Of a stretch of 64,000 nt of DNA, positions 1 through 64,000 are shown piece after piece. The notes beneath the pieces are model-generated. The model did not search any database. It worked only from the letters and a program-made list of their open reading frames with translations, and had not been told where the DNA came from. The translations under genes and the position numbers were made by a program. How positions within the stretch are numbered: position 1 is the first letter of the stretch; every line of letters starts with the position of its first letter. Source of the DNA: Eledone cirrhosa (lineage: Eukaryota); contig OZ024741.1 in the NCBI GenBank assembly GCA_964016885.1, positions 275,714,001 through 275,778,000 of the forward strand. Direction: 5' to 3'.

Positions 1-1015
1 GGGTGTTGTAGGCCTCCCTATTGATGATGCAGAATTCCTTTCCTTTGTAGGAGGGGAGGTAGATGAGGTTCCTTGATTTCAGTTTGGTGAGAGTGGTGAG
101 TTGTGATTTAGTGAGGTTGTGTGTGTGTTTATGTAGGATGTCAGAGATAGAGTGTTTCAACCTGATGAGTTTAGTGTCGAGTTTGTGGTTGGTGGGTGGG
201 GGGAAGGGTGGAGCGAGTTGTCAAAGTGGTACGTGGGGAACTTGGAGCAGGTGTGTAGGTGCTGTTATTTTCCGTGGTGGTGTTGATGGCGGTCACCCAT
301 TTAAGCTGGTAGGCGGTTCGGCAGAAGTTGGTTTCGATGTCAAGTTTCAGTCTGTCGTCGAGCCACTGGGAGACGATGAACTTGGGTCCGAAGCGTAGGA
401 GTTCCAGCTTGTCGTTTGTGAGGGTACCGGTTAGGTTGGTGACCAGGTGTGTCACATCACTGAGGTGTAGCTCATTGTTGGAGGATGCGGTGGTGGCGGT
501 TGTTATGTTGCTGTCCATTATGTGGTCCTGGTCGGTCTGTCTTGTTAGTGTCGGTGTTTTCGTTGTGGAGTTTACACAAGGTCCACTCAAATTTCTGCTC
601 GAGCAATTTCTTTTCTTGTTGGACTCTGGAGTAGTAACACTGGTGGATTGCTTTTGTGGTTTTAAGGATCAAGTCATCGAGTGTCAGTGTTAAGCGATGT
701 GTTCGCTCTGAGAGTGTCCGCTTATGGATGTGCAATTGACGGTGGAGATGTCACAGGATCTTCTTGATAGATAGGCGGTGTATGCTGCTAGCGGTGTTTT
801 CAAAGGCTGGTGTACGTAGGCATCCTGGTAAACGGATGCTCTTGATGGTGGTGGGGATAACATTGTTCTTTAGGCAGCATTTTAGGAAAATAATTTGGCA
901 GCCACCTTTGGCCCATTTCTCCAACAGTCTGAAAAGTTCCCTTACGGATGCAAACAATTCCTGGCTCAGGTGTAAGGATAAGAGAGTGTTGAAGTTTGCT
1001 TGGAGCATTGTGAAA
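1..1015 (-). mobile_element. Penelope-like retroelement, degenerate N-terminal ORF region; runs off the window start
   Basis: Frameshifted pieces with FLKCCLKNNVIP and VTNLTGTLTNDKLELLRFGPKF, typical of PLE ORF N-termini; abuts (TA)n at 1018-1052. Confidence 0.7.
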
Positions 1016-1021
1016 TAATAT

Positions 1022-1052
<31 letters not shown>

Positions 1053-2001
1053 CGTGCGTGCGTTTATCAGTGATTTAGCAGTTTGATATAAACAGATTGA
1101 TAAAATAACTACCAGACTTGAAAAAATAAGTACTGGGATTGATCAACTAAATCTCTTTAAGTCGATGCCTTAGCATGGTCACAGTCTAAGACTGAAAACA
1201 GTAAAAATAAATATCAAAGAATAAACACCATCTGGGGCCATTAAAGAGAGAAAATATTTCAAAACATTGCTCTGACCTAGGTGTAGAGTCTCTCACCCTC
1301 TCCCCTTTCTTCCTTTGTCTAATATTTCTTGCTCCTCTCCTTTTTCTCTCATTTATGGCATTTATAGTCCTTTCTAATACTGCTTTCTTTTTATGTATGT
1401 TTAACCAAATATTTCAATACTGGACACAGCATTGTCTAATGTTCCTTTGAAAATAGAGTGAAGTGGTTTTTTGAGTTCTAGACTTGGTGGGCTCCGGCGA
1501 ACAGTATCTGAAATGGTTCCCTATCCAGGACTTCAAAACATTACGTTAGTTTTAGACCAGTGTTGAGAAGGGATGAGGAATGGAGCACAAAGTTAGCTAG
1601 CAACCTTACCTCCATTAATCAAAATTGTTACAGGAACAAGCTAATACCTTAGTCTGTGACAAGGCTGGCAACCATGTGAAATGGAGAGCTCTTGTTGCTC
1701 ATTGGTCCATGGAGAGGAGGAGGAGGAAATGAAGAAGAGGAGGAGAACAAGGAGGAAGAGGAAAGAAGGAGATGAAAGGAGGGGAAGGAGAAGAAGATGA
1801 TGAGGAGGAGGAAGAGAAGGAGGAAGTAGAGGAGGAGAAGGCAGAAGATTGAAAATAATGAAGGTCCAAGAAAACTTGGGGATTCAAGCAGACCTTTGCT
1901 GAACAAAAAGGGTTGAGGGTTGAGAGAACTCTCCGGAAGCTAACTATTCTTACCCTTCTTGAGGCAGAGCTCAGCAGAAGTTAGGTGTGATGTTTAATGG
2001 G

Positions 2002-2369
2002 GGTCAGGTAAAAGATCAGGTTTCAAGTTGAGCTGCTTTAGCTTGGATTTGATCTGTCTCTGTGTTCTGAGAGAGGTCAGGTAAAAGATCAGGTTTCAAG
2101 TTGAGCTGCTTTAGCTTGGATTTGATCTGTCTCTGTGTTCTGAGAGAGGTCAGGTAAAAGATTAGGTTTCAAGTTGAGCTGCTTTAGCTTGGATTTGATC
2201 TGTCTCTGTGTTCTGAGAGAGGTCAGGTAAAAGATCAGGTTTCAAGTTGAGCTGCTTTAGCTTGGATTTGATCTGTCTCTGTGTTCTGAGAGAGGTCAGG
2301 TAAAAGATCAGGTTTCAAGTTGAGCTGCTTTAGCTTGGATTTGATCTGTTGTCTCTGTGTTCTGAGAGA
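2002..2369. repeat. 73-bp tandem repeat x5 overlapping the SFI1 stop codon
   Basis: Units start at 2002, 2075, 2148, 2221 and 2294. Confidence 0.95.
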
Positions 2370-2399
2370 GGTCTTCAGAGAAGTGATACTGTGTTCTGT
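2235..2399 (-). CDS. SFI1: SFI1 terminal coding exon
   Basis: TEHSITSLKTSLRTQRQQIKSKLKQLNLKPDLLPDLSQNTETDQIQAKAAQLET-stop; ttttccccag acceptor. Confidence 0.8.
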   Translation of the reverse strand, partial: TEHSITSLKTSLRTQRQQIKSKLKQLNLKPDLLPDLSQNTETDQIQAKAAQLET

Positions 2400-2891
2400 C
2401 TGGGGAAAACATAGAAACATGATAGATTAACAGTATCAGAATGTGTTATCATCATCACCATCATAATCATTATCCCCCATCTCCATCATTATCACCCTCA
2501 TCACCACCATCACCACCACATAATCAACATTATCATCATCATTGTTATCATGTCCACTATTCCATGCTGGTATATGGATAGGATTACGGAGTTGATAAAA
2601 TAAAACACCAGTAATGCACGGTGATAATTGCTGGCCGTGTACCAAAAAGTAGATACAATTATATAACTATATGATTATCGTCAAGTATTATGGCACTACT
2701 ACTACTGCTACTACTACCACCACTGCTGCTACTACCATCACCACCACCACTACTGCTACTACTATCACCACCACCACTACTGCTACTACCATCACCACCA
2801 CCACTATTACTACTACTACTGCCACCACTACCACTACTACCACCACCACCACCACTACTACTACCACAACTACTACCACCACAACTACTAT

Positions 2892-2926
<35 letters not shown>

Positions 2927-5900
2927 ATACTACTACTACTACCACAACTACTACCACAACTACCACTACTACTACTACTACTACTACCACTACTACTACT
3001 ACTACTATTACTACTACAGCAAGTCTTGATGGTACACACATCAGTATGTTATGGGGCCATTCCAGATATCTCTTGGAAGGAGCAACATACTAAACAAGGA
3101 CTGTATGACAATGATCTTACAATCAGAGATATCATTAGAAAGAGTGACATGCAGGACATTGCTGGAGTTGGAGATGGAGAGCAAAGCAAGATCTGATTAA
3201 AGCACCCAGTCCACACTGTAAAGTGGTTGTGTAGAAGACATGACAAAAAGCACCCAGCTCACACTGTAAAGTGGTCATGTAGGAGACACAGCAAAAAGCA
3301 CCCAGTCCACACTGTAAAATGGTTGTGTAGAAGACATGACAAAAAGCACCCAGCTCACACTGTAAAGTGGTCATGTAGGAGACACAGCAAAAAGCACCCA
3401 GTCCACACTGTAAAGTGGTTGTGTAGAAGACATGACAAAAAGCACCCAGCCCACACTGTAAAGTGGTCATGTAGGAGACACAGCAAAAAGCACCCAGTCC
3501 ACACTGTAAAGTGGTCATATAGGAGACACAGCAAAAAGCACCCAGTCCACACTGTAAAGTGGTTGTGTAGGTGTCACAGCAAAAAGCACCCAGCTCACAC
3601 TGTAAAGTGGTCATGTAGGAGACACAGCAAAAAGCACCCAGTCCACACTGTAAAGTGGTTGTGTAGGTGTCACAGCAAAAAGCACCCAGCTCACACTGTA
3701 AAGTGGTCATGTAGGAGACACAGCAAAAAGCACCCAGTCCACACTGTAAAGTGGTCATGTAGGAGACACAGCAAAAAGCACCCAGTCCACACTGTAAAGT
3801 GGTCATGTAGTAGACACAGCAAAAAGCACCCAGTCCACACTGTAAAGTGGTCATGTAGGTGTCACAACAAAAGGCACTCAGTCCACACTGTAAAGTGGTC
3901 ATGTAGGTGTCACAACAAAAGGCACCCAGTCCACACTGTAAAGTGGTCATGTACGAGACACAACAAAAAGCACCCAGTCCACACTGTAAAGTGGTCATGT
4001 AGGTGTCACAACAAAAGGCACCCAGTCCACACTGTAAAGTGGTCATGTACGAGACACAACAAAAAGCACCCAGTCCACACTGTAAATATGGTTGGCGTTA
4101 GGAAGGGCATCCAGCCGTAGAAAACCAACCAGAAACAGTCCTATATGAGCGAGACACGGTCACCCGACCCAACTTGCCTCTAAATGGGACAAACCCATCT
4201 AACTCATGCTAGCGTGGAAGATGAGGTTAAACGACGATGATGATATGGATACGACATCGTTATGGGCCATTGTGAATATCTCCTGGGAAGAACTACAGAC
4301 TAAACAAGGACTGTACAGCTATGTTATCAGAGAGAGATGAGGATTATGATAGAAACTATACACAAATGATGATACATACCTCCAATAGTTCAACTTCCAC
4401 AGTCTGTGAAATGCTGCATTCTTGCATACTATCCTGCCAACTGTGCAACTGTTGCTTATATGTCTGTAGAGAACTGTAAGAAAGTGTCACATATATATAT
4501 ATTTAAAATGTCTAAGACAAGCTGTATGTCACTATCTACGTCCCCCCCCCCCCCATGATTCCAACATGAATTACAGATTCACATTTAACCCTTTTGCATT
4601 CACATTACTCTAATATATACTATTATATTTTCATGGTAAAGGCTTTACCTCACATAATATCGAATCTATGAGATTTCATTGTTATTTATTTTGAGAACAA
4701 TACCTTAACGTCAGTATGAGTGGCTAGTTATGGCCGGTTTGAACAGAAAGAGGTGATAGAATTCTGGCCAGATACAGCCAGTTTAAATACTAAAGGGTTA
4801 AGGTACCCAAAACACACTGTATGCAACTACGGCATCCTTATGACCCCATAAAGAGTTACAGAACCATATTTAAGGTACCCAAAACAAGCTGTATGTCACA
4901 ACAGCACCTCTATGACCCCATCAAGAATTACAGGTTCACACATATATATTCAATGTAAGACTTATTTTTAAACACTGTAATTATTTGAGAAGCTTGACAC
5001 ATAGTGGCCATGTGTATCTAGTTTAGAATAGGTACACTGTGTCCCTACATGTCATAAGAAGGGTTAATATCACTAGTGTCCCACTACTATCCCACTACAT
5101 ACAGCTATGTCACTGTCTCACCACATACAGCTATGTCACTGTCCAACCACTGTCTCACCACATACAGCTATGTAACTGTCCCACCACTGTCTCACCAGAT
5201 ACAGCTATGTCACTGTCCCACCACTGTCTCACCACATACAGCTATGTCACTGTCCAACCACTGTCTCACCACATACAGCTATGTAACTGTCCCACCACTG
5301 TCTCACCAGATACAGCTATGTCACTGTCCCACCACTGTCTCACCACATACAGCTATGTAACTGTCCCACTACTGTCTAACCACATACAGCTAAGTCACTG
5401 TCCCACTACTGTCTCACTACATACAGCTATATCACTGTCCCACCACTGACTCACCACATACAGCTATGTCACTGTCCCACCAGTCTCACCACATACAGCT
5501 AAGTCACTGTCCCACTACTGTCTCACCACATACAGCTATGTCACTGTCCCACCACATACAGCTATGTCACTGTCCCACCACATACAGCTGTCAGTCCCAC
5601 TACATACAGCTATGTCACTATCCCACCACATACAGCTAAGTCACTGTCCCACTACTGTCTCACCACATACAACTATGTCACTGTCCCACTACTGTCTAAC
5701 CACATACAGCTATGTCACTGTCCCACCACATACAACTATGTCACTGTCCAACCACTGTCTCACCCAGCTGTCACTGTCCCATTACAGTGTCCCACCACTG
5801 TCCCACTACAGTCTCCCACCACTGTCCCATTACTGTCACTACAGTGTCCCAGCTAAGCCTCAGTACAGACATCAATGTAATCTAAGTGCCATGTCAGCAG

Positions 5901-7305
5901 TAAACAGAAACAGCTATGAACCATACTGTATGTTAAAGAGATCTCTGTAACCCACAAACTCCCATGTGTGTAAGAAGTCCAATAAATAATTAATGAAATA
6001 TCTACAACAGTTTAATAAACAAACCTGAGTCTGAGGCGTCTCTGTTTATAGTCCAGTATTAGCTGCTTCAATTGAGATACTTCTTCAACCAACCATGACT
6101 GGCTATTATCCGTACTTGATGTTGATTTGTCATCTGTGACTGAATCATTACTCCTGCCCTGGATATATCTGCTGACACTATGGTTTGGTAGGTTGAAGTC
6201 TTGTGGTGTCATAAGCCTGTGACTATCCTCAACATTAGTCTTTGGCAACTTTGATTTACCTCCAATACTTGTCACTGCTCTCCATTGTGGTCCAGTGTCT
6301 TGGACAGTGTTAAAGTCAATGCTGTACTGCAGCTCTTCTTCCTGGGATATATAAGGAACAACATTCTCTACTGAACTGTTGTCATGAAGAGTATCACAGT
6401 TAATGTTACACTGATGATGTCTTTCATCATCTGGAATGTTGGCGCTGACAATGGGCTGGAAGCTTTTGTCTTGGGAAATATTCTGTACAGAATCCTGTAA
6501 TAAACCTTTATCTCCAAGAATGTTGAGGGCTGCAGTTTGTAGCTGTTTTTTAGTTGTGGTAATATTATGGTTGGTAGAGTCTAGTAAACTCAATTCTCTG
6601 AGAATATTGGAATTGGTATTTGACAGTAAACCTTTAACAGGATCAATGATATTAGAATTACTTGCTAGTAACTGTTTATCTTCAGCAATATTTGTACATG
6701 AAATCTGCCTTCCCACATCCTCTCTAACAATATTATAGTGCAATGTTGCCGGTGGTGCAGTCTGTCCAACAATACCATGGTGTACTGTTGCCAGTGGTGC
6801 AGTCTGTCCAACAATACCATGGTGTACTGTTGCCAGTGGTGCAGTCTGTCCAACAATACCATGGTGTACTGTTGCCAGTGGTGCAGTCTGTCCAACAATA
6901 CCATGGTGTAATGTTGCCGGTGGTACAGTCTCTCTAACAATGCCAGGCTGAGGCATTAGCGTCACTGACATCTGCTGTCTAACATCTCCTGATGTCATCT
7001 TTGTTAAGACTCTACAATTGGTGTCAAGTGAAGCAGAGTCCACTGGATGCTGCTTTAATAAAGTAGGGTAAAAACTGGAAGTAATCTGAAAGGATAAGTG
7101 GAAAAAAAACATTTCACAATATATGGAAACATCATCATCACCATTATAACCACCACCACCACCACCACCACCACCACCAAAGATTGTGAGAGCTGACCTC
7201 AAATCACTGAGACTCACAGAGAAGATGACAAAGGATTGTTACATGTGGAGAAATGCCATGTTGAAAAGGACCTGTCCAACCCATGTAAGCATGGAAAAGC
7301 AGATG

Positions 7306-7342
<37 letters not shown>

Positions 7343-7590
7343 AGAAAGCTTTGCAACATTTGTTCCAGCTCTGTGTGCTGCGAGTTCAAATCCTTTCGAG
7401 GTCAATAAAATACAATACCAGTTCAATGCTAAGGTAGATTCTCTCTCTCTCTTTGTGCAAGTATTCAACTGTGTTCAAACATAGAGAGAAGTGGACATGA
7501 CCAAGTTTAAAATGCCCAAGAAATGCTGTATATGTCATGATGGCATCTCTATGACTGTTAGGAGTTATGGACCCATACATATTCATATAT

Positions 7591-7621
<31 letters not shown>

Positions 7622-7812
7622 GATAGATAGACACACACACATATATAGATACACACACACATATATATAGATACACATACACACACACATATATATATAT
7701 ATAAATACACACACACACACACATATATATATAAATACACACACACATATATATATAGATACACATACACACACACACATATATATATATACACACACAC
7801 ATATATATAGAT

Positions 7813-7843
<31 letters not shown>

Positions 7844-10800
7844 GATAGACACACACACATATATAGATACACACACACATATATATAGATACACATACAC
7901 ACACACATATATATATATAAATACACACACACACACACACACATATATAAATACACACACACATATATATATATAGATACACATACACACACACACACAT
8001 ATATATATATACACACACACATATATATAGATACACAAACACACACATATAGATACACACACACACACACACCTATATAGATACACACATACACCCACAT
8101 ATATAGATACACATACACACACACATATAGATACACACACACACACACATACAGATACACACACACATATATATATGCACACATTTGTATACATACACAA
8201 ATGCATATATACACATACAAACATAATTTAAGATTCTATATTTGACAAATTGATATTTTAACACAGGGACACAACATAGGTAAATGTAAACAACACTAAC
8301 AACAGTAACAACAAGAACAATAACAACAACAACACACAGATCAATCAATCAATGAAACTCTTCTCTTATAAACAAACTTCGTTAGAATATAACAATGTTA
8401 ATTACCTGCTCCTCGTTATCTCTAATTGGAGATAAAGTCACTTTGACCTTGTCACTGAAGTGACCAGTGACAAGGTCATTGTCAGTGGCTACCCCGATTT
8501 TATCACTGGCCATCACTCCAGCCTTGTCACTGGCCACTCCAGCCTTGTCACTGGCCACTCTGAGTTTGTCACTGGCCATGCCATCATTGTTTAATGTGAT
8601 ATATTGATGTTGTTGCTGTTGTTCATCACACTGTAGCTGATTAGAAGCTTCTGGAAAAGTCCTGAAACAAATATATTAACATAGTGAATTCTAGAAATGC
8701 AACTCACCTTACATCTGTTCCTGCACCCTACAATGTGCATCTGGTGCATTTTATCATGGCACCAACACTACAGCATTGTCTATATGTCTTTGACATATAC
8801 TCTCAGGGCTTGAATTATTTTTTTGAATAATTGTTTTAACCCTTTAGTGTTCAAACCGGCCAGAATTCTCTACCTCCTTCTGTTGAAACTGGCTGTAACT
8901 GGTCGCTCAAACTGATGTTAAGGTATTGTTCTCAAAATAAATACTTTCAAAATCTCATAGATTCGATATTATATGAGATAATTATGTGAGGTAAAGCCTT
9001 TACCATGAAAATATAATATTATATATAAAATAATGTGAATGCTAAAGGGCTAAATTGTTCAGTCGAGGCTATATGGAGTTCACACCCTTACATGTTTCTC
9101 ATTATCAGAACACAAGTGGTAGTTGTAGTCACTTGTGTTGGGACACATGCATTCCAAATTTTCTCATTGCTTTTTAAGTCAACCAATTGTTAACACTTCT
9201 GTATTTAACTAGAATGAAATGGAATTTTAATTACAAGTTATAATCATTTTAGTCTTCCACACCTGTAACACTTCCCCCTCTAAGACAGTGAATTAGCAGT
9301 CATTGGGCCATGAAATTAAAGTTGACCTCAGCGGGATTTGTGAAGGCATGTGGCCTAGTGGTAAGGGTGTTGGACTTATGACCATAATGTTGTGGGTTAG
9401 CAATTATCCTAGTGTATTACTGGTACTTCATTTTATTGATGCCATAAGGATGAAAAGCAAAGTTAAATTCGGCAGGATTTGAACTCAGACTGTAAAGGGC
9501 CGTAATTCTATGATGCAAAGCATGTCAATAATAACAATAACTAGCAGCCATACCCAGCGTTGCCTGGGTAGGTAAAATAATATCTGCTTTGATGAAAAGG
9601 TGTTGATCTTAGCGACTGCTTCTCGATGACTGCTTCTCTATGGCCACACACAGGCCATGCAGGGGAGGGTGGTGATGACCTCTATCACTGAGAAATGCGG
9701 GTGACTGACGAAGGTGCATGCTGGGGGAGGGAGGTAATGACCTCTAACACTAAGCCAAATTTCCTCACGCTACTTGATTGGAAACCGATTAATTCTCAAA
9801 TACACAACTAAAAGCTCAGACGATGTCAGTGGCCATCGTTTTGCCTTTGACCATCTATAAGATGTGCAATGATAGGTTCTATCGTAGTATAAAAGTTGAA
9901 CCAAATAAATTGATTTATGTGTGAGGTGGAGCCGAAGTTTCGAATTTGAACGAAATTGGTTGAAAAATGTGGGAGCTAATCATAGGTTCTATCGTAGTAT
10001 AAAAGCTGAACCAAATAAATTGATTTATGTGTGAGGTGGAGCCGAAGTTTCGAATTTGAACGAAATCGGTTGAAAAATGTGGGAGCTAGAGCCAAAAAGG
10101 TGGTATTTTTTAATATTTCAGCGGCTGCCACGCCGTTCCTGAACAAAAAATCCAAAATGTAAAGCCACTTTAAGATGTGAAATAATCAGATCTAACGTAG
10201 TGTAAAATTTGAACAAAGTAGGTTGATTAATGTGGGAGCTAGAGCAGAAAAAGGGGAAATTTGAGTCTAAAAGTGGTATTTTTGAATATTTAAGCGGCTG
10301 CCACGCTGTCCCTGAACAACAAATGCAAAATATAAAGCCATTACAGGATGTGCAATGATAAATTCTATTTTGCTTTAAAATTTGAATGAAATCGGTGGCA
10401 AAATGTGGGAGCGAGAGCCAAAAATCTTATTTTTTCGACACCTAAAAAAAGGTGACCCCCCCCATATCGATTTTTATCTGCAGAATGACCCCGGAATAAA
10501 AAAAACGATACGCTGATATATAGAAAACACTCCCCGCTGACTAATCTATGAGCCTGTAATAAAGTTTCATGAAAATCGGTCATAAGATGTAGGCCCCTAT
10601 AGGTAATACACAGACACACATACGTAATTTTATATATATACAGATAATTGTTTCTACTGTAGGCACAAGGCCAGCAATTTGAAGGGGCGGGGAAAGTTGA
10701 TTAAATCCACCCCAGTGCATTACTGGTGTTTTATTTTATCAACCCTGTAAGGATGAAAGGCAAAGCTAACCTCAACAGGATTTGAACTCAGAATGTAAAG

Positions 10801-13800
10801 GGACGTAACTATATGCCACAGAGCATGTCTGACGCTCTACCGATACTGCCAATCCACTGCCCTAAACATGGATAAAATAATAACATAGAGAACAGTTTCT
10901 CAAATACCTGCAGATTGAGTCAATGGTAGTATTGTCAAGATCCAATGATTGCAAGATGAAGGCTGGACAAACCGGCTTTGGTCTGGATTTACTGACCTTC
11001 AGGTTGTTGACATCTTTGTTGTTGCTTCAACAGAGAAAAACAAGTTGAGTGATTTTAATGTCCCAGACAGACACAACTTCTTGATAAAGATATTTCATTG
11101 TCACCCCCATACAACCTTGGCTAGCATGGGTTGTATGGGTATTTACAGACCAAGTTAGTATTTAACTGGTGCTACTGTCCTCCTTGACTGGTTGGGGAAG
11201 TGTGTGCGTTTCTGTCTTTTTCACATATATTTCATCTTGGTATGGTTTCTACAGCAACTACTTTACAGAGTGTACTGGGTGTAATTTATCCTAGCACCGG
11301 TACTAGAGATGTTGGCATGTCCTTGACACAACAGAAAAATCTTCTCTACCCTTTTGGCATGATTTCTACAGCCAGATGGCCTTATTATGTCATCCACTTT
11401 ACAGAGTGTACTGGGTGTAATTTATCCTAGCACCGGTACTAGAGATGTTGGCATGTCCTTGACACAACAGAAAAATCTTCTCTACCCTTTTGGCATGATT
11501 TCTACAGCCAGATGGCCTTATTATGTCATCCACTTTACAGAGTGTACTGGGTGTAATTTATCATTGCACCAGAACTAGAGAGATCGTCTTGCCATTGAAG
11601 CAACTAAAGAGTCTTCTCTAACATTCTAATAGGATTTTTATAGCTGGATACCAGGTTCAATCCCACAGAAAGGCCATCTTAAGCAAGAGTCTTTACCATA
11701 ACCTCAGCTTGACCCAAGCCCTGTCAGTGAAAATGGGTAAGCAGAATTTGTAAGGAAGCTTATTGAATGGATTGTGCCTGTAATTCAAAGGTCCAGTTTT
11801 GTCACATGCTGAGTCAGCTTGGGAATTATGTTAAGTATGTGGAATACTCAACCACTTACACATACATTTCATAGACAGGCTGCTCCATTGATTAAACAGA
11901 GTTCAAGTTTGATCAACAAAATCCCAGACCTCATTTGCTTACCGAGTGAGGTGGAACTCATCAAATTGGACCAAGGAAACAATGTTTCCATTGGTTTTGC
12001 CTCATTGCTGACACTTTCTACCAGTCGCAACTTGGACATTCATCGTCAAAACTGCCTGTAGTCCATCGATAATGATGTCAATGGTCTTTGGTAAGACTTG
12101 GCATTCATCAAACAACTGAAAATTCATCATGAAAATCAATGGAGAATCATCATCATCATTACCGTTTAAGCCTTTAGCATTTACATTACTCCATATTTAC
12201 TATTGTATTTTCATGGTAAAGACTTTATCTCACATAATCTCAAGATTTCAATGATATTATTGTTTATCTTAAGAATGATATCTTAACGATGGCATGAGCT
12301 GCTGGTTATGGCTGGTTTCAAAAAGGGAAAAGAATTCTTGCTGGATACAGCCAGTTTAAATGCTAAAGGGTTAATGTCCATTTTTTCCATGTTAGCATGG
12401 ATTAGACACGTTGTCCCTTTGTGAGACAAGTCAGATCAGGTGATGATGTTTTGCTCATACAGAACTGGTTCTAGCTTTGTTTCTATTGCTGGATGCCCTT
12501 CTTAATGCCAACCACATTTGAGGCAAGTCGAAGTCGGATGACCACGTCTTGCTCATACAGAACCATTTCTGGCTTGGTTTCTATTGCTGGATGCCATTCT
12601 TAATCCCAATCATATACAGAAACAAGATGTAGCTTACCTCCAGCTTTCATGATGGATTGTTGAGGGCTTTGATGAGGAAATTCCAGAGTGTAGTAGTGGG
12701 ACAGTTTCAATATTTTGGAGTTTGGGAAAGCATGAGCCCTGAGAAGGATTTATTTTGGAGTCTCCATCATGTTGCTTCTTGTGTCTTTTCACATACAGTT
12801 TCCAACGCAACGCAAACTTCTGTGCAAGGGTAAATGTGGAAAGAGCATCCTGTAACGAGAACAATTTTAATGATATATATACTCCATATGTGTATGTGTG
12901 TGACAGCTCACACCTATGCAGGTTTAGCTGGCCTCCTCCAAGGTATATCTCGGAGGTCATCATCATCATTTCATTTTACATCCGCTTTTTCCCTGCTTGC
13001 AAGGGTGGGACGGGAACTGATTGTGGCTTGATTTCTACAGCTGGATGCCCTTCCTAACACCAACCTCATTTACAGTGAGTGCTGGGTGCTTTTTTGCCGT
13101 GGCACCTGCACGACCACTTTGCAGTGGAATGATATGGACCCCAGTCCCTATCATCTCATTTCTACAGCTGAGTAAACTGGAGCAATGTGAAATAAAGTGT
13201 CTTGCTCAAGGAAACAACACATCACCCGGTCTGAGAATTGAACTCACAACCTTTCGATTGCAAGGCCAATGCTCTAACCACTAAGCCATGTGCCTCCATA
13301 TGGCGTCTTGGGTAATTTAATGATAGGGACCTATCATCTCATTTCTACAGCTGAGTAAACTGGAGCAACGTGAAATAAAGTGTCTTGCACAAGGAAACAA
13401 CACATCGCCCGATCCGAGAATTGAACTCACAACTTTTCGATTGAAAGCTCAATGCTCTAACCACTAAGCCATGCGCCTCACATATGTATATGTGTGTATG
13501 TATGTACACATGTATGTATATATGTGTGTGTGTTATGTTGGTTCCACAAAAATTTCTACTATAAAGTGGTCGTGAAAGACATGACAAAAAGCACCTAGCA
13601 CACTGTAAATGTGGTTGGTGCTAGGAAGGGCATCCAGCCATAGAAAACCAGCCAGAATCAGTCCTATATGAGCAAGACACGGTCACCTGACCCAACTTGC
13701 CTCTAACCTATGCTAGCGTGGAAGATGGACGTTAAATGATGATGATGATTATAAGAATACAACTCAAACTATACATATTCCATTACTGTTATTTCAATTT

Positions 13801-14064
13801 CATTCCATATTACATATGGTTTACCATTTATTCTCCACCTCATCATCATTTCAGCTATTATTTTAGACATGCTGAGACCTTCTTTTGTCATAAATGAGTC
13901 TCAAACACTTGTTGTTTCTCTCAGAACTTTATTACTGAAGCAATGACAAAAGAAGCCTTCAGCATGTCTGAAATATAATGGATGAAACGATGAGATGGAG
14001 AATAAATGGTAAACTGCATGTAATATGTTGATGATGATGATGATGATGATGGTGGTGATGATGG

Positions 14065-14095
<31 letters not shown>

Positions 14096-17000
14096 GGTGG
14101 CGGCGGTGATGATGATGGTGATGGCGATAATGATGATGATGGTGATGGCAATATTGATGATGATGGTGATGGCAATGATGATGATAATGATGGTGGTGAT
14201 GATGATGATTGTGGTGATGATGGTGATGATGATGGCAGTGATGGTGATGATGGTAATTGTGATTTCTAATTTAGATACAAGGCCAGTAATTTGCAGGGAG
14301 AAGTCAATTATATAGACCCCCCCCCCCCCCCCAGTACTTTACTGGTACTATATTTTATCAACCTTGGAAGGCTGTAAGGCGAAGTTGACCTCCGTTGGGA
14401 TTTGAACTTACAATTTAAAGGGTTGTAACTATATACCACAAGGCATATTGTCTGATGCTCTAACAATTCTGTCAGTGAACCGATGATGATGGTCAAGGTT
14501 ATGATGATGATGATAGTAATGATGATGGTGATGATGATATCAAGCAAGATGATGATGATGATGGTAAAGGTTATGATGATGATAGTAATGATGATGATGT
14601 GCTACACAAAACCACATTAACAAGACATTCATAAAAAGTACAAAGCAACACTATGACTGCATCATATTAAAAATTCAAGTCTTTATTTAAATGTTAAACC
14701 TTTTACAATGATCTGTCCACTATTAAAGATACTATAAACATTTATATTAACAAAATCATTTCTACATATTTTCTACTAAACCATTACAAGATGTTAAGAG
14801 TTAACTCTGTCTATTAATAAAGATACTATAAACATTTGAATTAAACCCTGTTTTTAGATATCTTCAGCTAAATCATGACAGGATGTTAAAGGTTTCTTTA
14901 TGTATTTTTTAAAAGGCGATGACTGAAATTGAAGAGGTTTTTACCCTTGGCAGTGTCAACATACCTGTGTTTGTTGTTACCCTTGGCAGTGTCAACATAC
15001 CTGTGTTTGTTGTTACCTTTGGCAATGTCAATACACCTGTGTTTGTTGTTACCTTTGGCAATGTCAACATACCCGTGTTTGTTATTACCTTTGGCAATGT
15101 CAACATACCCGTGTTTGTTGTTACCTTTGACAGTGTCAACATACCTGTGTTTGTTGTGCTTGGGCAAAACTTCTTCTCCATCGACTCAGTTGATCAGCTG
15201 TAGACAACCATCTCTGTAATCCATCACGCAGCAGTCTTCTTCGACGACTAACACACGCAGCCTCTATGCGAGACTTCTTCCGCAAACTGTTGCACACAAA
15301 CATACGCCATTCTCTAAATACCTGCAAAAAGAAATCATACATCTTATTTTTTAGGTCATTCACGACCAAAGGTGACCCTAAATATATATATATATATATA
15401 TACATACACATATATATACACATTATATACACTATATATACACACACACACACATATATATATATACACACACGTTTTCTTTGTGTAGCATTTTTTTTTC
15501 TGTTACTTCACCTTCTCACTCTCATCTATCTTTCTATTTCTTCTTTTATTTTTTTATTTCTCATTCTATCTTCTGATGAAGGACTAACGTCTGAAACATA
15601 AACACTCTTATATTACTATATCAAGAATTTTAACTAATATATATAATTATTGTACTGTATTGTTTTCCTTGTTGTTTTTCTTCATCAAGTTTCATGTACA
15701 TACAAACATATATGTGCATGTATCATCATCATCATCATCATCGTTTAACATCCATTTTCCATGATTGCATGGGTTAGACAGGTTGTCATGTTATGAGACA
15801 AGTCAGGTCAGATGACCATGTTTCGCTCATATGGAATCTTCCAGAGAAGAGACGGAATGATAAAGAGGAAATAAGAAAGAGATATAAAGTAAGAATCAAC
15901 TCCAGAAGAAGATTGTACTGTTTTTTATCAATTTTGAAAGGATGAAAGGCAAAGGTGACCTAAGCGGGATTCGAACTCAAAGTGCAGAGAACTAGAACAA
16001 ATATTCTATCCAATGTTCAAATGACTCTCCTAATCCACGACCTCTCTACGCCAAACATTTACAATAATCTGTCCAACAGTAAAGGTACTATAAACATTTA
16101 AGTTAACAAACCCGTTTTTAGATATTTTCTGCTAAATTGTTTCAAAGATATTAAAGGGTTAACCCTTTAATATCTTTGAAACATTTACATTACTCTATAT
16201 TTACTATTGTATTTTCACAGTAAAGGCTTTTTCATACACAATTATCTCACATAATATCGAATCTATGACATTTGGACATTATTTATTTTGAGAACAATAT
16301 CTTAATATCAGTATGAGCAGCCGGTTACAGCTGGTTTGAACAGAAAGAGGTGAGAGAATTCTGGCCAGATATGGCCGATTGAAATGCTAAAGAGTTAAAC
16401 AACATCATCCAGTATTTACCTTACGCTGTAGTACTGTACTCCAGTGCCAGAGAGCGATATATGTTTTCCTGTTTTCTACCTGGGAGAGCTGTAGTTGCTG
16501 CTGCCATACAGTAAATGCAACTATTGTAACTCTAGTGTTGCTGAACCAGTCTGCCTGTATCTTTAGAAGCTGCAACACAAATACTACTTTTAAAGTATTA
16601 CACAACAAAACCTAACATCAGGTCTGAACATAGGTTACATATATATATATATATATACTCTTTACAAGGGCAATTGGAATATTTCAGGACTTTATTTCAA
16701 ATTACCACAGGAAGAAACCATTTTTAATTCCTGTTAATAAAACTCTTTTTTTTTCCTTTAAATAAATATCAAAATTTTACAACATATATATTTTAGTGTA
16801 TATATTTTAAATAAACTTACTGTGTATCTCTGGTTTTACAGTATATATATTTTTCACAACAAACTTACTGTGTATAAGTGGTTTTACAATAAATATACTG
16901 TGTATCTCTGGTTTTATAGTGTATATATTTTTCACACCAAACTTACTAAGTATAAGTGGTTTTACAGTATATATACTGTATATCTATGGTTTTATAGTGT

Positions 17001-20000
17001 ATATATTTTTCACACCAAACTTACTAAGTATAAGTGGTTTTACAGTATATATACTGTATATCTATGGTTTTATAGTGTATATATTTTTAGCACCAAACTT
17101 ACTGTGTATATCTGGTTTGTTGTAAAAGGTGACTAAAACGGTGGCCACCAGCAAGGGCACTCAACCATAAAACATTGCCTTAAAAATATCCCATGACATA
17201 TATGATGCTTGTTGTGGGGACTACAATGTTATGCATTGCTTTAGCCAAGGGTTACTCCATATAAAAAAACCCAGTTTCAGAAAAATTTCCCAGGTGACCC
17301 TGTAAGATCCCCCTGAAAAAATTCATACTAGCACCTATATGATGGAAAAATATCAAGTATTAGGTCAATATCTTTGATAGTTTTGAAATTATAGGCCTTT
17401 AAAATATTAATTAATTATACATTTTTTCCGAACGAGCCTCTCAGACCAATTTGAGACAGCCATTTCTCCTCTAATAAGGTAAGCACAACTTTGAAATCAT
17501 GGGTTTGGTGCTAACTTTTTCTGTAGAGTTTAAATATCTTATCAAATCAAGTATATTTTGTATATTTTTCCATCTACAGGCCTCTGAAAATTGCCAAGAA
17601 TTAAACGTACAGCAAATAAATGTATGCCTCTTTTAGGTATTTCTATCTTAATAGGTACATTAGATAAAACAACCCTAATTGTTTTCATGTTACTTAACAT
17701 ATAGTAAACCATTTCTGAGCAGTAACCATGTTAGTTACTATTATGGGATGGTCAGAATAAGTTTTTAAAATATGTGCGATTTCAAAAAATGCCCATTTGA
17801 AGCCCTTTGTTGACCATGTGGGCAGTTCACAATCGTTTTCAAATTTTTACCATGCATACTTATGAAGATGATGTGACAGAAATTTGGTTTTGTTGCTGAG
17901 CTTCTTTTCAGAGGTGTGAATTTTTAGAAATTCAGTTGTCAGTGCTTTGTACAGGATCAACTTATTCATAAAGCATGGATATAAAACACCGTTCACAGGC
18001 ATGCAACATGCTGTTTTATATCCATGCTTTATGACTAAGTTGATCCTGTACAAAACACTGAAAAGAAGCTCAGCAACAAAACCAAATTTCTGTCACATCA
18101 TCTTTAGAAGTATAAGAATGCATGGTAAAAGAATGCATGGAAAACGATAGTGAACTGCCCACATGGTGAACTAAGGGCTTCAAATGGAAATTTTTTGAAA
18201 TCGCACATATTTCAAAAATTTATTCTGACACTCCCATAATAGTAACTAACATGGTTACTGCTCAGTAACAGGAAAACAATTATGGTCGCTTTATCTAGTG
18301 TACCTATTGAGATAGAAATACCTAAAAGAGGCATACATTTAATTCTTGGCGATTTTCAGAGGCCTGTAGATGGAAAAATATATAAAATAAACTTGATTTG
18401 ATAAGATATTTGAACTCTACAGAAAAAGTTAGCCCCAAACGCATGATTTCAAAGTTGTGCTTACCTTATTAGAGGAGAAATGGCTGTCTCAAGTAGGTGT
18501 GAGAGGCTCGTTAGGAAAAAATGTATAATTAATTAATATTTTAAAGGCCTACAATTTCAAAACTATCAAAGATATTGATCTAATACTTGATATTTTTCCC
18601 ATCATATAGGTGCAGGAGCTAGTATGAATTTTTTCAGGGAGATCTGAGAGGGTCATCTGGGACCCTCTGGGTGATTTGAGATGGAATGACCCCCAAAGTA
18701 AAAAAAACCCCCAAAACACCAAAGTAATGTACTGACCTTCTTCTTGTAATTGGTGATAACCCACTGTGTCCAGGCAAGAATGGTCTTTGCTAAAAGTCTC
18801 CTTCGGTGATGTACAACTGCCGTCTGCCACTGGAGACGTCTCAACACAGAACTTTGGTATTGGGTATGCCACACATTGTACAGTCGCCACACATGACCTG
18901 AATACAATATATATATATACATATATATATATCATCATCGCTGTTTAACATTATATATATATATGTATGTATTTATGTAAAAAGTATGCAAAACTAACAA
19001 AGCAAATGCCACAGTACAATGAAGAAATATATTAGTTTAACACTTGAAATTATAGGAAAAGAGTCTTAAAGTTTCAGACACTTATATGACTGATAAGTTC
19101 CTCAGAAAGCTGGTTCAATGTAGTATAAATATATAAAGGGCAAAGGTTGATAAATAAACCAAAAGAAAGTGATGTTTTACCCATTATATTTCAAGATAAT
19201 ATTTCAGGGCTATAACCCTTTTTTCAAATGTGAAACAAAAACGGTTCAAAACAAAAAACAAACACTCGATATGTTGTTCCCTAATTGGTTTAAGTGTCTA
19301 AAATTCACGTGTGGAGCCATTATAGTAGCCAATCCGCTTTGTGCATTTCCAATCTATTTTTTTATATGTGTTTTTTTTTCTTGTTCATGACAATGTATAT
19401 AAATATATATATATATATATATAGATTTCTCAGAGGTTTTGCTCCCTATTTGATTTCTTCCCTAAGTAAACTGTGGTATGAACAATAAAATGTCTTGCCC
19501 CAACAAAACACATGGAAACACATAGAGTAATAAAAACCTACTCACGGTGCTCCAAGGTAGTTTGAACTGTGCTCACCCAGCTTCGGGTCTCTGATTTCTT
19601 GTAGGCATGGATGGCTGAATAGGCGCGCCATGTGAACATGATCTGTGGCATAAGAGAGATAGATACATTGGACAAAGATGAAAGATGACCTTAAAATGAA
19701 GGTTGTGATGAGGCCTGTAAGGTTAAACCCTGTTTTAGCAGGGAAGATGACCTTAAAATGAAGGTTGTGATGAGGCCTGTAAGGTTAAACCCTGTTTTAG
19801 CAGGGAAGATGACCTTAAAATGAAGGTTGTGATGAGGCCTGTAAGGTTAAACCCTGTTTTAGCAGGGAAGATGACCTTAAAATGAAGGTTGTGATGAGGC
19901 CTGTAAGGTTAAACCCTGTTTTAGCAGGGAAGATGACCTTAAAAATGAAGGTTGTGATGAGGCCTGTAAGCTTGAACCTTGGTTTAGTAAGGAAGATGGT

Positions 20001-20623
20001 CTTAAAGTACTTGATGTTTGATGTCGTATTACAGTAAACGAAAGCAAGTCACCTTTGAGAGTAAATTTCTGTTGTAAAACACTGCAGCTGTGCACTCCTG
20101 CTGTCTGTTATGCATTCCTTCACTACATACTGCACGCCACTGCACAAATCTCTCTCTACAAAAGATACAGAATATTTCTATAAATAAGTAACAAAGTATG
20201 CATACAAACATACAAAGTTAAAAACATTCATATGTGTGTGTGTATATATATTTATATACAAGCATGGAAAAAACATGCAAAAATGGGAGCCCCTGCATGG
20301 ACACACTGGAAGAAGGAGACCGTGGTTGACATATGTTTATGCCCAAGGACTTAGATTCTGCATATGCTGCAGCGAAAGAAAAAGGCAATGGCCATGCTCA
20401 TGCAACACATGTGAAAGTTGTTTAGATCAAGTGAATTCCTGTGCCTGAAGATTTTTTAGGTGAAGAAAGGCTAGAGCTGTGAAATCTTACATGCATTAAT
20501 TTCAACTTTTCTTATTAATGACTGCATTGTTTCTTTCCGGGGACTATGTTGAAAAAATAAACCTCATTTGGTCATTTCATGAGAGTATCTTGGTCAGCCT
20601 ATGAACTTTTCAGCCGACCCTTG

Positions 20624-20654
<31 letters not shown>

Positions 20655-23600
20655 CTGAAAGTGGACTGAAAAGTTAATAGGCTGACTATGAAGAAGTGAT
20701 GCTAGAGCTGTGACCCTCGTGTAAGTGTGTGTCAGGGATTTTCCCCTACACTTCATTATTCACAAGTCTGATGAGACTCGACAGGTTATATATATATATA
20801 TACACGCTGACAGACACTTACATACACATCTGCATATATACCCACACATTATATATATATATAAACATACGTAGAGATAATAGAATGCTGTAGTTTGCTT
20901 GAAGCAGTGTGTAAAACAAGATGAGACGAGAGAATCAGTGTATTGTGATTTGGTTTACTTACTTCAGTATCTTGTGACGGGAAATTAAATACATCTTCAT
21001 GGCTTCCATTTTTACTGAACGACACTGTGTGATGTAGAGATGCCAGGCAAAGAAATATTTACGATAGAGATGAGATTCGTAATGTTGCCGTGCACGACTG
21101 TATATCAATTCCTTCTGTTGACACATCTGATGATACTATACAGGTAAAAAACAAGATATATATATATAAATGGTTTATAGGTTTATATAATATATAGAAA
21201 AACCTCCTTAGTGTTGGAGATCTACACAATAAAAAGACATTTATATATATATATATCATCACTGTTTAACATGTATTTTTCCATGCTTGCATGGGTTAGA
21301 CGGGTCATCCACATCATGAAACAAGGCCATGCTGTACCTTGCTCAAACAGAACTGTATTTTGGCTGGGGTTTTTTACAGCTGGATGCCCTTCCTAACACC
21401 AACCACGTTTACAATATAAATATATGGTTGAAAGGTTTATATAATATATAAATACTAGAAAACTGCCCTCGTGTTCGTGATTTACAGAATAAGCCCCCAG
21501 TACACTCTAAAGTAGTTGGTGATAGGAAGATTATTGGGCCATACAAAACTGGCTAAACAAAGTGTCAGGAAGACTCTTGAGCTATGCCGAAGACATGACA
21601 AATTTCTCTAGTGTTGATGCCATGATAAAAAGCACTCAGTAGAGTGAAGGATCATATGTTGGGCCCCTGACCAACTTGGAAGTCTGGAGCTCCACTTGAG
21701 TACTGACCAGCCTGTGATGACATGTCCGACCTAAGCTGGCAGGCAAAATGAACATTAAACGATGATGATGATGATGATGATAGTATATCTGTGTTATAAA
21801 TATTGAAAACAGTTATATTAATTATAGTGAATTTTTATTGATATAAAAACAAAGTTTCTTTTGCTCTATATGAACTCTCCTACACTCATCTTTCTACACC
21901 TTAACTTTTTAGCCTTTACATTACTCTGTATTTACTATTATATTTTCATAGTAAAGGCTTTATCTCACATAATATCAAATCTATGAGATTTTGATACTAT
22001 TTATTTTGAGAACAATACCTTAACATCAGTATGAGTGGCTGGTTACAGCTGGTTTGAATAGAAAGAGGTGAGCGAATTTTGGCTGGATATGGCTAGTTTA
22101 AATGCTAAAGGGTTAACCTGCCTCCTCTCCCAGAACAGTTACTACACCTCTTAACCCTTTAGCATTTATATTACTCTATATATACTATTGTATTTTCGCG
22201 GTAAATACTTTATTTCACATAATTATCTCATATAATATAGAATCTATGAGATTTTGATATTTATTTTGAGAATAATACCTTAATGTTGGATGAGCAGCCA
22301 GTTACGGCTGGTTTGAACAGAGTGAGGTGAGAGAATTCTGGCCGGATGCAGCCAGTTTAAATGCTAAAGAGTTAATCCAACCAATTCTCATTTTAATTCT
22401 GTCACCCTCACAAATACGTACACACAATCAAACATAAACACACACATATATATATATATGTGTGAGTACCTGAATCCAAGCTGACAAACATCTGTATTGA
22501 ATGTGACTGTAATACCAGACTGTAGCAAACATTTCAAGACGATTCCTGCAAGAAAAAGATTTGGGTAGATTTAGAAAGACAGTTTATCAAATGTGTAATG
22601 AATAACTTTCATAAGCAGTGAATTGGCAGAGTTGTTAGAATGTTGGATAGAATGCTTTGTGGTATTTGTTCTGGCTCTCTGCAGTGCCCACGACTTTTTA
22701 AAGCCTTTTTTTACTGTCTCTTATCCCATACTATACTGCACTGCACTGAGTACACTCTGTAAAGTGGTTGGTAATAGGAAGGGTATCAATGTATAGTAAA
22801 ACCTGTCAAACAACAGTTAACAAGGACTCTTCAGTTGTATCAAAGCTCTGACAGCCTCTCTAGTATTGGTGATCTACATGATAAATGTACCCAATACACT
22901 CTGTAAAGTGAATAGTGATAAGGAGGGCATCCAGCTACAGTAAAACCTGTCAAACAACAGGTAACGAGGGCTCTTCAACTGTATCAAAGACATGACAGCC
23001 ACCCTAGTGTTGGTGATTTATGTGATAAACATACTCAATACACTCTGTAAAGTAGTTGGTAATAGGCAGGGCATCCAGCTATAAAAAGAACTCTTCAGCT
23101 GTGACAGTGCTGGTGCCACAATAAAATAAAATTGGTAGAGTGTGGGAATATATGTAAGCAAGAAGCACCCCCTCCTGAAAATGAATGTTAAATGATGATG
23201 CTGATAATGATATATATATAGCCGAAGCTGAAGCATATAGACAATATGGTCATGGAGGTGCCTTGGCAAAAAACCACCCAGCCCACACTGTAAAGTTGAG
23301 CAAGACACTTTATTTCACATTGCTCCAGTTTACTCAGCTGTAGAAATGAAATGATAGGGAGTGGGGCTCATATCATTCCACTACAAAGTGGTCGTGGAGG
23401 TGCCACGGCAAAAAAGCACCCAGCACTCACTGTAAATGAAGTTGGTGTTAGGAAGGGCATCCAGCTGTAGAAATCAAGCCAGAATCAGTTCCCGTATGAG
23501 CAAGACAAGGCCAGCAGATTGGGCACTGCCCACAACAGGACAACCTGTCTAACCCATGCTAGTGTGGAAGAATGAACATAAAACGGTGACAATGATGATG

Positions 23601-24802
23601 ATATATATATTGGAAAATGTGATATCCTTGGTACATTATCATCGTTTAACGTCTATCTTCCAAGCTAGCATGGGTTAGATGGGTTTATCCCATCTAGAGG
23701 CAACTTGGGTCGGGCGACCCAAGTTGACCGATCGGGTGACCGTCTCACACTCATACAGGACGGTTTCTGGTTGGTTTTCTATGGCTGGATGCCCTTCCTA
23801 GCGCCAACCACATTTACAGTGTGTGCTGAGTGCTGTTTGCCGTGTCTTTTACATGACCACTTTACAGTGGAAGTTTTGTGGAACCAACATAACATATACA
23901 CACAAAAATACATATATATGTATATATATATATACACATATGGTGTATATATATATATATATATACACATGCAATGTTACATGGCAGTGAGACTTGGGCA
24001 TTGTGTGCAGAGGATCTACGCAGACTGGAGAGGAACGAAGCTTGCATGCTCTGTTGGATGTGTAATAGTAATATACATGAACGGCAAAGTATAAATGAAC
24101 TAAGGGAGAAATTAGGAATAAGAGGGATCAGATGCTGTTTACTCGAGAGAAGACTATGTTGGTATGGTCACGTGATGCGCATGAAAGACGACAGCTGTAT
24201 AAAAAAGTGCAGGGCGATCAAAATAGACGGTAGCCACGGAGTAGGCAGACCCAGAAAAACCTGGGACGACTTGATAAATTCCGACCTCACACACTTACAC
24301 CTCTCCAAGACAATGTCACTGGACTGAGATCTTTGGCGCTACGCAGTAATACAGAAGACCTGCCTTGCCTAAGTGCAAAGCGAAACCTACAGTCAGTAGG
24401 CACCTCTTACCAAAATACACCCCCGTCCCACTACCCCCACCCCATCCACACCACCCCCTTTTGATGTAAAGTTATGTTGGTACCACAACATCCAGTCCGA
24501 AATAAATGAGGTCGTGTAGGTGTCACGACAAAAAAAAAACACAGTCCACGCTGTAATGTGGCCGTGTAGGTAACACGGTAAAAACCTCACGGTCCACGCT
24601 GTAAACGTGGTTGGTGTTAGGAAGGGCATCCAGCCGTAGAAAACCCGCCAGACAGTCCTATACGAGCAATACAACCAATCTTGCCTCAAGTGGGAAAATT
24701 CCCGTCCAAGCCCATGCAAGTGTGGAAGATGGACGTTAAACGATGATGATGATGATGATGATACACATATGGTGTATATATATATACACACATACACATA
24801 TG

Positions 24803-24846
<44 letters not shown>

Positions 24847-26896
24847 GCATAGTCTATACATACACATATCATCATCACCTCCGTCTTATGTCCATTTTCC
24901 ACACTAACATGGGTTGGACGGGTTGTCCTATTGTGGGCAATCCTAGGTCAGGTGACCATGTCTTGCTCATACCGATCTGGTTCTGACTTGGTTACTATAG
25001 CCAGATGCCCTTCCTAACCTCAACCTCAATTTACTGTGAGTACTGGGTGCTTTTTGTCGTGACGCCTTCATGACCACTTTACAGTGTGGGGTGGGGGGAG
25101 TGGAGCTTCACTGGGTACAGTTAGATATATTTGAAAAAAAAAAGAAAAAGAATGACTTCACTTGTATTTGCTGTTCTAATTTTATAATTGTACAATTTTA
25201 CAATTTTGCTAAAATTGTAAAATTGTAAAATTAAATTGTTTAGATCACCAACTACAAGTGAAGTCATTCTTTTCTTTTTTTTCAACTATATATATATAAA
25301 TATACACACACACATACTTACATGTTGTGTATATCCTCTATATATTGTCTCCAAGCCAGAAAGTGTGTTCTCAATGTGTTCTTTTGCCGATGGGAGCAGG
25401 CCTTGTCCTAAAGAGAATGACAGAGAATGTTTATTGATATGGTGAAATTGACTATATTGTGACAGTATTGTGACAGTATTGTGTCTGCATTGCGATAGTA
25501 TTTTGACTATATTGTGGCTGTATTGTGACAATATTGTTACTATATAATGATAATATTGTGACTATATTGTGATATCATTGTGACTATTGTGACTGTATTG
25601 TGACTGTATTGTGACTTTATTGTCACAATATTATGGGTGTATTGTGACTATATTGCGACAGTATTTTGACTATATTGTGGCTGTATTGTGACAATATTGT
25701 GACTATATTGTGACAATTAACTATATTGTGACTGAATAGTTACCATATTGTGATATTATTGTGACTATATTGTGACTATATTATGACTATATTGTGACTT
25801 TATTGTTGCATGTTGTGTGACAGTAGATGTGGTATAGGCGACATACAAGGAGAAAGCTTCTACATGACCAGCTAGAAATAAAAACAAAATCTACTTCAAA
25901 TCACATCATATCATCTTAGAAAAGATGTGATGGTCATGGCTAGAATGTCTTCCATCATAGGTTTAGTTGATCACAGCTGACCTAGGGCTAAACTATAGTG
26001 CTCATTCCATAATAGGTTTAGTTGATCATGGCTGACCTAGGGCTAAACTATAGTGCTCATTCCATAATAGGTTTAGTTGATCATGGCTGACCTAGGGCTA
26101 AACTATAGTGCTCATTCCATAATAGGTTTAGTTGATCATGGCTGACCTAGGGCTAAACTATAGTGCTTATTTCATCATAGGTTTAGTTGATCATGGCTGA
26201 CCTAGGGCTAAACTATAGTGCTTATTTCATCATAGGTTTAGTTGATCATGGCTGACCTAGGGCTAAACTATAGTGCTCATTCCATAATAGGTTTAGTTGA
26301 TCATGGCTGACCTAGGGCTAAACTATAGTGCTTATTTCATCATAGGTTTAGTTGATCATGGCTGACCTAGGGCTAAACTATAGTGCTCATTCCATAATAG
26401 GTTTAGTTGATCATGGCTGACCTAGGGCTAAACTATAGTGCTTATTTCATCATAGGTTTAGTTGATCATGGCTGACCTAGGGCTAAACTATAGTGCTCAT
26501 TCCATAATAGGTTTAGTTGATCATGGCTGACCTAGGGTTAAACTATAGTGCTTATTCCACCATAGGTTTAGTTGATCATGGCTGACCTAGGGCTAAACTC
26601 AGTCAATCTAAGAAGTTACTTACCACCATATGGTACTGTGATTTTCGTTTCTTCCAGGTTTCGAAAGTCTTGGACATTGTTATTCTATTATAATGGACAA
26701 TTGCCTGGAAAAGATGACACAAAGAGACACAATTCCAATTAGAGTCACAATGGAAGAGGCTAGAAAGTATGTATGTATTGACCTATGGCACCTGGTGGAG
26801 TCGTTGGGGTGTGCCTTAGTGACAGACAGTGAGTCTTGGACATTTTAAACTTGGTGGAGCCTATCTCCTCGCCAGGTCTGAATAGTTGATTTCTTC

Positions 26897-26940
<44 letters not shown>

Positions 26941-29900
26941 CAACCCTAGTGCTGGACTGGTACTTTTTTTATTGACCTCAAAAAAGATGTGAGGCAAAGC
27001 TGACCTCAGTGGCTTTTGAATTCAGAGAGAACAGAAGAATTCCACAAAGAATTCTATCAAATGTTCTAATGACTCTGCCAATTCACTGCCTGTCTATAAA
27101 TAATATACATTATATACAATGACGTGTCAGGAAAAAATTTCTGGACAGTTTTTACCAGGAAAATCAACTGGCAAGAGACCCAGGGGTAGACTCCGAGCAA
27201 GATGGTTGGATAACATCCATGAGCTTGACTGGTCTCGCTTGGGGATCCAGCCAGATCAATTGGAGACTGTTGCTTTTGACATGATCTGCAGAAGGAGAGT
27301 TTGAGGACTCTGTCCCCTACCCCCATACTCCTCTCAGGAATAAGTGGGAGAAGAAGAAGAATATGATGTGTATATGTTTGCATCATCATTTTATGTGCAC
27401 TTGGTGTTAGGAAGGGCATCCAGCCGTAGAAAACCTGCCAGATAGTCCTATATGAGCAAGACACGGTCACCCGACCAATCTTGCCTCAAGTGGGACAACT
27501 CCCGTCTAACCCATGCTAGCGTGGAAGAAAGACGTTAAACGATGATGATGATGATTTCCATTCTGGCATGGGTGAGGCGGATTATCATAATCAGAATCAA
27601 TTTTTATTAGGGGTGAGTACCTTCCTGGGTAGACTGGAGAGTCATATTTCACTTGTAAGTTCCAGTTTTAGGAGTGTTTCTATGACTGGATGCTCTTCCT
27701 AACATCAACCACTTTATAGAGTGTATCGAGTGCATATTATCATGTTGGTGCCATGATAAAAAGCACCCAGTGCATTCTGTAAAATGGTTGGCATTAGAAT
27801 CCATGTCGAACAAAGGATTGAGAGGACTCTTTAGTTGTGTCAAGGACATGATAACTTCCCTAGAACTGATATTATAATAAAATGCACCCAGTACACTCTG
27901 TAAAGTGGATAATGACAGGAAGGGCATCCAGCTATAGAAACGAAGCTAAAAACAGAGCATTCAAACAAGATGTACTCACCTGATCTGTCTCACCTCATAA
28001 AGTGACAGCCTGTCCAACCCATTGTGAATGCAAGTGGCTTAGTGGTTGGAAAATTGGATTCACAATCACGAGGTTGTGAGTTCCAATTCTGGACTGGGCA
28101 ATGTGTTATGTACTTGAGCAAGACACTTTATTTCATGTTCTGCCAGGTGTTGCAACTGGTAGATAGTATCAGCAATGGAAACATTATTCCTTGGTCTGAT
28201 TTGATGAGTTCCACCTCACTTGGTAAGCAAATGAGGTCTGGGATCATTCAAAAGAAAAAGAGTCTAGTCCATGCAAATATGGAAAATAGATGTCAAACAG
28301 TGATGATGATGATATTGTCATTGTAAATATTACAAATAAGTAACCAACCAACCATTATTTCCATACACCGTACTTCATGTTTCTTCACAGCTGCTTCTTT
28401 CCAAAGAGTAAATATTTTGGCTGTTAGATTATCCCTGCAACAACAGTAACAAAGGTGGATCAACAACAATAACAAATGTGGCTCAACAACAATAACAAAG
28501 GTGAATCAACAACAGTAACAAATGTGAATCAACAACAGTAACAAAGGAGGCTCAACAACAGTAACAAAGGTGCATCAACAACAATATCAAAGGTGAATCA
28601 ACAGCAGTAACAAATGTGAATCAACAACAATAACAAAGGTGGATCAGCAACAATAACAAACGTGGATCAGCAACAATAACAAAGGTGGATCAGCAACAGT
28701 TACAAAGGTGGATCAACCACAGTAATAAAGGTGGATCAACAACAGTAACAAAGGTGGATCAACAACAGTAACAAAGGTGGATCAACAACAGTAACAAAGG
28801 TGGATCAACAACAGTAACAAAGGTGGATCAACCACAGTAATAAAGGTGGATCAACAACAGTAACAAAGGTGGATCAACAACAGTAACAAATGTGGATCAA
28901 CAACAGTAACAAAGGTGGATCAACAACAGTAACAAAGGTGGATCAACAACAGTAACAAATGTGGATCAACAACAGTAACAAAGGTGGATCAACAACAGTA
29001 ACAAAGGTGGATCAACAACAGTAACAAAGGTGGATCAACAACAGTAACAAAGGTGGATCAACAACAGTAACAAATGTGGATCAACAACAGTAACAAATGT
29101 GGATCAACAACAGTAACAAATGTGGATCAACAACAGTAACAAAGGTGGATCAACAACAGTAACAAAGGTGGATCAACAACAGTAACAAATGTGGATCAAC
29201 AACAGTAACAAAGGTGGATCAACAACAGTAACAAAGGTGGATCAACAACAGTAACAAATGTGGATCAACAACAGTAACAAAGGTGGATCAACAACAGTAA
29301 CAAAGGTGGATCAACAACAGTAACAAAGGTGGATCAACAACAGTAACAAATGTGGATCAACAACAGTAACAAATGTGGATCAACAACAGTAACAAAGTGG
29401 ATCAACAACAGTAACAAAGTGGATCAACAACAGTAACAAAGTGGATCAACAGTAACAAAGGTGGATCAACAACAGTAACAAATGTGGATCAACAACAGTA
29501 ACAAAGGTGGATCAACAACAGTAACAAAGGTGGATCAACAACAGTAACAAATGTGGATCAACAACAGTAACAAAGTGGATCAACAACAGTAACAAAGGTG
29601 GATCAACAACAGTAACAAAGGTGGATCAACAACAATAACAAAGGATCTTCCAATAAAAGAGGGTTTGCTAGAAGAATATTGTATTAAATGCATAAATATG
29701 CCAAACAAAGGGTTGAGAGGACCCTTGAGTTCTGCCGAAAGCACAATAATCACTCTAGCTAGTGTTGGTGACCTACACAATCAAGCACCCAGTACACTCT
29801 GTAAAGTCGTAGGTGATAGGAGGGACATCAAGCTGTCAGAAAGCTTGTCAAACAAAGAGTTGGGAGGACTTTTCAGTTGTGCTGAAAGCATAACCTCTCT

Positions 29901-32900
29901 AACTAGTGTTGGTGACTTACACAATCAAGGCACCCAGTACACTCTGTAAAGCCGTTGGTGATGGCATCCAGCTGTAAGTAAGCTTGCCAAACAAAGTGTT
30001 TGGAGGACTCTTCAGTTGTGTTAAAGACACAACAGCCTCCTTTATTATTAGTTCCAAAGCTGCTGCTCAAACTAATAATCTTACTATTTCTTCTGTTACC
30101 TTCCTACATTGTAGTCTACCTGAGCATTTTCATTATTATTATTTGTGTGTTGCATTTTCCTCGTGATTTATTGAGTTTTACTGCCCCATGTCATTATGTA
30201 CATTCTTTGTCTTTTTTCCTTGTCTATTGGATCAAAAACACCTGATCTTTACTGTTGTTGTCTTGTCCAGTAGCCAATGTGTTTTCATCCCAAATAGCAC
30301 ATACTAACAACAGTGAAACAGTTTATATATATATTTGACAACAAAGTTACCTCCAGTATTCCTCAGCTTGTTCGTTCAAGGCTCGCTGGTGTTTCTGTTG
30401 GTCAACATACAACGTCCAGTAGTAAAACACCTTTGGTACAATGGTCACATAGAAGTGAGCCTTCGCTCTGCTACTCTGAGTCTGAAAAATATAATTTCTA
30501 ATTTAGGCACAAGGCCAACAATTTGGGGGAAGGAGGAGAAAGTCGATTATATTGGATTATATTGACCCCAGTTCTATACCAGTGTCATTGACTTGGCATT
30601 AAGGGGAGGGTCAACCACAGTAAAATAGTAATCAAAGGGGCTCATCGGTAAAAAAAAAAGGTTGAGAACCACTGATCTAAATGTTATACACAAAGTCTTG
30701 GTTGGAGATACAGACCTGACATTGAATTCTCCATGTTGTATAGTGGAACCAGGCATTAAAGAATTTCTGAAGAAGCTGATGTCTATGGAAGAAAAGAAGA
30801 AGGAAAACAGGAATAAAAATGCAATAATCAAAAAAGTTAAATGAAATGGACAGTCTCAGAAACCCCTACTAATGACCCTTTTTATAATCTTTTTAATGGT
30901 TGAGTAATCTAAAGATAGTACAACACTGAACCTGTGATCCTCTCGTTAATATATTCCTAATGAAAGACATTGCCTATAATGAAGAATTTGGAAGGATTTA
31001 ATCATATAACTAAATTTCTCATTATTAAGCTGGTGTTTGGTAGATAACTTAACAAAGGTTCTTACATAAAATTATACTGAAAGGTTTTTAGATAAATATG
31101 TACATTTTAACACTTTCGGTGCCACATTTCTACTAACTGTCTCACCATTTAGCTGGTGTTTGGAACATAACTTGACAAAGGTTCTTACATGAAATTATGA
31201 TGGAAGATTTTTAGATAAATATAATCACTGTAAAATAAAGTTTTGTATCACAGAATCATGGGTGGTTTCAAGTGATTTGGAACATAACTTAACAAAGGTT
31301 CTTACATAAAATTATGATGGAAGCATTTTAGATAAATATAATCACTGTAAAATAAAGTTTTGTATCACAGAATCAAGGGTGGTTTCAGGTGGTTTGGAAC
31401 ATAACTTAACAAAGGTTCTTACATAAAATTATGATGGAGGGTTTGTAGATAAATATAAACACTTTGAAATAAACAGTTTTATATTTTAGAAACAGGGGCA
31501 GTTTGATATCAAAAGTGTCAAGTCAGATTAACTAAAGGACACAGATTGTTTGTATTAAGATACCCAGCAAAGTACAAGGTAGAATATGAGGTAATAAGGG
31601 TGCAGGCAATACTGTGTGGTTAAGAAGTATCATTTCAAAACCATGAAATTTCAGGTTCACCCCCAAACCGCAACTTTGTGTGACACCTTGCTCAAGTGTT
31701 TCTTATAATAGCCTTTGATTAGCCAGGGCCTTGCAAGTGAAATTTGGTATATGGAAACTGCAGAAGCCTGTTATATATATATATAATAGTAGAACACTGG
31801 AGGGTTATATCCGTAGTAGTAGAGCACTCAGTCCATGGGACGAGTTTGGTAGAAGCAGTTCCACAACAGTTAGTTCACCATACCGAGAATAAATGTTTCA
31901 CCTTATGAGAATCCGCATAAGGTGAAACATTTGTTCTCGGTATGGTGAACTAACTGTTGTGGAACTACTTATATATATATACATAGATCGTCCCTAAAAA
32001 GTGTATACACACTTTGATTACCTTGTAGCAAGAGTTGCCTCCCTTGTTGTGACGATCACATCACCAATAGATTAACGCTTTCTAGACAGGAAGTAGCTGG
32101 AGTTACTTCCCGTTAGGGTGGCAGAACCCTTTTTGTCACTTCCGTCTTGAGACCCTATAAAAGGGATACTCAGAGCGATCTCTACCTCTCATTTGCCTTT
32201 CGGCTCCTGGCCTTCTAACCTGCCTGGCCCTTCGGCCAGGCGCGTTCGTCTGGCAACCCTAACATGGCCTCTTGCGAGCTAACTTCAAAACGGTAACAAA
32301 TAACTTTACTTCATTCTTTCATCTACTTTCATTGACTTGTCAACCATTCTGTTCTACATAATTTCAACTTGTTAATTAAACTTTATATACACAACTGAGT
32401 CTCCTGTTATATTCATACACACCAGTAAATTGTTATAACCTGTACAGGCAATATTTATTAGAATGCTGTTGAAGTATGTATACTTTTTGGGGGACACCCT
32501 GTATAGATATATATATATATGTGTGTGTGTGAGTGCGTGTGTGTGTGTATGTGTATGTAGAAAATATCTTAGGTGTGAAAAAAACTTAAACTCGTATAAA
32601 CACCTGAAGATTAGTCACAATTATGATCCCTCTTACAATCTGGAGATATGGTCAATATTGGACCTTGAAAGCTTAGGTAGCACTTTGGTTCTGTGTACGA
32701 ACATAAATAAATAATATATATATATATATTAATACACACACACATATATATGTGTGTATATGTATGTGTGTGTTTGTGACTGTTTGTATTTGTGTCTGTG
32801 TTTGTGTGTATATCCCGTAACTTAGCAGTTTGACAAAACAAAATCAATAAAATAAGCACTAGGGCTGCGGGGATCAATATTACCAACTACGCCCCCACCT

Positions 32901-35900
32901 TTTTTTTAAGGTGGTACCCCAACATGGCCGCAGTCTAACAACTGAAATAACCAGTTAAAGAATTTAAAAAAAGAGAACAACTAAAAATGAAAGTATCTCA
33001 CCGATAGAAGGATTGAGCTCTTTGAGTCAGTGGTAAAAGTTGTTGATCATATTTGAAGTCAAGCTTGTCAGACCAGCAGTTCCAAGACACCTTCAGCAAC
33101 TATAACAAGAACGACAATAATATTGATATTGATTTCTAATTTAGGCACAAAGGTCAGCAGTTAGGGACAAGGTGTAAGTTGATTACATCACTGCTACTTT
33201 ATTCCATCGACCCCAGAAGGATGAAAGGTAAAACAGACTTCAGCAGGATTTGAACTTAGAACATAAAAAAGATCTGTAACTAAAAGCCTCAAATATTGAT
33301 TTATAATTTAGGCACAAGGCCAGTAATTAGAGACAGCGTGTAAGTTGATTTCATCAACCTCGGTACATCACTGGTACTTTATTTTATCAAGCCCCAGAAG
33401 AATGAAAGGCAAAGTTGACCTCAGCAGGATTTTAAATCAGAATGTAAAGAACCGTAACTGTATGCTGCATAAGATTTGATGAAAATAATGGTTACTGATT
33501 TAGTCACAAGACCAGCAATTTTAGGGGAGGGGATAGTCGATTAAATCGACCCAGTATTTGACTGGTACTTTAATTTATCAACCCCAGAAGGATGAAAGGC
33601 AAAGTTGACCTCGGCAGGATTTGAACTTAGAATATAGAAACCTCCCAGCCCCACACTGTAAATGTGGTTGGTGTTAGGAAGGGCATCCAGCTGTAGAAAA
33701 CCCGCCAGACAGTCCTATGCGAGCAAGACGACCACTCTTGTCTCAAGTGGGAAAACCCCCGTCCAAACCCATGCAAGCGTGGAACACGGACGCTAAACCT
33801 TGATGATGATGATGATGATGTAACTAAATGCTGAAAATATTTTTCATTTCATTTCATTTGAGTTTGAGTCCATGCTCAGGCCAAGTCGAAGACTCCACCC
33901 TCAGAGTCTGGTGTGGTTGCCAGGTTGGATTCTCTGTTTAATTTTGACATGTGTGGGAGCGAGTTTGAGTCAGTTTGTGCTCGTTGTGTATATCCTGGGA
34001 GATGGAGTTCATCTCTAATGGTGCTTAAGTATCTATCCAGCTGCAATTTGAATGATTCCACACTGCATCCTGATAGATTTCTGACATGTACCGGAATGGA
34101 GTTGAATAGTTGTGCCCCACTAACCAACAGACTTGACTCTCGCAGGGTTTTTGCTGCCTGGCCAGCCCTTTTGTTGATTGGTGGTAGCTGGCAGCGTCTT
34201 CCGTGGCGCAGTGAGTGGTAGGTTTTGATACCAAAGTTTGGCACCTTTTGCTCTATCATTTTCCAAATGTATATAATTCGGTATCGCTCAAATCTTCTTT
34301 CTATTGAGTACATCTTCAAGGTTCTGAGTCTTTGCCAATAGTCCAGGTCCCTCGTTTCTGATAAGTATGAGGTAAAATTTCTTTGGAGCGATTCCATCTT
34401 AGATAGTTGGCCCTTTGTTGTTGGTGACCACAACTGAGAACAGTAGTCAATCCTCGGAAGTATCATACTGTTCCAGAGGGTTTTCATTGTTGAGGTATCT
34501 CTTGATTTGAAGGTGCGCAAGATCCACCCGCTGTACTTTCTTGCAGTAAGACAGACTGAGTCAAGGTGTTCTCTGAATTTTAGGCTGGTTTCCATGTGGA
34601 TGCCTAAATCTTTCACACACTGTTTTTCCATTATTTGTTGTCCTGATGGGTTTCTGTAGTTTGTTGTATTTTTCAGATCTTGATCTGTTCCGTAGCGAAT
34701 TAGTTCAAACTTCTTATCATTGAACAACATGTTGTTTGTTTCCTGCCATTTGTATATGGTGGTTAGGTCCTTTTGTAAGGCCTCTGTATCCACCTCGTCT
34801 TTGATTTGTCTCATGACCCTGGTGTCATCAGCAAAGGATGAGACGTTGCTGGTTGTATCTTCATCTATGTCAGAGATGAGGATGAGAAACAGGATCGGGC
34901 CGAGTACTGTACCCTGAGGAACACTGCTGGTCACAGGTGATGGTGTTGAATGGGTTCCATATTGATTTCCATATTGATTTTTAATTTAGGAACAAAACTA
35001 ACAACTTTTTCTTTGGTAGGTGGGGGGTGCATTTTGTCTGATATTCTGGTGATTCTACCAATCTGCCAACCTAACAACAGTGACAAGAACAATAATTTAG
35101 AAACCATGTAAAAAAAAAAGGGCTGAGAGGACTGATTCTTCTGTTGTGTCAAGGGCACAATATCCTCCCTAATGTTGGTAATCTACATGATAAATACACT
35201 CAATGTCCTGATGATTTCATATGAATGAAACAGTTCTAGTCCTGTACAAGTCATTTCTATATAAAATAAATATGCTTATTCCCTACTAACTTATTGTGGT
35301 TATTTGATGATCCCTTGCAGGTCACCATCTTTAATTATATATACATATATTTTCTTGATTTCTCATTCTATTTTCTGATGAAGGACTAACATTTGAAACT
35401 TTAAGACACTTTTCCTACTATATCAAGCGTAAAACTAATAATATATTTCTTCATTGTACTCTGTCATTTGCTTTGTTATTTCTGTTTGCCTTTTGCAATA
35501 TACATATATATATACACATACACATATAAATATATATATATATGTTTTTATGTATATATGTATGTGTGTGTGTGTGTGTTTATATTTGTGCTTGTTTATG
35601 TCCAGTAACATATTAGTTTGACAAAAAGAGATTGATTAATTAAGAAGTAGACCTGTCAAAAAGGAAAAGTAGTGAGGTTGATATGACAGACTAAAATCCC
35701 TTTAAAGTGGTACCCCAGATTGACTGCAGTCTAATTCCTGAAAGAGTAAATCTAGGTATCTAAACTATAATAAAGTAAGAAGCGCGGGACTGTGTACGGT
35801 TTATAATTTTTTATCCCCTTAGTAAAATAAGTTGGATTACTTTGAATAAATAATGAATGAATATTACATAATTTATCTACTAAATTTCGTGGCTATTCAT

Positions 35901-36492
35901 TAAATATATTTTATTACTTATTTAAAGATTCCCTTCTTTAAAATGTTCAAATGTCAACACTTCTGGTGGCGATCGCTTAAATAAACATTCATATATTTCT
36001 GTCACTAATTTTCTCCTAATGCAGTTTATATATAATATCATCATTTTTTAATGTATCATGGATTACGTTACTGATTACATAAGACAGTGTAACGCAGTCT
36101 TCGTTCAATTTCCGTGTATATTGTCAATTACGATTTTATTTGATGTATCATATCTACATGTATATATAGCTGCGTATAATATCAATATACACTACACATG
36201 CTAGCAGAAAACCACCCGAAGGGTGATTTTTCTGCTAGTTAAACTAATAATGATGAATGAACTAAAGATACCTTACCTGTCTCTTATAGATCTCTTCACA
36301 TAAAGTCCCCAAGATCTTCAAGCGTTTCTTCTGTTTCCAGTTGACATAGAATCCAGTCATTCCTTGTTTCTGGCAGAGGAACAACAATTAATTTCTATCA
36401 TGAGTGAGACAACGTTATTCTGTACACAGGTAGTCAGGAATGAATGCAAGTACAAATACACACACAAACACATGAATGTCTAAGTACTGCTG

Positions 36493-36523
<31 letters not shown>

Positions 36524-39500
36524 TATGTGTGTGAATGTGTGTGCGTGTGTGTAGAGAGATCGATCAACGTGAAGAGATCAACATTTAGAGATCAACATGT
36601 AAAGATCAAATGAAGAGATCAACATGTAGAGATCAATGTGAAGAGATCAACATGTAGAGATCAACATGAAGAGATTAACATGTAGAGATCAACATGAAGA
36701 GATCAACATGTAGAGATCAACATGTAGCGATCAACATGTAGAGATTAACATGTAGAGATCAACATGAAGAAATCAACATGTAAAGATTATTATGAAAAGA
36801 TTATCATGAAGGAGTAAGACACAGTCATCTGATCTGGCTTATCTCACAACGGGACAACTTGTCTAACCCACACTAGTGTGGGAAAATGGATGTTAAACAG
36901 TAATTATGATAATGAAATCAATATGTAAAAATCAACAGATTAATATTTAAAGATGAACATGTAAAGCTGAAGATTAACTCACCAGTAAATGTACTCGATG
37001 ATAGTTTTTTGCAACATAAAGTTGAGATCTCTTCTGTTGGCAAATATCAATATCTGAGAGGAACTGATTAAGGATTTATCAGTCTTTGTCAGTCTAATTT
37101 AACATTACTTACTTGGTATTTATTTTGACATTCACTGAAGATGGATTGAGCTGGCTTTAACCAAGGCACAAGCTCAAACTAGGTGATTTTAATAGGGTCG
37201 ATATGACGGACTAAATCCCTTCAAAGTGGTGCCCTAGCATGACCACAGTCCAATGACTGAAACCAGTAAATGAATAAAGCAACAAGACCATTATGGATGG
37301 ATCCCCTTTGACCATAGTTTTGCTTGATCAGAACTGACATGTCTTATTAACTTTGTACAGTCAAAGCTACCATTCCATAAAACACATTTTACTGGTCATG
37401 TTTAGCTCTTTAACATTCACATTACTCTATATTTACTATTGTATTTTCATGGTTAAGGCTTTATCTCACATAATATATCACATAGCATTTACATTACTCT
37501 ATATTTACTATTGTATTTTCATGGTAAAGGCTTTATCTCACATAACATTTACATTACTCTATAATTATCTCACATAATATCAAATCTATGAGATTTTGAT
37601 ATCATTTATTTTGAGAACAATACCTTAATGTTGGATGAGCAGCTGGTTACGACCAGTTTGATGAGAGGTGAGAGAATTTTGGCCATATATGGCCGGTTTA
37701 AATACTAAAGGGTTAAAAGGATACAAATTCTCCAGTGAAGCCATACAGTCCGCAACAAAGAACGATGTCGTAAATTCCTCAAGTAATCTTCATTGGCCCT
37801 AAGAGCACGATGAGCCCGAAGCTGATTAGTCCAAATCTGAAATGTCTGGCGGCATATATTCTCTTTGGAAATACTGACTGCAACAGCTAGAAAAAAAAAG
37901 TTTATAAGATTAAATATAGTCATATTTTTTTTCACAATAAAAACCACCAGGTTCGCACTGATAGATGGGGGTGCTGGTGACATGACAAAAACCAGTGACA
38001 TGACAAAAACCAGTCCAACCTGTCATGCTGGTGACAACAAAAAACACCTAGTCCACCCTTTAAGATGGTCTTGCTGGTGAAATGACAAAAAGCCCAGTTG
38101 ACCCTGGAAGGTGGCCGTGAGGTGACATGGAAAAAAACCACACAGTCCACCATGTTAGATGGCTGTTTTGGAGTCACAATAAAAACACCCATCCCACATT
38201 GTAATGTGGTTGGTGTTAGGGAGGGCATCTAGCTGTAGAAACCAATCCAAAATACAGTTCTGTGTGAGTAAGACATGGTCACCTGACCCAACTTGTTTCA
38301 TAATGTGACAACTCATCTAACCCATGGAAGACTGGCAAAATAGACAATAAATAATAATGATGGTGATGATGGTGATGGCAGTGGTGATGATGATAATCAT
38401 CATCATCGTTTAATGTCTATTTTCCATGTTAGCATGGATTAGATAGCTTTTCCCATTTGAGGCAAGCTAAGTCAGATGACCGTGTCTTACTCAAAATATA
38501 TCATCATCATCATCATTTTACGTCCACTTTTCCCTGCTTGCAAGGGTGGGACGGGAACTGGTTCTGGCTTGATTTCTACAGCTGGATGCCCTTCCTAGCA
38601 CCAACCTCATTTACAGTGTGGGCTGGGTGCTTTTTTTGCCGTGGCACCTCCACGACCACTTTGCAGTGGAATGATAGGGACCCCCAGTCCCTATCATTTC
38701 ATTTCTACAGCTGAGTAAACTGGAGCAATGTGAAATAAAGTGTCTTGCTCACGGAAACAACACATCACCCGGTCTGAGAATTGAACTAACAACCTTTTGA
38801 TTGCAAGCCCAATGCTCTAACCACTAAGCCATGTGCCTCCATTAAAGAGATATATATATATATATATATATCTTTTACCTGTTCCAGCCATCCGGCTGAG
38901 GCCATGCTGGGGCACATATATATAAAAAAGAAAATTTTGCTCTACATGGCTGAATACAGTAAATGTAATCTGAGTTTTTCGAATATTAATAATAACATTC
39001 AATTCGTTTTGAGGCTTGTTTGCATAATTGCAAACGAATCGAATGTTATTATTAATATTCGAAAAACTCAGATTACATTTATTATATATATATATATATA
39101 TAGATTAAATGTTAGAGAAAATAATACCAAATTCTTGAACAAATATATTTAATGGCTTATTTGTTTAAAAAATCATATCAAAATCCAGCACACACGGATG
39201 AAAATTATCGATTATATAATCGATAAGAGTAAATGATAATATAACGAAATAATTGTTTCTACTTTAGGCACAAGGCCAGCAATTACCCAGTACATTACTG
39301 GTACTTTATTTTATCGACCCTGTAAGGATGAAAAGCAAAGTTGACCTCGGCGGGATTTGAACTCAGAATAGAAAGGGCCGTAACTCTATGCGTCAAAGCA
39401 TGACGTCCGATCTTCTACCGATACTGCCAATCCACCGCCCAAATATAACGAAATAATTGTTTCTATTTTAGGCACAAGGCCGCAATTACCCAGTACATTA

Positions 39501-42500
39501 CTGGTACTTTATTTTATCAACCCTGTAAGGATGAAAGGCAAAGTTAACTTCGGCGGGATTTAGCCGAAAATAAAATAAAATATAAAATTCAAAAATACAT
39601 GTCACTGGACTGGTATTTCGTGTTTTATATTTATTGTAGTCCCTATCTTCAATGACATGTATTTTTGAATTTTATATTTATTTGATTAGCTTGTACGCAT
39701 AAATTTGATATATCATCATCATCATTTAATGTTCGTTTTCCACACTAACATGGGTTAGACCAGTTGTCCGGACATTGTGTGACAGATCAGATGGAAGGAA
39801 AAAGACTGTATGTCCACAAACTCTCTACCCTATGGGGAGGAGGGAGGGTTTAGAAAATATGTCATATAATTAAATAAGATAAATAGAACAGAAATCATAA
39901 TTACCTTTCAGGTAGGTTTTCTCATGTCTTACAGCAATGTATGACCTCCAATGTGTATAGGTCAGTCGAATAAGGAACCAATTTTTGTGTAGCAGAGCTT
40001 TCTCACAGAGATCTATCTCTGATCTGATGTCTTCACTAGCCTCACACCAGATCTTCCAAGCCTGTCAGATATAACATAAGATTTATATATAACACAAGTA
40101 TACACTCACACATATATATAACACAAGTATACATACACACACACATATATATAACACAAGTATACATACACACACAGATATATATAACACAAGTATACAT
40201 ACACACACATATATATAACACAAGTATACATACACACACACATATATAACACAAGTATACACACACACACATATATATAACACAAGTATACATACACACA
40301 CACATATAACACAAGTATACACATACACACATATATATAACACAAGTATACACACATATATATAACACAAGTATACATACATACACATATATAACACAAG
40401 TATACATACACATATATATATATATATATATAACACAAGTATACACACACACATATATATAACACAAGTATACATACACACACACATATATATAACACAA
40501 GTATACATACACACACACATATATATAACACAAGTATACATACACACACATATATATAACACAAGTATACATATACACACACATATATAACACAAGTATA
40601 CACACACACACATATATAACACGAGTATACATACACACACATATATAACACAAGTATACATACACACACATATATAACACATATATATATATATATAACA
40701 CAAGTATACATACACACATATATAACACAAGTATACATACACACAGATATAACACAAGTATACATACACACACATATATAATACAAGTATACATAGACAC
40801 ACACACATCATCATCATCACCGTTTTACGTCCGTTCTTCCACGCTAGCATGGGTTAGACAGGTTGTCCTGTTGTGGGCAGTGTCCAGTCGGCTGACCTTG
40901 TCTTGCTCATACGGGAACTGATTCTGGCTTGATTTCTACAGCTGGATGCCCTTCCTAACACCAACCTCATTTACAGTGTGGGCTGGGTGTTTTTTTGCCG
41001 TGGCACCTCCACGACCACTTTACAGTGGGAGGGTGAGGGAGCATATTGTCTATATGCTTCAGCTTCGGCTTGTACCCGTGGGGAGTCGGGTATTCTGTAT
41101 TACTGCATGACATCAGAGGTCATGTGTCAGCGCCTTTGAGAGGTGTAATTGGGTAAGGTCGGCTTTTATCAACTCATCCTAGGTCTTCTTGGGTCTCCCC
41201 ACTCCGCGGTTTCCATCGACTTCTAGTGTTCTGCACCTTTTTATGCAGCTGTCATCCTTCATACGCATCACATGTCCATACCAACGCAACCGCCTCTACT
41301 GCACACAGCATTTGATTCCTTTTATGCTCACTCTCTCTCTCAAATCATTTATGTTTTGCCGTCCGCGTATATTACTATTACACATCCATCGGAGTATGCA
41401 GGCTTCATTTCTTTCTAATCTACGCAAGTCTTCTACATTCAGCACCCAGGTCTCACTACCATGTAACATTGCTGTTCGTATACACGCATCATACAGTCTG
41501 CCTTTCATTTTGAGGGAGAAGCCTTTTGCAGCTAGCAGTGGCAGTAGCTCCCTGAACTTCTTCCATCCCGTTTTTACCCTAGTTATTGTACTTTCTGAAC
41601 AGCCACCTCCGCTGCTAATTTGGTCACCTAGGTAGCAGAAGCTGTCTACTGTTTCAACAGAGCCCTCCCAGAGTTTGGCGGTACTTGTTTCCTGTGGCTG
41701 TTTGCTGTCCCAGCACAGCTGCTACATGTGAAGCCTACATTCTTAGTTAAGCTTCCTGAGATCCCGCTACATCTCTTGTGTACCCATTGTTTGCATTCGG
41801 GGCAGGGAATGGAGTTCCTACCTACACCTTTGCTACATACTGAGCAAGGCCATTTCCCTGAGAGGATCTGGGTTCTGTTTTCTCGTCTACTTACAAGGAC
41901 CTTAGTCTTTGTCAGGTTGACTTTGAGACCCTTTCTTTCTAGTCCCTGCTTCCAAGTTTGGAATTTCTTCTCTAGTTCTACCATAGATTCAGCTATAAGT
42001 GCGAGGTCATCTGCATACAGGAGTTCCCATGGGCATCCAGTCTTAAACTCCTCCGTTATTGCCTGCAGGACTACGATGAACAGGAGAGGGTTAAGAACAG
42101 AGCCCTGGTGGACACCGACCTGTACGCTAAATTCCTCGCTATACTCATTGCTAATCCTAACTTTACTGACTGCTCCCCTATACATGGCTTGTACAGCTTT
42201 CACAAGCCATTCATCTACTCCTAGTTTTCTAAGAGCCCACCAGATTATAGCATGTGGAACTCTGTCAAAGGCTTTCTCGAGATCGACGAATGCCAGGTAG
42301 AGTGGCTTACTTTTAGCTAGGTACTTTTCCTGTAACTGCTGCCCAAGGAAGAGGGCATCAGTGGTGCCTCTTCCTGGTACAAACCCAAATTGCATCTCAT
42401 CTAGTTTCACCCAGTCCCTAATCAACTGTGCTATAACTTTTTCTGTTACTTTCATGACCTGGTCCACCAGCTTTATACCGCTATAGTTTCCTCTATCTAG

Positions 42501-45500
42501 TGCATCACCTTTACCTTTGTAACAGTTGACAATGATGCTACTGCACCAATCCTTTGGTATGACACCTTCTAGTATTACCTGGTTAACAATACGTGGTTAT
42601 AGTGTGACCTACTGACCCAGATGCCTTCAGCATCTCGGCAGCTATACCCGATGGACCGGTTGCCTTCCCCGTCTTCATATCTTTGATTGCCTTACTTACT
42701 ACGCTGCTGCTGACTTGTACTGCCGGCCCCTCTATAGGGTCTACTTGGGTTAGGGTCTCTTGTTCCCATGCATTCTCCTCATTTAGTAATCTATCATCAT
42801 GGCTCTTCCACGCATCTTTCTTCTCAGCACTTGTGAGGGCAAGCTCACCTTTATCATTCCGGATACACTTCTCTCCAATGACATCACATTCTCTTTGACA
42901 GACTGCCTTGCAATCTTGAACACCTCCTGTTTCTGGACCTCACGTTGCAAAACATGCTTGAATTTTCTATCCTCTGCTTCCCTCCTAGCTAAGTATACTT
43001 GTTGCCTAGCTTCCCTCCTGGTCTCTATGTAATGTACCCTGCTTCCCTCGTTCTTCCATTCTTTCCATGCCTGTCTCTTGGCCTTAACTGCCTCATCTAC
43101 CTTATTGTTCCACCACCAAGTCACTCTCCTCCTGCTTGTGGTCTTAATCCAGTCACAGATCTCATCCGTCGCCTCTAGTAAGTTATTTTTTAAGAACTCC
43201 CAGTGCTCTTCTACATTGAATGTCTCTATCTGTTCTTTACTGTTGTAGGCATTGAATAAAATATCTTTAAATCTGTTACTGGCTGAGGGGTCTTTCAGCT
43301 TCCAGATCTTTCTTCTCCAGGTTGGCCTCTGTTTCCAGGTTTGTCTAGTTCTGACCGTGAGGTCGCTGACAACTAAGCTATGTTGGGAGGTATATTTCTC
43401 ACTAGGGAAGGCTTTTGTGTTTATGACTGTCCATCTGTCACGTCCTCTGATGAGGATAAAATCTATCTGATTAGAATGCTCCCCTGATCTATAGGTGATC
43501 AGGTGGTTGTCGGGTTTTTTGAAGTTTGTGTTACATATCTATAATATTATATTGTGCTACATATCTATAATATTATAAAGCTGAGCGTTGTATGTATGTA
43601 TCCTACACACCTCCCTATAGTTTCTTAGCTTTACTCTTTCCGTCGCTCTTCCCTCTCTCTACAATAGATCATTCTTCCTCTCTATAATTTAACTGCTTTA
43701 CTCTCTCTGTCGCTCTTCACTCTCTATATGACAACACTGTTTTAGTTTCCGTATCTCCCTTCAATATATACACATAGAGAGAGAGAGAGAAAGAAAGAGA
43801 GAGAGAGAAAGAGAGATTTAGAGAAAGATTAGGAAAACTACACACACACATCTACAGAGAGAGACAGAAAAACAGAGGGGGGGGGAAGAGAGAGATAGGC
43901 CGTTAGACAGAGAGAGATACAATTAGAGTGTTAGTTATTGAGAGAGAGAGAGAGAGAGGGACCAGCAAGTGACCGAATTTCCAATGACGTTAAATCAAGT
44001 ATCGGCATTAAAATAATTTTGAAATAAACAATGTGTATGATCAAATGTAGCGGTGATTGAAAAATAACGTTAATTACAGTGGTATATCTTTCATCTGTCG
44101 TGGTTCGCATAACACACACACACACACATACTTTCCCACCTGATTTCGCCAATTGCCGGAAAACATCAAAACAAAACACACAGACACACACATGCACACA
44201 TTCACATACACACATTCACATACACAAACACACACACACATCTATACTTATAAAGCTGACAGTCGTATATATGTATGCAGGGCCGTCTTAACAGCATTAT
44301 AGGCCCCCGGGCAAAGCAGAGCACTGTGGCCCCTATTGACAGCAAGTCGCTACATACATAGATTAGCATGGGTCCCCTATCCTCGTGGGGCCCCCGGGCA
44401 ACTGCCCAGCCTGCCCATGCGTTAAGACGGCCCTGTATGTATGGTATGTATATTAACAACACAGCTTAATTCTTTCTTTTTAAACTCATTTCTACGGTAG
44501 CTCCTCCCCTTTGCTACGAAGTTGGAAGGACAATGTGACACGGGAGGGTGTGTGGTATCTTTGCAGTGGCGTGGTGGGGGCAGGTATACCTGGCCGAGCG
44601 CCAGCCGGACGGGCCAGCTAGTATATATATATAACACAAGTATACATACACACACATATATATAACACAAGTATACATACACACACATATATAAACACAA
44701 GTATACATACACACACATATATATAACACAAGTATACATACACACACATATATAACACAAGTATACATACACACACACACATATATATATAACACAAGTA
44801 TACATACACACACATATATATATAACACAAGTATACATACAGACACGTATATATATATAACACAAATATACATATATAACACAAGTATACATACACACAC
44901 ATATATATATAACACAAGTATACATACACACACACGTATATATATATAACACAAGTATACATACACACATACATATATAAACACAAGTATACATACACAC
45001 ACATATATAACACAAGTATACATACACACACATATAACAAGTATACACACACACACACACATATATATATAACACAAGTATACATATACACATACATATA
45101 TAAACACAAGTATACCTACACACACATATAACACAAGTATACATACACACACACATATATATATATATATAACACAAGTATACATACACACATACACACA
45201 TATCATCATCATCATTTTACGTCCGCTTTTCCCTGCTTGCAAGGGCGGGACGGGTCTTATTCAGCACAGCATCTCTCCACTCGTCACAGTCCCTCGTCAT
45301 CTCCACCGTGAGCTTCAATGATCTGAGGTCTGTTCTCACCACCTCCGCCCATCTTTTTCGTGGTCTACCTCTACCACGTCTTCCTTCAACTGGCAATTCC
45401 TGGCACTTCTTCACCCATCGGTCATCCTCCATGCGCATCACATGTCCATACCACCTCAGTCTCCTCTCCCGTACACTACATTCTATCCCTCTCAGACACA

Positions 45501-47070
45501 GTTTCTCTCTCAACACATTTATGCTGGGTCGTTCACGCACATTTACACTGCACATCCAACGGAGCATGCTTGCCTCATTTCTCTCCAGCCGTCGCATATC
45601 CTCTGCAGTTGCTGCCCATGTCTCACTACCATGCAGCATCGCGCTCCTCACACAGGCATCATACAACCGGCCTTTCGTACGCAGGGAGAAACCCTTCTTC
45701 GTCAACAGAGGAAGCAGCTCCCTAAACTTCTTCCAACCCGTCCTTATTCTAGATACTATGGCCTCGGAACACCCTCCTCCCATGCTAATCTGATCTCCTA
45801 GGTACCGGAAGCTATCCACCACTTCTATAGCGCCCTCTTGCATTTGAAAAATGTGTCTATCAGTGCGACTTCTACTGTCTAATTTCCCTGTACATCTACT
45901 GCATACATATTTCTCCCTACCTGCTAGTTTGCCTGCTATCCCGCTACATCTCTTGTGTACCCAGGATCTGCATTGTGTGCATTTTATAGAATTTATGCCA
46001 GTTCCTTTTCTGCATATCGAACATGGTCATTTCCCTGACGGAATCAGGGTTTTGTCCTCTTTTCTACTCATCAACACTTTTGTCTTAGCTAGATTCACTC
46101 TCAGTCCTCTTGCTTCCAACTGCTGTTTCCATAGCCAGAATTTATTCTCTAGCTCCACTACTGATTCTGCTATAAGAACCAGATCGTCAGCATAGAGAAG
46201 TTCCCATGGACAGCCAATCTTAAACTCCTCTGTTATGGCTTGGAGGACTATAATGAACAAGAGCGGGCTGAGGACCGAACCCTGATGTACTCCTACTTGT
46301 ATCTGGAATTCCTCACTAAACTCCATTCCTACCCTGACTTTACTGAGAGTACCTCTGTACAAAGTTTGCACTGTCCTCACAAGCCATTCCTCAACACCTA
46401 GCTTCCTTAGGGACCACCAGATGACAGATCGGGGTACCCTATCAAAGGCCTTCTCTAGGTCAACAAAGGCTAAGTATAGTGGCTTATTCTTCTCTAAGAA
46501 CCTCACTTGCAATTATCTCACCAAGAAGAGGGCATCTGTTGTACTCTTCCCAGGCACAAAACCAAACTGCATCTGATCTAGTTTGACCCTTTCTCTAATT
46601 AGTTGTGCTAAAATCCTTTCTGCCACTTTCATAACCTGATCTATCAGTTTTATACCCCTATAATTGCTCCTCTCCAAAGCATCCCCTTTACCTTTGTAGC
46701 AATTTATGAGAATACTGCTGCACCAGTCTTTGGGTATGACACCACCATATATAGCCTGATTGATGATGCGTGCAACCAGTTTAGTGCCTACGTCCCCTGA
46801 TGCCTTCAGCATCTCAGCAATTATTCCCGATGGTCCGGCAGCCTTACCATTTTTCATTTCCCTAATCGCCTCTTGGACCCTATATTCGTCAATCTCAATA
46901 GCTGGTCCCTCTGTCGGATCCACCAAGGGTAATTTCTCTCTCTCCCATTCGTTCTCCACATTCATCAGTCTCTCATAATGACATTTCCAGGCATCCTTTT
47001 TCTGATCATTCGTGACACTAAGTACACCGGCATCATCCCGGACACACATATATATATATAACACAAGTAT

Positions 47071-47101
<31 letters not shown>

Positions 47102-48075
47102 ACACAAGTATACATACACACACACACATATATATATAACACAAATATACATACACACACATATATAACAAGTATACACACACATATATATGTAACACAA
47201 GTAATAATAGACACACATACATATATATAACAAGTATATACACACATATATAACAAAAGTATACACACACACACATATATATATATATATACATATATGT
47301 ATCATCATCATCATTGTTATTTTAATGTCTGCTTACCCTATATATATATATATATGTATGTATGTATGTATGTAAAAGGTAAACAGAAATAACAACACAA
47401 TCAGTACAGTATATGGAAGGGATATATTAGTTTAACGCTTGATATAGCAGGAAGAGGAACAGGATCTTCTAAATATTTGCTCTATGGTTTTTATATATTT
47501 GATAAATATATCTGATATATATATTATCCTTATCAAACCCTCTTCCGATTTTAGTCTTCACATTTATTATTAATACTATATATTCTAGGGCGGGTAAAAT
47601 TCCCGAGATCCATGGACGAGTTCTCTCCAGCGGTCTCTGTCCCTCATTATCGCTGCCATGTCCTGCGTCTCCAACAGACCAGTGTCTGTCCTTAGGGCAT
47701 CAACATACGTGCTGAAGTGGAGTCTGTGCTGTTGTACGGGTCTGAGACTTGGACACTGACGAAGAAACTCACTCAGATGGTGGGATGGGTGCTACACGAG
47801 AATGGTGAGGATGGCTCTGAACATTAATCAGTATACACTGAGGATGAAGAACTCAGAGCTGTAAGGGAGCCTCCCAAAAGTCAGCTCATAAGTGACACAG
47901 AGGAGACTGAGGTTAGCTGGACATGCTCACCGACATCCAGAGTTGACATTGCACTCAGTGCTCCTGTGGGAGCCCCTACATGGACACACTGGAAGAGGAT
48001 TACTATATATATATATATATATAACCCATGCTAGCGTGGAAGATAGACGTTAAATGATGATGATGATGATATATA

Positions 48076-48108
<33 letters not shown>

Positions 48109-51100
48109 GTATATTGAAATATAAATTGAAGCGTCGCTGTAACATTCACAAAATTATATAGTCTCATAATGGAGCATATAAACCCACTGAATGGAAAAAG
48201 ATACCCATATATGTATGTATCATCATCATCGTTTAACGTCCATCTTCCATGCTAGCATGGATTGGATGCTTTTGTCCCACTTGAGGCAAAATTGGTTGAG
48301 GAGACTGTGTTTCACTTGTACAGAACTGTTTCTGGCAGGTTTTCTATGGCTGGATTAATCATGAATGAATATTATGTAATTTATCTACTAAATTTCATAG
48401 CTCTTGATTAAACATAAATGATCTTATATATATAATTTTCTACTTTTGGCACAAGGCCAGCAATTACCCAGTACATTACTGGTACTTTATTTTATCGACC
48501 ACGTAAGGATGAAAGGCAAAGTTAACCTCAGTGGGATTTGAACTCAGAATGGCAAGGGTCGTAACTCTATGCTGCAAAGCATGGCGTCCGACCCTCTACC
48601 GATACTGCCAATCGACCACCTATATAATGTATTGCTTATTTCAAAATCAACTTCTGTTAAAATGTTTGTATTTGTTCTAGGTCTATCTATGTTCAGATTT
48701 ATGTATTTGTCTTATTTACATATATACACAAATAGTTTATGCGGGATGCCCCTCAACATCTCCAGCTAATAGTGACCTGAGAGTCAGTACATACATATAT
48801 AAACTCACACACACACATAAACAGATATACAAGCAAACACACACACAGACATTGACATTCACAGTTTTCCTCTGAAAGGATGAGAAATTCATCCCCCTCT
48901 CTAACCCCCATAGTTTGTCAAACCAAGTCCTCTAAACCCTGATTAACATAATCGCCCCCCCCCCCCCACACCACCACCATCTATTGCCAATTCCCATCAC
49001 ACCCCTGAGATAAAACAAGGTTATCATACATACAGAACTGAGGAGATGTGAGTGATACAGTGATGTGGCTATCCTCTCTTGTTCTTTCCAGTTAGCTGCA
49101 ATCTCTATTTCTTGTAACCAGTGTGACCAGCAATGCCTGTAAAGATGATGTCAACAATAACAACTGTTTCTACTTTAGGCACAAGGCCAGCAATTTGAAG
49201 GGGAGGAGGGGAAAGTTGATTAAATCGAACCCAGTGCATTACTGGTACTTTATTTTATCGACCCCCATAAGGATGAAAGGCAAAGCTGACCTCGGAGGTT
49301 TTGAACTCAGAATGTAAAGGGCCGTAACTCTATGCCATAAAGCATGTTGTCTGACGCTCTACCAATTACTGCCAATCCACAAATAATAATAATAATTAAA
49401 AAAACTAAACTTGAATCTTAAGAGTGGAAATGTTACAAAAACCTTGTCTGCTTGGGAACGGCTAGGATGATTTGAAAGGTATTGGATACAAACCAAAAAG
49501 AAGGAAACAACATCAAGATACCTAAGATCACTGAATGTGGTCCACTATCTTGACTATATCAGGAATTAAGATCAATACTGAGGGAGGACAAAATAATAAT
49601 ATTAATGATTTCTTTATTAATTACTAAGGGTTTATGTTAAGAAAACATTAAAATGCCATGACAAAACTTTGAGTGTGTGTGTATGTGTGTGGGTTTTGCT
49701 TGTAAACAAGTTTAACGAAATAAAAAGGGAGGTTTCAATTAAAATTTTAACAATAAGTATTCCTCTATAGGGAGAAAACAACCGAGGGCTATTTGTGGAA
49801 AAAAAAACCCTAAAACCACAATCTCACTGACCACTAGGGCAAGTGCCTTCTCTTAGTTCTTCAGCTCCGATTTAAAGGTGTATATTCAGGGCAGGTCCAT
49901 TCACTCAGACCAACGATGCTTGCCACTATCGTTCACCTTTCAACAAAATGGCTGAAAGGCAACACTTCCTTCCCCGCCCTGATTTTCCTCTTCTTAAAGA
50001 AATTGATGAGGGATCCACCAAAGAGGAAAGTGTTTGTCTTCAACTCCTTCAATTGTGTCCACCATACAACCTCTTTCATCATGGCCACAAGGCATGCAAG
50101 AACTGCCTACTCTTCCTAGTTAAAAGAAGGTGGTGAGGCAATCCACCATCCTTAATGTAGTTGTTTCAATGTAAATGACCATAATAATAGTTGATCTCTA
50201 TAAATAATCATTTAGAAAATTGGGTAAATTACACCTGGAGATGGAAAAATGTAGCCAGAGGCAGCTGTAAGGAATTGAACACATCTCTTGGGTACCTGGC
50301 AAGTGAGTTAACTATTACGTTAAGGGCCAATAATAATAATGGTTTCTAATTTAGGCACAAGGCCAACAACTTTGAGAGAGGGGAAAAGTCAATTAAATTG
50401 ACCCCAGTGCATTACTGGTACTTTATTTTATCGACACTGTAAGGATGAAAGGCAAAGCTAACCATGCAGAATTTGAACTCAGAACATAAAGAACTAGAAA
50501 CAATATAATAATAATAACAATAATAAAAATAAGCAGTGAGTTGGTAGAATCGTTAGAGCATCGAATCAAATGTTTTGCAGTAAATTCAAATCACACCAAG
50601 GTCAACTTTGCCTTTCATCCTTTTAGGGTAGATAAATAAAGTACCAGTCTAGGAAGGATGGATTAGTAAAATTGCTAAACAGTCAGACAGGATCCTTTGA
50701 GGGTTTCTGTTCTAACACTAGTTTCTGAGTTGAAACTCTGACTCAGAAAATCATTCTATCTGACATTCAAATGAGTTTGTCAACTCATTATTTGAAACAA
50801 TGACACTGTAATGGTGGCCATTGTTGATTATAATGCTGATGGTAGGTTAGTGAAACAAAAGCTGCAGAAATATTAAGATGTGTCTTACCTGAGTAGTGTA
50901 TGATTATGGAAATCCTGGGCAAGATGTGACATCTGGCATTTATTGTTTCGCATCACTATGTAATGTCTCCACTGTGTTAAACTTTTCTGCTTTAAATATC
51001 TGGTGTCTGTTGTAAGAAGTAAACAGTTTAGTGAGGTGAGGGTTTTATCATTAACAGTATTTGTAGTATTAATGGTACATCTTACAATTGTCTTGGAGAG

Positions 51101-54100
51101 GGCAGAACTGGATTACACAGAACTAGTTTGGACTGCCCTAAAATAGACTAGACTAAGGGTGGATCAGACAAGAGAAGATTTGGTTAATAAGCATGACTAA
51201 AGCAGTCAATTTAGCAGAGTCATTAGAGCATTGTATATTTCTTCCAAGTCTCTGCATTCTGATGATGATGATATTTATGTTGGATGCCTGTAGTTGCCAT
51301 TTGTAATCAGCTTGTGTTTCCAATGCTGTGGACTCACTAGTTCAAGCTAGCTCCACTCACTTCAGGTGAACACTGACAAGTGTAGAAATAAATACTAGAC
51401 TACACAGGACTGAAGGACATTGCATTACATCGGAGACAACAGAGCTGAACTGATTTGATGTAAGAAGCATTGTAGCAAACTTGATAGGACAAGACTAGGC
51501 TTAATAGGACTGGAAAAGTTTAGTTTAAGTAAAGTTAGATTAAACTGAACTGGTTATGAGCAGAATAAAACTACACTAGACTGAACTGAACCAAACTAGA
51601 TAGGACTGGAAAAGATAGGCTTAAGTAAGATTAAATTAGATTGAAACGAGATAGATAGGACTGGAAAAGGTTAGCTTAAGTAAGGGTAGATAGACTGAAC
51701 TGAAGTAGTTAGGGGTGAAGCTCTGTGGATTAATCAGGTTGTGACTGGACTGGACAGAGCTGGCTAAATCTGGCTTGGAGCACAAAGCAACACTACACCA
51801 ATTTCAATGGGATTAGAGTGAACAATTCTGGTATACATTGGTCTGAAAAGAGTTAGGTTATGTAACAGTAACCTAGAAAGCCAGCTTAATTCTTGAAACC
51901 CATCAATAAATACCTAACAATAACTGGAAGGACCCAAAGGAAATGTGAACCTAAAAGATTATTGATTCACCCCACAAAAAAGTTTCATCTTTGATAGAAC
52001 AGTCACAGGTCATCACATGGAATGGTACTGTAGGTCTGGGTCAGTCTATTATATCTGATTTTAACACATGGCAAACAGGTTAGATATAGATATATGTGAT
52101 CTACAGATGAGGGGGGATGAAAGGAAGAAAATATGTAGAATTATAAGAGGAAGAAAGAAAAAGGAAGAAAAAGAACAACATCAATAGCTACAATAACAAC
52201 AGCTAGAACAACAAGAACAAAAACAGCTGCTGTTACAACCACAAAAGTGAAAACAAGAAGAGCTACAACAGCTACAACAATAGCACCACTGCCACTGCCA
52301 CCACCACCACCAACACCACTGCCACCAACAACAACAGCAACAACACCAACAACATCAACAACAATACCAACAACTCCACCCAGCAACAACAACTCCAACA
52401 GCAACAAGAACAACACCAACAACTTAACTCCACCAACAATAACTCCACCACTTAACTTACAATGTGTGGAGGCCAGTGCCAGTCTCGACCTCTTCTTTTT
52501 ATTCAGAGTAACAAACATCTTCCACCTGTGTAGTACTTTCACACGTTGGTGATACCTGTGAAATAACAAAGATTTATGTTTAACTCTTTAACATTTAAAC
52601 CGGCTGTATTCGGCCAGAATTCTCTCACCTCTTTCTGTTAAAACCGGCTGTAACTGGCTATAACTTGCAGCTCATACTGATGTTAAGGTATTGTTCTTAA
52701 AATAAATAATATCAAAATCTCATAGATTCAATATTATGTGAGGTAAAGCCTTTACCATGAAAATACAATAGTAAATATAGAGGTATGTAAATGCTATGTG
52801 AGATATTATGTGAGGTAAAGCCTTTACCATGAAAATACAATAGTAAATATAGAGTAATGTAAATAATATATGAGATATTATGTGAGATAATTATGTGAGG
52901 TAAAGCCTTTACCATGAAAATACAATAGTAAATATAGAGTAATGTAAATAATATGTGAGATATTATGTGAGATAATTATGTGAGGTAATTATGTGAGGTA
53001 AAGCCTTTACCATGAAAATACAATAGTAAATATAGAGTAATATAAATAATATGTGAGATAATTATGTGAGGTAAAGCCTTTACCATGAAAATACAATAGT
53101 ATATATAGAGTAATGTAAATGCTAAAGGGTTAAAGGTGTAAGGAGGAGGAGGAGAGCAAGTGTATAGTTGATAAAATATCTCTGACCCCTATTATAATGA
53201 TTTCTGATTTAGACACAAGGCCAAGAATTTGGGGGAGGGGAAAGTCAACTAAATCAACATCAGTATGTTACTGGTACTTTATTTTATAGACCTTGTAATG
53301 CTTATTTTGGTAAGATAAGAAAGTCAATTAAATAGACCCCAGTGTGTTGCTGGTACTTTATTTAATGGATCCCATAAAACTAATCTCAGCAGCATTTGAA
53401 ATCAGTATGTAAAGGAATGTAACTATATGCCACGAAGCATGTGGTCCGACGCTCTACCGATTACTGCCAATCCACCGACCTTCTGACCTCCATTATACTA
53501 TTGTATAATGGATGTCAAAATGAGAGTCAAATAAAGCAGAATTTGAAAATAGAAATACTATACGATACAGAACATCACACTTTATTAAATCAAATACTAT
53601 ACTGTACTATATTATACAGTACCATGGTACTATAGCACACTGTACTATATCATACACTATACTGTACTATATTATACACTACCACAGTACTATATCACAC
53701 TGTACTATATCATACACTATACTATACCACACTGTACTGCAGCATGTTGTACTATATTATACTCCACACAGTACTATACCACAATGTACTATATCATACA
53801 CTGCCATACATAACAGTACTAAAATACACTGCCATACACAACACAGTACTAAAATACACTGCCATACACAACATAGTACTAAAATACACTGCCATACACA
53901 ACCCAATACTAAAAAACACAGCCATACACAACATAGTACTAAAATACACTGCCATACACAACCCAATACTAAAATACGCTGCCATACACAACACAGTACT
54001 AAAAAACACAGCCATACACAACACAGTACTAAAATACATTGCCATACACAACACAGTACTAAAATACATTGCCATACACAACACAGTACTAAAATACACT

Positions 54101-57100
54101 GCCATACACAACACAGTACTAAAATACATTGCCATACACAACACAGTACTAAAATACACTGCCATACACAACACAGTACTAAAATACACTGCCGTACACA
54201 ACACAGTACTAAAAAACACAGCCATACACAACACAGTACTAAAATACACTGCCATACACAACGCAGTACTAAAATACACTGCCATACACAACGCAGTACT
54301 AAAATACACTGCCATACCCAACATAGTACTAAAATACACTGCCATACACAACATAGTACTAAAATACACTGCCACACACAACACAGCACTAAAATACACT
54401 GCCACACACAACACAGCACTAAAATACACTGCCATACACAACACAGTACTAAAATACACTGCCATACACAACACAGTACTAAAATATACTGCCATACACA
54501 ACACAGTACTAAAATACACTGCCATACACAACACAGTGCTAAAATATACTGTCATACACAACCCAGTACTAAAATATACTGTCATACACAACCCAGTACT
54601 AAAATACTCTGCCATACACAACACAGTACTAAAATACACTGTCATACACAAAACAGCACTAAAATACACTGCCATACACAACACAGTACTAAAATACACT
54701 GCCATACACAACACAGTACTAAAATACACTGCCATACACCATACAGTACTAAAATACACTGGCATACACCACACAGTACTAAAATACACTGCCATACACC
54801 ACACAGTAATAAAATACACTGAAATACATTGCACAGTACTAAAATACACTGTCATACACCACACAGTAATAAAATACACTGCCATACACAACACAGTACT
54901 AAAATACACTGCCATATACCACACAGTACTAAAATACACTGCCATACACCACACAGTAATAAAATACACTGAAATACATTGCACAGTACTAAAATACACT
55001 GTCATACACCACACAGTAATAAAATACACTGCCATACGTTGCACAGTACTAAAATACACTCCCATACATTACACTGTAATAAAATACAGTCATACACCAC
55101 ACCATAATAAAATACACTGCAATACACAACACAGTACTAAAATACACTACAATACACAACACAGTAATAAAGTACACTGCCATACACTGCACCAAATTAT
55201 TCTTGACTTACTGGAACAGACAAACTGCTCTTATGGTCATTCGCCATTCCTTCCGTTGAACCCACCAAATGTCATACCATACAGAGAATGTTTTACGTAA
55301 AATAGACCGACGCCAGTGGGCCCTGCAAATGTAAAAAAAGTAGTAACATATAAACGCATATAAATACATACACACATATATATATCATCATCATCATCAT
55401 CGTTTAACGTCTATCCTCCACGCTAGCATGGGTTTAGACGGGAATTGCCCCACTTGAGGCAAAATTGGTCGGGTGACAAAAAAACACAGTCCACGCTGTA
55501 ATGTGGCTATGTAGGTAACACGGTAAAAAGCTCCCAGTCCACACTATAAATGTGGTTGGTGTTAGGAAGGGCATCCAGCTGTAGAAAACCTGCCAGATAG
55601 TCTTATATGAGCGAGACACGGCCACCCGACCAATCTTGCCTCAAGTGGGACAATTCCCGTCTAACCCATGCTAGCGTCGAAGATAGACGTTAAACGATGA
55701 TGATGATGATGATGATGATATATATATATATCTATATATTAATTTCAACAATGTCATTATTCCGTGTGTCATAATTCTCGATTATCATTGGTTCATAGGT
55801 TTCAAACGACTCCGCCCACCTCAACGACGCCAAACTTAAATTAATATGCATAATGAGAGGGGAGAGTAAGAAACAGAGAGGCAAAGTGAACGCTGTAACT
55901 ATTACCATGTGTGCGTGTGTATGTACGTGCGCGTATGTTTATGTGTGTGTGCATGCGTGCAGCGTTCCACAGAAAGTAAAAGCAATTCGACTTTATCAAA
56001 CAGTGACCTACAGCGGCGACGGCGTGCAGCCAGGAATGAAGAAAAACGGGCCGAACAGTGCCATCGGAACGTTGAACTTCAGAGGCGAAGACGTGCTGCC
56101 TTGAATGAAGAGGAGCTGGCTGAACAACGCCAACGAAACACTGGAGCCAAGCAGCGACGGCGTGCTGCGATGGTTGAAGACGAACTGGCTGAGCATCATC
56201 TTTTATATTAATTATCTATATCTATATCTACATATAATATAAAAGATTGGAACTTCCTTCATCCTTTTGAGAAATGTGGAACAACCACGTCTATGCAATG
56301 ATACACGTTTTACAGTCAGGTAGAAGATGAACCATCTCCTAGAGGTCACTATTCTAGGTGGGAGCACCTAGAATTGTTCAAATACTATGCACAGACGGTA
56401 CAATGAAGAATCTGGTATATCTGGAAGATTTTTTTTACTGTTTTTTGTATCACACAGACACCACGGACTCGCCTCATACTGTAACCAGACAAACATCCAA
56501 TAGTCATTTTCTCTTTTTCCTGTCTTTTCTTATCATCTGTTTACCTGGGCGAAGCTGGGTACGTCAGCTAGTATTTATAAAAAACAAAATTTGTTTTCGC
56601 TTTTAACATGGCGGATACTTAAATGTATTCGTGAGTGAATAATAATATAATAACTAGCAGAAAACCAGTAGTGTAGTGTAAATAGTGATATGCAAATATA
56701 TATATGGAGGCACATGGCTTAGTGGTTAGAGCATTGGGCTTGCAATCGAAAGGTTGTGAGTTCAATTCTCAGACCGGGTGGTGTGTTGTTTCCTTGAGCA
56801 AGACACTTTATTTCACATTGCTCCAGTTTACTCAGCTGTAGAAATGAGATGATAGGGACTGGGGTCCATATCATTCCACTGCAAAGTGGTCGTGGAGGTG
56901 CCACGGCAAAAAAGCACCCAGCACTCACTGTAAATGAGGTTGGTGTTAGGAAGGGCATCCAGCTGTAGAAATCAAGCCAGAATCAGTTCCTGTCTCACCC
57001 TTGCAAGCAGGGAAAAGCGAACGTAAAATGAAATGATGATGATGATGATATACATGTTGATGAGACTGTGTTACACTCTCTTCTGTAAAAGAAAATATTA

Positions 57101-60100
57101 TATATAAACTGCATTATGGCGAAATGTTATGAAACAGGAAAAGGAGAAAATGAGATTAGCGACGGAAATATAAACATTATTATATAACGATAAAAATATA
57201 GCATATGGCAAAGTGTTATGATATAACGTATGCTAACGGAAGTGTTGACATTTGAAAATTTTACAAGAAATGAATCTTGAAATAAGCAAGACATTATATA
57301 TAAGATTGGAGGTGCATGGCTTAGTGGTTAGAGCATTGGCCTTGCAATCGAAAGGTTGTGAGTTCAATTCTCAGACCGGGTGATGTGTTATTTCCTTGAG
57401 CAAGACACTTTATTTCACATTGCTCCAGTTTTCTCAGCTGTAGAAATGAGATGATAGGAACTGAGGTCCCAATCATTCCACTGTAAAGTGGTCGTGGAGG
57501 TGCCACGGCAAAAAAGCACCCATCACTCACTGTAAATGAGGTTGGTGTTAGGAAGGGCATCCAGCTGTAGAAATCAAGCCAGAATCAGTTCCCGTCCCAT
57601 CCTTGCAAGCAGGGAAAAGCGGACGTAAAATGAAATGATGATGATGAAAATTATAATTCTAATTTATTTCGATATTGCTAGGGACTTGGCTCCTTGAACA
57701 ACATATACACATAACACTCACAAAATTGTAGACAATCTAAGAACGCTAGTTAAAAATAATTATTACATACAAAGACATATGTGTGTGAGTATGTGTGTGT
57801 GTGTGCATATATATATATACATTTATATGTATGAGTAACACAGGTTACTGAAACATAGATGAGTTACCTCCCTTTGCGTGACGTACAAAAACACAAGAGC
57901 ATTATATATTAAACGAACGATCAACTTTCGTCAAATTGGACTGAGGAAACAATGTTTCCGTTGGTCTTTCCAATTGTTAATACTATCTATCGGTCGCAAT
58001 TCCAGGTAGAAGGAGCAACGTGAAATAAAGTGTCTCGCTCAAGGACATAACGCATCGCCTGGTCCAGGAATCGAACTCACAACTTCACGATTGCGAATCC
58101 AATTCTCTAACCACTCAGCCACACGCCTTTACAATTATATATTAGTAGATAATTTATTCAAAGTAATTTTAATAACGTATTCAGAAAAAATATCCCTGAC
58201 ACAGTCTCGCAGTTCTCCAATCATTATATATAAAATATCATAATATTATTAATGGATTGGCAGTACCAGTAATGCACTGGGTTATTGCTGGCCGTGTGCC
58301 AAACGTAGAAACAATTATTAATGGATTGGCAGTATCGGTAGAGGGTCGGACACTATGCTTTGACGCATAGAGTTACGCCCCTTGCCATTCTGAGTTCAAA
58401 TCCCGCCGAGGTTAACTTTGCCTTTCATCCTTACGGGGTCGATAAAATAAAGTACCAGTAATCTACTGGGTAATTGCTGGCCTTGTGCCAAAAGTAGAAA
58501 CAATTATTAATATTTACTTTGTTTGCAAGCAAACAGACTCATAAACACTGTGTGTTAAATGACCAATATCATTGAGTTGTTCCAACAGTACAATCGATAA
58601 TTGTTTCGGAGTGTTTGCTCCTTATCAAGATTGTGTATTCTCAGCACTGCCAGCCACATGAAATGACTCATAAACACTATGTCTTAGATGTCTACAGCCT
58701 ATACTACCACCACAACCACTACTATACTACAGCCTATACCACCACTACCATACTACAGCATATACCACCACTACCATACTACAGCCATACCACCACCACA
58801 ACGACTACTATACTACAGCTTATACCACCTCCACAACCACTACTATACTACAGCCTACACCACCACCACCTACACTACCATACTACAGCCTATACCACCA
58901 CCACCTACTCTACCATACTACAGCATATACCACCACCACCTACACTACCATACTACAGCCTATACCACCAGCACCTACACTACCATACTACAGCCTATAC
59001 CAGCACCTACACTACCATACTACAGCCTATATCACCAGCACCTACACTACCATACTGCAGCCTATACCACCACCACCTACACTACCATACTACAGCCTAT
59101 ACCACCACCACCACCATACTACCACTACAACCACTACTATACTACAGTCCATACCATCACCACTACCATACTACATCCTATACCATCACCACTACCATAC
59201 TACAGCCTATACACATTCATCACCACCACCACACTAGTCTATACCACCATCATTATACATCCTTAAAGGGTTGATAAAATAAAGTACCAGTAATGCACAG
59301 GTGTAATTGCTGGCCTTGTGCCAAAAGTAGAAATAATTATTACTATATAAAAGATATATATTAAAGTAGAAGTCATGAAACACTGTTTTTCACTTGGTTA
59401 AAAACAATATAAATAAAATACTGTTAATTAATTTGATTGTAGCACTCTCATATTTCATGACATTTATCAAAATAAAGGTTTAGATATCATGGGTTCTGCC
59501 CTCTCCTCTCTCACTAAACAGTAAAACAAAAACAAAAATCAAAATAAAACCCTAGTTAAATGTGTGCTGCAGTATTATATAAAAACCACTTCTAACCTGG
59601 CAACTGCAGGACTGAGTGAACCAAACACAGCCACCATCCATATTCTACAGTACTTGCGGGCCACAGTTCTGTAAAAGAAGAAATAATATATACCAACGTT
59701 TGTAAATTGGTTGGTGATAAGAAGGGCATCAAGCCATAGAAAACTTACGAAACAAAGGGTTGGGAGGACTCTTCAACTAACCTCCCTAGTGATGGTGATA
59801 GGAACAACAATAACAACATCAACAAGATAACAACAACTACTCTTGGATCCCAAATAATAGGAGAGTAGACTAAGTGATGGGGGAGAGGGGGGTTTCTACA
59901 TTGTCTCCGTCGATTAAAAAAAAAATCATATTTAGCCGCCGAAGATAGATTAGGCAAAATTTAATAAGGGAGGTGGGGTCTGAAAAATTAATGAGCGGGT
60001 GGGGGGAAGATTATTCGAGACCTGAGAGTACAGAACAACATTAACAACAACATAATAACACCAAATGTACCTGATTCTTATTTCTTTGAGGCGACCACCC

Positions 60101-60172
60101 TTGTTCCATGTGTAGCCAGGACGATAATTAGCGATGTTTACACGAGAACTCTTTGGAGTAAGGCCTTTGGTT
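2235..60172 (-). CDS. SFI1: SFI1 centrin-binding protein orthologue; 29 coding exons visible, 5' end not identified
   Basis: The manually spliced exons join in one frame (4471 nt, GT-AG, consistent phases). The protein has periodic Trp-containing Sfi1 repeats. It is colinear with my recollection of human SFI1: YTWNKGGRLKEIRIRTVARKY, WWVQRKEWRMTIRA, ALWHWSTVLQRKVFREW, RPKPVCPAFIL. Confidence 0.92.
2695..3017. repeat. (ACT/ACC)n trinucleotide microsatellite
   Basis: Direct reading. Confidence 0.95.
3199..4245 (+). repeat. 48-bp minisatellite (about 18 copies, 3199-4085) continuing into a SINE 3' part
   Basis: Unit aaaagcacccagtccacactgtaaagtggtcatgtaggagacacagca matches the SINE interior; the SINE body and (gat)n tail follow. 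Confidence 0.9.
4380..4473 (-). CDS. SFI1: SFI1 exon
   Basis: SLQTYKQQLHSWQDSMQECSISQTVEVELLE; gtatgt donor. Confidence 0.85.
4585..4801. mobile_element. piggyBac-like MITE. Other copies near 8836-9053, 12170-12374, 16160-16398, 21901-22116, 22151-22375, 37350-37716, 52580-53133
   Basis: TTAA-CCCTTT...AAAGGG-TTAA termini with a shared internal sequence. Confidence 0.8.
5070..5850. repeat. About 37-bp minisatellite, degenerating at the right end
   Basis: Unit ccaccactgtctcaccacatacagctatgtcactgtc. Confidence 0.9.
6025..7085 (-). CDS. SFI1: SFI1 large exon (1061 bp) with 14-aa tandem repeats
   Basis: Open frame ITSSFYPT...EEVSQLKQLILDYKQRRLRL; ctttcag acceptor, gtttgt donor; coiled-coil-like end as in the SFI1 C-terminus. 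Confidence 0.82.
7576..8220. repeat. Compound (CA)n/(TA)n/GATA microsatellite
   Basis: Direct reading. Confidence 0.95.
8406..8661 (-). CDS. SFI1: SFI1 exon (low complexity, ASDK repeats)
   Basis: TFPEASNQLQCDEQQQQH...VASDKAGVASDKAG...PIRDNEEQ; phases fit neighbouring exons. Confidence 0.78.
9541..10644 (-). mobile_element. Non-autonomous Helitron
   Basis: Minus-strand 5' TC end; 3' hairpin tacccaggcaacgctgggta then CTAG; inserted between A and T; internal tandem repeats of about 110 bp. Confidence 0.8.
10908..11024 (-). CDS. SFI1: SFI1 exon
   Basis: NNKDVNNLKVSKSRPKPVCPAFILQSLDLDNTTIDSIC; phase 2-2. Confidence 0.78.
12638..12849 (-). CDS. SFI1: SFI1 exon
   Basis: DALSTFTLAQKFALRWKLYVKRHKK...HHESW; gtaagc donor. 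Confidence 0.86.
12958..13298 (-). mobile_element. tRNA-derived SINE with CORE-like domain and RTE-derived tail
   Basis: A/B-box head; near-identical to copies at 38501-38840, 56704-57049 and 57308-57646. Confidence 0.85.
14027..14262. repeat. (GAT/GGT)n microsatellite
   Basis: Direct reading. Confidence 0.95.
14941..15156. repeat. 36-bp tandem repeat x6 containing copies of an SFI1 5' splice site
   Basis: Unit ttacctttggcaatgtcaacatacctgtgtttgttg; the last unit spans the exon/intron junction at 15144/15145. Confidence 0.92.
15145..15321 (-). CDS. SFI1: SFI1 exon
   Basis: VFREWRMFVCNSLRKKSRIEAACVSRRRRLLRDGLQRWLSTADQLSRWRRSFAQAQQTQ; gtatgt donor. Confidence 0.9.
16420..16569 (-). CDS. SFI1: SFI1 exon
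   Basis: LLKIQADWFSNTRVTIVAFTVWQQQLQLSQVENRKTYIALWHWSTVLQRK. Confidence 0.92.
17249..18692. mobile_element. Foldback non-autonomous DNA transposon, Sola2-like; arms about 700 bp, 4-bp TSD CCAA
   Basis: Termini GGGTTACTCCAT / ATGGAATGACCC; CCAA at 17245-17248 and 18693-18696; arms pair inwards to a loop of about 23 nt at 17989-18011. Confidence 0.8.
18737..18897 (-). CDS. SFI1: SFI1 exon
   Basis: HVWRLYNVWHTQYQSSVLRRLQWQTAVVHHRRRLLAKTILAWTQWVITNYKKK; gtcagt donor. Confidence 0.9.
19546..19642 (-). CDS. SFI1: SFI1 exon
   Basis: IMFTWRAYSAIHAYKKSETRSWVSTVQTTLEH; gtgagt donor. Confidence 0.88.
19682..20000. repeat. 62-bp tandem repeat x5 filling most of a 410-bp intron
   Basis: Units start at 19682, 19744, 19806, 19868 and 19930. 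Confidence 0.92.
20053..20155 (-). CDS. SFI1: SFI1 exon
   Basis: ERFVQWRAVCSEGMHNRQQECTAAVFYNRNLLSK. Confidence 0.88.
20963..21135 (-). CDS. SFI1: SFI1 exon
   Basis: YHQMCQQKELIYSRARQHYESHLYRKYFFAWHLYITQCRSVKMEAMKMYLISRHKIL; gtaagt donor. Confidence 0.88.
22470..22545 (-). CDS. SFI1: SFI1 exon
   Basis: NRLEMFATVWYYSHIQYRCLSAWIQ. Confidence 0.85.
23968..24372 (+). mobile_element. RTE LINE 3' fragment
   Basis: AMLHGSETWAL...ERRLCWYGHVMRM...GRPRKTW; related to the copies at 41-47 kb. Confidence 0.85.
25322..25407 (-). CDS. SFI1: SFI1 exon
   Basis: DKACSHRQKNTLRTHFLAWRQYIEDIHN; gtaagt donor. Confidence 0.87.
25950..26598. repeat. 55-bp minisatellite, about 12 copies, two sequence variants
   Basis: cctagggctaaac recurs every 55 bp from 25981 to 26586. 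Confidence 0.93.
26624..26704 (-). CDS. SFI1: SFI1 exon
   Basis: AIVHYNRITMSKTFETWKKRKSQYHMV; gtaagt donor. Confidence 0.87.
28353..28434 (-). CDS. SFI1: SFI1 exon
   Basis: DNLTAKIFTLWKEAAVKKHEVRCMEIM. Confidence 0.87.
28438..29642. repeat. About 23-bp minisatellite (about 50 copies) abutting an SFI1 3' splice site
   Basis: Unit caacaacagtaacaaaggtggat. Confidence 0.95.
30351..30481 (-). CDS. SFI1: SFI1 exon
   Basis: TQSSRAKAHFYVTIVPKVFYYWTLYVDQQKHQRALNEQAEEYWR. Confidence 0.88.
30716..30782 (-). CDS. SFI1: SFI1 exon
   Basis: HQLLQKFFNAWFHYTTWRIQCQ; strong pyrimidine tract; bridges phase 2 to phase 0. Confidence 0.85.
31980..32503. mobile_element. Tc1/mariner-type MITE interrupted by a solo LTR
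   Basis: Degenerate TIRs (gtccctaaaaagtgtatacac / gtatgtatactttttgggggacaccctg) with TA flanks. Confidence 0.6.
32024..32437 (+). mobile_element. Solo LTR (414 bp), 4-bp TSD ACCT
   Basis: TGTAGCAA...TTGTTATA inverted ends; CCAAT at 32064, TATAAAAG at 32156, ATTAAA at 32375. Confidence 0.75.
33002..33099 (-). CDS. SFI1: SFI1 exon
   Basis: LLKVSWNCWSDKLDFKYDQQLLPLTQRAQSFYR; gtgag donor. Confidence 0.88.
33842..34934 (-). mobile_element. 5'-truncated CR1/L2-group LINE; intact 352-aa RT C-terminal frame
   Basis: VPQGTVLGPILF, FADDT, KDLGI and DYCSQLWSP motifs; (AAATG)n tail. Confidence 0.88.
35759..36238 (+). mobile_element. Non-autonomous Helitron
   Basis: TC start; 3' hairpin caccc-gaa-gggtg then CTAG-T; a related minus-strand copy at about 56654-58230 is interrupted by SINEs. 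Confidence 0.65.
36277..36369 (-). CDS. SFI1: SFI1 exon
   Basis: KQGMTGFYVNWKQKKRLKILGTLCEEIYKRQ; gtaagg donor. Confidence 0.82.
36983..37053 (-). CDS. SFI1: SFI1 exon
   Basis: (Y)IDICQQKRSQLYVAKNYHRVHLL; gtgagt donor. Confidence 0.88.
37054..37724 (-). other. U12-type (minor spliceosome) GT-AG intron
   Basis: 5' splice site GTATCCTTTT; branch site TCCTTAAT at 37067-37074, 13 nt upstream of the exon; flanking exons join in frame. Confidence 0.88.
37725..37886 (-). CDS. SFI1: SFI1 exon (followed by U12-type intron)
   Basis: VAVSISKENICRQTFQIWTNQLRAHRALRANEDYLRNLRHRSLLRTVWLHWRI; donor GTATCCTTTT. Confidence 0.9.
38501..38840 (-). mobile_element. tRNA-derived SINE (young family)
   Basis: Same family as 56704-57049. 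Confidence 0.85.
39905..40061 (-). CDS. SFI1: SFI1 exon
   Basis: AWKIWCEASEDIRSEIDLCEKALLHKNWFLIRLTYTHWRSYIAVRHEKTYLK. Confidence 0.88.
40085..40806. repeat. tataacacaagtatacatacacac satellite; same unit at 44622-45200 and 47042-47300
   Basis: Direct reading. Confidence 0.92.
41055..43537 (-). mobile_element. Degenerate RTE-clade LINE (endonuclease C-terminus, RT, PHD-like finger)
   Basis: QIDFIL, FVDLEKAFD, GVHQGSVL, YADDL, WPCSVC...WVHKRC; frameshifts present. Confidence 0.9.
43538..44621 (+). mobile_element. Composite non-autonomous Helitron
   Basis: TC-tataa 5' ends at 43538, 43564 and 44241; GC-rich 3' hairpin ctggcc...ggccag then CTAG-T. Confidence 0.7.
44278..44435. mobile_element. 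hAT-like MITE (158 bp), 8-bp TSD TATGTATG
   Basis: Perfect 15-bp TIR CAGGGCCGTCTTAAC; TSD at 44270-44277 and 44436-44443. Confidence 0.88.
45203..47041 (-). mobile_element. 5'-truncated young RTE-clade LINE
   Basis: A single reading frame of about 1.8 kb with only two nonsense codons (near 46513 and 46027); RT motifs; C4HC3 finger; (GAT)n tail. Confidence 0.92.
47582..48000. mobile_element. RTE-X-like LINE 3' fragment with inverted 5' part
   Basis: Plus strand reads VESVLLYGSETWTL...RRLRLAGH...GHTGRG; minus strand reads TYVDALRTDTGL...DRDRWRELV. Confidence 0.75.
49034..49136 (-). CDS. SFI1: SFI1 exon
   Basis: HCWSHWLQEIEIAANWKEQERIATSLYHSHLLSS; gtatgt donor. Confidence 0.87.
49610..50160 (-). 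mobile_element. Probable L1/Tx1-like LINE 3' remnant
   Basis: Degenerate frame AVLACLVAMMKEVVWWTQ...FVER; aataaa-type tail. Confidence 0.4.
50889..51006 (-). CDS. SFI1: SFI1 exon
   Basis: TRYLKQKSLTQWRHYIVMRNNKCQMSHLAQDFHNHTLL; gtaaga donor. Confidence 0.88.
52461..52555 (-). CDS. SFI1: SFI1 exon
   Basis: YHQRVKVLHRWKMFVTLNKKKRSRLALASTH; gtaagt donor. Confidence 0.9.
53590..55192. repeat. 30-bp minisatellite (over 40 copies) with a degenerate left part
   Basis: Unit aaaatacactgccatacacaacacagtact. Confidence 0.95.
55212..55322 (-). CDS. SFI1: SFI1 exon
   Basis: AHWRRSILRKTFSVWYDIWWVQRKEWRMTIRAVCLF; gtaagt donor. Confidence 0.9.
55731..56571 (+). mobile_element. Internally deleted Helitron with RepHel fragments
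   Basis: A-TC 5' end; 3' hairpin then CTAG-T; PIF1-like LLRNVEQPRLCNDTR remnant near 56265; Arg/Glu-rich N-terminal repeats. Confidence 0.8.
56704..57049 (+). mobile_element. tRNA-derived SINE (young family)
   Basis: A box TGGCTTAGTGG, B box GAGTTCAATTC, CORE-like middle, RTE-like 3' end, (gat)n tail. Confidence 0.88.
57308..57646 (+). mobile_element. tRNA-derived SINE (young family)
   Basis: Near-identical to 56704-57049. Confidence 0.88.
58320..58505 (+). mobile_element. Second tRNA-derived SINE family. Many copies, e.g. 10650-10862, 39255-39560, 48435-48620, 49165-49380
   Basis: tggcagtatcggtaga A-box-like and gagttcaaatccc B box; shared gcctttcatcc...aaagtaccagt...ggccttgtgcc body. Confidence 0.8.
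58692..59250. repeat. ACC/ACT-rich minisatellite
   Basis: Recurring ctaccatactacagcctataccaccacc. Confidence 0.9.
59597..59668 (-). CDS. SFI1: SFI1 exon
   Basis: TVARKYCRIWMVAVFGSLSPAVAR; ttttacag acceptor, gttag donor. Confidence 0.88.
60071..60172 (-). CDS. SFI1: SFI1 exon (first visible)
   Basis: TKGLTPKSSRVNIANYRPGYTWNKGGRLKEIRIR; ttgcag acceptor, gtacat donor. Confidence 0.85.
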
Positions 60173-60847
60173 CTGCAATCAAATATTGAGAGTTTCAAGA
60201 TGGTTATTTATTTCATACATGAAATAAAAACATTGCCGTCAATTGTTGCGGTTATAGCTGTACACGACAAACTAATAAACTTTATTCACAGTTGTATAAA
60301 TAACATTACACATTGTTCACAATTTTTTCAGAAAGAAAATATAAACACATATATAGACCTGCCAACCTATAAACAGCCAAAAGGGGCGTACCATGAAAAA
60401 AAGTTTCACAAAACATAATGAAAGCTATACCCATTGACATCTCTCACCCACCCCAAAGTGGCTGGGTGATCTCCCCGTCAGACGGGGAGAGTAGACAGGT
60501 CTGCATATAATTGTATATTTATGTAATTAAGTATTATCTATATATCTAAAACAGAGAATGTATGTCTGTCTGTCTGATTCCCTAAACCTCGAGAACCACC
60601 CAACCGATTGTTTTCAAACTTTACACATGTAATACTTATTGTCCTGTGAGTGTTTTGAGCAAAAAAAATTTCAAATTTTCAATGCCCTAGGGACCGCATT
60701 AGGCGATTTAGCGATCTCTCTCTATAATTCTTAGTCTTTCTTTTTAGATAGATACATAGATATAACGTTGCGCCCTTATAATATCTGTCTGTATGTCTAG
60801 CTGTCTGCATTACGACACTATGACACTGTGTGTATATATGTATATAT

Positions 60848-61984
60848 AGTGTAGGTTGGACAAAATAGAATCATAATTTTGTGTGTATATATGTATATAT
60901 AGTGTAGGTTGGACATGATAGAATCATAATTTTGAAATATCTATAAAACCGTCAAAAGCTTGTTTATTTTTATGTTTTTTTATTTATTAGTGTTTTGTTA
61001 AAATTGCTGTTTCTTTTCAGATATCATCAGAAAAAGGTAATTAAAATTCATTAAAATAACAGATCTATCGGACTTTCAAAGAGGTCAAATTGTTGGTGCT
61101 CGTATGGCAGGCGCTAGTGTAAAGCAAACAGCCGAAATGTTTGGTGTATCAAGAAGTAATGTCTCGAAAGTAATGACAGCCTTTGAGAAAGAGGGAAAAA
61201 CCTCCTCGTTGAAACAAAACTCCGGAAGAAAACCAAAACTTTCAGATAGGGACCGTCGGATTCTTACGCAAATTATTAAAAAGGATCACAAAAGTACAGC
61301 TCCCAAAATTATTGCAGAGCTTAATGACCACCTCGAGGACCCAGTTTCCACAAAAATTGTTCGGCGGGAGCTGTACAAAGCTGGATTTCACGGGAGGGCT
61401 GCAATTATAAAACCACTACTTTCAAAAACAAATGTTGCAAAGTGTTTAGAGTGGAGTAAAAACCTACAGAATTGATCTGGGGGGGCTATATCTTGGAAAT
61501 CCACCGGCCCAATGGTTTCCCTTCATGGCAGAATTAATAGTCAAGACTATTTAAGCATTTTATCTGATCAAATTCATCCTATGGTTGCGTAACTGTTTCC
61601 AGAGGGAAACGCAATCTTTCAGGATGATAATGCACCAATTCACACAGCTAAAGTTGTTACTGAATGGCACGAGGAACATTCTAATGAAGTTGAACATCTT
61701 ATCTGGCCACCACAGTCCCCAGATCTCAATATTATTGAACATTTATGGTGCATTTTAGAAAAACAAGTAAGGAGTTGATATCCTCCACCATCATCACTAC
61801 AAGAACTGGAGACTGTTTTAGCTGAAGAATGGACAAAAATTCCTTTGGAAACAATTCAAACTTTGTATGAGTCCATACCTCGTAGAATTCAAGTTGTAAT
61901 TACTGCCAAAAGGTGGTCCTACTCCATATTAAAATAAATTTGTTTGAAATTTTAAGGTGTTTCCATTATTTTGTCCAACCCCTG
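60848..61984 (+). mobile_element. Internally deleted Tc1 transposon
   Basis: HTH region GQIVGARMAGAS...GRKPKLS; QDDNAPIH and WPPQSPDLNIIEHLW motifs; first catalytic D region missing; right TIR ttttgtccaacccctg-ta; left TIR degenerate and duplicated. Confidence 0.88.
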
Positions 61985-62099
61985 TATATATAGTGTGTAA
62001 CGCTTTCACAGATTGATTTTTTTAGTTTCAGAAGATCCCATTAAGGGTGAAAGCAGCGATTCTTTGCTTAAAGTTTGATCTGTTATTTTAATATATATA

Positions 62100-62442
62100 T
62101 CTTTATATATATAAAAGCGAGGATGTGTGTGCCTGTGTACAACTTTGCATACTTAAGGCTTTTGCAATTACCAACTGAATTTGACCAAATTTTCTGTGCA
62201 CGTTGCACGGGTCGCTAAGATTGTCACATCACAAACATTTTTCAAATCGACCCACGTTGAGCAATAAAAAATCGATATCAAAATTATCGGTAGCAAAATT
62301 GATGTAAGGGAGATAACAAACTTTATTGACATAAATATAAACATCAGATTCATTTGAAGATAAATCACTAATATTATCGTTTGTTTCTTGTTTATTCTTT
62401 GTTGCATTTCAAACCCTGCGCAACGCCGGGTAAATCTGCTAG
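62100..62442 (+). mobile_element. Non-autonomous Helitron
   Basis: TC start; ccctgcgcaacgccggg hairpin then CTAG-T. Confidence 0.75.
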
Positions 62443-62452
62443 TATATATATA

Positions 62453-64000
62453 CTGGCGGACCGTTTTACCGAACACCTCCAGGATATTCGTCTCGGCGGT
62501 ATTTTCCCCAATGCCCGCCACTTTGGCTCTCCTGGACATTCCGCGCACCACCTCAGTCTGTGGCCTACTCCAATGCCACGGAACACACGCCACCCTCCTC
62601 AGGGTCGAACAATGCATCATTTTCACCCTACAGACCCACACTCCCCCCGGCCTGAACTCCCCAGCCCTATTCCTTTAGCCTTCGACCGCCCTGTTCCCCC
62701 CACACATATCCCCCACTAACACCACTAACACATTCTTCCTTTTCACTGCCCACCCCACAACTAACAATATTAACACCCCACCCCCGACCACCCTTCCCCA
62801 ACTAACAATACTAACATCTTTTTCCCCCTTCCCCTCCCTCTATCACGCACACACCCACCGGTACATATATACACTAACCACACACCCTACTACCACCACC
62901 ACTAACCCTCACCCACACATCCACTCCCACCACCCCACAACTAATATCACTAACATCTCCCCCGACCCCACGCACACGAACATACACACCCACTTACAAG
63001 CCCTACCACCACTGACCCCCACTAACACACCCACATTCAACCCTTTCCCCACCACCAGTATACTAACACCCCCCTTCACCACACACACACTCATCCAAAC
63101 ACGCACACACACACCAGTACACTACACTCCCCCCCCTACACACATACCACTAACACCTCTACTAATACACACACCCTCCACCCGCACGACCCCTCCCCCT
63201 TTCACACCTACCCATCCTCTCCCCTGTCCACCGCACCTCCGCACACAATGACACACCTGACTTTCTCCACCTGCCATTCTGTTCTACTGCTGCTATGCCC
63301 TGACCCTCTGACCACCTCTCCGCACATACAGACACACACAGCCCTCTCCACCTGTCCTTCTCTACACTCCTCCTGCCTTGACCCTCTGACCACTTCCTGT
63401 TGCGCGCGCACCACACATCTCCCCTCTTCCGACCAACCCAACCACGGATTACACACATTGGACATCGCTCCCACGAATCAACTCCATCACAAGGAAAATA
63501 TCTGGCAACTCACCACACCCTCTACAGAACTACCTTAGGAACTTACCCACCGACATACACTCACAAAAAAAAAAAATTTCCCACACGTCACCTACATCCA
63601 CAATACGTATAAACACCACACACACGTGCGTACCCCCACATATTTACACACTCAGCCTCCGGAATCCTCTCACCCCCTCCCCATCCACACCGACCTACAC
63701 CCCACCCCACATACACACCTTTTCCTGAACATGGAACCTCGTTCTTCCCCCAACTCTCACATTCACATACACACACACGTACACCTACACACACACACCA
63801 CCTTCAGCCCTCCCCGCTCGGACCCCCCCCCCGGCCACCACCCCTACACGCCCCACACCCTTCCACCACTTGTTTATCTTCATTTTTATTTTTATTATTT
63901 TTTAATATTTATTTTCATTTGTACCCCTTCCACCGTTTCCTCTCCCCCACTCCCCTACACACCCTTGGAACTCTCTTCCCACACACTTTTCGCCTGAAGA
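62453..64000 (+). mobile_element. Penelope-like retroelement 3' part: GIY-YIG C-terminal remnant plus long C-rich tail
   Basis: LADRFTEHLQDI...ARHF...H and EQCIIFTLQTHTPPGLN (frameshifted); starts at (TA)n; the window ends at CTGAAGA. Confidence 0.75.

What the first reader, a model, noticed from the sequence alone, without database searches (positions are those of the whole stretch)
17249..18692. 1.44-kb foldback element forming a roughly 700-bp dsRNA stem just inside an SFI1 intron
Seen: two long inverted arms with scattered mismatches and a few indels close on a loop of about 23 nt. The ends are GGG/CCC with a CCAA 4-bp duplication. The element begins 45 nt after the donor of exon 18737-18897. 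Established: long TIRs, GRG termini and 4-bp TSDs characterise Sola2 transposons, and coleoids have very extensive ADAR editing. Inference: a strong hyper-editing or endo-siRNA substrate that could affect editing or splicing of the adjacent exon.
Basis: partly seen in the sequence, partly recalled or inferred. Interest (0 to 1): 0.72.

Follow-up and report, generated by a model that had tools for sequence, protein, structure and literature searches.

The report
Collapsed Sola2 transposon hairpin in intron
This 1.44-kb mirror-image stretch in an intron is one dead copy, among dozens in the genome, of a known kind of cut-and-paste transposon that has lost everything between its two long matching ends, so the host RNA is predicted to fold here into a long double strand that is likely edited like other repeat hairpins, and no effect on the neighbouring exon was shown.

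Summary
Arms 17249-17988 and 18012-18692 are 94% identical around a 23-nt loop, with GGG/CCC ends and a CCAA duplication, starting at base 45 of an intron in a gene with Sfi1-type 33-residue repeats. The Sola2 call is now backed by protein evidence. Sibling copies carry decayed transposase whose relative matches the published Sola2 alignment, 11 of 20 two-ended copies have exact 4-bp duplications, and the loop itself is a scrap of that transposase. The hairpin likely arose when a deletion, unique to this copy and joined at a 3-nt microhomology, removed the interior between the ~745-bp terminal repeats. The arms are no more alike than either is to its closest sibling copies, and there is no excess of pairing-preserving changes, so nothing points to selection on the stem. 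Editing is likely, by analogy with repeat editing in cephalopods, but no RNA run was available. The exon does not pair with the element in the fold. One side result: a subfamily spread with an inverted copy of the transposase start, as in Galileo's extended repeats. The scan had not noted this family before; it had noted other foldback families in this genome. Verdict: an ordinary new member of a known kind.

The parts
17245..17248 (+). Left target-site duplication, CCAA
   Evidence: Sequence; exact 4-bp duplication
17249..17988 (+). Left terminal inverted repeat, 740 nt, end type A; 95.6% identical to the family majority
17989..18011 (-). 23-nt loop: remnant of the transposase reading frame (the MLHACER stretch, about residues 327-333 of the relative P0004), read inward from the right arm
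   Evidence: tblastn of P0004 on the element covers this stretch (8 residues, E 0.045, weak alone); the same bases follow the arm in sibling copies, where they run on into transposase
17986..17988 (+). 3-nt microhomology (ACA) at the internal deletion junction; the junction is unique in the genome
   Evidence: Sibling sequences; 1 match genome-wide at up to 2 mismatches, control 0
18012..18692 (-). Right terminal inverted repeat, 681 nt, end type B, with 15-, 22- and 31-nt deletions; 95.8% identical to the family majority
18693..18696 (+). Right target-site duplication, CCAA
18737..18897 (-). Host coding exon upstream of the element (161 nt, phase 1 to 0), SFI1-like gene
   Evidence: AG/GT ends and an open in-phase chain of 7 exons
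16570..18736 (-). Host intron, 2167 nt, of which the element is 1444 nt
16420..16569 (-). Host coding exon downstream of the element (150 nt, phase 0 to 0)
12638..21135 (-). Seven in-phase exons (21135-20963, 20155-20053, 19642-19546, 18897-18737, 16569-16420, 15321-15145, 12849-12638) giving 357 aa without a stop, with tryptophans spaced 33,33,37,33,33,33,33,37
   Evidence: repeat pattern compared with PMC2173958

Best explanation
This is a non-coding, two-end-only copy of a Sola2-type cut-and-paste DNA transposon with a 4-bp target duplication in an intron of an SFI1-like gene; a deletion between its two ~745-bp terminal inverted repeats likely brought them to within 23 nt of each other, so the pre-mRNA is predicted to fold into a ~620-bp stem that is likely edited promiscuously by ADAR and likely spliced out without benefit or harm. 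Steps: (1) Shown: the family has ~745-bp inverted ends, GGG termini and 4-bp duplications, and sibling copies hold broken transposase from residue ~325 to the stop. (2) Shown: no close family copy with the first ~324 residues was found, so the spreading form likely already depended on a transposase supplied in trans. (3) Shown: four copies share a junction that joins the transposase stop codon to an inverted copy of the arm plus the transposase start; the focal copy likely derives from this layout, because its B end continues into the transposase start. (4) Inferred: a microhomology-joined deletion, during gap repair or after insertion, removed the rest; the junction occurs once in the genome. 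(5) Shown: the arms have since drifted apart independently. (6) Inferred: on host transcription the stem forms, is a general ADAR substrate, and leaves both splice sites outside it.
For: Family: 56 matches to one arm (a lower bound); 68 termini within 1 mismatch of the 26-nt end pattern, control 0. Duplications: 11 of 20 two-ended copies have an exact 4-bp duplication (6 not TATA: CATA, AACA, TAAA, CCAA, ATCC, CAAT), 6 have one mismatch, 3 none by the script, one of which is exact on a 1-base shift. Termini: 48 of 69 start GGG and 6 GAG. Transposase: a 107-aa open fragment from a sibling is 62% identical to the 764-aa P0004; 20 of 23 loci examined carry pieces of P0004 residues 325-764. P0004 shares the motifs FCELRPKWC, HSVCVC.YHQNAKLL, CMLH.C..CP, LLDFAENY, FSDGA.SQYKN, WH.FATSHG and CDG.GGTVKRLVARASLQ with Sola2-2_HM in supplementary file 10 of PMC3627910 (compared by eye). 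Layouts: of 33 inner boundaries, B/transposase-side 10, A/transposase-side 8, B/UTR-side 5, A/UTR-side 1, the rest unclassified; shared inverted junction in 4 copies against 8 with the normal 3' flank. Neutral drift: arm-to-arm identity 93.8%, nearest sibling arms 93.7% and 94.4%; 20 and 21 private changes against 5 shared, a rate of 0.008 per site within the between-copy control (mean 0.004, 95th percentile 0.011); 4 of the 5 shared sites also occur in other copies; mismatches give 7 G-U wobbles against 10 A-C on the transcribed strand. Other copies form similar stems: 6 of 20 have 480 or more paired bases. Editing by analogy: repeats, DNA transposons included, are the main A-to-I targets across animals (PMC9989829, passages) and in squid introns and UTRs (PMC9068888, passages); ADAR-family deaminase domains are in the genome.
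Against: Editing and expression are untested. Across the 17 within-locus arm pairs, mean identity (0.926) is somewhat above the between-copy mean (0.900, sd 0.026), so some arm homogenisation or subfamily structure exists in the family; L074, L015 and L008 have 11-13 shared changes. One base change is private to both focal arms and a second lies 5 columns away, a possible short conversion tract. No Sola1 or Sola3 references were available, so the subgroup call rests on a close match to Sola2 only. No intact parent was found, and one search used a stricter first look. Whether the ~745-bp repeat is the original TIR or itself an earlier inverted copy could not be told.
Confidence: 0.85

Rival explanations
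1. The stem works as an editing inducer element: it recruits ADAR and raises site-selective editing in the exon 45-205 nt upstream, or changes use of the nearby 5' splice site.
For: In mammals, long intronic stems and inverted Alus induce editing at sites tens to hundreds of nt away (PMC4053975 abstract; PMC5654063 passages, distances 32-220 nt in the rows seen). The fold predicts a short interrupted duplex between exon bases 18846-18864 and intron bases 18730-18710, just after the donor. Coleoids recode extensively (PMC9068888).
Against: Exon plus first 44 intron bases fold no better than shuffles (z -0.78, 44 of 200 as good); the z -2.41 of a wider window includes AT repeats and the element's own small hairpin. 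No exon base pairs with the element. The arms show no selection for pairing.
Confidence: 0.08
2. The stem is mainly a Dicer substrate that yields small RNAs silencing the family or the host gene.
For: 12 unbroken helices of 21 bp or more; MITE-derived small RNAs are known from other organisms (recalled).
Against: The RNA is intronic and likely nuclear and short-lived (inference); the family appears dead, so there is little to silence; no Rfam match in 16400-19700.
Confidence: 0.05
3. The palindrome is an assembly or library artefact, or a local inverted duplication unrelated to transposition.
For: No listed short-read contig bridged the loop or the right junction.
Against: The arms differ at 36 positions plus indels, the two ends are the family's distinct A and B types, a 4-bp duplication flanks both, and siblings elsewhere have the same ends and duplications.
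Confidence: 0.02

Closest known systems
Sola2 DNA transposons (Bao et al. 2009, text not available here; alignment seen in supplementary file 10 of PMC3627910; closest row Sola2-2_HM)
   Same: Transposase motifs, 4-bp mostly AT-rich duplications, GGG/GAG termini, long inverted ends (the last two traits are recalled, not read here).
   Different: This copy has no coding capacity; the family lacks the first ~324 transposase residues in all close copies found; the focal duplication CCAA is not AT-rich.
Galileo of Drosophila mojavensis, '2 TIR' and 'extended TIR' copies (PMC3573991; abstract and passages)
   Same: Long TIRs, many copies reduced to two TIRs with a short middle, chimeric ends, and TIRs extended by recruiting internal sequence.
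   Different: Galileo is a P-superfamily element with 7-bp duplications and internally repetitive TIRs; this family is Sola2-type with 4-bp duplications, and no tandem repeats were seen in its arms.
Inverted Alu pairs and editing inducer elements (PMC4053975, PMC5654063)
   Same: A long imperfect intronic duplex close to an exon.
   Different: Here one transposon supplies both arms; no edited exon site and no conservation of the stem are shown.
SFI1 centrin-binding protein (PMC2173958; passages)
   Same: Uniform 33-residue repeats with occasional 37-mers, ending in F/L-x-x-W, followed by a proline- and serine-containing tail.
   Different: Orthology was not confirmed by any database hit; the Pfam Sfi1 model gave no match.

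Membership tests
Sola2 | DDD transposase of the Sola2 group | tested here: met
   Sibling fragment 62% identical to P0004; family copies carry DFAENY, FSDGA and HGK..DG.GG; P0004 matches the Sola2 alignment motif by motif, by eye.
Sola2 | Closer to Sola2 than to Sola1 or Sola3 in a tree | not testable with these tools
   No Sola1 or Sola3 reference sequences were held; Pfam gave no significant match for these proteins, and PMC5751038 says Pfam lacks Sola models.
Sola2 | 4-bp target-site duplication (stated for Sola2 in PMC3627910) | tested here: met
   Exact in 11 of 20 two-ended copies, one mismatch in 6, none in 3; focal copy CCAA.
Sola2 | 5'-GRG termini (recalled; not found in the library) | tested here: met
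   54 of 69 termini begin GGG or GAG.
Sola2 | Long TIRs of several hundred bp (recalled; not found in the library; PMC3627910 describes amoebozoan Sola2 with 12-21-bp TIRs) | tested here: inconclusive
   The family's inverted ends are ~745 bp, but the reference range could not be read and is not universal.
Sola2 | An autonomous, intact parent element | tested here: not met
   No close copy covers residues 1-324; all long matches are broken or partial (stricter first look, counts are a floor). This bears on activity, not on descent.
Foldback / Galileo (P superfamily) | Internally repetitive TIRs and 7-bp duplications | tested here: not met
   Duplications are 4 bp; no tandem repeat family within the arms; the transposase is Sola2-type.
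Editing inducer element | Long stem within a few hundred nt of an exon | tested here: met
   623 predicted pairs starting 45 nt from the donor.
Editing inducer element | An edited site in a separate short duplex whose editing depends on the stem | not testable with these tools
   Needs RNA reads; the candidate exon-intron duplex is not above chance.
SFI1 (host gene) | Tandem ~33-aa repeats ending F/L-x-x-W-K/R | tested here: met
   Tryptophans at residues 30, 63, 96, 133, 166, 199, 232, 265 and 302 of the spliced model (9 of its 18 tryptophans), spacing 33,33,37,33,33,33,33,37; hydrophobic-pattern score 6 against a shuffle mean of 2.1, p 0.011.
SFI1 (host gene) | Database homology to SFI1 | tested here: inconclusive
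   Single short exons gave no Pfam Sfi1 hit, no homologue and only two spurious repeat ORFs; the genome search with PF08457 rang nowhere, controls included.

The most novel reading that the evidence does not exclude
A dead Sola2 copy that collapsed into a ~620-bp hairpin acts as a lineage-specific ADAR landing pad 45 nt from a splice donor, inducing recoding or altering splicing of an SFI1 exon in an octopod. Long-TIR Sola2 families, which here grew their inverted repeats to about 1 kb by copying in the transposase start, would then be a recurring source of editing inducer elements in coleoids.
Probability: 0.06. Interest if true: 0.6.

Novelty: new member of a known kind. Interest (0 to 1): 0.17.

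Why it matters
As it stands, it adds a Sola2 family to a likely octopod genome. One search for 'Sola2' with 'octopus' found only a bivalve survey, which reports Sola as restricted to bivalves among the molluscs it analysed by intact-ORF search (PMC10294476, passages). The family also shows Galileo-like growth and collapse of long inverted ends in another superfamily. If the stem were shown to drive editing of the neighbouring exon, it would be a clean natural test of whether transposon hairpins seed coleoid recoding sites, because the insertion is recent enough to have empty alleles in relatives.

Tried and rejected
No RNA holder was listed by the run search, so editing, splicing and small RNAs could not be examined. 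Laying contigs and RAD reads: no locus-specific cover of the right arm's private stretches, the right junction or the exon, and no listed joint that skips the whole element (some rows not shown); filters drop records, so this is no evidence either way. Host-gene homology searches with single exons failed; P0017 and P0018 are tandem-repeat ORFs and were discarded. The founding Sola paper (Bao et al. 2009) and Yuan and Wessler 2011 are not held. Searches for Sola2 with long TIRs or GRG found nothing relevant. Metagenome relatives of the transposase (5 loci) and six more distant Sola2-like remnants in this genome showed no usable inverted ends around the transposase and no similarity to the arm. 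Coding potential in the arms was rejected: no significant tblastn match to five transposases. Rfam gave 0 matches. Arm homogenisation by gene conversion in the focal copy was not supported beyond one or two sites. A first acceptor guess at 16590 was corrected to 16569. Duplicate loci (L019, L027 and others covering the same place) were dropped before counts; arm pieces under 180 nt were left out of the alignment. The copies analysed are the best-scoring hits, so they lean to long, young copies.

Full report
Observation. The left arm is 17249-17988, the right arm 18012-18692 and the loop 17989-18011. From 17288 inward, 597 of 633 aligned columns match (94.3%), with eight indels of 1-31 nt. The ends read CCAA|GGG and CCC|CCAA. 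The minus-strand RNA is predicted to form 623 inter-arm pairs in 12 unbroken helices of at least 21 bp. It is the only long closed inverted repeat in the window.

Host gene. Seven minus-strand exons between 21135 and 12638 join in phase, with AG/GT ends, to 357 residues without a stop. Nine of the 18 tryptophans fall at spacings of 33,33,37,33,33,33,33,37. Human SFI1 has runs of 33-mers with a 35-mer and a 37-mer, and the consensus AX7LLX3F/LX2WK/R (PMC2173958, passages). I therefore call the gene SFI1-like. No database hit confirmed it, because single exons are too short and the Pfam model rang nowhere. The element fills 1444 of 2167 nt of the intron between exons 18897-18737 and 16569-16420, and starts after 44 intronic bases. 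The genome has mollusc-type haemocyanin domains, mostly in runs of seven; seven units is the octopod pattern (recalled). It also has ADAR-family deaminase domains at four places. Earlier unreviewed notes of this scan also call it a likely octopus genome.

The family. One arm finds 56 matches in the genome (a lower bound), and the 26-nt end pattern finds 68 termini within one mismatch, control 0. The family likely has several dozen to about a hundred copies. There are two end types, A and B, which differ only in the outer ~40 nt; the focal copy is A-B, like most two-ended copies. Of 20 two-ended copies, 11 have an exact 4-bp duplication, 6 one mismatch and 3 none by the script; 54 of 69 termini begin GGG or GAG. 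Five of the exact duplications are TATA; the other six (CATA, AACA, TAAA, CCAA, ATCC, CAAT) fix the length at four.

What it descends from. Sibling copies continue past the arm into broken coding sequence. A 107-residue open piece is 62% identical to an unnamed 764-residue protein, P0004, and 20 of 23 loci examined carry parts of its residues 325-764. P0004 follows the Sola2 alignment in supplementary file 10 of PMC3627910 motif by motif and is closest by eye to the Hydra row Sola2-2_HM (both parts of the file read). That paper's text gives 4-bp duplications for Sola2 (passages). GRG termini and long TIRs as Sola2 traits are recalled; the founding paper is not held, and three searches did not find them. 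No close copy holds residues 1-324 (stricter first look), so the form that spread was likely already non-autonomous.

How the hairpin formed. In siblings the ~745-bp arm is followed either by the transposase start or by the 3' flank. The basic layout is A arm, transposase 325-764, 3' flank, B arm. Four copies on three contigs share a second layout, in which the stop codon is joined to an inverted copy of the arm plus residues 325-431; eight copies keep the normal flank. This subfamily spread with inverted repeats of up to about 1 kb, which parallels the 'extended TIR' copies of Galileo (PMC3573991, abstract and passages). In the focal copy the B arm runs into the transposase start, as in that second layout. 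The 23-nt loop is that start (MLHACER), and it meets the A arm at a 3-nt microhomology. The junction occurs once in the genome. The tight hairpin is therefore likely a private deletion product. It is not unusual for the family: 6 of 20 two-ended copies have 480 or more paired bases, and three of those close to within about 210 nt.

Is the stem maintained? Each arm is about 4.3% from the family majority. The arms are 93.8% identical to each other, and their nearest sibling arms are 93.7% and 94.4% identical. They have 20 and 21 private changes and 5 shared ones, inside the between-copy control range; four of the five shared changes occur in other copies too. Of the transition mismatches, 7 give G-U wobbles and 10 give A-C mismatches on the transcribed strand. 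This is what drift gives. Against a flat reading, within-locus arm pairs across the family average 0.926 against 0.900 between copies, and two close shared changes near the focal termini could be a short conversion tract.

Function. Repeats, DNA transposons among them, are the main A-to-I targets in most animals (PMC9989829, passages), and squid have a ubiquitous class of repeat-directed editing in introns and 3' UTRs (PMC9068888, passages). Editing of this stem is therefore likely, but untested. An effect on the exon has a precedent in mammalian editing inducer elements (PMC4053975, abstract and outline; PMC5654063, passages). Here no exon base pairs with the element, the donor lies outside the stem, and a short predicted exon-intron duplex is not above chance (z -0.78). 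I give the inducer or splicing reading about 8% and the small-RNA reading about 5%.

Verdict. A dead, two-ended Sola2 deletion derivative in an SFI1-like intron. It is a new member of a known kind, of low interest. Repbase and Dfam could not be searched, so the family may already be named there. Other papers cited were seen as follows: PMC5751038, PMC4455052, PMC5199201 and PMC10294476 as passages; Bao et al. 2009 not seen (recalled).

Noticed in passing
L009/L077, L016, L053, L068 (G000 C5, C2, C7, C2): A subfamily in which the transposase stop codon is joined, at one shared junction, to an inverted copy of the arm plus the first ~320 nt of the remaining transposase; those checked have 4-bp duplications (exact in two, one mismatch in one), so the rearranged form likely transposed.
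   Followed up: yes
L006, L028 (A-A ends), L022 (B-B ends); L028 has a third, B-type end 177 nt outside: Copies with two like ends, L006 with an exact 4-bp duplication, suggesting end replacement or chimeric transposition.
   Followed up: partly
window 16805-17116 and 19682-20006: A 78-bp tandem repeat in the same intron as the element and a 62-bp tandem repeat just before the acceptor of exon 19642-19546.
   Followed up: no
window 18959-19260 and 15589-15713: A very high-copy repeat 60 nt upstream of the exon's acceptor, and a 71%-identical inverted remnant two exons downstream; the pair flanks two exons (311 nt) and could weakly favour back-splicing.
   Followed up: no
window 12957-13301, 38496-38842, 56702-57045, 57307-57647: Four copies of a ~345-bp interspersed repeat, 93-97% identical, in both orientations; likely a young SINE or MITE.
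   Followed up: no
window 41299-43538, 45220-46512 and 33879-34985 (minus strand): Broken reverse-transcriptase reading frames that look like RTE-type and CR1/L2-type LINEs (recognised by eye, not searched).
   Followed up: no
window 18693-18727: The right flank holds CCAAAGTAA twice, 26 nt apart, possibly a small older duplication at the insertion site.
   Followed up: no
G000 C3:234.98 Mb, C3:143.31 Mb, C4:277.95 Mb, C2:71.81 Mb, C5:60.45 Mb, C28:59.34 Mb (L093-L098): More distant, decayed Sola2-like transposase remnants (about 30-57% identical to P0004) with no similarity to this family's arms.
   Followed up: partly
G000 C1:173.7-173.9 Mb, C26:21.9-22.0 Mb, C27: At least five haemocyanin genes with about seven functional-unit domains each; the two on C26 are an inverted pair.
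   Followed up: no
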